Shown here: in pieces, positions 1 to 64,000 of the stretch
How positions within the stretch are numbered: position 1 is the first letter of the stretch
Layout of the letters: each line of letters begins with the position of its first letter
DNA from: Neoechinorhynchus agilis
Taxonomy: Eukaryota; Animalia; Acanthocephala
NCBI GenBank assembly: GCA_051530055.1
Contig: CM121342.1
Span: 12,167,480 to 12,231,479 of the forward strand
Direction: 5' to 3'
DNA: 64,000 nucleotides
The notes under the pieces: model-generated
What the model saw: the letters and a program-made list of their open reading frames with translations, nothing else
What the model was told of the DNA's origin: nothing
Databases searched by the model: none
Made by a program: the position numbers and the translations under genes

Positions 1-806
1 GAACAATACTGCGACGAAACGGTCGGTTGGCGTCGATCAACGCATTTGTGTAACAAATCCGCTTTAGATCTTTACCTATGGGTCAAACTTTAAACCTGCG
101 ATTAATTTATGATCAACCAGCCATTTATACATCGTACAACTTTTTAAACACAAAACTAATGATGAGACAACGGAGCTAAAGACGAACGTGATCATTGACT
201 AAAACAAATTCGCAATTTCAATCACAGAAATCAACTCTTTCACTTTTGCCGGTCCTAAAAGTGAACACGAAAGCGAAAAAATTATCGATAGCATTTAATT
301 ACGAAATGGGTGTTTATCTTAACGAACGAATTCACTAAATAATTTGTCCGTTTAAAAAATAAGACATCAGCATTAAACGTTATAGGACATGTAGTGATCA
401 TAATCCGCCCGAATAAAAAAACGTATTTTATTGATTTGGACTGATGAAGCGAGGCTACGTTTTTCGAAATATCTTCAATAAAATATGTCTTATTCGGGGG
501 ACCACACGCCTCCAATTATACCATCCCGAAGGATTTTCTCTTGATTTTCACAATAGTGACCGCAATCTCTTCAGTGATTCGGCTCGTTCAATCGTTCACT
601 TAATCTGGGAAGGAAAATTCGCGATTGGACGTCTATTTTCGCCACCTTTAAACGCATAAAACTGTCTGTTTTCTTCAACTAAACCTTTTTACTCGAGATT
701 AAGCGAGTTTCAATGAATTTGCAAAGAAATTGAACCATTCAATCGATTAGTACGAAGTCAGATGATGGCTTATAATCCCCCAAAAAAATTACGACCGGAT
801 TCGTAT

Positions 807-1217
807 TTACTGAACAATAAATGATTGACTTTCAACATCGTAGCCGATGAGTTCATGTGGAATTTCGAACTTTCCTAGCATTGCCTCCATTGTGAGACAG
901 TCTTTAAGCTCAAGAGCACGATGTTTTTCGTAAAGTTCACGAGCACATCGCTGCGCCACACATCTCCATTTTTGTATCAAAACTTGGAGCTCAGAAATCT
1001 TCTCGGCCAAACCACGACCGCCATCTCGTTTCCGCTTCAGTCTTTCGATCTTTTGAACCAATTGAGCACGGTATGTCAAGTTGAATCGCGATCGATTCCC
1101 ATCCGGGCTATTTTTTACGAGGAGGGATTTACGCATATCCCAATAATCAAAATGATTTACAGCAATTGGCGATTCGAATTTGTTTCTTCTTCGCTCCTGG
1201 TCGTCAAAGATTCTCAT
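807..1217 (-). CDS. SFR1: SFR1/Mei5-like recombination accessory factor (~136 aa, start at ATG 1217 assumed)
   Basis: C-terminus ELQVLIQKWRCVAQRCARELYE...LTMEAMLGKFEIPHELIGYDVESQSF matches the Sfr1/Mei5 pattern L..LI.KWR...Q....EL...L..LI....ID..L+.Y..E.E.F, recalled from memory. Confidence 0.75.
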   Translation of the reverse strand: MRIFDDQERRRNKFESPIAVNHFDYWDMRKSLLVKNSPDGNRSRFNLTYRAQLVQKIERLKRKRDGGRGLAEKISELQVLIQKWRCVAQRCARELYEKHRALELKDCLTMEAMLGKFEIPHELIGYDVESQSFIVQ

Positions 1218-1593
1218 AGGCGCCAATCATTTCCATATTTTTAAAGGTGGACTTTCAAGGATACTTTGAGTACGAATAGGAAATGTATGTTCGAGTAGGT
1301 CAGCTTTTATCCGTCATAAATTGGAGCGATGGAAATAAAGGTTTTGCACTCGAAAGCTACAGGATGCTAATTTCTGAAAATAGTTGAATTTTCAATTTTG
1401 ATTCGAGAAACTATCGTCCACCTTTGTACTTGGGAATATGCTACCATGAAGAAGGCGATCTTGCCCATTTTATTGTAGATTTATATTCGATCCTGGTCTT
1501 TATTCTACTTAGTGAATTGTTTGAAGAATGAACTGTTCATGCCTTTTTAGGTTTCTTGTAAGTTTTCTACAATGTAAGTTCGCGTCAAAACAA

Positions 1594-1668
1594 CCTTGAT
1601 AAAGGCACAAGATTGTGCCGAAATATCGGACCTAATAAATTCCTTGAATTTTTCAGCCATAAAAAAGT
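1594..1668. mobile_element. Half copy (right arm) of foldback/MITE family A
   Basis: ccttgataaaggcacaagattgtgccgaaatat.gga..taataaattc matches the centre and right arm of the palindromic element at 28601-28732. Confidence 0.6.
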
Positions 1669-2152
1669 GTATACTGAATTATTACATATCAATAATTTTA
1701 TTTTTTATCCATTATCAGTAGCCGCTAACAATTTAATGCTTGGCCAACTACTTAGGTAAATTTCGCAGACGCCCGAATATCTTCTTTTGGTTGTACTTAA
1801 ATTTTTAAATTTTCTTAACGAAAACCGTCAAACGAGACTTTCTTAAAAGAAATTTTTAATCATGTGAATGCCTTTTTAATGCACTTTTGATTTGGCAAGT
1901 TTCTTAAGGCGGATGCATTAATGAGAGAAAATTGAGAAAACATCTAGCGATCGATAAATTCTTATTCTAAGATATCAAACGTTACATTTTTACCATAGAT
2001 AGAAAATCCTTCGGGATAATCAAGGTATAATTTGGGTGAGCATAATCAAGGGCATTGCATATTTAATTTATTTGAAATATTTCACAAAGTAAGCCTCGCC
2101 TCATCATTCATTGTTTAAGTGTTTTATTCGCAATTGAATGCAACTATTCTAG

Positions 2153-2894
2153 ATGACAAAAGAAGCCGAAAAAAAGAAACAAATGTTTAATTTCTCACAA
2201 AAACACGCCTACTTGCTCACTGAAGATTCATCTCCATATTCAGATGCCCTAAACGAGTTGGCTGAATTGGCTAGGGTGATTTTGGGTGACGGCATTGAAC
2301 CCATACTACTGGTTGGTCGCAATTTAAACATCATGAATGCGTTGTATGAGAAACTTGAACTTATAATACAACGGGAGTTTGAACTGGAGCGTGAGGAACA
2401 TGAGCTAAGGAAATCAATTCAAGTTAGGAAAGACGTTAAGCAGAGATTAAAACGCATTCATTGTAAAATTGAGAAGTATATTCGTTACGCTGTGACTTCT
2501 TTAAGAATGCACCGCTTCAGTTAAGGAAGCTAAAGGAAGAAGGCACTTCAGTTAACGATCGTACTGCTCCGGATATCATCGATAAGCTCACAAATCAGTT
2601 AAACGCTCTTGAGGCTAAAATTGATCAAATGGCGGTACGTATATGTCTTCGACTTGTAGATAATTAATTCATTTTTAGAACGATCTCACTCAGAAATGTG
2701 AAGATCAAAGTTATGTTAAACTTAAAAAATCATATGAGGTTCCTACTATTCAACTCATTTGATAGTAACTAATTTTGCATTTTTAGGAATTTCAAACATT
2801 ACTACAGAATAATGACGAAACGAAAAAGATATTTGAAGGCTTTAAACCAAAGGGCTCTTCAGATGCTTTTAGTGCAACATTTGCGGACTTCTAA
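2153..2894 (+). CDS. Spliced coiled-coil protein of unknown function
   Basis: ORF 2153-2524 plus three small exons joined by GT-AG introns (LRKLKEEGT...KIDQMA / NDLTQ...KSYE / EFQTLL...FADF*). Heptad-rich. The first intron boundary is uncertain. Confidence 0.55.
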
Positions 2895-5800
2895 ACTTTG
2901 TTTTGAGAGGACGTTATTTTTTCCGTTGCTTTGTGTGAGGAATGAGTCTTCGGTAAAGACATCGAACCGTTTAAATGAGCTCTGATTTGAAAACAAAGTA
3001 ATTGGAGGAGGTTATTGGTTAACGGTTTAAAACGCTTGCTTCATAATTCACGGATTTACATTACACAGAAGCATTTTGACATTACCATGAGAATACAATT
3101 TCGAATGCATTGCGCAAGTCAAAGTGACCTAGATTCACTCATTAGTATATTTCATTAACCGTTTTGAAAGCGTGTTCAAAACATGATAGTCCTAAATCGT
3201 TTACATTGAATGTAACGTGGTTAGCCAATCTCGTTAACGGTACGAGGATTTCTTGTCGATAACAAAAGTTGGTCGACAATCGCAAGAGTTGAAATCGAGT
3301 AAACTTAACACGTTTGATCATTATTTCTTACTGAATTTTTTACGATATTATTATAATCTCAAAAGTTAAATGAAAGAGCTTATTAGTTTAAATGTATCGC
3401 AGAAGGTTATTGTTCACAGTAATATTTTAATCTTCAATATTACTTTAAGTTATTGCTACATCTAATTGAATTGGGTTTTCGTACAAGATAGCTAGTTAGA
3501 TTTCGTATACTCGGCTATCCGAATCTAAAGTGAAACGAGGAAGTTAAAATAAGCACTTTGAAAGCGCAATGTAATATCCGATTCTGAGTACACTTAAGGT
3601 TCGTCCGTATGGTCTGCAAAATCAGAATTCAGATTGCATCCCTTCCTCGCCTTTTTATTTTTCCTTTTGGGCACGAAGCCACAGAACCGGCTTGCCAATA
3701 ACATTTAAGAATACCAGAAGTTCTTAAAACTGCGACTTTGTGCTTTGGTTCGGGAAATCTCACTACGACCAGAAAGCTATATAAATATTATGAAACGTTT
3801 TGCGAATTATCTCTATCTTTAAAATTGAAACGGCATAAATTGATCAATTTTTCATTCTAGTAGCACTAAAGATTTGAGCCGACTTTGATTTTTGGATGAG
3901 CAATGTAATGTAAAAAATCGATTTGTCGAAGTCTCATGATCTATGTGTTAATTTGGCCGTAAAATTCCATTTTACAATTCATTTTTCAATTGTTCCATAA
4001 GCTGTTATTAAAATCGAAAAACTTAAAATGCTGCCAAGATTCTATGCACATAAAATTTTCGCGTTTTTCTTCGCATTCAATCCGTCGTCTAAGACTTGTT
4101 TATCGTTAACAAGGTCTAATGTGCCCTTGCAGGGAAACGTGATCACGCCAAAGACATGCAGACACAGTGGAATAGATTATTACTGAGACTTTGTCTGGAG
4201 TGTAAAATCATCAGACTATGCCAATTTAACGCATATGGAGATTTTGAACTAGATTTCATCGATCATTGAAGGCAAGTTTAATTCACGAGACCAATCATGC
4301 ATTAACAAGTGATTTCGGCCTAATATTTACACCCGTTTAGTTATTTTTCATCGTGATAGAATCACGGTTAATCCGCATAAAAAAGCAGTGCAAGTCAGTT
4401 TTATTGCTGAAGGAGTTTCTTGATTGGTTCCATTTACCAAAAGATTTCGGGTGACTTTTGAAGGGTTTAAAAACACTACCTTAAAATTAAGTGAAAATGG
4501 TTTAACCACAGTAGCGAATCTAAATTTTAATGTTCAAAAATCGCAGTAGTCAGAATTAAACCTTGCTCAGTTTCTAAGTTCTTTAAGCAGAAAAAGTGCG
4601 ATTTGATTGCCGTCCAAAGCAACGGAACGGTCAATAAATGTTACCTAAAGGTTGTACACAACCACAAATTGTTTTTATGTTCACTTGTTTGCATTACCAA
4701 ACAAGCGCATCGCTGACTAGTAACTTTTCAAGACCAAGTTGATTATTATCGGTATCTTCACTACATAAATTACTCAAATCTCTGTTTAAAAGAACAAGTC
4801 AACATTGAATAATGGCTTTGTTTTTTAATGACTCAAACTTGTTTTGTGCATTTCGACTCCTGCGTAATTGAGCATTTGCTCCTGTCTTATTTATAATTCT
4901 CCCTGGCATACTTTAGCTTTTGCACCCAAAAGTCAATAATTTATATAGCGCAGATTCTACAATCTATGCTGATGGTTATCATCGCCTTGATTAACTTTCA
5001 TTGATTAATTTTTTTAAGAGCGATCCTCAACCTTTGTCATACTTAAATTTTTACGTTTTCGTTCTTTCTACCATCAAGTGAATCACTTCTTCACCTTTAC
5101 TCACTGTGCAACTCGAAGACTCGAGAAACAGTAACAAAGTTGGCAATGTTGTTTAATATTCCGGATAACAGTTAGAAAATAATACGGCATTGGGTTTAAA
5201 CATGGCGAAAGATCAATAGTGAGCCATTTATTTTATCAGTCAATTCGTCTAGGGCGATTTTTCGCTAAGCAAACTTGTAACCGGGCGCTCAACGATTTCG
5301 ATGATCATCAATATCAACATCAATAGATCTATAATTGTATTTGATCCTTTGGCACGATCTATAATTGATCGATATGCAGACGTGCATGTTAAAAACCTAA
5401 CCTACAAGCAGTTGTTTATCTCACCCTTATCTCAAGTTTATAAACATAATGTTCGAAACATAACCTTGTTCATTAAAAAATAACTCCACGTGTTGGTGTT
5501 CATCTAACAAAGATTTAACTTCAGTACAAAGGGGTTCCTTTTGGTTTCGAAAGGTCATGTTTTCGAAACGAGATAATTTTGGTTTAGTGGAAGATGTAGC
5601 GCGATTATTCCTTGAAGGCAGCTAATGACCGCCTTAAAAAATGGAATTCCAGTTTTCAAGTTCTTAATGAAATAAGTAAGAACGAATATAAGGCTCATGT
5701 TGCCAAGCACGTAAGCTTCATTTCTCGCTTAGCCTATAGACATGATTGCAATAGTTTCCGAAAGCGATAACATTTTCACCGATAAAAACCACAATTAAAA

Positions 5801-6151
5801 AAATTCCCGGTTTAGTTGAGACCAAAAATAAAAATATTTTCCAAATAGGCACGATTCTGTGCGTTTCACATTTATCGATTTTATCTTAGAGCAAAACTAA
5901 AAAGAAATGGAAATATGAAAACGATTCGTATTTTACAAAGTAGAGAGTATTAGAATTTTTATGGTTGAGAATGTATGTGAGACACATATGAGACGCACAC
6001 GCGTCTTTCGCCACGCACTTCTGGCGGGTTTCCTGGGACTCAATCTAATGTCTTTACTTTTCGTTCAAGATTTTCGGCACCTATATTAACGACACTTCGA
6101 TCCGCCTCAAACAGGAATAGTCATAGTGTGTAAGAAGGATTTGGCAACCGA

Positions 6152-7226
6152 ATGGATAAAGACGATAAAACGTTCAAAAAGATCGATATCATGCAGCCAA
6201 GCTCAGAGGATTTATGTAAAGCGCAAGAGACAATCTCATCATCAACAGTGGAAGCACAGTCTTCTTCAGTTCCCTTATCAGGGAGTGGAATGACTGGTGA
6301 TTCAAAGGTCTTATTGGAGAAAGAGAATAGTGGCCATAAGGATGATGCGGTGCCTCATAAACAGGTTAAGGTTACACGGACAACATGGAGGACCCTAAGT
6401 CTATCGGTACAAAAGTCGAGCCTGCAGAAATTCCTTGATGAGATCGAAGTTCCAACCATGTACTCTAGCGATCAGGAAACCGGGATGGAACCAGTTCGAA
6501 ATCACACTCATAGTTATCCTAGCCTCACATTCGCAGTCTCAAATGAAGACGAAGTTGAGGTGTCAAACGAGATCCATCCAGTTTCGGACACAACCTCTGA
6601 ACGAAGACGCAGTTCCATTACGGCCAACAATGAAACTCGCAAAAAAATCAGTGAGTTTGAAAAACCTTTACAAACACTGTTCATTATAATTTTAAAAAAA
6701 GGCGACATCAGACATTCCCGTGCAGTGAAGAAGTCCACTAAGGGCCAACAAATCGTTAATTTGATGCATAATTTTATAAACGATCCGGAATCGGTAAACC
6801 TGCGGAATCCACTTGACTTTATTAGGCTTCGAGCAAGCGATGGAGCTATTTTTCTTATTCAAAAAAAGTATCTCCTACTTTCGAGAACACTCGCAATGGT
6901 TTTAACATCTAAAGGCAAGTGGTTTTTGGTAGGCGTTCTTAAAGTTAGTTGTCTGTGATACAGAATTAGCAGAAGATGAAGAGGAATTCACTGAGATTCA
7001 GCTTCCCTCAATATCATCAGCAGTTCTCGAGGTTATTTGCCGATTTCTCTGCTACCGATATCGGTACGTAACGATGAAACAAGTGGCAGTTATGAGAGCA
7101 GCCGGTGCTGCAGGTGCGAGCAATAAAGACTACGATGCGTTTATTTTCGAGCCAATTCCTGAGTTCCACTTTCCCAGCCATTTGGCCGCTCAACTGCTCA
7201 ATGCTTGTAACAATCTGGGTTGTTGA
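6152..7226 (+). CDS. Elongin-C-like (SKP1/BTB fold) protein with ~220-aa N-terminal extension; exons 6152-6914 and 6964-7226
   Basis: FIRLRASDGAIFLIQKKYLLLSRTL...EIQLPSISSAVLEVICRFLCYRYRY...IPEFHFPSHLAAQLLNACNNLGC* parallels Elongin C (VKLISSDGHEFIV...IPSHVLSKVCMYFTYKVRY...IPEF.I....ALELLMAANFLDC*). The frame is restored by a 49-nt GC-AG intron. Confidence 0.8.
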
Positions 7227-7494
7227 TACATCCATTCGGCATGGGGTCGTTGAGTGTTTGTGTATTAAAGCCTGAAGGTTGTATGATGAGGGTAATTGTG
7301 TGTGTGCGTGTTTGTGCGTTCGGAACCGTCTTTTACTCACCTCCACCGTAAGGCAAGTGCTCATTAACTGAACTATGCAGAGTTCATTCTTGAGAAAGCG
7401 TCAGCTGGTACTCGTGGTAGGACGACTGTGAGTCACTCACTGCCAAGCAAGGAAAAACGACAGGTGGCATCTCTCACGAAAAATCGATAATCAC

Positions 7495-8218
7495 ATGAGC
7501 ACTACTACTGAGCATCCGTCTCTTCCATTCAGCTTGTCATTTGGTGCCATGAGCTCTTTTGGAGATCTACTCATCCTGGCAGCTTCGTACTTCATCGAGC
7601 ATATCTCTTCTGCGATCCTTAAGGCCTCTTTCAACTCATGGATGAGAAATGCACACCGGAACGCTATACGAAAAGGATTCGAAATCAAAAACGCAAAACT
7701 TAAAAAACTCATCGCAAACGCTTGTAAAGGAACAAATCGACTCAGAATTGTGCACCTGCATGGGGATTCAACAAATCTTAATGGGGTAAAGAAAATTCCA
7801 AACGCAATAGAAATCCGTTCAGAGCTAATCCCGGGAGATAGTGTTGACATTGTTCTTGGAACCGGTGCCATCTGCGCGCTTATGTTTCTCCGTCTCTGGG
7901 ATAACGACGCAGAAACATGAAGCCTCATTGACGGTTGAAACATCCGATTTCCAAATCAATGAAATACACAGAATTCTTAAACCAGGAGGAATTTTCATCT
8001 TTGTAGATAATGTCTCTTACAGGCAACCTTCTATCCGATTCATTATACAGTGGATCTTTAATTGGCTCGCTATCACTGATTATAGGCTACAAAAAGTGGA
8101 AGACAGTTTTAGAGAAAGTAGATTTGTGTATGTGGAATATGAACTCTATAAAGTCAAACTCAGTGGACTCGCCGGATACTTGTTCGACCAGCATGTGCTT
8201 GGATATGCTTTCAAATAA
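7495..8218 (+). CDS. Class I SAM-dependent methyltransferase, METTL7/TMT1-like (divergent)
   Basis: DSVDIVLGT followed, after a frame change (probable intron near 7865-7922), by NEIHRILKPGGIFIF...HVLGYAFK*, resembling the METTL7 motif LQEVRRVLRPGG...HIMGKAVK. Confidence 0.6.
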
Positions 8219-9631
8219 TCCATATTTGGATTTCCCGTGTAATTCTCAAATAGCAGAAACCCGTTTTTTATTTGAAACAACTAATAAATGCTAAGCAATA
8301 AATCAAATCTCTTTGGTATAAACAAAAACTCCTTTCTCTAGAGATGAAGACTGCCCATTTCATTTGTGAATAATTTCTGTCGTTTAGTGCAAATAAAATA
8401 TAAACAGAACATTAAATCCCACTCACCTAAAGGTGTTCTTGAAACGGCGTGATGTTTAATGTAGATTTTAAAACTACTAACAACACACAGTCCAACAAGG
8501 ACGCTTCTGTTAAATAAATCCTTTTTATTCGTTATTCCTTTTTTATACAGAATCAACGATGTGATCTCATTGCAAAAGTTTATACAATTTGAAGGCTTTG
8601 AGTAATGTATTTAATGTATTATTACTCTAGTTCACGTTCAATACGTGGAAAATTTACAATTTGAAAGTAAACGAGTACCCTTGAAAGTATTTTGCGTTTT
8701 TGTGAGATTAATTTGTTTATTTCTAAGCAGTAGTGCAGCAGAATTCGTTACGTACTTTAGCCGAAGTCTCAATTGAACCAAGCGACTAATTAATTTCCGA
8801 TTAGACATGAGTTAATAAACCAGGAAATTAAATCTACATTCACCTTTACTTAATTTTTAAAGGATGCTTATTAATTCCTCAAAACGCAACTTTCCATTGA
8901 ATCGGTACTATTTATTTCTGAACTTATTAACGCCCAAAGGTCAACCTTGAATATCGAATTTCCCGAGAGGAAATGTTTGATATTCGATGATATATCCGCT
9001 TCTTTATTACGAAGAGAAAAATAATATAGCCAGTAATTTTATAAGCGGAAGGGCTGCACTAATTATATCATCCAAACGCAACGAGGAATATTGAAGGATC
9101 GCGATTTACTTTAAAGTCTTGAACTTGTGATAGGAACATTTCTTTTAACTTATGCACATTCTGTAAAAATTTATGCCGACATTTGATATCAGCAGCTGAA
9201 GCGATTGTTCCCAATGAATACTTGATTGCTATAATCATTTTGTTGCGCCGTTTTTATTAACCACAAAATATTCGACTTCAAAGTTTAATTCACGAACGTG
9301 TTGAAGAAAAATTTCTGTTAGGTACAATGGAAAGATTTGGGCGATCGAAATGCGGTGCACGAATGTTCCATTTTTGTCATGTGAAGTAAATGGCGAACTA
9401 CGAAACTTTGCGTCCGCTGCCATTTTCGCTGTTCAGATTGCGGCCTAATTGGAATAAAACTACAATGTCATCTTCAGTAAAAACACTTACTGAGGAACTC
9501 AAGTTTACGATGACAATAAACGGAGCATCCGTTACCCACATTTGCCATGCTCATTTTAAGATATTATTTTCGTATCGTATAGATTCATAATTTTATAGAC
9601 GGGATGCACTAAAGTGAATAGAAATAACTAT

Positions 9632-9797
9632 ATCACTGGCGATCCGAGGACAGGAGCATTCCTCCTACAAAACATAAGCCTGGCTGTGCAACGAGGGAAC
9701 GCTGCATCCGTCCTTTCGACTGTTACAACAGGACGGCGGCTGAGTGATCCAGAGCGGTGGTGTGAATGATTTCATGACATTTATAATTAAAAAAAAG
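9632..9797 (+). mobile_element. 5'-truncated 3' end of a CRE-like (RLE) non-LTR retrotransposon
   Basis: Translates ITGDPRTGAFLLQNISLAVQRGNAASVLST, the typical C-terminal GDPR...QR.S.A.QRGNA motif, followed by a stop and an A-rich tail. Confidence 0.8.
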
Positions 9798-12700
9798 AAG
9801 TTGAAAAAATATATTTTTCATTATTTATTCTGTTGTGAGAATGATGCTAAAATTAGGCATTAAATTTTTTTAAATTCAGTGCAAAGCGATGAAACCATTG
9901 CGCAATTATCTTGACTTTTTAGTCATTGGCAAAAAAATGCAATTCCTTCAAAATGTCGACGAATGATGCATACCTGATGCAAAAAATCATTCCCCATAGC
10001 AAAATTCTCATCACGTCGTCGCTTTTCGACTACTAACGATTCCTGAATTTTAAAATTCCTCGAGACTAAGAGTCGGAACGAGATTTAATAGACTCAAAGT
10101 AAAAGTTCAGTAGGTTAACACTTGGTCGAAAGAATAAGTTTTTGTTGACACATTGGTTTTTAAATTGACACTTGAGCGATCCAGTAACATAAATTTTAGA
10201 ATAATAAAATGCTTTAAATTTGGATTTTAGGTGAGATGCGACTTTCACGTCTTGAAGACTTTTATTTAGGTTAAAAAACCTGGAATTTTACAAGTTTATT
10301 CTCTATTTTAAAAGATACATAAGAAAGCTAAACATTCATTTTGAACCTTTTTTAGAATTGAGCACTTAAAAGGACGTCTTATATTTTCGTTCAACTTGAA
10401 ACGGTCTAAAGACACTTTCCCATCCGGATCTGGAATAAAATGCTAAATTCCGAACTTGAATAATATTGCTGCCACTGTTGGGAAGTCGGCATCAGTAGTG
10501 CTTCTTTCAGGCACTAATGCTTTCTCTAATATTCCACTTGGTTTCCCTCCGCTCTTTCCGATAAATTCCTTCTTTAGTGGTCGTGCATTTTTGTACTGAT
10601 TGCTTCATGTCTTCCAAAATACGCAATTCGGTTAGTATTTCTATCCGGTCATTAGGCCAATCCTGATCCGCACACTTATTCTAAAAGATCAGTAATCCAC
10701 CGTATCACTGCGAAAGATCCGAGATAGTGGATCGAAATATCCAATAAAAATCTTAATTTCATTTATCTCTCCTATCAACAAATAACAATGAATTACCTTT
10801 TCAACATGATGCTAATAGTATTTCTTTGAACGAATAAAGTTCACCGTCAACACTACGTGCCAATCGTATTTGCATAAAAAAGTAAAATCCAATTATTCTC
10901 GACATTTTTATCCCATCTTTGTAAGTGGGCAAGGAACCATCTCCTATTATACCGACTTGCGTAAGGTTCAAATTTGCATCTCACAATATGCCTTTCCCTT
11001 AGCCATGTCAATGAATTCTTTAATATAATCGACGGATTCATGATTTGTGGAAGATGAACATTGAAGTTATCTCTCTTATTTAGGTGTACAACAGTTCATT
11101 GAATTTCAAATCTTAGATCTGAAAAATTTCTGTACACTGAATATTCTTTTTTTTCAGACTTCAGCATCAATTCCTTATCTCTATTTACTAAGCCGATTAA
11201 ACAATTTGCACCATTCGTACCGGTTTCCAGAAAGTTTGCATATTTGATTACCTCGCATTCTGGATTTCCTACCGAACCGGCTCGACAGTTATCGGTAATT
11301 TCCTTTATTCCATCAAATGAGACATTGCTTTTTCGTCTTTTATAGAGACATCAAGGCAAAGAGTGCGGAATCACATCTTTTGGCATGACTCTCGTCTCAA
11401 TTCCCTCTTTGTACATCCCAACACAAGACGACATAACGAATTAGTTCGATAAATGCCAAAAGTAGTCTCTTTAGATATTTGCGTTCCTTGTAAATGATAT
11501 GTCACTTTCAATTGATGTCCTATATTACTTTCTGAGACTTTATCGCTCCTGAAATCCGTCTCGAGAACTTTATATTTCTTCTCATGCATGGTATAAAAAC
11601 ACCAAGTATAAAATTCAAGCGAGTACTTACGGCAATTCAACAGCATTTTTATTAAAAAACTTTTCTAGGAGCACAAGAACCGTCACTATGGCAACCTAAA
11701 TACCTGTAGAAACATTAAGTTCCAAGATAGAAGCAACGGAATTCTAAAAGCAAAACACTCCCTAGGTTTGTAAAAAACATTGTTTACTCCGTTCAATATT
11801 TGCCAAGTACGCGTATCGGTTTGTCTAACCGAACCCTATAATCGGATCCCCAATACGTCTTTATCCTATCTTCGACAATCATAGTAGCCAAGGCGTCATA
11901 TGGCTATTATCGCTAACACATCCACCTCTTTGCAAACCAAGGAAGCGAGCCTAGCCCGCCCATTACTCCGGGCCTTTTATTCTTACCACATTCGGGGAAT
12001 GATAGTCTGCCGTTACCGAGAGACTTTGATGATGTCGCTTTTGTGATCCTGCACACTTCTCCCGCTCTTATTTTGGTTTCCATCTTCTTTATCGTTCGTA
12101 GACAGGATTTGCTGATAAGACTTGTGTTGTTAGGCAGGAGAGTATCTCTTTACTGTATTCGCTCACGGTCATAAATCTTACACAACAGCGAGCTCTCAAT
12201 AGTTGACATTTTCGGTTTCTTTTTTTGCCTTCCTTCCATTGATATCTAAAAAATATCCGCTCACTAATGACGATGGTCAGCCGAGATTTGTCGCGACGCT
12301 TGTTTTCCCATTTACAGCTCTTATCATTCGTTTGATTGCAATCGAAAGTGTCAAACTAAGAAGCAATGATCCATTTAAATCCGATACTTCCACCCACGCC
12401 CCTGCAACGCCCTCCGGCTTCCACCTCCGTCAATTCCCCTGCAAATTCGTGCGCATCAGTTCCTAAGTGTACGGAATGTGATACATTTCATCAAGCCGTA
12501 CCGTGTCGTTTCTCAACTAATAATTTTGTGACTTGGGGTCGACCGCGAAGGTGTCATATCTTGTTTATATATCATCTCGGTTGATCGAAAGTCGTGTCGC
12601 AGAGAAAGAGGAGACTATGCTACAAGGAGAATTCTCCGGAAATCCCATGAAGTGAATTTTTAAATTAGCCTTTCCACCTCAATTTCCATGTGATTTTTAT

Positions 12701-13208
12701 TATGGGTAATTGCACCTTAACGAATAGGATCACAACAAATTATCATTAGTATAATCATTCGATCATTCCAGTCGCCGGCCATTCCTTTTGGTTAATGGGG
12801 TTTTTACTGGTAGCGATCTCAATGTTTTGCGTGACTCCTAGAACGGAAAGACCTTTTTATATTGAGCAATGACACCTAATTCCGTCTTTATTTAGTTCAT
12901 GTGTTGGATCATTTATGGCAATGAGTACCGATCGCGTCGGGGGATTATCGTTTCATGTCTACAATAGTTCACATTTCTTGCTCTACGATTTGATTCTAAA
13001 CCAACTCCTTAAACATATGTGAGACTGTCGTTTTAACCTCATACATAGAAAAGTGCAACCTTGTGCAAAAAACCTCCTTAACTTTTGCTATTTTGAACGT
13101 GCTACAGATTGTTGTTTCATTATTTTTCTGGTTTTTATCCGACCCCTTAGGATAATTCTCTTCGATCGATTCACTTTTTGTTGATTTTTCAGAACAAAAC
13201 CTACAGCA

Positions 13209-14783
13209 ATGGTCAAACAAAAGTCTGAATGGACCAAATACCTGGTTTCTTCGTGCATTATTGCATGTATCTCGGCCAGTTTCATGTTTGGTTACGGAAT
13301 AGGTGCGCCCAATCAATACTCGAAGTTCACTGAACCGTTCCTGGACAAGAAGTTCGAACTCTGTGATGTGAATGAAGAGACCTTCCGTATAGAGAATAAG
13401 TGCCCGAACGTGGCAAGCGTTTCATTCAAAGAGAGTGCTACTAAGTCAGACGGGACGAAGGACAATACTGATCTGGATAAGCTTGAGCAAAAGAAATTTG
13501 ACAGACAAGTCTTTGTACAAGAGCTCATCAATGGCATCAGTCAAACATTGTTCGTGGTTGGTAATTTAATTGGAGCTATAACAGGCCCATACTGGCTAAA
13601 ATGTTCCCGATTTTTTGACCGAAGAAGGATTTTCTACGCCAATTACCCGTTCACTTACTTGTTTGCTATTCTCATCATCGTGTCCTACTATAAGCGATGC
13701 GTTTCTTTGTTTTATATTTCTCGATTCGTGCACGGAATCCAAGGTGGTATGGCGTGTTTGATCGTTCCCCCTTACCTGAATGAGATAAGTCCTCAATCTC
13801 TTCGAGGAATTACTGGAACTTTTCATCAATTGTTTATAACCATTGGGATTTTGGTCGGGCAGTTGCTCGGGATTCCTCCACTATTTGGAAGATACCAATA
13901 TTGGGCAATAGGTCTTGCAATGGGATCAATTACATCAATTTTTGCTTTCTTTGTCACGCCGTTTCTTATGGTCGATAGTCCGCCTCAGATGGCCAACGTT
14001 TACAAAAACCAGGAAAAAGCTAAAGCGGCTTTAAGAAAACTTAAACAAGACCCGGCTGAGATTGATACAGAATTAATGCTTCTAAATGACGAAGCTAACA
14101 AAACCAAGTCGACGACGTCAATTTCCATTTTGGCACTTATCAGAGATCCTAGACTGAGGCCCCAGTTGATAACAACGCTTGTCCTTATGGGTGTTCAAGC
14201 GTTGTGTGGAATCAATGCTGTGTTCTTTTACTCAGGGAAGATGTTCCGAGTTGCTGGGATCAGCGAGGCAAATCTGCCATACTCAACCGTATGCACCGGA
14301 GTTGTGAACGTCATTGTTACAATTGCCGTTCTACCATTGATTGACAGATTCGGTCGACGACCTCTGATAATATATCCGATGGGAGTGATGGTTGCTCTGT
14401 TTATAGCCTTGACGGTTCTTGTCGAAGTTAATGCCACAAGACAGTCCGCGACGATAGCATGGTTCGCGGTTATTCTCATTGTTTTATTCATCGTAGCGTT
14501 CGCTATTGGTCTCGGACCAATCCCGTTTATCTACGCTTGCGAAGTGTTTAGACCTGAAGCCAGGGATGCAGCACTGAGTCTTGGAATGTGTATCAACTAT
14601 TTCTTCAATATTCTCCTTTGCCTCTTTTTCCCTGCTATTAATGCATTCCTTCGAGGATACGTATTCGTGATTTTTGGAGGAGTCGTGCTCGGTAGTTTGG
14701 TGATTTTGGCAGCGAAAATGCCTGAGACGAAGAACAAGTCCATCGAGCAGATTGAGATGGATATGCGAGGTGACTCTGCCTGA
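13209..14783 (+). CDS. Facilitative sugar transporter, GLUT/SLC2A family (class II-like), intronless, 524 aa
   Basis: Motifs YLNEISP..LRG, GINAVFFYS, DRFGRRP, GLGPIP, PETK and about 12 hydrophobic segments. VLMGVQ resembles GLUT5 VLMGGQQ. Confidence 0.93.
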   Translation: MVKQKSEWTKYLVSSCIIACISASFMFGYGIGAPNQYSKFTEPFLDKKFELCDVNEETFRIENKCPNVASVSFKESATKSDGTKDNTDLDKLEQKKFDRQVFVQELINGISQTLFVVGNLIGAITGPYWLKCSRFFDRRRIFYANYPFTYLFAILIIVSYYKRCVSLFYISRFVHGIQGGMACLIVPPYLNEISPQSLRGITGTFHQLFITIGILVGQLLGIPPLFGRYQYWAIGLAMGSITSIFAFFVTPFLMVDSPPQMANVYKNQEKAKAALRKLKQDPAEIDTELMLLNDEANKTKSTTSISILALIRDPRLRPQLITTLVLMGVQALCGINAVFFYSGKMFRVAGISEANLPYSTVCTGVVNVIVTIAVLPLIDRFGRRPLIIYPMGVMVALFIALTVLVEVNATRQSATIAWFAVILIVLFIVAFAIGLGPIPFIYACEVFRPEARDAALSLGMCINYFFNILLCLFFPAINAFLRGYVFVIFGGVVLGSLVILAAKMPETKNKSIEQIEMDMRGDSA

Positions 14784-15619
14784 TCACTAGTCCCAATGTG
14801 TGCGATTATTATTTACTCTTATTTATGATATAAAATTATATTACTTAGTGATTGTGTGATCGGGAGCCAAGCACACATAGCGCGCTTACTCTATGCAATC
14901 AAATCAATATTTTGATTCTGTCGGTAAAAAATTATTAAAGTAGATATCACGTATTTGTGAGTCACGATCATGTCGTTTTTAATCATGTTTTGTAAATCAC
15001 TATCCAGAAAACAATTGGTTCTTAAGTGCAGTGGCACTAATATCAACTCTACTGTACAATTTAATGACAATTGCGATTCGTAAACGTGAGAATTTTTCAT
15101 TAGTTTATTTCTTTGCATGGTTCTATACGCTTGATCTACTTTTCGTTCTCGTATAAGGAAATTTGAAATTTCGTAACTATCTGCTTCAGGCTGCGTAGAA
15201 CCCGGATTTAGCTGGAAAACCTTAAAATGTGCACTGGGCAAAATATAATTCCAAAATCTCCACTGTAATTTCGAAATTAATATTGAGGCAGAAATTGCAG
15301 AGTATCAAAGAGAAAACAGCAAATATTATGCAGACCGAAGGCAAATCCCAATGGAAATACCAAAAGTCATAGACACTAGCCATTTATTAAATATAAACGC
15401 TTGCAGTGTGGCTTCCTAGAAATTTTTATGCGCAAATACAAATTTAACTTGTTGGGGTGTTAGCTGCTTTAAATTTTCTAGTTTATTGTGCGTAATGTAA
15501 GTTGTGATTTTTTTTAAGATTTGCTTTAAATTCAATCAGTTAAATTTCATTTATTTTGAGATGACACAATCATAAGTAATTAGGTCGAATTTATGAGATT
15601 TCTCATAAATTTTTTATAT

Positions 15620-16225
15620 TCCCTGAGTTGAAAAGAAGAGCATGGCAAATTTTTTTTATTGAGTACATTGTAATTGATTTAAAAAATTAAAAAATTTGCA
15701 TTTCGCCTCCGAAAATAATCTAGCTCATCTTTGAAAACTAAACAAAGTTTATTTTTTACTTCACTGTCAATTCCATGAGTTGAAACAATGAGCATGAGAA
15801 ACAAATAGTGTATTGCGTACATTGTAATTAAGTTTAAAAGAAATTATTAATTTGTATTTCTCTTCCGAAAATAACCTAGCTCATCTTTGAAAACTAAACA
15901 AATTTTATTTTTCCCATGAGTTGCAAATATGATCATGATAAACATATAGTTTATTGAGTACATTGCAATAAATTAAAACATTATTAATAAATTTGCATTT
16001 CTCCTGCGAAAACAATCTCGATCATCTTTGAAAACTAAAGAGATTTTATTTTTTACTTCACTGATAATTCCTTGGGTGGCAAAATGAGCATGACAAACAA
16101 ATAGTTTATTGAGTGACTTAAAATTAGTTCAAAAATTATTAATAAATTTAAATATCTCTTCCGAAAATAATCTCGTTCATCTTTGACAACTGAACAGATT
16201 CAATTTTTTTATTGCACTGAAACTC
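15620..16225. repeat. Tandem array of four ~140-155-bp AT-rich units
   Basis: Recurrent gagttg..aa...gagcatg...ttattgagtacattg...ccgaaaataatct.g.tcatctttgaaaactaa, with units starting near 15620, 15773, 15916 and 16067. Confidence 0.85.
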
Positions 16226-16382
16226 AGAAAAGTTCATTTATACAAATTTTTGCGTTACTTTTTTTATTGTTAAATGTGCTCGAAATTTAAATGGTGAGGG
16301 TTCAATCGTTAAAAGTTAGTAATACGGTCTCTTTTCATCTGAAAAAATCGTTAGAATGATATATCACAGATACACATTTTAC

Positions 16383-17533
16383 CTTTGCTCTTTCATTCTG
16401 GAACCATACTTGAATTACTCTGGGTGTTAAACCGGTTTCTACAGCCAATTGTTCTCTTAGGCGCCTGGAAGGTTTAGGATTTTCATCAAAGGTTCTTCGA
16501 AATAATGTACGCTGTTGCATTGTTAAAACTGTCCGGGCGCGCTTCCTTCGTTGACCTTGCTGATTTTGTGGCATTAACGGAATTCGTGATTGTATGCTAC
16601 AGTTCTGACAAACTACAGTGGCTCCATCAAACGTGTAGCCATCACCCCGTTTTATCGGTACTTGACAATATGCACAAGAAAAGCACGTTTCATGCATGTG
16701 GACGTTTGGACTTAGCATGAAAATGGCATCGGATGGCAGGATGAATTGGGCGCATTTAGCACATCGAACTCCGTGAATTCTAAACAAATAATCGATGTGA
16801 ATAGACAATCAAGATCTAAAAGTAAATCTGCGTGCGCATTATTCTTTTAGAAATTTTAAGTGGCTGGCAATAGGAACAATTAACAATAGAAAGCTTGACG
16901 AGTAAAGCATTTAATTTCAACCGGTCCTTTCGTGAGAAAGGGAAACAATAAATTCGGATTGAAGTAGCCGGCATCAGTAACGTGTGAGATCGATCGAGAT
17001 TTTCGATATTAGACTTAAAAGCATCTTATATTTTTATAAGGATCCACACATCAAACAATGCGCCTTTTATTCCCTCCTCTACAATCCGGAACAAAAAAAT
17101 TACGACCGTAAATGCAATTGATATCAATCATAACCGTAAATTGCTTTACGGTAAAATTTCAAAATTTCAAGAAAGTTTACTGTGAAGACTTAAATGAATT
17201 TCTGTAGAAAGCTTACAAGATTATTTGTATTCTTTATAGTTTATATTTACATTAATGAAAAAATTTCGTGACAAATTTTTTTTATCGAAAGTTTAATAAA
17301 AGAAATTCAAAATTGAAGTAATTTCATTTTGTTACTTACCTCATAAAATCTTCAAAACAAAACAACGTTCCGTAGCAGTCAAAACATCGGTCTTCAAGAC
17401 GTTTTCCGCACATCCGACATGTAAGACAGTTGCAGTGATGTGGATTTCCATTGATATACAAAGCATCCTCCTGAATAATGAATTCCCCGCAGGTTTGACA
17501 AGTAATAATGCTAATCCCTTTTCGATCGCACAT
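16383..17533 (-). CDS. Lmx1: LIM-homeobox transcription factor, Lmx subfamily; exons 17533-17340 and 16779-16383, 3' exon(s) not resolved
   Basis: Two LIM domains and the homeodomain RKRARTVLTMQQRTLFRRTFDENPKPSRRLREQLAVETGLTPRVIQVWFQNERAK, closest to the Lmx1 pattern. The GT-AG junction AG|A restores FMRIHGVRC. Confidence 0.85.
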
Positions 17534-18929
17534 CTAAAAACTAAAAATCGCGATTCCGATTTAAAGTATATACCTTTTAACAAACATCCATTAATTCTGG
17601 CATCGAGCAATGCTCCCTTCCTGAGGAGATGCGGGTGCGAACGATAAGATGCATCCAGCCAACGACTGTACACTGATATTCGCAGCCAATCAGAGCGTGA
17701 GACTGGCGATAGGCTGTAAAAAATTTTTTTATAGTAGATAATTAAAAGCATTTGGGGGATATTTAAGAGGTATTAATTTTGCCTTCTATTAGTAGTATAT
17801 AATTCCATTAAATGTACACTTGCGATGTGTTATTATAAAGTGTTGTTGCGACCAAATAACTTACAATATTCTGCAAATCAATTGCAATTTTATATTCGTT
17901 CTAATTGCAATCTATTCCCTCAGATACATTCACTTAACCTTAATTAACGTTTTTACAGTTCTTAACCTTATCAATATTGGAAAACTGTCAGGAGCACAAG
18001 TTGTTCAACGTCTCATGATGCAATCATCGTGCTTTCTTAAGTTAGTTGGCCAACGATTGTCTACCAGAAATCAAAGACGGTTCTGCACAACAGGAGTCTT
18101 CACTTGAGCAACAAAGAGAGCTGCCCATGCGTCTGGATTTTTTTATTGGCACCTCAAGTCTTTTCCGGTTTCATTTAACTGAAGACTTGATTACAATTTT
18201 AATACAAGTTTATTACTATTCCTCGAGTGATTAATGGTGCGTTCTATGTAACACAAGTGATACGATATTGTAATCTTGCAATGCGACACACCGTGTGATA
18301 TTTGTTTGAAGCGAACATCCGCAATCGACGGATATTTTTATTCAATATGGGAATGTTCGAACTTAGTTAATCATGTTCAATGTTGTCCAACCTGTTACCC
18401 CATATCGGTGGGCTATGTGCCCTAGGAAAAATGATCAGCTATCTTGGGATTAATATTAAATCCAAGTTTCGACTGCGGACCAAAAAAAATTTACGGCGCT
18501 AATTTTACTTTTAAGTACAATAAAGTGCATATTGTAAATGAACAAAGTTCCTATACTTTAAACACTAATTTCTAAAGTTAGAAAGGAAATTTAGCTTAAA
18601 AAATATTGCAGTTCAGCATATTACGTAAAGTCAAGTGATGATTTAAATTTCAATATTGTTCTTCAGCCGATAACTTTTTAGCACTTAACAGTCTTTTTGC
18701 GATCCAATATTCCGCCTGCTTAATATCAGTTCCCTTTTAAAGTTTTAGATTCAAATGCATTTAATATTGCTGCCAGCTCAAAAAATTACAACTAATTGGT
18801 AAGTCGTCGCGAAAAAATCCTTCGGAATCATAGAGTTGGAGATGTGGTGATAATAATTCTCGGGATAATACATATTTTATTTAATTTTTAAAGCATGTTA
18901 GTTTAGTTTTTTTCGATGGGAATGGCGGA

Positions 18930-19300
18930 ACATTTTTATCCTCCATTGCCTCAAGGATGCATCCAGTATTCCCTTTCTGAATCGCCCGGCTGATTCTGTA
19001 TGGGGATCCTTTGTTGTTGCGACCAACCATTCTCCGACCTTGGCTAGAAATTCTGCAGCGCTTACTCCGACGGTACCATTTGTTTCAATGATGAGAGGTT
19101 GAAAAATGTAGAAAGACAGATCGAGGCATTTGTTTTTTCCTTTTTCGGTCTTCGGCCCTTTTCGCCACATAACTTGTTCCTGAAACTTCAAGCAACAAGT
19201 AGTTCTTAGCAATCGCATTAGGAAAAGTGAAGTCCCATACTATGAGACGGCATTGAAATATTTCGCAAGGAAGCATTGTATCATCAGTCCAACCTAATAA
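18930..19300 (-). mobile_element. Frameshifted relic of the RLE endonuclease domain of a CRE-like retrotransposon
   Basis: LIVWDFTFPNAIAKNYL...AKRAEDRKRKK and YIFQPLIIETNGTVGVSAAEFLAKVGEWLVATTKDP occur in adjacent frames, matching the LVWD.T...AE..K..KY...F.P.A.ET.G pattern. Confidence 0.75.
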
Positions 19301-19321
19301 AATATTTTTATCCGAGATAAC

Positions 19322-19416
19322 CATTATTTTTAAGTCTACACCCGGTAATTGATTATTTATTAACGAAGTTTCGAACCTCGTCGGGTTCATCACCGGGTGT
19401 AGACCTAAACAATAAT
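19322..19416 (-). mobile_element. Truncated copy of the hammerhead-bearing element enclosed by ~24-bp inverted arms
   Basis: Minus strand reads ...tctacacccgg-TGAT-GAACC-cgacga-GGTTC-GAAAC-ttcgttaataaa...ccgggtgtaga. It is homologous to 28148-28240 and to the 62-bp satellite unit. Confidence 0.7.
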
Positions 19417-19504
19417 TCCAATCACATTCCCCAGTACCTCACATATCTACATCATTATTTTTAAGATTTTACTTCTCCTTTGCATCCACGCGTAAGTGAC
19501 TAAA

Positions 19505-20240
19505 ACCTCTTTCTCGCAGTAGAACTGTAAAAATAGTCGTTAACTTTCGTCAGGATTAAACTTAGCTTTCTTGTAACGCAATGGCTTATAGCTTTATACA
19601 AAAAGGATAATACAATAATGAACACAATAGTGATTTGTTTTATCAATTGCTAATAACTTTTTGAATTTATGTTTCATGATTTTACGCAAAAAAAACGTTC
19701 TTGTGCTTTTAATGCTGATTTTCAGCTGCATAGACCGTTTTCGGTCGCTATTCTCATCTATATCACCGATTGAAGTTCATAAAAGACACCGGAATTCGAC
19801 CAAAAAAGCAATTTAGCTGTTAAGACTTGATAAACAACTTCGGCTATTCCTGATGTTGTAAATCGGTTGGTGTCATCCAATTTAGTAGGTTGTTGCAAAT
19901 TATACGCCTATTTACGCTTGCGGAATTGGAGAAAGTTAAGACACGCGATTTACCACGTTCAAATGACAACTAGCTAAAATTAAGCAAGTTCATTTAGTAC
20001 ATCTTAACGCGTTGATTCCATAAAAGTTTTCAGATCAGCGTTGGCTTTCATAGCTCTAGAATTGTTTTCGGTTCAATTTTGAGACAAAATCGTTTTCTTC
20101 GCAGCAAAACTGTAAAGATAGTCGTTAATTTTCGTCAGATAAACATTTCAAGCGATTAGTTGGCTTATAGCTTCACGCAAAATGTATAATACAACAATAA
20201 ACACAATCACGACTTATTTTAAAAATTTCTAATAACCTGC
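19505..20240 (+). repeat. Pair of diverged ~150-bp direct repeats (about 19505-19660 and 20093-20240)
   Basis: Shared ctcgcag.a.aactgtaaa.atagtcgttaa.tttcgtcag...tggcttatagctt...ataatacaa.aat.aacacaat...ctaataac. Confidence 0.7.
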
Positions 20241-20419
20241 TCACAATCGAATCCGTGTATCTGATACTGACTGTTTAAAGTGACTTTAAGATCATGGGTA
20301 ACGCATTATAACTTTCAATATACAATAGAAAACTTCAAGCTCACCAACTGACTTGATCTATTCTCTAATTTTTCTCTGTAAATTTTCTCAATCACAATTA
20401 TAATAACACGTTTGGTTAG

Positions 20420-20512
20420 TCGTGAGCACTCGAGTTCTGATTTGTTCAATGAATGTGGGTATTGATTTTGGAGTGGATTACGGGTTCGGTGGGGTGGGAA
20501 TATCCAGTATCA
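20420..20512 (-). mobile_element. Short 3'-end fragment of the LINE family seen at 51240-52335
   Basis: cactcgagttctgattt...aatgaatg.gg...ttgattttggagt.gattacgggttcggt is shared with 29405-29590 and with the reverse complement of 52150-52325. Confidence 0.7.
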
Positions 20513-20699
20513 AAACTTGGGTTTCGGATCATGTTCCCTCAGCAATCTCCATATAACTCTGTGCGTATATTATGCTCATGTTGACGAATGCACACTTTCC
20601 TTCAAGTTACTTTTTATGTAGCGAAGATAGGTAAGTTTGTGCAAGTCGTCCCAAAAATAGATGTCTCAAATGGACTTGTATTTTACTTCCTCACAGACG

Positions 20700-23333
20700 A
20701 TGCTCTCCGCAGTTATGTACATGATGACTTTCAGTCAGGCATTTGTCCCGCATCCACTTGTAAAGTTCGCAGGTGAAACGCCCCACTCCATTACTCATAA
20801 GCAGATTACCGAAAAAGGCTTCATTCGGAGCCTTCTAAAGCTCGTAAATGAACAGCGTCAACGTACAGGGAAGCCTGCTATGGACATGGGTAAGAAATCC
20901 AGCCTTAGCAAGATTGTAGACGCTTTTATAGACGAGGCACCAGGACTTTTTGAGTCAGCTTCTGTTAATCTTGAATGGGATGCAAAAAGGGCTGCAGATT
21001 GTGGCGTTTTTAAAATCCTGAAAACCATTGTTAATGAAAACGCAATGCAAGATATAAGAAGCTCGACTAAGAAGGTTCCTAGTGTGCATTTTGACGCTGA
21101 ACGGATAATCGAAGGTAACGATAGACTTAAATTGGAAAGGCGGATTGCGGTGGATAGTGTGTTTGAAGGAAAATGGAAATTGGCAAGATTGAGTATCGGA
21201 CGATTACTTCATACTCTCCAAGATTTTTATAGCCATACAAACTGGGTTGAAATGGGTAAAAGTATTCCGAACTATAATCTGGGAATCAATGACGATATCG
21301 GAAAAGTGGCTCCTGCAACAGTAGATACCTGCTTTAACGAAGGATGTGAAAAGATTGTTTTCAAGAGATGATGCTGTGGTAAGTGCAGACGTACTTCGCG
21401 ATCATTTAAAATGTTTCAGACGTAAGGATTTTTAGTAACATAGTAAGCTGGACAGAAGTATAGTAATTTTGCACATCTTTGACTTTTACTGATTTTAGTA
21501 ACAATCAATTGTCTGAACTATTCCAAAGCGGTAGAATATAAAAACTAAGATGCGAACACAGAATTATTCACAAAAGTAGAAGATTGACCTACGAAAATAA
21601 GTTCAACAGATCGATAAAAGTTACAATATTACTTGGCAAATACGCTATCGATAGGATGTATGGCTATTCAAAACCGTGCCTACTATTTCTGCACTTAAAT
21701 GATACTTTGAAATTAGACAAAAACCCAATAGTATTTGCATCGATTCCTAATTTTCTTATTGCTCATTTTCCTAAAAAGTAAAACTATTATACAAACTCGG
21801 AATATCTACATCTCTTGACATTAATATTCATACTTTTCTAATTTTGTTTTGAATTAATGGTACCTGCAATCGGTTTCAGTTCAGACCCGTTTCCTTTGAA
21901 TATTTTTGAAGAAATACTGTATTTTGTCGTTCTTAAAATTTTCAAAATATATTTTCTCGTACCTTAACTCCTTCTCAGACTGTTTCAATCACCTCTTGCC
22001 ATAAGAGAATGCAACCATTGGCAACGATTGACGCTTCGTCGTTGTCCACTTATCTACTATAATTGTAACGGAAATCTAAATCCGAAACTTGCAAAAGAAA
22101 ATCTGTTGACTAGTGGATATAGCGAAAATCAATATGACGAATTCGGTCGATCAATTCAAAAACCATCGTCTGAGGGAATAAAGAAAAGTGGATTAGGACG
22201 AAAATGCTCGCATGGTGGAATATTTGACGGAAGTTCACACAATGTTGCTGTAGGTTGAGGTTGTTGTTGAACCTGAGATATTTGTCAAAATTAATTTAAG
22301 AAGCTTCAACCCGAATCTAAGATTGAAACGTTTGATAGATCTTTGATAGGAAGACCCCTTGTTCTTGTTGGATGTTAAATGAAAAATATTCAAGGTTAAT
22401 GGAATTAAACGCGGGTTACCGAACAAAACGACGATTATATTTTTCATTTATAGATTCCTTAGAAATCGCATTATGGTAGATTAATGGTCGAGTTCTTTGA
22501 AGATAAATTCGAGTCTTTATTCACAGTAGATCTGATGTAATTTTAGCAACCACTTTCTTGTGGAATTTGAAAGAGGTAAATTATGCTTCACGAATCATTG
22601 AAATATTTTCCATTTTCTTACAGTGGAACAACCGCAACAATTAGGTGGAATCAATAAAGACACAGTGGACGCTCTTTATTCACCTCACCACTACCTACAC
22701 TTTGAAGCAGCCAGAGTTAGCGTCCTGGCTACTGAGCATTTTTTCGACGTTTTGCGTGAGGAAATAGGTGATGTGAATTTCGTAAAGCTTTTTATGGTGA
22801 TTGACGAAGACGAACTAGAAACTTACAAGACCGACAGTTTAACGGAACCTTTAACATCCACAGATACAGATTCCAAAGACCAATGTACGGTGACGATAAG
22901 GAAAAGAATTGGCGAAGAAACTATAGACGAGATCGAAGAGACATCCTGTAGAAAAGACAAAGAAATGCTTAGCCAAATTCTCTCTGAAACTGCAGACCTG
23001 ACTCTAAAGTCTCTACAAAACAGTATAATTGCGAGTGAAGATACACCACGATCAGCGGTAGCGGCGCTCGTCGCAAGCAGCTCTAAGTTACTCAGCGGAC
23101 CTGTCAAAATAGATACTCTAAATCGACCAACGACGTCTAGAGTAGTCGGTGCTGTTGGTAGCTTAGTTCAAAACCTGCATATGTTTACTCAAGATACTTT
23201 TAAACAGCTCGTATCAATGGTCGATGGGAGAGACATGCCTTCAGAACATGAGGGCACAGGCGCCATTGAAGATGATATTAGAGATGTTTTACAGATACAC
23301 GACTTGTCCGAAATCGAGCATGCAGAATTTTGA
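20700..23333 (+). CDS. VWA7-like secreted protein (N-terminal HET-C/Zn-PLC-like domain) without a recognisable vWA domain; one splice junction unresolved
   Basis: Signal peptide MLSAVMYMMTFSQA; SITHKQIT, HFDAE, LHTLQDFYSHTNWVEMG, LLTSGY, KCSHGG.FD, GGINKD and SPHHYLH motifs are typical of VWA7. Coding segments at about 20700-21356, 22000-22253 and 22644-23333. Confidence 0.8.
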
Positions 23334-23949
23334 ATTGTTCATAAATGATCGTGGTCGTGTTTTTTCTCAAATTAATAACCGAATTTTACGCTTATATAAT
23401 TTAGTTTCGCATAAAGCCGAAAACATGGATATTGATTCATCTCTTAAGAGTGCGGATAAAACACTTTTACAATACCTGAAGAAGCCGTAAGACAGCGAAA
23501 TCTCAAGAATAAAGATTCAAGCCATCATTCTAACAGCCCTCTCCCAAGTGTCAATTTAAAAACAAAACTTTATCAATCGTACGGCTAGAAAATTAAATAG
23601 TATTTGACAGGATTATCACGTCTTAAGCAATCGGTGCTGTAATCTTAAAAATAGTGACTACCTTGTCCAAGGATTCGTAATTCAGTTATGTTACATAGGA
23701 TAAATAGTTGTCGGATTTCGATTATTCGAGCTTGTCAATACAGTCAAAACAATATTGGTCAATGAAACCGATCCCAAAGCGTAATCATCGAAAATCGTAT
23801 TTTCGAAGAAACATGTTGGTAGCTAGTTTTTATCGTAAACTGATTTCATGGTGAATATTGACTGTGTATGTTATGCTTGCTTGAACCTAGAGAACATCGA
23901 CATATATCAAGGGTATCACACTTTGGGTAATCGTTCAATTGGTAATGCG

Positions 23950-24329
23950 CCCAATTATCACTATTTTAATGTTAGCGGATTTATTGTTCGAAGTCGATTC
24001 AAAACCACTTGAGATTAAAGCAGGCGTAGACTTGGAACATCCTTCCACTCTCCCAGGTAAGCTGATAAATCAACCTTTTTAAAGTGATTTTGGCCTGCTC
24101 AGATTTTACTGTATCCACCATGGTGACTGATGTTTCGGATTTAATTGTTTCAAAAAGACTTCAAGCAGGAGAATCGTATGATCAACACTCTTTATCATTT
24201 TCAGAAGATATAAGACCAACGATAAAATGCTTACGTGCCATTTCAATCACCGCAGCAGCTATAACGATTGTAGGAATCGTGATTTCAGCTCTAATCGGAA
24301 TTATACTTGCATTTTATCCGAAAGTGTAA
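23950..24329 (+). CDS. Spliced exons encoding a C-terminal transmembrane helix; either a small separate gene or an alternative 3' end of the VWA7-like gene
   Basis: A GT-AG intron (about 24057-24102) joins ...EHPSTLP to DFTVSTM...ITAAAITIVGIVISALIGIILAFYPKV*. Confidence 0.35.
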
Positions 24330-25111
24330 GTATATAAAAGAAATTTTCCTCGTTCCATTCGTTGCTCGTGTTGATTATTTAGTCAAGCATACAATATGAA
24401 GATCAATGAATTTGATGCGGAAAAGATACCCGAAACTATCACGATAGATGTTTCTCCAGCAGAAAATGATTTTAGTATTCGCGAAAGCGACTTTCAATTA
24501 ATATGATTGGCTGTGATCATTAGAGAAAGCAATTAATATGCTTATAGTAGAGTGTTGTTATTAAACGATCATTTTGCTGTTAACTCTTTACGAGCGGCAA
24601 GAGTATTTAAAATTGTTCGAACAAAGTAATGTGAATTGACTTCTATTGAAAAGTCAAACAAGGTTTACGCTAAAGACCTCAACTCGAATAGCTCGGTGTG
24701 TTCTCAGAAATAAAGTTCACTAATGGCACAAAAAGATAATATCGGTTCTAAGTTCGTAGATGTCCTATTCCGCTTCACGAATAAGTGCCCATTAAAGAAG
24801 TCGACCTCTGATTCAATATTTTCTTAAGTTTTTGAACCATGCACTACTTTTTTCAATTGCATCAATGAATTGCATTCTATAAGGACAAATAGAAATGAAG
24901 GTAGTACAAGTGCTGCAAAGAGAATGACACCACGCAGAGGCCAATACTAGAGAGTGACAAGAACTCACGTGACTCACTCCTTTTTGTTTAGCAAGTTAGG
25001 CACAAGCGCGACAAAGGTGCTCAGAGCAACGGCTAAACTTTCTTCTTTTTTGTCGAGTAATTTTTAGGTGTCTTCGTGGTGGCGTCGTCGAGTAAGAAGA
25101 GCAAAATCCTT

Positions 25112-27957
<2,846 letters not shown>

Positions 27958-28147
27958 GAATGAAAGTGTAGCAAGTATAATTTAAGGTTCAAAGAAAATG
28001 TTTGTTTAAAGTGGCACCCGAAAGATTACGATCATCATTATTTTTGTTTTATCTTTCCCTTGGCCATTAAATCATCCGCAGTTGTTGATTACTACAAGCC
28101 AAAAAACCTCGTCGTGTTCATAATCAGTTCTAAAATACAAGTGGTTA

Positions 28148-28240
28148 ACATTTTAGAACTGATGATGATGAACACGACGAGGTTCGAAACGTCTTTAATG
28201 AATAATCATTTACCGGGTGTAGGCCCAAACAATAATTTCA
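28148..28240 (+). ncRNA. Minimal type-I hammerhead ribozyme motif (Penelope-associated type) with 3' flank; most complete copy in the window
   Basis: CTGATGA (28159-65)-tgat-GAAC-acgacgag-GTTC-GAAA-CG-TC (predicted cleavage after 28193)-tttaatg, the last pairing imperfectly with upstream cattttagaa. A GAT duplication lengthens the core. Confidence 0.65.
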
Positions 28241-28600
28241 GATTTCTTAATTGATTAGAAGTATTGATCAACCAAAAACGATAAACTTATAGTTTTAATT
28301 TTCATGTCTATCGCATAGTACAGCTTGTATTTCAGGCACTAGAAACATCCACTAAAACCTAAACGATTGAAAATAAATCGCATTGCCTTGATTAATATTC
28401 ATAAAAAATACGATAACTACACTGCATTACAAGCTTTACGAAATTTTAAAAACGTATTCATGATACAGAGAGTTCAAAATCCATTTTTCTCCGATTTTTG
28501 TATGACATAATTGAGTTAGAGCAACTACTTATTGTTAAACAACTTTCTTTGTATCTTTTGTTGTCAAAACTTATTGTTTATTTGAAGATTGAATTGTTCA

Positions 28601-28732
28601 TGTTTGTATCTGGCGTAAAAATTAAAAGAATTTATTGATTCCAATATTTCGGCACAAACTTGATAAAGGCACAAGATTGTGCCGAAATATTGGAATCAAT
28701 AAATTCTATGAATTTTTACGCCAAATACAAAC
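28601..28732. mobile_element. Palindromic foldback/MITE family A copy (~57-bp arms)
   Basis: tgtttgtatctggcgtaaaaatt...atatttcggcacaa versus ttgtgccgaaatat...aatttttacgccaaatacaaaca. Confidence 0.8.
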
Positions 28733-29404
28733 ACTTATTGTTCTGATTACAAGAACTTAGTTGTTGTTGCAGCTGATGCATTTCAGTTTGTCTTTTGCCA
28801 TTGTGATTTACTTTATGATACGAAAATTTAATTTCGTTGGGATCTTTACAATTGACGATTCATAATGGCTTTTTAAATTCTTATAAGTTTGTGAAATACC
28901 ACGAGACTTTCCAGCCGCGTGATTAATCAAGCGTTGTTTTTAATTAGAGAAAAATCTTTATTTCGAGCTTTCGCCATCTTACGGCTTCTTCTGGAATTGT
29001 AAATTAATCTGTCGATAATATCGCGCGTTATTATTTAAAGATATATTTTAGACAAGCAAAGAACGTTTGTCATCCCAAATAAGTGTAATATGAGTAACTT
29101 GTCGGAGTGTCTTATCTGCAATCATTTGACAGCCGTTGATTTTTCCACAAAGATTTTTCCTTGTTTCTATGTTTAGTGTAAGCGCTTAAGCACTTTTGAT
29201 TTTGTATATGTTCGGCTTTGATATAGAAAGGAAAATAATGACAGAATTGATTTTTTCGGACATCAATTCGCGAAGACCCATTTGTGGGTGTTTGTAAACC
29301 TTATTCAAAGACTTTTAGAGCTTAATCTCAAAAGTGGCCACTGATATATTTATAAAGCACGTAATGCACAAAGCATAGGACCCATGTCCTTTTGAGTCCT
29401 CATA

Positions 29405-29590
29405 AACACTCGAGTTCTGATTTATAAAATGAATGCGGTTGTTGATTTTGGAGTAGATTACGGGTTCGGTCGGGTGGAAACGTCCGGTCGGAGATGTCCG
29501 TTTCGGTGGGGATTGGTGGTTATTGTTTGCAGAAGAGCTTGTGAGGTTGGGTGTCCTCTCTTCGAATTTAAATTTGAGTCGTCAACGTTC
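29405..29590 (-). mobile_element. 3'-end fragment of the LINE family seen at 51240-52335
   Basis: tggtggttattgtttgcag.agagcttgtgaggttgg and ttgattttggagt...ttacgggttc match the reverse complement of 52150-52325. Confidence 0.8.
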
Positions 29591-30546
29591 GATATTTTTT
29601 GAGAGTACATTTAAGTGTTGGTTAAGAACTCTTCAATAAAGAATATATTTACTGTAGTGCTTAATGCTTGCAAACAAGCTTCATATGGCGACGTGTTCTT
29701 AATCGCAGGTTAAGCGAAAGTTTAATTTCTCATCGCATGAAGACAACATCAAATAGTCTTGATAGAACTGCAGTTCGAATCGTTGTTATACACTATTGTC
29801 TTCTTGAAAGCGATCTACATGATTTCAGTGACTTTTTATGGTCTTTGATTGATAATTAAGCACTGACGGGATAAGAATCTTTCGAATGAGAGTAATTATG
29901 TCAACTTTAATGAAGCGACTTACAATGGGTTTATAATGTATTATTTAGAATTTTCGATGAAGTGATTGTTATATGAAGAGTTCTCTAATAACGAGAAAGT
30001 AATTAAACGGGATTCTTAGGTAATTGGCAAATATTATTTAATGAGATTTCGCTTGATTTTATTACGTTGAAAAATTAAAATAAATTAGGTCTATCTGAGA
30101 TTTTGAATGGGTTTTTTAGGCTAATTAAACGCAACCTATAATAAATTAGTATTTTAAAATTGGTAGGTGAAATAATGATTAAAGAAAATCATAAGGTACA
30201 TTTTTAAGTGCTCCTTCACCTTTTACGATCAGATATAACCAATGTGGTTTTCAGTGATTGATTAAAGCCGCATTTTATGATTCCTGGCTTCTCACGGTTA
30301 TCTTGCGCAATCGGTGCGAAATAATATATGCAAATTGTGTACTGTTAATTGGCTCAGATGATCAAAAAAACCGGCATAGTGTGATTTTACTTCCGACTTT
30401 GTTCCAAAGCATCAAAAATCATGATAAACATAAATTACAAAGTTGGATATTCCCTAGAAATTTCAACAAAGAATAGTGATTTTTTACAATTAAAACTTAA
30501 CATACAAAAATGAGTTTTTTGAGTGTGGAAATGTACACTGAGATTA

Positions 30547-33066
30547 TTACCGGTCGTTTCTATTCCAGCTTCTTTTTTCAATTAACGGCGTTAAACCTTC
30601 TTGGAGATTTTCACTTTGCTGTAGCCGCAATGACCGAACACCAATTGAATTGGTAGACGTTAATGAGTCCAGGGTGTGGCGGTGAGGATTGATACGATTG
30701 GAACAAATCGTATTGCAGGCTTTATCGATTTCATGATAGAGATGAGCACAGTTGGTTAATTGAATTTTACAGCAGCAACATGGATTCGTAGTTATTTCAG
30801 TAGTAGAAGTGTTAGCCCCACCGGCGTATTTTCCGCATGAATCGTCGGGTACATCAAATCCACTTCGCCCTGTTATTCGGCAATCGGTGCAGATATCAAC
30901 GATTGAGTTAAGTAAATTCGGAAAAGTAACAGGTCCCATAGATAATTTTCTTCGGAAGTTTCTGGCATATAGAAACACAAGCAGAATAACTGTTATAATG
31001 ATGAGGAGTCCAAGTGAAGTATAAATGGCGGCAATCAGTGCCACTATTTGACGGGAGTTTGTTTGTCGGAATTGGGCTTCATCGATCTTAACGGTTGGGT
31101 TTGCTCGCGGCAATAGTGGTCGATGCTTCAATTCAAAGTTTTTACAATATTTGTCAAGTCGTATAAGTCTAGCTTGATGACCAGTGTTCTCCACTTGTGA
31201 TGCTCGCCGTCGGACAATCAAACATACTTGATATGTCAGCAGCATTTGAGAATGGGTGTCATTCGAGCCGTTTTTCATGGTAAATGCAGTCGAATTATCT
31301 GCGAATTCGTATTCTGTAGAGTGGTTTAATAGCGTCGGACTCGATACTAATGGTCCGAAAGGTAGTCTTCGAAGCGTAACTCGGCTGACGGCTGTTGATG
31401 AGTTCACTGAAGTCCACGAAGTTCGAAATCGGCCATTTGATGTGTGTTTAAGGTCAATGTGAAATTGGATTCGTCTCTGCTCGCGTCCCATGACGGACGA
31501 ACGCATTCGGCTGCATTGTAGTTGTTCCTCCGACATTTCCGCCATTTCCCAGTTTCGAAATTCAGCAGGGTTAGTACACACGACAGTCGAGTGAGTGTGA
31601 TTCTGCAGCCATTTGTACAGTTTGAGAGACGAGCAATCACAGTGTTGATATTGATCAATAAACACGGTTTTTAACGACACCGGTGGATGAAAGGGTTCGA
31701 GTAGATTTGGGTTTGAGTTTAGAGAAAGTACCTCGAGATCAGACAATGATGAGTGATCAAACACTAGAAGGCTAATATTGTTTGCCAAGATTGTTTGCAG
31801 TCGTCTGGGCAGGTCGAGGACTGTTTCAATTGCATTGTTTGAAATATCAAGTGTTCGGAGTTGCCCAAGATCTTTTAGATTTGGTGGGAGGTCACGGAGG
31901 TTCATATTCGCAATGATTAACGTCCTCAATCGATCGCGCACATGTTCGAGAAATCGGTTAATGTGTTCACCGGTAAGACTTGTAATCCCTGAAAGGTCGA
32001 GATGTTCTAAATACGAGAAAATCATTGCATTGTCCTCGTCCAGTTCTCGAGTTGTTTGATTGAGCGGGTTTAAACCAATGTCTAGTGTGTTTAGAAGAGG
32101 TGGAAGGAACAAAATGTCCGATCCAATGGATGTAAGTTCATTTTGCCGAATCGAAAGTTCTTTTAGACGTCCAGGAAGACTAAGCTGATCCAGTGAACCA
32201 TCAATTGAGTTTCGATCGAGACTGAGTTTAGTTAGGTTCCTTAGACAGCAATGTTTCTCAAAAAGGGAACGGACGCTATTCGTAGTAATCTCATTATCTT
32301 TTAGAATGAGAGTTTGTAGAGAATGAACGTGTTCAATAAGGGTAAAAACGTCGTTTAATCGATTGGTTGATAAGTCAAGGGTACGAAGATTAGGCGCCAT
32401 TAGACTTTTCAGTGCCAATTCATTTGATGCGGTCGTTAACCCATTTCCACGGAGAGAAAGATGTTCAAGACGTGGAAACGCAGGAAGTTGTACGTTCCTG
32501 AGGTCGCTGAATTCTATTTTTAAACTGCGAAGGTGTTCCAAATTGAAAAGGCGCGAGTATTTGTCAGGTTTAAACACGCATTTGTCAAGTGACAGTGAGT
32601 TAAGATGATCAGGAAACTCACATTGTTCGGAGAGAGTAAATGCATAGAGATGCAACTTTCTGAGAGCCTTTAACTTTCTTAAAAATTGACAGTCAAACTG
32701 AGGAGTTGTTTGGTGATCGCCGGACAGTCGTAGTTCATTCAAGTGTTTTCCAATCGGAACAAAAGCTCGTCTATGAATTTGTTTGATTGGATTGTTGGTC
32801 AGATCGAGTGACCGAACTCCAAAAGGTGTTTGAATAAAAGAGTCAAGCTTGATTTCTTGGATATTATTGGACGATAGAACCAGTTCGTCATATACTAGAT
32901 TTGAGACGCCATTGTTAACGAATTTCGGTACATGTTGCCATGATTGTTTTGAGCAGTATATATAACTGGTCGAATGATTTTTACGTCCGCACCGGCATGG
33001 CGGAGGAGCTGGACATTCATTTGCGTTTGACGAGTATGTAAGCAAGAATATATGGAACAAAATCAT
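30547..33066 (-). CDS. Intronless type-I membrane LRR protein (signal peptide, LRRNT, ~13 LRRs, LRRCT, FN3-like segment, TM, Cys-rich tail), 839 aa
   Basis: CPAPPPCRC, repeated LxxLxLxxN, CDCSSL.LY.WL...VCTNP..FRN and the TM segment IVALIAAIYTSLGLLIIITVILLVFLYA. Confidence 0.9.
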   Translation of the reverse strand: MILFHIFLLTYSSNANECPAPPPCRCGRKNHSTSYIYCSKQSWQHVPKFVNNGVSNLVYDELVLSSNNIQEIKLDSFIQTPFGVRSLDLTNNPIKQIHRRAFVPIGKHLNELRLSGDHQTTPQFDCQFLRKLKALRKLHLYAFTLSEQCEFPDHLNSLSLDKCVFKPDKYSRLFNLEHLRSLKIEFSDLRNVQLPAFPRLEHLSLRGNGLTTASNELALKSLMAPNLRTLDLSTNRLNDVFTLIEHVHSLQTLILKDNEITTNSVRSLFEKHCCLRNLTKLSLDRNSIDGSLDQLSLPGRLKELSIRQNELTSIGSDILFLPPLLNTLDIGLNPLNQTTRELDEDNAMIFSYLEHLDLSGITSLTGEHINRFLEHVRDRLRTLIIANMNLRDLPPNLKDLGQLRTLDISNNAIETVLDLPRRLQTILANNISLLVFDHSSLSDLEVLSLNSNPNLLEPFHPPVSLKTVFIDQYQHCDCSSLKLYKWLQNHTHSTVVCTNPAEFRNWEMAEMSEEQLQCSRMRSSVMGREQRRIQFHIDLKHTSNGRFRTSWTSVNSSTAVSRVTLRRLPFGPLVSSPTLLNHSTEYEFADNSTAFTMKNGSNDTHSQMLLTYQVCLIVRRRASQVENTGHQARLIRLDKYCKNFELKHRPLLPRANPTVKIDEAQFRQTNSRQIVALIAAIYTSLGLLIIITVILLVFLYARNFRRKLSMGPVTFPNLLNSIVDICTDCRITGRSGFDVPDDSCGKYAGGANTSTTEITTNPCCCCKIQLTNCAHLYHEIDKACNTICSNRINPHRHTLDSLTSTNSIGVRSLRLQQSENLQEGLTPLIEKRSWNRNDR

Positions 33067-36000
33067 GTTATGGTGGTGGTCAGGACGAGGATAATCTAAA
33101 AGTAGGGGTGGTTTGTGGAGTTTGGTCTACCGGCGATTTTATACAATTGGTGAGAAGTGCCAAATGGTGGTAGCAGCAATAACCAGTTGTGTTCGCTCCT
33201 TTATCACTCTGGACGAGGTGGAAGACAGAGTGCGGCTGCTGCTATTGTCCTGAATAGTTTGAAAGGTGGAAGGGGACGGTGTTTTGCACACTGCTGGTGC
33301 GCAATGGCATCAGCGGTATTACGGAAAGGGTTTGAATCCTGCTCCTCCTCGTTTGTGTGTGTGTGTGGAAGAGACTGTTGAAGCTTAATCATTTTGTATG
33401 TTATGGTGGAAAACTGAATTAATTATATCTTGCAAGGAGGCTGGCACACACAGAACTAGAGAAACGCGGATCGAATTAACATGGTAGTAGTAGTTTCGAT
33501 GTTGCTTCTGGGGTACTGGTTATTGGAGCAAACACATATCCGAGGACTCTCAATGACCGGTTGGAGACGCAGTGATGCACACCTAACTATACGAAACTCA
33601 TCTCATTACCGATTAACTGGTGTGAAATGATTTCTTGGAGTGGAAGAGCAGCATTAAAGAAAAAGAGTGAGGAATGAGAAATCTTTTTGTACAAAAAAGT
33701 GTACACAAGCTAAGAGCGTTGTTGAAATCTTTAAGTTTTAAACGGGACGGAATCTGCGTTCATCTACCAAGTTTGTGCATCATCCTAATTCATGTGATTT
33801 TGCAGAATGTTGATTGTCTGAGCCAGTCTGTCTGTAACTGAAATATTTGAAGCGACAAAGTATTTCATCCGTGGCTGAGGACGATCTCATGATAATTAAG
33901 AACTTATGGACGCCAAAGGCAGTCGCTGTCTTATAATAGAGATACAAAAAGTGCAAAGGTCACTCAGAGTACACACACGCTTCTATAAGTTGCATATGTA
34001 CTCTTCCTTTACCACGCCTTCAACTGTCTTTCCATAACTTGTAATATTGTCAAAAGGTTATCGCCAATCCCAATCAAATAACTACGTTCATCAACACCTT
34101 TTACAATCCAAAAACGCGTGCAATATAATTGGCTGAAGAGTAATTATGAAGCAAGAGGTGGTGAGTGCTTGTAGAGCCCAGAATTAATGACCTTTAAGGA
34201 CGTGAAGAGGGAGTGGATCTCCAGGGATGGCACTAATTGGCAAAATTGGCAGGTGATTGACCTGATTTTCTTATCAAGAAGGACGTGACTTTCCCGTGGG
34301 AATTAGAATGAAGATATTTGGCGCACGCTTTAAGATCTTAGTCTTTAACTCGTCTCAAATTTGTCACTGCAAGGCAGAAGGTCACTCTGTACGACAATCG
34401 TATAGCACCTAATAGTCATCCTGGTTTCCGTCATGGAAAGCGATCACCTGCCAACGTCTAATCCATTATCCGTGGTGCTTTAGGGTTGGGCAGACTTCTC
34501 CAGACGCGTTCTCCAACTGTCTGAACTCTATGTCCTATGCGAGATCATTTATCAACAACACCAGTTAATTGTTATTATTATGGAATGTGGAATTAATTGC
34601 ATTGGTGAATAAACGAACGTTTTCCTCGGACTTAACGTTTGGAGAAAAGCTTTCAAAATCTACGACGGCGCAATTATATGAGACCGATTGTGATTCTGGT
34701 AGAAGAGAAATTCGTCGATAAGAGCCCTCTATTTTTCTCTCGCTTACCCTTTTGCGTTAGAATTGTCACGGAGACCACAAAAGATCTCTTGGAATGAGAG
34801 GTGATGATATCAATCTCCATACCTGTCTACCCTCTAATTATCCATTCTCCTCTGTTTTTGTTTCATACGAAGGTTCTCTCTCTAGAGAGTGCACATAAAC
34901 CGGACGTCCACTTCTCCCTGCATCTACTTTATTTGTTTTAGTAGTTGTCTCAATCTGATGGACACGACTGGCGAACCTAAAGATAAATATCTTAAACTTT
35001 TAATAAAACCATATATCACCCCCCCAAAAAAACAACCCAAACAATGATTTACACGCTAATTTTCGTGCGATGAACAGTATTGGTGCGCGTCAATCAATAT
35101 CGCAGCAGGAGGAAGTAATATAAGGTATTGTCTGCCCTATAGGGAAGGAAGCTGAGATAACAATATCGAGAAAAGCTAATCATATGCTATTTGAGTCACG
35201 GTCAGCGTGTAATCAAACAGTGGCTTTGTCTCAATGATAGCCGGAAGGAACACAATAGTCACTTCTGTGGTCAAGTGGAAATTCGATTAGAGACCTTGAC
35301 AGCGAAATTGTCTAATAACTACATCTATATTTTTTCATAAGTGATATTGATTCTATGGCATTTAAAAACAATTCGCTCTCTTCTTTGATAAGATCATTTT
35401 TGTGTTTTGGACATACCTGTCAGTCTTAGAAAATTAAATGGCAGCTTAAGGTGTGCTCACGTGAATTTTGCAAATATTAAACGCGGCATTACTCGTAGAG
35501 GCTGCTAATAATGAATAATAAATTAAGACAATGACTTTACTAAATAGGATACATTGAGAAATTTGAGTTGATTTCTATTAAAAATATTACATTTTGTATA
35601 ATTGTAATTTATAAAATCGGTATAGCACACTTCTTTCTACTATTGAACTAATCCAAAATGGTTTTTCATCAATAAATTTTTATACACGTTATTGTCGATT
35701 ATTTTTGAATTCGAATTCAGCAAATTACGAGAGCTAATCTTCGACTGTTACGGCGAATTTAATTTCTAATCTATTTACAAAATTATGCTATATTTCCGGA
35801 ATGTCAAGTACCCATTTTGTCTATTTTCGTAAGCGACTAATTTTTTCATGACACACATTGGCCATGAATGCTTGTTTTCGGCTGAAAGCAATTATATACC
35901 CAATGAAATTCAATGCGACGAACAATCCCTGTGGATTCAATGATCCGTTATTGAGTTTTGATATGACTTGCTCTTACGCTAAATAGATATGAAATTCGAT

Positions 36001-36559
36001 TATCCACTCGACTACAAAGAACGGTCTTTCTCAAACCAGATCAAACGCAGTTAATAAAGATTGATTCAAGCTTTAAGTCTAAATTTTCCATATTAGTGGA
36101 TACAAGATCGTATCTAGTACTAATAAATTATAAATTAGGCATTGTTTTTGCAGCCGCATCACTTAGAGTAGTTATCCACGAACTAATCTTGTAAGCGCTG
36201 GTCGCATTCTCTTAAACAGTTAGAACCCTTTCGGTCACAACTGAAGTCAAAAGAATGTTATCTTTGTGTACTTATCCTAGGATTCCTGAAAGATACCTTT
36301 GAAAGTAACAGTGGTCTAAGTATTTAGAAAGCGGCGCAATCTAATACTTATTATTAAATTAGTTTCATTTGAAGATTCGAGACAATCAGATTGTTTTTGT
36401 ATAAGAATGTGCAAAATTTTAAATCCTCGCGGCCTCATCGTTTTTATCTACAGCAAAATTTCTAAATCTAGAGTTCTTAAATCTTTTTAGGTATAAAAAA
36501 AGCAAATCCCATGACCGCAACTATTTAAGAACAAAAATAGAGAGCTCTAACCTGTCCAC

Positions 36560-36960
36560 AATTCGCAAATCCCATTATTGCATAACATATTAGTAGCATT
36601 TAAGATACTTCTTTTGGTAAGACCGAATAAGAGCTTCCCCGCACGATATTTTCCGGTCACTATCTGTGGACGGCTAACCACTGTGCACTTTGATTGAGTG
36701 CATTCAGACACCGAAAACTGCTTCTGTCAACGAATATGCTTCAATCCTTCACAAATCAGGGTGCAAAGACAATAAGTGTAAACTGAAACTAACTTCATAA
36801 CCATCAACTGACCCTAAGAACGTATTCTGCAATCTTAATGAGGATTCGCAATTTAAGAAGGATAGAATGAAAGCGAGATGTTCGTCCGCATGGTGTTTAT
36901 ATACGCCAGGAGCCCTGATCCCGTCTGATGCAGATAAATCGAAGTCCTTAAAAAAATGGA
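36560..36960 (-). CDS. Probable exons of an unidentified gene
   Basis: Stop-free segment bounded by tttaag| and |gttagt (DFDLSASDG...SVDGYE), with a second open segment downstream. No homology recognised. Confidence 0.25.
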
Positions 36961-37414
36961 AAAGATTCTCGAAAAAAATCGGTTTGCTGTATTCAACACT
37001 TTTCGTCGCAAAAACTGTGTTCTGACCTTTTTATATTTCAAACCATTTCTAAATGCTAACCGAACTACACTGCCAATATTTTCTAACTCTTTTCAAAACT
37101 TCTGTCACTCATAATCGATCGAAAGAGGCAAGATGTTTACAGGTGTCTAGCCTTTAAGGCATCTTCCAATTTATATCTCACGATTTTCATCCCCGAGTGC
37201 CGATTCTGTCTTTAAACCTCATAGTTCGGGGGGATAGGTCATCTAAGTGCACATATCAAGTCTTGCAAATATCGTTTCCATTTGTATCTCAAGGCTATTA
37301 TTTGGACTTGATTAGCATGCCTGCGGTGCCATTTGACAGCACTGAATTGCATAATTGTGTTTTAAAACTCAACCAGCATTTATATCTCATTCTCACGCAC
37401 ACATTTCCTTGTCA

Positions 37415-39709
37415 CTAAAACGATTCGACTGCCACTGATCGCATTGACTGTTTGCGTTTCCTCGTTGATACAATTGTTTCGTTTTTAATGAGACTGTAAG
37501 TGAGATGCCATCGAAACCGGAGATATCGCTGCCTTTGCTCCCTCATATCTCGTCGTTCGACACCGGTAATACATTCCTCAACTATTCTACAGAACTCAAT
37601 GGCCACCGGATTTGAGTTAACGGCTTCGACGTGGACAAAGCATGCGTACGAAACATATCCGCGATCCCAGCTTTCTAACGCTCGTCCAAAAACCGGATAA
37701 TCCAGTCTTGGAAGACATGCAACCAACACCAAAACTGCTTTTCCAACTCTCATCAAACAACTTATTCCCGAAAGGAAGCAATCGAAAAAGAAGTTGAAGA
37801 AGGAGATTAGATTTAATAGCATGTTTGTTTTGATGAAAACACTCTTGCGTCGACTTAAACAATCTATCATGAATTTGACAAAAAATTGCTTAAGTCCAAA
37901 CAGGATAATAAGCGGCGCTAGAACACTAAATAAACGCGTGCTCGCCAGCGGAAATTTATATAAGATGTGAACAGTCGAAACTAAAACCAACATAACGGAC
38001 AACATTGTAAGGTAAGACCATAACAGATATCCTATTGTATAACCAGCGAAATGGAAACTTTCATTAATAATATCTGAATTCGATAATCGTTTGTATATAT
38101 AGGGACTTGTGTATTTCCCTCTATAAGCGTGGTAAATATTTAGACGAAGTGAACGAACGGCGGCCAACAGCTGAATAGTGAATAGCGCTTGGCAAAGAAC
38201 GAGGGACGAATAGAATTCAACTCTAAGAGTTGGGATTGTAATAAAGTTAGTAAGGTTAGCCATCGATATTAGTCTTTTGAACATTTTAATGAGAAGTATC
38301 CGAACCCTCTGACATTTCTCATCTTTTAAGTCTCAACAGAGATCCGGTATAAAGGTCCAATTGCGTAATTGTTAGCGCAATTTGAATACTGACGAAAATA
38401 CCGACGAATAGAATAAGAAGAGCTGGAGCAGAATGTCCTATTAATTTGTATCGATCCTTTCGATTACTCAAAATACCTTGAACATATCTATATGATGAAC
38501 TGCGCTCGCTTGAGTCAGCTTCATGGCTCCGTCTAATTAGATTAAGAGACTTGTAGGTAAACAGGAATGTAAGTGAAAAAAGGCAGAACGTAAACGGGAA
38601 ATCTTTTATCGCTTGAATCAGCTCGATAAGTTTTTCGCTTGATTTAACTTGACAACTCATAGATCCATGGACCCATCGAATTGAGTCTAGCCACAAATAC
38701 GCGCATACGGCGTACACCAATCTACTATCATGATTAGAATTTAAGTTGCGGTGTACTGGATAATATTTTAGACCAATTACACTTACAAATCCCATTCGTT
38801 TGCACAGCTCAACGAGAACGCCCGTTTTGATTGAATGTGTTCCGTGGAACATGTGCTCGATTATAGCGAGAATTTGGTGGCTCATTGTTCCGTACTACAT
38901 TCGGTCTCCTGTTTTAAAAGAAAAATTAACTATGCGAGTTCAAAGACAACGATCACTTAATATAGACAGAACAGATTTGTATTAAGGCAAAACGGAAAAT
39001 ATTTTTGTTTGAATGTTAAATTGTTCATGTTTTTTATATGGCGGAAAATTGAAGGGATTTATTAAATCCGATATTTCGGAGCCACAATCCCATGTCTTTA
39101 TTAAGGTTGCTTGAAAATTTTCTCAAGTGTGCTTGCCAACTTGATAGTTTTTCAAATTACTTGAGAAAACTTGTAAGCAACCTTGATAAGGACATGGGAT
39201 TGTGGCTCCGAAATATAGGATTTAATAAACCCCTTCAATTTTCCGCCATTTAAGAATTTTTTGGAAAATCAGCATGACCTTGGATCTCGTTGTAATATCT
39301 AGATAAAAAATATAGAACACTTCTGTTCCTAAATTTGTAGTCATTTGATAAACCAATATTTGTTCTACGATTCCCAAATACAATTCGGATTAGGAAATTG
39401 ACACTCAGAAATAAAAATTACATAAATCAAGTACGTTACCAAAAATTATTTCTTTTCAATAATTTCAACCAAAGAAGACCGCCTGTTTTAGAGAAAAATA
39501 AGGTCACTGGATTGATTCCATCCGTTTAGAGATCCTTTTTGAACGCCGTACAAATGATCGATAAAGGTAATAGCAAGCGAAAATGGAACAAAAATTAAAT
39601 CTGATTTAGTCAAACTTGGAAGGGACCGGCATGTCGAGTACGACTTCACTTGTCGACGTCCGAATCTGTGAGTTGTGTATGATACAAATATTGTCATTAC
39701 GAACGTCAA
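37415..39709 (-). CDS. STRA6L: STRA6-like (retinol-binding-protein receptor family) multi-pass membrane protein, at least 3 exons
   Basis: ESFHFAGYTIGYLLWSY, FNFFFDCFLSGISCLMR...LPRLDY...DRGYVSYACFVHVE..NSNPV..EFC and RWHLTYSLIKN...RK match STRA6-family motifs. A phase-1 intron near 38385-38330 joins the two long ORFs. Confidence 0.88.
39038..39249. mobile_element. Near-perfect 212-bp foldback/MITE family A relative in a STRA6-like intron
   Basis: atggcggaaaattgaaggg...ggagccacaatcccatgtc.ttat.aaggttgctt versus aagcaaccttgataaggacatgggattgtggctcc...cccttcaattttccgccat, with inner ttctcaagt/acttgagaa arms. Confidence 0.85.
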
Positions 39710-40187
39710 TGAATGTTTAAAAAGTGAGAAGAGTATGTTAGGTTTTATCTTTTTCTTACTGTCCTTGCACTCGTGACGGTTGTTTATGGATTGGAACCAA
39801 ACGGATAGACTGTCTTGACTCAGTAAGCGATGTTTCCCATTTATACCTGAGCTAAACGAATCTTAATGAAGAACAAAGACGAACTTTTGAATTTAAGATT
39901 TGAAGCATCTGATCTTTCACGGTAATAAAATGATTTCTATTTTTTACAGTCATTAAAATACAATCGAGCGGCTAACATTTACAAATTAAGATTCTTAGTG
40001 CCCGATTACAAATTTCGTTATTGAATTTTACAGATTAAATAATATATTAGAGTTCTATACTCGCTAGAAATGACAATTTCGACTTCTTAGCGTTTGTTTT
40101 AATTACAGAGTGCACATGATTAATCAAAGAACAGAAAATTATACCGGAATTAAAGAGTTATCTAGGTCAAACACATTTCGTTTGAGA

Positions 40188-40820
40188 CTACCTTTCTTCA
40201 AAGTTACTGAAATGCTCAAGTTGACGAATGAGTCCAAGTTTTCGGACGCGTCCATTCAGCACAGGGCGTGTAACATAAAGCAAAAGAATAAGTACAAATG
40301 CTCCACAAGTTTGGACGGAATTAGAATCGAAGTCATCACAGTGTTTTCCTTTTCTAAAAAATGCACAAATGCATTTGTATTGATCGTGTGGCCCGCTTAA
40401 ACAGCGTCCTCGAGATCCACACAATTGTTTGTCTTTTTCGCATTGATCATATACTTTAAAGAAATTAGTTTAGCTCCATCCGATAAAAGGTTTTAACTTA
40501 CTGTATTGACAAATTACGGGTTTTAGTTCATCACAATTACCATCCGACAAATATGCAGTGCCGTCTTGGTGGACATTGAGAGTACCGCAGTCACTGAATG
40601 GATGATGGCTTGGCAACCATTGGATTCCGGCGAAATTTGGATTAAATGATTTCCCGTTAAGCCATGACCATGATGCTATTTCGATTATAGGGACAAAATT
40701 TAGATCTCTAATAGACTTACTATCAGTTCTATTTCTGGTTAGTCCAACATGCAGTGACAAATGAGTATTGACAGAAGAGTTTGTCGAAAGTCGTTTTCTC
40801 AGAGCGTTGGACACATACAC
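40188..40820 (-). CDS. 3' exons of a C-type lectin + EGF-like + TM membrane protein
   Basis: SWSWLNG...IQWLP...DCG.L...YLSDGNCDELKPVICQ (CTLD C-half), then CGSRGRCLSGPHDQYKCICAFFRKGKHC (EGF) and GAFVLILLLYV. Confidence 0.7.
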
Positions 40821-42421
40821 GGCAGTTGAACCATCGCTGAATACCGCTAAAGTTGAATAATTTGTACAAATGTGTTTAGCCTCAGATTGTCTGGTCCTTA
40901 ATCCATAAGAATGAAAGTAACAGGTTCCTCGGTAGGTTATTGAGTTTGCCGGGCACCTTGAAACAAAGACTGAGCGACCTTAACGACAAGTGAAAGTGAG
41001 TAGTTCGTCACTAAAACAAATTCAATTATTGACTCTATGAACGATTCATTTTACGATATTTTATGGTCATTTAAAATGTTAACTGTAATAATAATTTTGT
41101 CCATGATAAATTTCGAAATATTAGCAAGTTATCCTTAAAATCACTATAAATGATAAAAAATGTTGAATTTCTAATACGAAAGCCAATCATGAACGAAAAC
41201 CCATGGTATCCCAGAAAGGTTTAAATTATCACAAAGGACAGATTTTGTTGGCAACCGAGTTATTTTTACACGACGTTTAATTCTTCGTAGTAATCATTAA
41301 ATTATTTCTATAAGAAATGAATTAAACGTTGGTTTTTTGCCAAGGTCTGAATTATTTGCACTTACTGTTGGTACAACTCAAGTAATATCCTATCATAAGA
41401 ATAAAGGAATTCGGGATCATTACAATATTCTGGGCCCAGAGATAGATTTTGCTCAGGAGAGATGGTCAGATCGAGAGAGTTGTAAATATTTGAAGATGGC
41501 TTGCAAACACAAGAAGGTGAGATTTGCTCGATTAATGTCCTTATGAAAGATGTTAAATATTGACAGAAGAAGAGAAGGTTTTGAATTATTTAAGGAGAAC
41601 TTGACGGAGAGAAGAGCATGTCGATAGACCTATAAAATGTTGCGTTGATCAGATATTTTCAGGTGAAATGTCGGACGACACATAGATTTTATCGAGGACA
41701 ATAAAAATCGCGTATGAGAGTAGATGAGGTGGCGAGAGAGATTGCAATCCTATTAACCAAAAAAGGTTTTATTAAAGATCTGATCTCGATCAATTTATTC
41801 ACTGTACATCAGAAGCACATACAAACGCTTGCGAGGATGCAATCAGCCGTCGAATGGTTAAATAAGTTCATTTTTTGTGGGTCCAATTTGACCAAATCAA
41901 CGCGGTACTTCTTTAATTGAATTTCTTCTATAACTCGAGGGCAATAGATGGAATCAATCAAATCAGACAAGATGACAACGTTCTCCAGTATGCGATAGAC
42001 GTCTACTAAGTGGTCTGTGGTTTGCATTTTATCACAAGCGACAAATACAATTGACCTGTTTTTAAACGCTTTAAATCAAGCTTGGAATGATCATCGGGGT
42101 TCGTGCAATGTCTCTTAGAGCGAATTGCTTAGAATAACTTGACGCTTTTTCAAGAGGATCTCAAAAATCGATCATGCTCATTTTGAGTCGCAGTAAGGAA
42201 CGAAAATCGACGAATAAACGAGTTACTATTCAAATCTAAGGCTCTAACAGGTACAATGTTTCATGCAATGGATAGCAACCTGACTTCTTGAGTGAATAGT
42301 GGAATAAAAAACAAATTCACAATTTCCCGCTTATAATCTTACAGAACTTCGTATATACAAATTAATTAAGACCGGGCACTAATCGGGTACAAGATTCAAC
42401 TTGGAAATAACTCAGTTGACT

Positions 42422-42753
42422 TTTTCAATGGTTGAATCCATTGCTAGTTAATAAATGGTTGGGCTTTTCATGTTTCTTCCTTTTCCGCATTTACGAAAGT
42501 TGGTATTACTAATCCAAATCCTGATTGAAGAAACCCATTTTTGTTCCAACAACGCGCATTGAATTACTTAATTTTAATTTGTTCTCATCTACAACGATCG
42601 TTGTTACAATCTGACTTTTCTTAAAAGAAAACAATATGATATAAATTCAAGTTTGAAATATTATCAGCATGCAAACAATAAACAATACTTTGTCAACAAA
42701 ATCGAACACTCGAGCAAATCGATTCCATGGTTGATCGAGTTTATCTATTAAAC
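42422..42753. repeat. Segmental duplicate, copy 1 (copy 2 at 53303-53592)
   Basis: About 290 bp of near-identical sequence; copy 1 carries an extra 41 nt at 42621-42661. Confidence 0.9.
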
Positions 42754-43050
42754 AAGTCGAATTTCACGTCTTGGACGAAGGATGCCATGATGAAACCAAT
42801 AGTATTATTTAGCAAAGATATTTGATGATAGAAGCGTAGTCAGCTAAAAACATGATTATAGTGCACCGAGGATTTGGGTTCATTGCAAAATAGTTTTTAA
42901 TTTTTGCTGATGGAACAATTACACTACGCATTAAAATTGCAATGATGTAAAATTATCGACACATCGTCAGTAAACCAGAAGATTGTAATGCACCGAGGAT
43001 AAACAACAACAATGATTTATTCGAAAAGGACGACGATGTATTGTAGGGTT
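42640..43050 (-). pseudogene. Possible decayed M3-M4 region of a Cys-loop ligand-gated ion channel
   Basis: Stop-interrupted frames SLLLFILGALQSSGLLT...VIVPSAKIKNYF (M3/MX-like) and PWNRFARVFDFVDKVLFIVCMLIIFQT* (M4-like W...A.V.D...LF). Confidence 0.3.
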
Positions 43051-43059
43051 GCGATAAAG

Positions 43060-46000
43060 ATTATTTATAGGTGAGACGGAAGCGAAAAGAGTTGAGTGTT
43101 ACAACTGTCAGTTGGAGATCCACCTTCGATTTCGGTCCGCCCAGTCCGAGGAGGGTGCCCAAGGACAAGGGAGTTTTGCGGGATTGCTAAGAAAGGTGCT
43201 TTGGAAGATCTGACGTTGTTCCGGTGGTCGGCCACGAGAAAAAACTAGGCCTGCTATCGCCCAGGAATTCCATACGCTACGACAATGTTTATCGCCAAGG
43301 CCGAGGCGGAGTGCACGCTTCGCCGTGATTGCGGCGACTTTTAGTAGCTTTTAAGTTTGGAGGTTTCGGTGAAAACTTAGTGGTGAATGTGTAAACCAAA
43401 ACATTGAGCTTCCTTGGGATGGTGCCAACCTCTTGATTGAAAAAACTGTAAAATGTTCGCCTTAGGATCTTTTTCCCAAGGGAGGACTTGGAATTAATTA
43501 AGAATTGAGATTTGTGAGGATTGAGGTTAAGCCCCATATGAGGTAGAATATTAGTTAGAAAAGACAGAAGAGAAAGAAGTCTTTTCCGCGCCCTTAAATA
43601 ATTGCCTTCTTTGATGACTGCAGTCAGATCGTCAGCATAAAGTTGCAGACCTTACAATTCCGGGCAATGTATTGCGTAGCGAGACAAAAGAGAATAGGGG
43701 ACAAAGGTGACCCTTGCGGTACACCTTTGTGCAGAAATTATGTATGATGAAGGTGATCATCTTGAAAGAAAGAGGACTTAGCAATGAACTCGATATTCTC
43801 AATGGATAACACATTAGTAGCCTTAAAAGGAGCGGATGCGTTGTTCGAAGACGTTTTACTTTTAGATCCCCAGTATTTTATAATGTATTCATATGAGAGA
43901 TCGAACCTGCGCCTCTTAATAGGTAAGAAGGACAAGGCTAATTTTGAACCAGAACAGCCCAAGGAATGTTCATGACAGAGCGACTATTTAACCGCTGTCA
44001 AATCTACTTCCCTAATCCAATTGGCCGCAGCCGTCTGCCAGGGAAGAAACTTTTTCTTGGCAGCAATGTGCCACCACTGTGACGAGTCACGGTCAAGCTG
44101 GTGGCGGGCACGGCATGGCCAATATAATGAAGACCATAATTTAGTAAGCAGTGTCTCCGACACTGTTGGCCTTGAAGAGTTCCCTCCCGTACAGAGCTAG
44201 AAGATGTGGTCTATCTTTGCCTGCGATGAATCTGGTAATTGGTAATAGAAAAGAGTTACTAGAATCCGCTAAATAGTCATTTAAATCACCTAGAGACACA
44301 TTCTTACAACATGCAAAAAAGAGAGAAGTAGATGTATTAAACAAAAGAATGTTCAGAGACGATAGTTTATAACGTCTGTTTAAAAGCAAATTCTTAGAAA
44401 AGTCCCAAATGAGGGTGTCATGCCCTGAGATAAGAAATAAGGCAGATTGGGATATAACTGTTGGCTTCAAGACAGACAACTTATTTGTCAGACAAAGATC
44501 CAGCGAGGAGCTGCGATTAGACGCGGAAAACGTGGGATATGGAGTGGCCAGAATCACATGTGAATCGTTGACGTGAACAACGGCTCGAATCCATTTACCT
44601 GATGGATCGTTGAAGTCTCCGAACTCTAAATCGATACCGGATGAAAGCAGGTCCTTCAGGATCGCCTTGTTATGAGGTAAATGAACCTTGTTAGGGCGTG
44701 TGTAGAAATTACCAAGTAGAGCGACTCTTCCTTGAACATGGATAAAGAAAATTGCGTAGGAGAGATCAAGAGAGATGAAGCTGGAGACGAGGGAGGACAA
44801 AAGATGAAGTTTGAAAATGGAGAGGATACCCTGGGAGTTCGGGCTGGCAGGAGGGGTAATGACGATAGAAGAGACAAACGTCAGGGACTTGAAGCCGACC
44901 GGTAGGTCTTCACGAGTATAGACGCTTTTAGTCTCCTGAATTAAGACTATCTCATACTTAAGTGCCTTGGCCAAGATTTTAGGAATTCTCAGGCGACCAC
45001 CAGAGTTCCATTGCACTAACCTTAGTTCGGTCATAAACCGATTCTCGCCTTTTTGATGTTGTCCGCTGAACCCTCAGAACAGATCTGTTTTTGCTCCTCG
45101 ATCACTTGACGAACGAACACCTCGTTCATATGCACATCATCGTCAGTCGCGGAAAGATCGCTTGAACAAATGGACGTACGAACACGACTCTTAGCTGGCT
45201 TCTTAGCGTCAGATACTGTAATGGAAAAGGCTCGGTTGATACATTGTTTTAGAGACGCGGAGAGGGCTTCGAAGTGTCTCTCAAGCCGTTTCTCGAAGTT
45301 TTGAATCGCTGACGAGATGCGCAAGTCAACCAACCATCTTCAGGATGTTCGCTGAAAAAGCGATCAGAGCCTGGTCGAGGTGATGCGGGATGTTGGGTGC
45401 AGAATGTACGGATTCAATGGGTTGCGAAGTTGACTGACTCGTGAGGTCGGATCGGATCGAGCCGGACATTGAGCATGTAGAAGCGGGCTGAGTGCCATAA
45501 AGGGTTGCCGTTGAAGAGATTCCTTTGGCTTCCTGGATGGTGTCGATGCGGATTGGTTTTGAGCTCATTTTACGTAATTCTTGAAAGCTGTACATGTTCA
45601 AAAAAATGCGCAATGCCCATCTTTGCCACAATTAGCGCATTTTTTAGATTTGCGCGTACAATTCGCGCTTGAATGCTATCCTGCACAGTATGCACAAATA
45701 CATCGTTTTTACGGACATTGCTGAGCCCAATGTCTCGATTGCTGACACCCAGCACATCGAGGAAAGATGTAATTGTCCAGTTTCGAAATTTCGTTGGGGT
45801 GAAAAAATTTTCCATCCATTGGAAAAAGCATCTTTGGGTTAATAGCGCATCCCTTGTCCCGATGTCAGCCTTCACGACTGCCCTTGGAATCGGAAGTCTG
45901 TTGTTCCGAGACTTGATGAAAAACAGGACTTTACAGCCAAACTTTGTTTCAAAAGCTTTCTTATCGACCTCTTCGATATCTGGAGATAGCCCAGACACTA

Positions 46001-46650
46001 GAAATGTTGAATCAAAAGAGTTGTTCGTAAAGGTAACATTAGGACTTTTAATCGATTCCAAATAGCATTTGTATTGATGTTTATAGATATCATTGGATAG
46101 GTACACCTTCAAATTGCCTGCAAAATATGTGACTTTCATGATTCTCTGACAATCATCGTTGAAAGAACGAAGCCATGGAACGAGATACATTTTATGAGTT
46201 CGAGTCAATCGAGATGGAGTGTGGCCATTTTTGTAATGGAGGGGATATGTAGGTGGGATCCGTTGGGTTTTCAACTGATTTTGTTTCGAGAAGTTTGGGT
46301 TTAGGATTGGATTTATCACTATGATCCATGGAGTTTTTGCCATTGAGAAATAGCTTCATATCTCCGAGAATACTATTCCGGACCTCCACCGGCACATGAA
46401 TTCTCAGAGAAGTGGGTGGCCGTTTGCCACCTTCCGCCAACGACTGAACGTTGGTGCGCATTGACCGAGGATCCGTGTTCGCTAAAAAATAATACGTTTC
46501 ATTATTGATCAATGCAGAGTGGGTATTGTTGTCGGGTTTGGAGCGTGTCGTAAATGGAAGGTAGGGCATCCGTTGCCGAAAATTTGGGCCGGAACCCGAA
46601 TTGCAAGGGCGGTAGTTTGTTGTTGAGAAGTACAAGAAAGCCAGATTTAA
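43060..46650 (-). mobile_element. Degenerate two-ORF APE-type LINE (I/Jockey/R1-like ORF1 with RRM-like regions and three CCHC knuckles; ORF2 APE + RT)
   Basis: ORF1 contains CAGCQQSRHWAQQC, CAYCAG*HSSANC and CANCGKDGH. ORF2 contains VQWNSGG, LIQETK, GDFND, SLDLCLT and SGHD (APE); GVPQGSPLSP, frameshifted YADD and GLNLNPHKS (RT). Several stops and frameshifts. Confidence 0.88.
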
Positions 46651-46839
46651 AACATTTTTCGATGATTTTTAAAAGAGCAGGTTGAATGGATATTGCACCG
46701 AATGATTCGGTGGAAATCGGATGTCCGTTTTTTTAAAAGGATCACTCTGGTAGTTTTTAGGCATAAGGGGTAGATGCCATAGAAAAAACTGTGATTTATA
46801 ATGAGGGCAGGAGGTCTACGAGTTTAGGATGATGTAGCG

Positions 46840-47500
46840 AAGAGCCTAGTTTGGGATTGCGAGGACGGAGAGAAGCTCCAATTTTGCAGACGGTGCTGAT
46901 TGCACGTTTTGCACTTTAACAAATAAAATTTAATGGTTCAAAAAAAGATTATTAGATCTAAAAAATTTTCTTTAGATGCTGTAGTACTTGGTATAGGTTC
47001 TCATGGATGGATTCTAAAGCATTCTTTAGTACAGGCGAGGATAAATTTGGGAAGGGATCAGGGCTGCGTAGACCAATAGAGTCTTTGATGGCCCTCCACC
47101 ATGTTGAATTGTTACCTGAACGAATTTTGGAGGAAAGAAAGTTTTTGTGGACAACAAACATCTTGTGAGATAGTGGTTTTTCTTTGACTAAAGTTAGGGG
47201 ACTTATTGCGATGTGCCTTACATGCTTGATTTGGAAGGAGTTTCAAGATGGGGTTTATCCATCGTGGACCACGGTTTGATATTCTAAAGAATTTTTTGGG
47301 TATTGCTAAAGTTAGGGAATATTTTATGATTGTGGTTCAAACGAAGGGTCATTTGTGTTGTCAGAGTGGAGTGTGTTAATCATAGAATTGAACAATTTTA
47401 TCAAATCGTAGATGTTATGATCCCGTTTATCCCAGACGGGTAAGCGAGGTGGTTTTTGGCGACGAGGTAGTCATTGAGATGTTGATGAAACAACCAGACT
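46840..47500 (-). mobile_element. Highly decayed LINE ORF2 fragment (APE-RT linker region)
   Basis: Fragments KPW..., NNSTWWRAIKDSIG and a DH-containing segment resemble the end of APE and the linker of CR1/L2-type ORF2. Confidence 0.45.
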
Positions 47501-48291
47501 GCGTTTTAAATTTTAGCACGCGTGCATTTTTATTTACATACTACTGTTTTCTTACATTTGCAATTTGAAAAATCGTTATTACAATATAAATTTAGAGAAT
47601 CTGTGAAAAATTGCTCACATAGCATACATTTTCAATAATCGAACACAAAGGTGTTGACTACCTTCAAGTTTTATTAAACGGAGGAGAACCCGCGTCAATG
47701 CCCATCCCTGTGATAATCTAAGAGATAATCCCGAAATAAAATGTTTTGTGTGAGTTCTCTATTGGATCGTTTTATTATCGCACTTTTAGCACGTCCACAA
47801 ATAGCTCTGATTTCTTTTAGAAACTCTATCATTGTTGCAATTGCACTCATTACTCGCATGAAATTTTCGTCGAACGTGATTCTATTTGATAATAATATAA
47901 TAGATCTACTTTAGGTGTCACTGTTGATGCTCACCGCTTAAAAATCTAAGCGATGCTTTCCCGACCTTTTAAGACATTACGAACTGTTTTTGGATTGAAC
48001 TTATATTTTGTACGATTTCGCATTTTTATTTCGACGGTTTAATATTTACCTTTTTATTTATAAGGTCGCAACTAATCACCAAAAATCATGTCCACAAACC
48101 TTGCTCAATTTGTTATATAGAAGTTTTCTCTCTTAGTGGTACTCAAATAACTTAGTTTTTGGTCGCTGCAAAAGAGAATCTTTTTTGAATGCGCTAGACA
48201 TAGATAGTTTCCTTTCATTTACTTCCGAACAATGACAAACCTTGATAATGTCGTAATTATCCGTCGAAATATCGGAAATAAATTAGTGAAC

Positions 48292-49101
48292 TTAAATTCG
48301 GGGTGCCAACACTATCAAAAGAAGGAATCTTTTCCCCCGAAGATAATAATCCAAGGCATATAACGGAGTGTTTAAATTTAGATTTTTTCGTCGTCTGCGA
48401 CGAGAGGAATTTCGCAAAGCTCGTCTGTATAAACTCGAGGGTACCAATTTTAACAATTTTTGCACTTTAAGGTAAACTATGTAACAGTTTCCAGGTTTTA
48501 CTTGGTTTTGTATATTTAACAACAGGACGATTAAGTTTAACGTGGTATTTGCTATCAAAGATTGACCGAATTTTAAATCTTTTAGCATAAAGCAGCTCGT
48601 AATGAAGAACTGTACGACTCCTCCTGAACAATGGACTAGTTCCAAAATATCCGAGAATATCATGCCGTTTTCGTTTGTCACTTTAACATTGGCTGATTCT
48701 GGTACTGTAAGGTGATAAACAGAAAGATTACAGCTGCTGTTTGGGACAAGCATTAGCAGGAAGACTGGGTAGGATTGATTGAACTTGAACAAGAGAAGGG
48801 AGGACCCGTCTCGAAAGAGTCCTGCACTCAGCGAAATTCGTGGTCCGATATTGTTTGCCAGTTGGTCAAAGAGCATTTGAACCAGCGCGTAAGGCAAGAG
48901 GAGTGGGAGGTAAAAAAGACCCTCTGGAGTGTTACTTAGTTGTATTTTAAGTTTACTTAGTTGTATCGGCGACCTGTATCGTGATTTCAGAATTCCAATG
49001 GTTTTTCGGAGAATGTATGCGCTGGTATAGAATAGCCACGTGATGGTAAATACAATCCAGAAGGGAATGGTCGTGTGATCCAATCTGCACCGAGATCTCA
49101 T
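48292..49101 (-). pseudogene. Intronless decayed SLC37/sugar-phosphate-exchanger-like MFS gene
   Basis: N-terminus WIVFTITWLFYTSAYILRKTIGILKS...LLLPYALVQM...GPR is recognisable. Downstream homology (RHDILGYFGTS, GGVV) switches between frames. Confidence 0.6.
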
Positions 49102-49880
49102 GTCCTAAAATGAGGGAAGCGAACTTTTACGATAAGTCATACGATGCGTTTTTATCGACTTAATCGTTTTCGAGAATGTTTTTTCTACCGATACATGCTA
49201 CTGATTTTTTTAGAAATATTTTTGCATAAATCGAATTTTTCACGGAAACAACGCAAATAAGAATGCATTAAATCCATCGCAAGTAAATGTTTGCGAAGTC
49301 TCCGAGTAGAATTCTTTTTAACAAATCCCAGGTAAATGGCGGATATGTAAGTTTATTCCGTATTTAAATTAGAACATTTAAATTTGTTCGATCTAAGCAC
49401 TTAGGACAGAGCCGGGATTATTTCGTCCGCGAATTTTAAAGTGATACGGTTTAGCATGTTTTTAAGAGCCAATCAAGACAACGTCCCAGGTCTTGTCAGA
49501 AAGATTGCTCGTGAGAAATGAGCTTCAAGTTGCGTGTTGACTTTCTAAAATCCCGCTTTTTTAGCAACTTTGCCTGTGGGAATTTATTGTCGCAAACTTT
49601 TGATAATTTCCGCTTTGATCTCTTTGTGAATGAAGTAACTATAGTTTCCTAGTAAAGCATTTGCTTGCGCTTTTCGAACATCGTGATAAAACTTCTTAGC
49701 CGAAATTATAGGCATGTTTTAGAAACAAGATGTATCGATGTTTTGAAAAACTTGTCCGTGTACGTTGATCGATTTGATAACATTGCAGCTAAATGTACAA
49801 TATTTGCTGCCTTTGCCGAATGGATAAAAGTGAGCCCGTAGATCACTTGAAGGTATCTTCTTTTGTGACTTCTGCGATCA

Positions 49881-50384
49881 ATGGCGTTCGTTCACTTACT
49901 TCTCGCTCTCTTCGTTACATCGAAAACGTTTTCTGCGATGGAAATTTCTGACTTAATGCAGACTGGCGATGAACCAAACGGAACAATTATCAAAGAGAGA
50001 GGCTGCGGATGTTTGGCCTGTCAAGAACTTCTTTGTTGTTCAGCCCCAAAAATAATCCACGTGACAACATGTCCACCAACGTGCCGACCACCTTACCAGC
50101 CATACTGCCCACAACCTTGTCCACCAACCTGCCAACCACCTTGCAGACCACACTGCCCACAACCTTGTCCACCAACCTGCCAACCAACTTGCAAACCACA
50201 CTGTCCACCAACCTGCCCACCGACGTGCCAACCACATTGCCCATCAACCTGCCCACCAGAATGTCAAAGTGCGTACCCAGCTCCATGTCACCAATGCCAC
50301 GATGCCATGGTTCAAGGATGCAACATTCCGGCACATTGCAAGTACCAGAATGTTTGCCCACCAAAGGATATTGGTTGCTGCTAG
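49881..50384 (+). CDS. Secreted Cys/Pro-rich protein with strict CXXX periodicity, 167 aa
   Basis: Signal peptide MAFVHLLLALFVTSKTFSA; CPPTCQPPCRPHCPQPCPPTCQPTCKPHCPPTCPPTCQPHCPSTCPPEC; ends in GCC*. Confidence 0.8.
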   Translation: MAFVHLLLALFVTSKTFSAMEISDLMQTGDEPNGTIIKERGCGCLACQELLCCSAPKIIHVTTCPPTCRPPYQPYCPQPCPPTCQPPCRPHCPQPCPPTCQPTCKPHCPPTCPPTCQPHCPSTCPPECQSAYPAPCHQCHDAMVQGCNIPAHCKYQNVCPPKDIGCC

Positions 50385-51239
50385 AAATGGTAAATTTTGT
50401 AGCCATTTCATAGAACAATTAGATAGATGGCAAAATCGTAGAATGCCACACTTAGATGTTAGAACGCAATAAATATTCCATTTAATTCTTTTATTGTCTG
50501 AACTTCGTGGTTTAATCATAATCGTAAAGGTCCCTTTTTCGGTGCCTTTTTCGCCACTTCGACGGCTCCTGAAGCTGCAAGAGACAAGTTGCTGTTAGCA
50601 ATCGTTTTCCGGCAGAGGGCTTCTCTCTCACAAAACTCTGGATGCGCTGCTCCCAAAAACATTCATGGTGTCCATTGCGATTAATGGATAAATTTGTTGT
50701 CCGAAATTGACCTTTGGTTCATCCTGCAACCGTTTTACGGCGTATTCTAATTCCGAGGACCTTTCAGACAGCCAACCATTGATCTTTTTCGGTTTTCCTG
50801 TCTTCAGTATGCCTTATCCGGAATTTATACAATTATGATCTTTCGACAATAGTTCATAACCCGTTTCGATTTGTGTCCACTAAACACCGAAGAAATATCC
50901 AAATCTATGAAGTTCCCTAAACTTTTATTGAATGATGAATCCAACGATAAAGAAAAAGAGCTATGGTATCTATTTTTGAATGTCTGATTGGCCTCAGGCA
51001 AAACGTCATTACCTAAAAATCCATAATGTGCACACTCAAAATGATATATCGCTTTATTGGTTTCCGCCTCTTTAGTAAAACAAACTCCGACCATAGAATC
51101 CGAACCTCACACTGCAAATCGGCCGCTGCTTGTGTACCGCAGATCTGAATTAGATGCAAAATAAATGCTTTATCATATAGAAAGCATTTATTAATTATCG
51201 CCCCTACAATTCGGCTTCTGGGCCAAATTTTCTGAAACC

Positions 51240-52335
51240 GATGCCCTACTTTGTATTTTCAACACGCTCCGACCTCGACAATAATCCCTTTCACGTCACC
51301 CGTCTCATTCAACTTGATTTATCGAAAGCATTCGACCCCGTGGACCATTAACTCCTTCTCCGAGCCTACTTCGATTTTGGTCTCAATTTGCGGCGGATCC
51401 ACTGACTTGCCTCTTAATCATCCTCCTCGATCATCGAATCCCTCGCCATAGGCTTACTTCATGGTGCCGTCCTATCACCACTTACTTTTAATAACCGACG
51501 ATCTCATCCTCATCACTTAATCCCCACCTCTCCTTCTCCTTAACTTCTAACGAAATCGCACAACTTAATTTCTCTAAATGCTTCGAAATAATCCCCTTTC
51601 TTCGCAACCCCCACTTTCCGCCTCGAACTTCTAAATGACATCCAACGAGTCACCTCCCTCAGAATTCCGGGTCTTCAAATTCAATCAAACGTGAAATGGG
51701 ACTCGCACATTAGATTCTCCCTCAAGCGCAATACCTTTAAAATTTATCTCCGTAGCGCCTTCGACATTTAGGAATCCCTTCGCCCTATCTCTCGAAATTT
51801 TACTTCAGCTTTATTTTACCTTCCCTCGCCTAGGGTTATCCCGTCTTCTGCAACCTTTCCCAATCACAAATCCATCGTCTTGAAATGTTTCAAAAAGGAA
51901 CATCTAACATTTGCACATTTGATTTCCCTTGCTCGTCAAATTTCTTTATAAAATTTTCGTCCAAACAATCTAAACGCCTCTCAACCCTACCACCACCAAA
52001 GCAATTTTTACCACATATCGCCCCCTTTTCAGACGAGCACAACATTCGTAATCCTAATTCGTTTCATCTTCCCTCAACCTCGCACCTCCCTATGCCTACG
52101 CTCCTTTTTCCATATTGTCCAATCTTCTCAGATATCAGAACTTGAAATGAACCTGAGGAAAGATCCAACCTCACAAGCTCTCCTGCAAACAATAACCACC
52201 AGTTACCACAACAACGGACATACTCAGGCCGGATATTCCCACCCAAACCGCTATCCCTCTGACCGAATATTCCCACTCGACAGAACCCGTAATTAACTCC
52301 AAAATCAACAGCCGCATTCATTTTTCCCTTCAGAA
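51240..52335 (+). mobile_element. Decayed CR1/L2-like LINE RT and 3' end
   Basis: LDLSKAFDPVDH (~51312) and GLLHGAVLSPL (~51450) RT motifs with frameshifts. The 3' end is shared with copies at 20.4 and 29.4 kb. Confidence 0.8.
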
Positions 52336-52786
52336 GGGCCCAAAAGTACATAGGTTCTCTTTTTTATGCATTTGTAATAAAACGTGTTATTATAAGCAAA
52401 GCCAAATTACTCGATTTACTCTCGATATCATCGACAGTTTGAAAATCAACGAATTGGAACGTTCGATAACTTTGCGATGACGATGTTTATCTTAGCTGAC
52501 ACTTTAACATCTGTCAATTAGGCAACGCATTTCGTTTCAATGCGAGAAAAGTAAGCAACTTTTAATGCCTTTGCGGTATAGATTAGACATATGACGAAAA
52601 TCCGAAGATTGTGAACAAATAATCTAATTTTTACTTTAATCGAAGAATATGTTTAAAATATGATTGTTTCGAAAACAAGTACGATGATCAGTTATCGTCG
52701 ACTGTGTATATAACAACATCTGAGGTATGAAAGGAGCCGATCTTTCGTTCAAAAGTTAACCATCTCGATCTCCTTCGAACGACAAA

Positions 52787-53278
52787 ATGATCGCTCTTCT
52801 TTTCTTGATCGCTTTCACCTCAGTCAGCTGCCGCAATCGTCGAGAAATCGAGATTCACGATGAAGATGGCGCAATAAGTGGAAACAATAGTAACTTCAGT
52901 TTCGTTCGAGAAATGTTAAATCTCGTTGAAGGAACAAGTAAACCGCCTAAATCCATCTTTGTGGTCTTCTACGACTCTGCAATGAATCCTGGTGCTCTTA
53001 ATGAGACTTATACCAAAATTGAGAATGTCTGCCTGAAGGACGAGTTCGTTAACTCGACTCAGCTAAACAAAATTTTCGTGGGACCGTTCACGAAAGATGA
53101 CTCTGAATCAGTACGAAGCAATGTATCGATTGTTGTGCCAGCGTCAAGTGGTCATTCAGACGAACATTTCGGTCATAAATCAAAAGTTTATTGTTGGTCA
53201 AATTTTGATCAAGCATCGTTGACAGTTCTCGACAAGTTCCGAGCGAACTTGACTGAGGAATTAGATGGCGAAAATTGA
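52787..53278 (+). CDS. Orphan secreted protein, 163 aa
   Basis: Signal peptide MIALLFLIAFTSVSC, RNRR furin-like site, several N-glycosylation sequons, intact single ORF. Confidence 0.65.
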   Translation: MIALLFLIAFTSVSCRNRREIEIHDEDGAISGNNSNFSFVREMLNLVEGTSKPPKSIFVVFYDSAMNPGALNETYTKIENVCLKDEFVNSTQLNKIFVGPFTKDDSESVRSNVSIVVPASSGHSDEHFGHKSKVYCWSNFDQASLTVLDKFRANLTEELDGEN

Positions 53279-53302
53279 GTAATTCCATTTACTCAATAGA
53301 AG

Positions 53303-53592
53303 TTTCAATGGATGAATTCATTGCTAGTTAATAAATAGTTGGGCTTTTCATGTTTCTCCTTTTTCCGCATTTAAGGAAGTTGGTATTACTATTCTAAATC
53401 CTGATTGAAGAAACCCATTTTTGTTCCAACAACGCGCATTGAATTACTTAATTTTAATTTGTTCTCATCTACAACGATCGTTGTTACAATCTGACTTTTC
53501 TATCAGCATGCAAACAACAAACAATACTTTGTCAACAAAATCGAACACTCGAGCAAATCGATTCCATGGTTGATCGAGTTTATCTATTAAAC
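53303..53592. repeat. Segmental duplicate, copy 2 (of 42422-42753)
   Basis: Same orientation and near-identical; lacks the 41-nt segment. Confidence 0.9.
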
Positions 53593-53840
53593 TAGACGAA
53601 CTTCCTTTTAGATTTCGTTCACGTTTTAAGCGAACAAACCGAATCGATGTTCGAACTTATTATGCCTTCACGAAATCAGTGTTAACGGATGGTATGCCCC
53701 AAAATGATGCAAGGTGGTGAATATTCTTTAAACGCCAATGCACTTTTGAGATTTAATAATGATGCGCTGTAACTTACAATGCATTTATTCTCGAACTTAA
53801 ATGAACGTGAAAATGCCGATTTGTTAGGTAACATCGTAGT

Positions 53841-55590
53841 GAGTGTTATTTTGGCCTTCACTCAGCAAAAAAAATTCGTTAAAAACGTTTCGCATTTCTT
53901 CGGGAGATGTTATTTTGCCCTTCACTCAGAAAAGATTTTTTCATTAAAGACGTTTAGAAACCCGTCGGGAGTGTACGTCAGGTATTCACCCGGTAAAGAT
54001 TTTTTTATTAAAGACGTTTGGAACCTCGTCGGGAGTGTTAGTTAGATCTTCACCAGGTAAAGATTTTTATTAAAGACGTTTCGAATCCTGACTGGAGTTT
54101 TATTTTTGTCTTCACCCTGTAATTTTTTTTAAAGACGTTGCGAACCTGGTAGGGAGTTTTAGTTAGGTCTCCATTCAGTAAAGATTTTTAATTAAGGACG
54201 TTTCGAATCTCACCAAAAGTTTTATTTTTGTCTTCACTCGGTAAAGAATTTTTTATTAAAGATGTTTAGAACCTCGTCGAGAGAGTTAGTTAGGTCTTAA
54301 CCCGGTCAAGATTTTTCTTATTAAAGACGTTTGGAACATCGTCGGGAGTGTTTCTTCACCCCGTAAGGATTTTTTATTAAAGACGTTTTGAACCTCGTCG
54401 GAAGTGTTAGTTAGGTCTTCACCCGGTAAAGCTTTTTTATAAAAAGCGTTTAGAACCTCGTCGGGAGTGTTAGTTAGGTCTTCACAGGGTAAAGATTTTT
54501 ATTAAAGACGTTTCGAATCTTGACTGGAGTTTTATTTTTGTCTTCACCCGGTAAAGATTTTTTATGGACGTTTCGAACCTCGTAGGGAGTGTTCGTTAGG
54601 TCTCCATTCAGTAAAGATTTTTCATTAGAGACGTTTCGAAGGTCACCAGGAGTTTTATTTTTGTCTTCACCCGGTAAAGAATTTTTTATTAGACGTTTGG
54701 AACCTTGTCGGGAGTGTTAGTTAGGTATCCATTCCGTAAAAATTTTTCATTAAAGACGTTTCGAACCTCGCCGAGAGTGTTATTTTTGGCTTTCACTCAG
54801 TAAAGATTTGTCATTAAAGACGTTTCGAATCTAGTCTGGAGTGTTATTTTGGTCTTCACCTGGTAAAGATATTTTATTAAAGACGTTTCGAACCTTGTCG
54901 GGAGTGATAGTTGGGTCTCGATTCAGTAAAGATTTTTCATTAAAGACGTTTCGAAACCTCTTAGGGAGTGTTAGTTAGGTCTTCACAGGGTAAAGATTTT
55001 TATTAAAGACGTTTCGAATCTCGGATTCATTTTTTTGTCTTCACCCGATAAAGATTTTTTAATGACGTTTCGATCCTCGTAGGGAGTGTTCGTTAGGTCT
55101 CCATTCAGTAAAGATTTTTCATTAAGGACGTTTCGAATCTTGACTGGGGTGCTATTTTGGTCTTCACCTGGTAAAGATTTTGCATTAAAGACGTTTCGAA
55201 TCTAGTGTGAAGTGTTATTTTGGTCTTCACCTGGTAAAGATATTTTATTAAAGACGTTTCGAAACCTCTTAGGGAGTGTTAGGTAGATCTCCATTCATTA
55301 AAGATTTTTTATTAAAGATGTTTCGAACCTTGTCGGGAGTGTTAGTTAGGTCTCCATTCATTAAAGATTGTTTATTAAAGACGTTTGAAACCTCGTCGTG
55401 AGTGTTAGTTAGGTCTCCATTCAATAAAGATTTTGCCATTAAAGACGTTTCGAACTTCGTAGGGAGTGTTATTTTTGGCCTTCACTCAGTAAAGATTTTT
55501 CATTAAAGACATTTCGAATCTAGTTTGGAGTGTTATTTTGGTCTTCACCTGGTAAAGATATTTTATTAAAGACGTTTGAACCTAGTCGGG
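53841..55590. repeat. Satellite/minisatellite of 28 tandem ~62-bp units with subtype block duplications
   Basis: Consensus tcttcacccggtaaagattttttattaaagacgtttcgaacctcgtcgggagtgttagttagg. I counted 28 aaagacgttt-type anchors from 53882 to 55568. Confidence 0.95.
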
Positions 55591-55616
55591 GTCTGGTTCA
55601 TCATCCGTCAATAAAA
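55561..55616 (-). ncRNA. Decayed full minimal hammerhead motif capping the satellite
   Basis: Minus strand ttttattga-CGGATGA-T-GAACC-loop-GGTTC-AAACGTC-tttaataaaa. Helix I (about 9 bp) and helix II (5 bp) are intact; U4 is mutated and G12 deleted. Confidence 0.6.
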
Positions 55617-55639
55617 ATTTTGAGACTTTCAAAGCAATA

Positions 55640-55724
55640 AATAACAAACTGATATTGAATCCTACAAGCTTTGAAACGTCTTTAATAAAAAATTCTTTAT
55701 CGTATGGAGACCCAAATAACACTT
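55640..55724 (+). ncRNA. Second decayed hammerhead motif plus one satellite-like flank, inverted relative to the array
   Basis: CTGATAT-TGAAT...GAAACGTC-tttaataaaaaattctttatcgtatggagacccaaataacact. Confidence 0.5.
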
Positions 55725-56458
55725 GTGTATGTGGTGTTTCAATAAGAACGACGATCGGAGGATCAAATAGCTCTAGTGACAATTTGACACTGAGCATATT
55801 GAACGCACTTGTTAGCGCACATTAGCATATCCGTGCCGCAGATCGATGTTAGAAACCCATTGGTCATGAACAATGCGAACGAGCTGCAAAGCATTATTAA
55901 GAGAATAATAAACGTTTGCATATGATTGATATGAAGGTGATATGTTAGCGCATCAAGAGACACTCATGGATTCTCACCCGCACATTCCACACGCTCGTTT
56001 GTAGTCCACAAACACACATATCAGAATCGCTCCACCTGCAAGAGTAAGCGTTTGGCAGAATGGGAGTAGTCTTTGTTCGTTTGTCTATTCTTACACACAC
56101 ACTGAACGATTCTCCTTTCGTTCTATAGACAAAAAAGGATAACACTTTTGGCACCATCCATCGTGTATTCTCCTAATATCAAGACGAAGTGCCTCCTTTC
56201 CTCAATCCTACTTGTATCACAATTGAACGAGCGTCTCGAGAACCCGGGGCGTTTGTACATCAAATACCAACATTCATCTCACAAACCCCTTACTCTGCCG
56301 CCACCGCCGCAGCCGCTGCATTCAATAACGCTCGCATATACTCCAGAAACGAATTCGGTTTAAATCAAGTGCTCAACTTTAAAAGGCATATCTTTTTTGG
56401 TTTCACAACTGTCTCTTGCACGAGTCGTATCACTTTTTACAGCCATTTACATCTCATC

Positions 56459-58418
56459 ATGAGTTCCCGTGCCATAATCATTGCATTGATCGTTTCCTTT
56501 ATTTGCAATAACCAGTTTGGACAGAGCGTGAGTGGACGGTTGCTGAAGCATCGGCACCGGAGACCGATAAGACAATCTATTGACTATAATGGATTCGACG
56601 ATTATGAAGGCGATTATGACAATTCGGTGCACGTCAGCGATGCCACTGTTTCTCCGTCGATCACTGATGAATACGGAGATGATGAAGAGGAACTGTATAC
56701 AGAATTGGTGACCAGCTACGTTTTATCCACTACACCGTTAAGCTACCACGAAGTCGACGAAGAATACAGTGGCACAACAAGTGAAGATGGAATTTACACT
56801 CAAAGCTGGGAGGAATTGGGTGAATCTTCAATTCCGTCTACTGGGCAGGATGATTGGGCGTCTATTGAAGACGAAGATGATTTAGTCCGCGAAGAGCCCG
56901 ACAAAAAGGAGTTACATGAAGTGATCACACTACAGAAAGAAGACGAGAGGACGACGGACGATGATGAACAGTCTTTACCAGAAAGATGGTTTGTTCCACT
57001 CAAAACGCCAATTACTGAGGATGACGAGAGCTACGATCAGACTACGGCGTTAACGCTCTCACAAGAAGTGAAACCCAGATCCGACGAATCAACGTACGAC
57101 TACGATTACACAACGAATCAAACGCAAGAACCAACAACCCAATCAACTGAGGGACTCACGGATGTCTCCACCTCAACGGACCCTCCCCTAACGTCATCAA
57201 CTGAGACGACTTCTCAGGCCAGTAGCGAGACAAGCTTTTCGTATTATTCGGAGAGTACGACGAGCACTGAGCCACTGGAACGCACAGAGAAATACGAATC
57301 GACTAGTATGTTTTCTGATGATTTTACAAGTGTTCCGGATACTTATGAAGAAACTCAGTTCCCAGATTTCACAAAAACGACCATTCACGAAATCGCGACG
57401 ATTGACAGTAACAAAGATACTGAACCGTCTATGACGACACAAGAAACTGATGAAAGTATCAACGAAGTTATCATAGAAACTTTTGATGAAGATAGTTAGT
57501 GTGGATAAGAACTTCTGATAACGTCTGATTTCTATTCGTAAATTTAGGTGTATCAGTAAGCGAAGAATCGTATCAAAAAGAATACGAAACCACTGGTCAA
57601 ACAGAGGAGTACAAAACAAAACAAGAAATCAACAGAAACGAAGAGAATCGGTCCAAGGAGTTGGAAAGGAAAGAGAGACGTGCGTATTTCATCCGAACGG
57701 CCGGGGTTATGAACATTTTTCCGACTTCCTGAAAAACCTCAGATCGCTATGTCCAGCTTCACAACTTTTGCATTTAGGTTGTACAAAACGAGGGGAAACC
57801 TTTCAACATCTTTATAATGACGGCAAACCATCGTGTTTCATGTTCAACTATTGCTCAAATGAGAATTCGGCCCCTCGTGCGATCCGGTGTCCGTTTCGTA
57901 TGCAATGGATTCCGGGGACAAAATCGTGTATGCCAGAAACCAATTCGTGCCGCCAAGAGAGAGTTCAGCTCGATCATACACCAAGTAAGTATAAATTCAG
58001 AAAAATTAAGCATAAACCTAATTTAGTTTGGCTTTTATACCAACTCGAATGTCCACCAACAGCCTCTCTAAACTTAAACGAGCGAAGCCAAATTCACATG
58101 TTCAATTATTATAAGAAGCTACGAGACAGTCGCGAGCTTCAAAACAATCCGCCTATTGATCTATTCACCGAAGTAATCCTCAAAACTGGGATCTATAGAC
58201 ATCTTCAGGATTCATGTACTGGATTCTTTAAATGTGCGTACAAACGTAAAGGACTCATACACGTTCTTAAGGAAGCCGGACTTGGCTTTTGCGACCGCGG
58301 TGACGCATTCAATCAGCAATGGAATTGGTGTGTTAATCGAGCTGGAATGTCAGCGGGATACGGGTCTACACATCCTGATTCATGGCAGCGGTATGAATGC
58401 CAATCACAGTTTTATTAA
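56459..58418 (+). CDS. Secreted acidic Thr/Ser/Glu-rich mucin-like protein with two C-terminal chitin-binding type-2-like (peritrophin-A) domains
   Basis: Signal peptide MSSRAIIIALIVSFIC, RHRR site, long D/E/T tract. Probable introns at 57495-57547, 57680-57777 and about 57984-58025. CTKRG..FQH...SCFMFNYC...RCP..MQW...TKSC and a second C...FFKC...FC..G..FN...WC module. Confidence 0.72.
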
Positions 58419-59289
58419 TCCTTAAACACAAAACTTATTCATTATTTCACTGTATTTTATTAGAAAATGTCTTTTTCTCTCCGTAAAACACGAATTTCAA
58501 AACAAAATAAAATCAATTTGGAAATGTTGTGGCGTTTTTTAAACGAATCCAACAAGATTCGAGGTTGTTTTCATGGCGCTTTTTCTTCATTGGAAAAGAG
58601 TATTTAAAACAATTATGTGCACAATCAACTAAGAACACTTCGAGAACCCTTGATTTTTCGATTATTTCGCGACTTGGATCTACGAATTAGAAAAGTTAAC
58701 AATGCTCATCAGTATCGAGTATTTACGCCTGAATTTCACGATTGTGTAACTTTTAATAGTTTGGCATCATTATTTTCTCGTTGAATTTTCGATGTAGAAT
58801 GCTCGTAAATTTCTTTTTTTGGAGAATAAAATCGACTATTAACAACACTGTCTGAATCTTCGAGTGTTGTTCAACTTAAGATCGAATCCGTGCATTGATT
58901 CCAATCGCTCGCACAAGTACAAAGAAAGTCTACCATGAACACTAAACGTTCCATATCGCTTGGAAAGTTGAAGTTTTGAACCAAACCGGTTGTTCTGAAA
59001 TGTTCGCAAATATCGCGAATCGAAAATCAATAAATTGTTCTATTATTTAAAGAACGACCGGTAAAATAGAGGGATTATATTTAAAATTCTCCATTTGGCC
59101 AAAAACTCTAGATTACTCATCTTCAAGGGAAAAGGTATAAATTTTATCTCATTGAAAAAATTCGGTATTTAAACGCGTTTTTTAGTGCGAAAAACACATC
59201 GGCGTTAGAATTCGTTGAGTACGTGCGCGTGTGCGTTCACTTTCGATTCAACGAATTTTGAACATATTTTTTTTGCCTTGATCACTAAG

Positions 59290-60439
59290 ATGTCTTCTGA
59301 TCAGAATGTATACGATATCAGCATTGATGAGGACGAACAAACTCCTTTTATAATGGCCCATGCGGCCAACAAAGTACGCGATAACGGTCTTGAGAAGTTT
59401 TTACAATCGACGGGTCGGACGGAGACCCAGTCCATGACGGCATTTCGACAGGCGATAGTAAACGAGATAATTTCAATAATAATGGTCAACAAGCCACTTG
59501 TTAAAGTGGTCGTGAGTGGCTCAACGACGCTGGGTGCCTGCGTATCTGATTGTGATATTGATTTATTGGTGATTTCGCCATCTGAAGACACTGATGACGA
59601 GAATGGGTTTTTACAGTCCTTGAAGGACGTAATGACGTCAAGAGGAACTGAAGTTCGGATAGCCTCGACACCATCGGTGATGGTGATGGCTTTCTTTTAC
59701 CCGCCATTGGGGGGAATGCAGCAGACGGAGTCGACGGTGATTTCTGGACCGCCGGCTAATAAACAATTAAAAGTAGATATTCTATTCGCGAAATTTGTGA
59801 CGAATCTAGACAAGGTTGATGTGAATCAATCACCAATACATCAACTGGTTTCTTTAGAACCGGGTTGTTGATGCAAACTAAATGGTGGGAACTTCTCATT
59901 TTAAGGTCAAAAGCTCGGTTATATCGGATGTTCATTCAGTAAGATCATTTAGTGCGTACCGAACTATGGTGCTCATAAAACAATCAATTTCGAATCTAAG
60001 CGCTTTTCAAAATGCCTTGATTTTTATTAAACTTTGGGCTAGGTACAATCGCATTTATGGAAATTACGGTGTATTCGGTGGAATCGTGTGGACTTTGATG
60101 CTGGCCAAAGTATCAGTTAGATTTCCACGAGCACATGCTAGTAAGCTTTTGTATTTGTTCTTTCTTTTATATTCAAACTGGCCATGGCCTAAACCTGTGG
60201 TCCTTTTTCCATTGGATGATGGACCAAACAAAATATCTCCAGATGAAGAACTTCTCTTCTTAGATAAGCAAAAGTACCTTATGCCTGTCATTGCTCCAGT
60301 GTATCCATATGAAAATATGACAAAACTTGTTGATAAATTATCGGCAGAGAGAATCAAAGCGGCTTTGGCCGATGGACTTGGAATGGTCACTTATGTGGCT
60401 TCAGAAACAAGGGGCTGGGATGCTTTCTTCGTCGCTTAA
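59290..60439 (+). CDS. Divergent canonical-family poly(A) polymerase (catalytic + central domains only); one ~58-nt intron near 59849-59906
   Basis: GS..LG....DCDIDLL, VDILFA, IKLWA..NRIYGN..VFGG..W, LLYLFF..YSNWPWPKPV and MPVIAPVYPYEN follow the PAPOLA/Pap1 order. The ORF stops at WDAFFVA*. Confidence 0.85.
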
Positions 60440-62684
60440 ATCAACTTGTTAAGGACAGGGATCGAACATCTTTTCAAGATCTTCAAAGTAGAGTGCACGA
60501 GGAGAAGAAGTTGACTTATTGGATTGTGCGGGGCCAATTGGGGGCTTAGAATATAAAAAGCATCTAGGTGATTGGCCATACGAAATAAGCAATAAAAATC
60601 GCACAGTTCTATCTTAGCCTGTTTCCGATTTTCACCCTGCTGCGAAAAAAACGAGTTAAATTTATTCGTTTACAGCTAAAAATCATGCCGGATTACGTTC
60701 ACGAGCAAAGTATAAAAATATTTTGAAGTGAAATCCGACGTTTAGCCATATTTTCGCACATTTGCCCGCTTGATGAAATAAATAAATAAAACCGAATTCT
60801 TTGATTATATAGACATTATTCGTTTTTATGTGATGAACCTCCTGCGGCTTATTCAGCTCTAAATTTTTATTTCGATCAAAATTAAACCAATTAAAATGCA
60901 AGGCGTGTTCATTGGAAATCATTGATTTATCGTTACTGCATTTGCCGACACGCTGTAGAAACTCCGTTATGAGAGCATTGTACAGTGAGTTTTGGAATGT
61001 GGGTCTTGTAGCCAACAACACTTTTAATTGGGATTTGAACTTCAATAGTATTCGGAGAATTAAATTTCAGAAAAATTGAGAGTAATTTTTTTTAATTATG
61101 CAACAAGATAAGCAATTCTCTGGAAATAATGTTTTAAATCACATTTTGTGTGCGGATTTAAAAAATTTGATTTTTCCATCAACAAACGATCTAAATTCGA
61201 TAGCTCGGCGATTTACAAGAACGAGTTAAGAACAAGAAATTACTTCTCATTGCTTTATTATTTTAAAAATATTGTGCGCTTGCACATGGGATTTAAATTA
61301 TTGATTTTTTAATCCTTACCGCTGGTTTGACAAGGCACATGCCTCACGAACTCAATTACCTTTCATGTTAGCCGACTTGTTTATAGCTTAATTGTTTCTA
61401 GATGTAGTAGTCAACGGATGAAATGAGTGATAATCCATCGCAGTAATTCGCAACAAAATTGATGCCATCATCTGCGCGCCGCGATGGATTCAAAATAATT
61501 TCAAAAAATATTTACGATAAGCCGGGATACTGATTAATTCGCAATTGAAAAAATCATACACACAATGAGTATTGATAAAATTCGACACGGCGTCTGTCTA
61601 ACCAATCAGAATCTTTGGATTAGAGTGACGTGACTAAACAAAAATAAATCTGTTTTAGTTTTGACTATAATCATAAATTTTGCGAAATCTCAATTTTTAC
61701 GTTCAAATAAAAGAACCGATTGCCCATTACCTGACAGATGCACCGAAACAATCGATTTCGGCAAAAGAACGAACGGTTGGATCACGAAGTTCATCGTTTG
61801 AACCACCGCGCACTTCAATTGGGCAAAGCAGACGAGCGGTGCGTCAAGGACAGAGCAAGTCATCGGAGGAAATGGTGCGTTATCCATCAGATTCTCCGAA
61901 TTGTTGAATCGTCTCATAAAATACCCGTGGAAGCTTTGAAAGTCCCGCCGAAGATCGGATCGTTTTCGAAATATCCCCGGCGTTTCATCTTTAAACCTGA
62001 ACATGCGAAAAAATGTCTGGTCGCATCTTTTAAGGGTGCAAACTGCAATTACACAGACATGTCGGGCGACCATCTGGAAAAGGGATAAATTCCTTTTTGA
62101 GAAGATCTTTAATCGCTATAAACTTTTTTCCGGATATCTTTAAAAGGTCACCTGGAAATTAATTTTAATATCGACCAATTAACCCGGCCTTTGGAAACAG
62201 GTGGAGTGCATTGAATCATCTGGTTAAATTCCAAATCCGTTATATTGCAAATATTCAGAAATTTTATTTAAAAACAATGTAGGTATTTCCAATACGCGGG
62301 AAGGGATTAGAACTATGCTGTCGCTTATCCGGTAGTTCCGACGACTTAATAGATTTAAAAAAGTGAGCTGTTTTCTTACTAGAATTTAAGAAATGTGCAC
62401 CCAAAGAAGTTTCGATCGTTAATTTTTGATAATTGTGGCTAATTTTAAGTAAAAAAACTAACCGTAAAATTCCTTGGAAAGGTCACATGCTGATTGGACT
62501 GAGGGTTGCGCATGAAAATTACAATGAATCCAGAAAACTGGCCTAGTTTTCCTAAAGGTGTCTGTGCATCGCGTTTCGGTGTCATGTTTACATTCTTTGT
62601 TTCTCCATAATTATCTCTCGCTCTTCAGCTCCTTCTCAAAGTGCGTAAATGACTAATATGCGCTTTCCTATTGGTTGATGCAAA

Positions 62685-63631
62685 ATGTCTTCTAGACGCA
62701 TTAGAAGTAGGCATCTGGGAAGTGAGACCTATCTGCTAAGTTCACACTTTATGACACCTCAACGCCCAACTCGTCCTCTGTTTCACCTTAAAGAATCTTC
62801 CCGACCGACTAATAGAGAAAAGCGAATTTATCAAAACACAAACCAGATGCTTGACAGAAGCTCCACCGCCAGTTCTGCGGTTATGGTGGAAAAAGCCAGA
62901 AACGCCAGCTGGATTCAAAACAGTATGCCGTTCGATCCGCTCCTTATACAGCCGCCACATTACCACCAATTACCCGGCACCGCAGCCGAACCCAACTCCG
63001 ATGGGTTCGCTAACTCCTATTCGTCGACGACGAACCAATACTACGTCATCAATCAACCTTCCCCGTATGACCGTTGGTACAACCATCAAAGCAACGGTCA
63101 TCATCAATTCTATTACGATTCTCGGAACCAACCTTTTAGCTACACCGACGGATTCTGTCTCAACTCTGAAGACATTGATCCAAGGTGTTCACGTCGAAGA
63201 ATCTCTGCCAATAAAAAAGAAAGGAGGCGAACTCAGAGCATCAACAATGCATTTGCTCATCTTCGAAACTGTATTCCAAACGTTCCTAAGGATACAAAAC
63301 TTTCGAAAATCAAGACTCTCCGATTAGCTACCAAATATATCGAGTATCTGATGGACAGATTGTCGAAACCGGGAAATTCGAATGAAAATCATAACGGACA
63401 TGATATTGCGTCGGATTTTAAAGCTGATCTTGGAAAAACTCGAAAGGTTTGTACTTTTTTTCTTTTAATTTGAAACATTAACTCGCTTTCTCGTTCAAGC
63501 GCTCAGCTGCTGCTTGTCTAGCGACGTCACAACCAAGTGGTGCTAAAAAGAGTAAAAGCAGAACGGGGTGGCCTCAGGAAGTCTGGGCCAATGAGCTGAG
63601 GCCATTGAAACTCGAGTGTAAAGACGTGTAA
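62685..63631 (+). CDS. Hand: Hand bHLH transcription factor; exons 62685-63446 and 63500-63631
   Basis: [49 protein letters not shown] and the C-terminal [13 protein letters not shown] motif after a 53-nt GT-AG intron. Confidence 0.96.
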
Positions 63632-64000
63632 ATATCAAGTTCAAATTCGGATTGTTTTGTGTATTGCCGCGTTCGATCTCCCTTCAAACTTGTGATACGC
63701 AGCTTGTGTACAGCTCTTTCTTTTTTGTCTTTTAATAAATACTTTGTCCAAATATCATTGGTCGCCCTAACAGAGACGTTGTCCAGATATGTCAAAATGG
63801 CAATCTGGCGACCTCATTATCTTCGGGATCCAATTATTTATTCGAAAGCAACAACATTGTTTATCAAGTTAGAACATAGTTTTCTATAAAATAAACCGCG
63901 AATAGAATTCTTAGGATTTAATTCTCTTTTTACAACATGATCTACAAAATTTCATCGCCTTTTTAATTACGCTGAGACAATGGTATTAAATCAACCAATA

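Follow-up and report, generated by a model that had tools for sequence, protein, structure and literature searches.

Minimal hammerhead ribozymes of Penelope-like elements (PLEs) have an extra base between A9 and G10.1, a G10.1-C11.1 pair and a palindromic A-CG-U (PMC4209133). Complete ribozymes of this kind show very low cleavage in vitro and need a dimer for it (PMC4209133), and hammerhead cleavage was not detected in RNA-seq from an active PLE (PMC11167929). The published signature of PLE insertion combines heavy 5' truncation with partial tandems, a neighbouring 5'-truncated copy in inverted orientation and a tail (PMC8557442, PMC11167929). Hammerheads also occur in tandem in animal genomes, where the criterion for a non-LTR retrozyme is at least two consecutive complete type-I motifs (preprint 10.64898/2026.07.22.740005).

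The locus described here lies in a 64,000-nucleotide stretch of the genome of Neoechinorhynchus agilis, referred to throughout as the window. This acanthocephalan is a parasite of fish, and we found no published description of hammerheads in it. The paper reporting its genome masked repeats and leaves Penelope, transposable elements and satellites unmentioned (PMC12690905); hammerhead-bearing PLEs have been catalogued in another acanthocephalan (PMC8557442). The window contains a 1.8-kb tandem array which is probably a decayed minisatellite of an extremely 5'-truncated, PLE-type minimal hammerhead module and its ~45-nt tail, the full module having the anatomy CUGAUGA-U-GAACC-loop-GGUUC-GAAA-CG-UC followed by the tail. 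The array appears to be what retroelement insertion and subsequent duplication of DNA left behind, now decayed, and not a working split ribozyme.

The array and its upstream edge

The array comprises 28 units of ~63 bp on the minus strand at 53821-55570. Tandem Repeats Finder places it at 53879-55590 with a period of 63, 27.4 copies, 75% matches and a score of 1592, and also calls a 127-bp double period there. A preliminary description had recognized an array of hammerhead cleavage-site halves on this strand, which the 28 units bear out; its unit size of ~62 bp was right as to the tandem arrangement and wrong as to the exact length, the period being 63 bp. With up to two mismatches allowed, the window has 29 matches to the pattern GAAACGTCTTTAAT, where shuffles give an expectation of 1.46; 25 of the 29 are on the minus strand inside the array.

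Units were defined by cutting the array after ...GTC and were then aligned and compared for conservation and block structure. They run from 55570 down to 53821 and measure 56-65 bp (mode 63; n=28). Each, as cut, begins with the post-cleavage-site tail TTTAATAAAAAATCTTTACCGGGTGAAGACCTAACTAACACT and ends with the hammerhead 3' part CC-CGACGA-GGTTC-GAAA-CG-TC, which starts at the CC of helix II and, along the array, leads into TTTAATAAAAAATCTTTACCGGGTGAAGACCTAACTAACACT again. Truncation point and junction are identical in all 28 units, with ACACT joined to CCCGACGA (in longer form, to CCCGACGAGG). The ~45 nt that follow GTC are shared with a dispersed copy at 28.2 kb (28194-28236) at ~80-90% identity, as the preliminary description had stated, and the homology of units and dispersed copies was found by both nhmmer and BLAST. 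Downstream, at ~53830, the array ends at a point other than the canonical end of the tail, and decay is greatest in the final two units (53821-53948). A neighbouring 300-bp dispersed repeat at 53303-53604 resembles 42423-42765; no sequence relation was found between it and the array units.

At its upstream edge the array retains a near-complete module. The minus strand at 55616-55571, read directly and aligned with the family copies, is TTTTATTGA-CGGATGA-T-GAACC-AGACCCCGACTA-GGTTC-AAA-CG-TC. The helix I 5' strand TTTTATTGA (55616-55608) is followed by the box CGGATGA with U4>G (55607-55601), the extra T (55600), a helix II in which GAACC (55599-55595) pairs with GGTTC (55582-55578) across a 12-nt loop, AAA lacking G12 (55577-55575) and CG-TC (55574-55571), so that the site equivalent to cleavage falls between 55571 and 55570. 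As in the family copies, an unpaired T precedes GAACC/GGTTC, a helix closed by a G10.1-C11.1 pair. Helix I amounts to 2 bp in register and to 9 bp only with U1.1 bulged. This is the only unit with both ribozyme halves, and the two defects are those reported for it in the preliminary description. A 51-bp spacer (55617-55667) separates the module from an inverted, 5'-truncated partner on the plus strand (55668-55726; nhmmer E=1e-17) that lies head-to-head with the array; where the spacer meets the edge module, its terminal bases are similar to those found upstream of the 420-bp variant (ATTTTATTGA). The partner begins in the helix II 3' strand, at GCTTTGAAAC, carries an exact GAAACGTCTTTAAT at 55673, and reads GCTTT-GAAA-CG-TC followed by the tail TTTAATAAAAAATTCTTTATCGTATGGAGACCCAAATAACACTTGT. 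Neither this partner nor the copy at 19323-19416 figures in the preliminary description.

Dispersed copies and the hammerhead frame

The N. agilis sample consisted of 128 kb, made up of the window and the loci L001-L003. L003 and one partial paralogue came from a search with the ORF 44141-45034, and the two other loci from a sugar-transporter search; an LRR-protein search for N. agilis paralogues returned arthropod proteins only, and exact look-up of the ORFs 62685-63473 and 56459-57499 found neither on record. Hammerheads are frequent in this sample, with at least three families and ~8 loci.

The copy at 28.2 kb has two arms. Its right arm (28150-28236, plus strand; nhmmer E=3e-24) reads ATTTTAGAA-CTGATGA-TGA-T-GAAC-ACGACGAG-GTTC-GAAA-CG-TC plus tail, with the core boxes present and a 3-nt duplication (TGA) between the CUGAUGA box and helix II. 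The left arm (28105-28136) is an inverted partner whose minus strand reads ATTTTAGAA-CTGATTA-T-GAAC-ACGACGAGGTT, with G8>T, ending before GAAA and without a tail; the palindrome formed by the two arms also shows up as miRNA-like matches at 28102-28187. A type-III reading of this palindrome was rejected, as no helix II or helix III could be drawn. Another dispersed copy, at 19.4 kb (19323-19391, minus strand; nhmmer E=2e-21), is truncated inside the CUGAUGA box: it starts GATGA-ACC... and can be parsed as (T)GA-T-GAACC-CGACGA-GGTTC-GAAA-CT-TC with the tail GTTAATAAATAATCAATTACCGGGTGTAGACTTAAAAATAAT. An inverted 25-nt tail-end fragment abuts it (19392-19416, plus strand; ATTATTGTTTAGGTCTACACCCGGT when read on the minus strand), and the whole of 19323-19416 makes up the third dispersed copy in the window. 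L003 carries two arms at 20158-20320, both with an intact CUGAUGA-U-GAACC. Every core base is intact in the left arm (minus strand 20235-20202), which matches the full minimal-hammerhead descriptor, and the right arm has the site changed from TC to CT. L002:14915 is a solo copy of the tail.

The 5' ends of the copies thus vary, lying in the tail (L002), in the helix II 3' strand (55668) or inside the box (19391), and the 3' end is shared, being ...AAATAAYACT(TGT) or ...AAACAATAAK at 45-49 nt past the cleavage site. Five copies reach the box (both arms at 28.2 kb, the edge unit at 55.6 kb and both arms of L003; the 19.4-kb copy starts inside it), and all align gap-free to CTGATGA-T-GAAC(C); the defects are individual to each copy, and one copy has none.

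This frame is not tied to one sequence. The N. agilis families have in common GAAA, UH, one additional base behind A9 and a palindromic insert of 2 nt (CG or UA), which match exactly the characters given for PLE minimal hammerheads, those of rotifers with their small palindromic helix III included (PMC4209133), and the same frame is built with three unrelated helix II sequences (GAACC/GGUUC and GGACC/GGUUU; GCGAGG/CUUUGU; GUCCAGU/AUUGGAC), with A-TA-T in place of A-CG-T in the other families. Perfect matches to a minimal-hammerhead descriptor number 2 in the 128 kb against 0.01 expected from 100 dinucleotide shuffles, a 200-fold excess, and with up to one core mismatch there are 5 against 0.27. 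We preferred the descriptor and shuffles to a custom covariance model, since a model trained on six sequences from three families would only restate sequence homology. The same descriptor and the family HMM found nothing in 54.6 kb of Pomphorhynchus laevis DNA (L004-L006), too small a sample to carry much weight. Helix I measures 3 bp in the L003 left arm, 5 bp in the right arm and 7 bp in the L001 family; its weakness in register in the L003 left arm and the edge unit counts against a PLE-hammerhead account. In sequence the units do descend from a type-I minimal hammerhead of the PLE kind, namely from its 3' part, and the origin put forward in the preliminary description agrees with the family alignment and with the intact L003 core.

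Rfam gave no hammerhead match at gathering score anywhere in the window, nor at E<=10 around the array and the 28.2-kb copy. At E<=10 it missed equally two perfect minimal hammerheads of N. agilis used as controls, so its silence on the array is uninformative and the absence of a covariance-model match is no evidence against a hammerhead origin. The practical warning is that the Rfam hammerhead models overlook even flawless copies of this variant.

Each of the four hammerhead-carrying loci of this family (19.4 kb, 28.2 kb, 55.6 kb and L003) has inverted partners that lie head-to-head and differ in length, and the unrelated L001 module has the same layout. The inverted repeats at the four loci give strong predicted hairpins and miRNA-like Rfam matches on both strands, and no retroelement ORF is nearby, which would suit a foldback or MITE DNA transposon with TIRs (ATTATTGTTTAGGTCTACACCCGGT...), an array formed by expansion of its internal sequence, and an incidental likeness to hammerheads. 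We consider this very unlikely. The arms are unequal and end at various positions within the module (25 nt of tail at 19.4 kb, a tail-less arm at 28.2 kb, a start at GCTTTGAAAC at 55.67 kb, full arms in L003), a solo tail-only copy exists in L002, and no target-site duplications are visible at 19.4 kb or L003; on these three points the transposon was discarded. The excess of descriptor matches over shuffles also speaks against it, as does the unrelated L001 module, which shares the core boxes, extra base, palindromic insert, a compensating helix II and the partner layout.

Whether the units might be complete can be judged from the same copies. The tail segment CCGGGTGAAGACC could be viewed as a decayed CTGATGATGAACC, which would make each 63-bp unit a complete degenerate hammerhead and the array an old retrozyme-like satellite; CGGGTGAAGA-CC agrees with CTGATGATGAACC at 9 of 13 positions with one gap, and some subtypes read CTGAGTGAAGG or CTGAATGGAG. 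Such a monomer would have no helix II abutting GAAA (GACC/GGUU leaves a C unpaired) and no helix I, and the tail of the unrelated L001 lacks any such resemblance. The dispersed modules carry both the CUGAUGA box and, downstream of the site, ACCGGGTG(A/T)AGAC, so the two are separate segments and not alternatives; CCGGGTGAAGACC as a decayed box was ruled out on this ground, and the probability left to the reading is vanishingly small.

Conservation in the units and the prospects for cleavage

None of the 28 units has the C3-U4-G5-A6-N7-G8-A9 box. Of helix II, each unit keeps the 3' strand and only 2 nt of the 5' strand, and therefore no helix II can form in cis. A complete hammerhead is found in none of the 28, the two halves being together in the mutated edge unit alone. 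What the units do retain is uneven. CGAAACGTC stands exact at the unit end in 15 of 28, precisely the count first estimated, and GAAACGTC is exact in the same number; AAACGTC is kept in 21 and GGTTCGAAACGTC in full in only three. Among core bases, A15.1 is present in all 28 units, A14 in 27, U16.1 in 26, C17 in 25 and A13 in 24, and G12 is the least conserved, being G in 17. The A-CG-T palindrome persists in a large majority (C15.2 in 26/28, G16.2 in 25/28), and the helix II 3' strand varies among GGTTC, GATTC, AGTTC, GGATC, CCTTC and others. Mean column identity is 0.884 for GAAACGTC, only modestly above the unit mean of 0.824 and below AAATCTTTAC (0.924) and TAACACTC (0.906); the best-conserved stretch is in the tail. 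The array shows no sign of selection for a cleavage substrate, as judged from G12, the survival of GGTTCGAAACGTC and the better-conserved tail, and the conserved GAAACGTC is presumably inherited sequence and not a maintained active site.

These counts bear on the proposal, made in the preliminary description, that the units serve as substrates cut in trans into 62-nt monomers. The transcript of the array would supply substrate halves. An intact enzyme strand (helix I 5' strand-CUGAUGA-U-GAACC), acting in cis or made by one of the dispersed copies, would pair with them through helices I and II and cut after GUC to release monomers of ~63 nt. A hammerhead split between helices I and II is chemically possible, intact CUGAUGA-U-GAACC enzyme halves exist on both L003 arms, and the frequencies of AAACGTC and CGAAACGTC would be in keeping with a substrate. 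Against this stand G12 as the most variable position of the block, the variable helix II 3' strand, the rarity of GGTTCGAAACGTC and the presence of better-conserved stretches elsewhere in the unit; the enzyme half available in cis has two mutations. A duplex between an enzyme half and a unit is predicted to gain only -5 to -8 kcal/mol, and in the minimum-free-energy structure GAUG of the box is taken up in pairing with CGUC. Even complete minimal hammerheads are barely active in vitro (PMC4209133), and no hammerhead cleavage appeared in RNA-seq from an active PLE (PMC11167929). As helix III is only the 4-nt palindrome ACGU, an active fold would need two units and two enzyme strands. Cleavage in trans is accordingly highly improbable. 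We find equally hard to credit its further version, in which enzyme halves transcribed from dispersed modules of the L003 type assemble on pairs of units with the ACGU palindromes as helix III and cut the transcript into RNAs of ~63 nt. Self-cleavage of the transcript is not expected either, because the units lack C3-A9 and the helix II 5' strand and the enzyme half in cis has U4>G and no G12. The array is presumably without function, and its ribozyme halves look like passengers.

Origin of the array and comparison with known systems

The features of PLE insertions (5' truncation, partial tandem, inverted 5'-truncated copy and tail) were found at 55.6 kb, 28.2 kb, 19.4 kb, L003 and L001. A Pfam search of 20 ORFs in the window gave host genes only and no reverse transcriptase or GIY-YIG ORF, and the ORFs adjoining the array encode a secreted acidic protein and unknowns. 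Neither domain is present among the called genes of L001-L003, in an annotation made after repeats had been masked (PMC12690905), and no family copy attached to a PLE body was seen in the 128 kb. With neither such an ORF nor an attached body, we infer the PLE assignment from architecture alone, and mobilisation would have been by a PLE reverse transcriptase and GIY-YIG endonuclease.

We propose that a PLE-type insertion may have left the head-to-head pair at ~55.6 kb, consisting of a near-complete module on the minus strand and, on the plus strand, its 5'-truncated partner. Downstream of the minus-strand module there would have been at least one partial copy in tandem, beginning with the final two bases of the 5' strand of helix II. 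The 63-bp junction unit, tail plus hammerhead 3' part, could have been amplified as DNA, through unequal exchange or slippage during replication, after which subtypes would have diversified and multi-unit blocks been duplicated.

Adjacent units are on average 72% identical and never more than 86%. The closest relatives of units are found 5-11 units away in collinear blocks, at up to 97% identity: units 1,2 correspond to 12,13, units 8,10 to 16,18 and units 15-18 to 22-25 (offsets 7, 8 and 11). These collinear block duplications demonstrate that the array grew at the DNA level.

An unlikely alternative, yet one that deserves a hearing, is that retrotransposition machinery and not DNA recombination built the array, with only the later block duplications occurring at the DNA level. 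The units would then reflect reiterated template switching of the reverse transcriptase from an internal tail start, or self-targeted insertions through recognition of the tail by the endonuclease. PLEs characteristically insert as tandems or partial tandems, their reverse transcription starts at internal tail-flanking sites, and without the tail the Penelope endonuclease does not recognise its target (PMC11167929). In a related version the modules represent a ~95-nt non-autonomous hammerhead element, retrozyme- or SINE-like and prone to tandem insertion, and animal non-LTR retrozymes have been proposed as derivatives of PLE pLTRs (preprint 10.64898/2026.07.22.740005). In L003 and in the 28.2-kb copy the two arms have a common starting point, 9-10 nt upstream of C3. 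This suggests a short element with a defined 5' end, of ~95 nt, and fits it better than random truncation of a long element. Independent insertions, however, should differ in their junctions, and a single junction is found in all 28 units; the block duplications weigh against this route as well. A rolling-circle RNA route would lack a monomer source, since the units are unable to self-cleave or circularise.

Insertion followed by DNA-level duplication therefore remains our preferred reading, and under it the array is a clean, datable snapshot of a tandem array arising from the end module of a hammerhead retroelement, whose edge still preserves the longest founder copy together with the inverted partner of that copy. 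The view of the array as a fossil of satellite birth was roughly right, given that the box copies align to CUGAUGA-U-GAAC(C) and that one intact core is present in the genome; what was amplified is a truncated retroelement end and not a ribozyme as such. The array is in line with a recently proposed origin of animal tandem hammerhead repeats from PLE pLTRs, and Penelope-type minimal hammerheads are frequent in N. agilis. No new mechanism is opened, and the significance is modest, ordinary to mildly interesting.

Among described systems, the minimal hammerheads of PLEs (Cervera & De la Pena 2014, PMC4209133) share with the module a type-I topology, CUGAUGA and GAAA boxes, the unpaired base between A9 and G10.1, G10.1-C11.1, a helix II of 5-7 bp and a short helix I. 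They also share a 2-nt palindromic insert (A-CG-U or A-UA-U) without a real helix III, as in rotifer, shrimp and mosquito variants, and the occurrence of many heterogeneous families per genome, mostly solo with some opposite-strand pairs 100-700 bp apart. The array differs in that its units begin only with the closing bases of the 5' strand of helix II and run from there to the cleavage site, and its edge unit has U4>G and no G12; no PLE ORF or pLTR context was found for its family, which is known here from sequence. Complex PLE insertions (Craig et al. 2021, PMC8557442; Mobile DNA 2024, PMC11167929) have the same heavy 5' truncation with a common 3' end, an inverted truncated partner beside the longest copy, truncated tandems downstream and a post-site extension that is sometimes missing from one arm, as in the 28.2-kb left arm. 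They contain one or two element-length repeats, whereas here there are 28 units of 63 bp and no coding body, and the post-site segment of 45-49 nt is not directly equatable with their published tail of 30-40 bp (PMC8557442, PMC11167929), which is measured from the element end and not from the hammerhead site.

Newt satellite 2, Schistosoma Sm-alpha, cave-cricket pDo500 and the metazoan non-LTR retrozymes (PMC7229834; preprint 10.64898/2026.07.22.740005) are likewise tandem descendants of type-I hammerheads, probably related to PLE pLTRs, and unequal crossover has been invoked for their expansion. Their monomers, roughly 170-500 bp, each hold a complete ribozyme and their transcripts self-cleave and circularise, whereas the monomers described here are 63 bp, lack the catalytic 5' half and form a single 1.8-kb locus in the DNA examined. 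With minisatellites and satellites derived from transposable elements the array has in common the passage from a mobile-element fragment to a tandem array, the formation of subtypes and block (higher-order) duplication, and it is unusual among them only in its source fragment, the 3' half of a hammerhead with its tail.

Anatomy of the array and its hammerhead relatives

TRF resolved a single array at 53879-55590 (period 63, 27.4 copies, 75% matches), and 29 matches to GAAACGTCTTTAAT with at most two mismatches occur in the window against 1.46 expected, 25 of them inside the array on the minus strand. Cutting after GTC yielded 28 units of 56-65 bp running from 55570 to 53821, with the minus-strand consensus TTTAATAAAAAATCTTTACCGGGTGAAGACC(A/T)AACTAACACT-CC-CGACGA-GGTTC-GAAA-CG-TC. 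These three approaches confirmed the array as first described, and the earlier count of exact unit ends also held, with CGAAACGTC terminating 15 of the 28. The edge unit (55616-55571, minus strand) reads TTTTATTGA-CGGATGA-T-GAACC-AGACCCCGACTA-GGTTC-AAA-CG-TC, which is a hammerhead 5' half carrying U4>G joined to a 3' half without G12.

Using the family HMM as query, we searched a further 64 kb of N. agilis DNA comprising three loci outside the window (L001-L003), for a total of 128 kb with the window. Within the window, related hammerhead-plus-tail modules (family 1) include a copy at 28150-28236 (plus strand; ATTTTAGAA-CTGATGA-[TGA]-T-GAAC-ACGACGAG-GTTC-GAAA-CG-TC, then the tail as in the array), preceded by an inverted arm that reads ATTTTAGAA-CTGATTA-T-GAAC-ACGACGAGGTT on the minus strand. 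The copy at 19323-19391 (minus strand) begins within the box, as GATGAACC-CGACGA-GGTTC-GAAA-CT-TC plus tail, and adjoins a 25-nt inverted piece of the tail end. The HMM search also recovered a copy consisting of tail alone (L002:14915-14975) and a head-to-head pair (L003:20158-20320). The right arm of this pair is AGTTTTAGAA-CTGATGA-T-GAACC-GACGA-GGTTC-GAAA-CG-CT plus tail; on the minus strand the left arm reads TTCTAAAA-CTGATGA-T-GGACC-TCTCACAA-GGTTT-GAAA-CG-TC plus tail. The core of the left arm is fully intact, and its two departures from GAACC/GGTTC, both wobble-compatible, preserve helix II.

The window and L003 relatives together give CUGAUGA-U-GAACC-loop-GGUUC-GAAA-CG-UC as the family consensus, and each window copy reads as this consensus with a private lesion. 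These relatives, rather than Rfam, provide the decisive evidence for the hammerhead reading. The ancestry proposed in the preliminary description is borne out and sharpened to a minimal type-I hammerhead (min-HHR) of the kind found in Penelope-like elements (PLEs), with an intact relative in N. agilis at L003.

The window (38% G+C) carries ordinary animal genes, encoding a sugar transporter (13209-14783; paralogue P0005 also on CM121342.1), HSP70, a LIM-homeobox protein, a STRA6-like receptor, a poly(A) polymerase and a bHLH protein. A 141-bp AT-rich unit is present twice in tandem (81% identity) at 15773-16053, directly upstream of the LIM-homeobox ORF. At 28601-28733, 400 bp away from the 28.2-kb hammerhead copy, is a dispersed MITE-like palindrome of ~130 bp (87% self-complementary), to which 1590-1659 and 39000-39242 are related; it gives strong miRNA-like Rfam matches on both strands. 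ORF 49881-50384 (plus strand), for a predicted secreted protein, contains at 50065-50258 a 12/24/48-bp tandem repeat that encodes a Cys/Pro-rich motif (CPPTCRPP...). About 215 bp past the downstream end of the array lies 53303-53604, one copy of a dispersed repeat (other copy 42423-42765; 300-343 bp, 84% identity, same orientation) that shows no resemblance to units of the array.

Minimal hammerheads and covariance models

Acanthocephala belong to Syndermata, the rotifer-acanthocephalan clade. The published PLE min-HHR is of type I, with one unpaired base separating A9 from G10.1, a G10.1-C11.1 pair, a relatively long helix II, a short helix I and, in place of helix III, a palindromic 15.2-16.2 step that can pair in the dimer only; in the rotifer variants, helix III is small and palindromic (PMC4209133). 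Judged from sequence, family 1 has this architecture.

A descriptor encoding these features, run on the 128 kb with 100 dinucleotide shuffles as control, found two perfect motifs (0.01 expected) and five with at most one core mismatch (0.27 expected), counts matched by none of the 100 shuffles. The second perfect motif, at L001 17702-17670 (minus strand), is CUGAAGA-A-GUCCAGU-GUA-AUUGGAC-GAAA-UA-UU with a 7-bp helix I; it belongs to a sequence family unrelated to family 1 and adopts the hammerhead fold in its minimum-free-energy structure. An ASF1 gene lies ~300 bp away. A third, decayed family with helix II GCGAGG/CUUUGU is represented at window 441-473 (plus strand; CTGATGA-A-GCGAGGCTACGTTTTTC-GAAA-TA-TC) and 2107-2076 (minus strand; ATGATGA-G-GCGAGG-CTTA-CTTTGT-GAAA-TA-TT), on opposite strands 1.6 kb apart, with common sequence extending at least 30 nt upstream and ~85 nt downstream (...AATTATACC...ATCCCGAAGGATTTTCT). 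Three distinct helix II sequences thus occupy one invariant frame, which amounts to covariation across families.

Rfam gave no hammerhead match in the window at gathering score, and relaxing the threshold to E<=10 in the regions of the array and the 28.2-kb copy produced none either. The preliminary description had proposed that the lack of any covariance-model hit would count against it. Rfam is indeed silent on the array, but the hammerhead models of Rfam 15 at E<=10 equally miss both perfect min-HHRs (L003 20120-20340, 221 nt; L001 17640-17730, 91 nt), so this negative carries no weight and is unusable as a test. The palindromic module pairs give spurious plant-miRNA-precursor Rfam matches on both strands.

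The array as a proposed ribozyme substrate

The array had also been proposed as a split-ribozyme substrate, cut in trans into monomers by an intact enzyme half. We consider such cleavage highly improbable. The cleavage-site block GAAACGTC does exceed the unit mean in column identity over the 28 units (0.884 against 0.824), but it is itself exceeded by the tail blocks AAATCTTTAC (0.924) and TAACACTC (0.906). Within the block, conservation is lowest at G12 (G 17, C 7, T 3, A 1), which acts as general base in the hammerhead reaction. Units differ in their helix II strand (GGTTC, GATTC, AGTTC, GGATC, CCTTC and others), and GGTTCGAAACGTC is kept in just 3 of 28. For a unit and an intact enzyme half in trans, RNAcofold predicted a gain of only -5 to -8 kcal/mol and a complex favouring inactive GAUG-CGUC pairing; in this model, an active fold would also require two units paired via ACGU. 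In vitro, cleavage is very poor even for complete min-HHRs (PMC4209133), and hammerhead cleavage was undetectable in RNA-seq data for an active PLE (PMC11167929).

Carrier element and growth of the array

Family-1 copies have a common 3' end ~45-49 nt beyond the cleavage-equivalent site (...AAATAAYACT(TGT) or ...AAACAATAAK), and their 5' ends lie at the tail (L002), the helix II 3' strand (the copy with its 5' end at 55668), inside the CUGAUGA box (the copy with its 5' end at 19391) or 9-10 nt upstream of C3 (28.2-kb copy and L003). All four family-1 loci bearing hammerhead sequence have a head-to-head inverted partner, with arms of unequal length. The unrelated L001 module (17621-17702, minus strand; 49-nt tail) likewise has a head-to-head partner (17735-17790, plus strand), which starts exactly at GAAA and has the 49-nt tail in common. 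PLE insertions characteristically combine high 5' truncation and partial tandems with an adjoining copy that is inverted and 5'-truncated, and with a tail extension that in some cases occurs at one end only (PMC8557442), a signature explained by internal RT initiation and tail-dependent endonuclease recognition (PMC11167929). In another acanthocephalan, Pomphorhynchus laevis, the catalogued PLEs include hammerhead-bearing families of the Neptune and Penelope/Poseidon groups (PMC8557442). Like PLE insertions, the N. agilis modules show variable 5' truncation, a common 3' end and an inverted partner, an architecture that points to a PLE link. The carrier may equally well be a short, non-autonomous element that relies on PLE machinery, as the shared start point of the two arms in L003 and in the 28.2-kb copy hints. 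Neither an RT or GIY-YIG ORF nor a tie to an autonomous element was found in the 128 kb (window ORFs; called genes of L001-L003); in this genome, gene calling followed repeat masking. ORF 44141-45034 (minus strand) has no Pfam match. Its sole database relative is the 255-aa N. agilis protein ACOME3_008254 (L003 10001-11364), whose gene lies elsewhere on this chromosome and which is 88% identical across 17% of the query; the ORF may represent an exon that is lineage-specific or derived from a repeat.

In minus-strand order, the array locus comprises a truncated copy in inverted orientation (55726-55668, with its sense strand plus), a 51-bp spacer, the near-complete edge module and the 28 units, each opening with the CC that ends the helix II 5' strand and closing with the tail. 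Such an arrangement of inverted copy, longest copy and truncated tandem copies is of the PLE type, here with the tandem portion expanded. All units have the junction ACACT|CCCGACGA in common, which favours the amplification of a single founder junction over repeated independent insertions. Neighbouring units average just 72% identity (maximum 86%), and the closest relatives, at up to 97%, lie 5-11 units away in collinear order (1,2 / 12,13; 8,10 / 16,18; 15-18 / 22-25), which indicates that diversification came first and was followed by growth through unequal exchange of multi-unit blocks. Retroelement insertion would then have seeded the array, one founder junction would have been amplified and its units diversified, and later expansion would have proceeded by DNA-level duplication. 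The array is thus best described as a retroelement-seeded minisatellite of truncated hammerhead-plus-tail modules, expanded by DNA-level duplication. In the standard model, satellites grow by such unequal exchange, which has likewise been invoked for hammerhead repeats (preprint 10.64898/2026.07.22.740005). The array provides a new example of known processes, of mild interest as an illustration and as an initial view of the min-HHRs of N. agilis.
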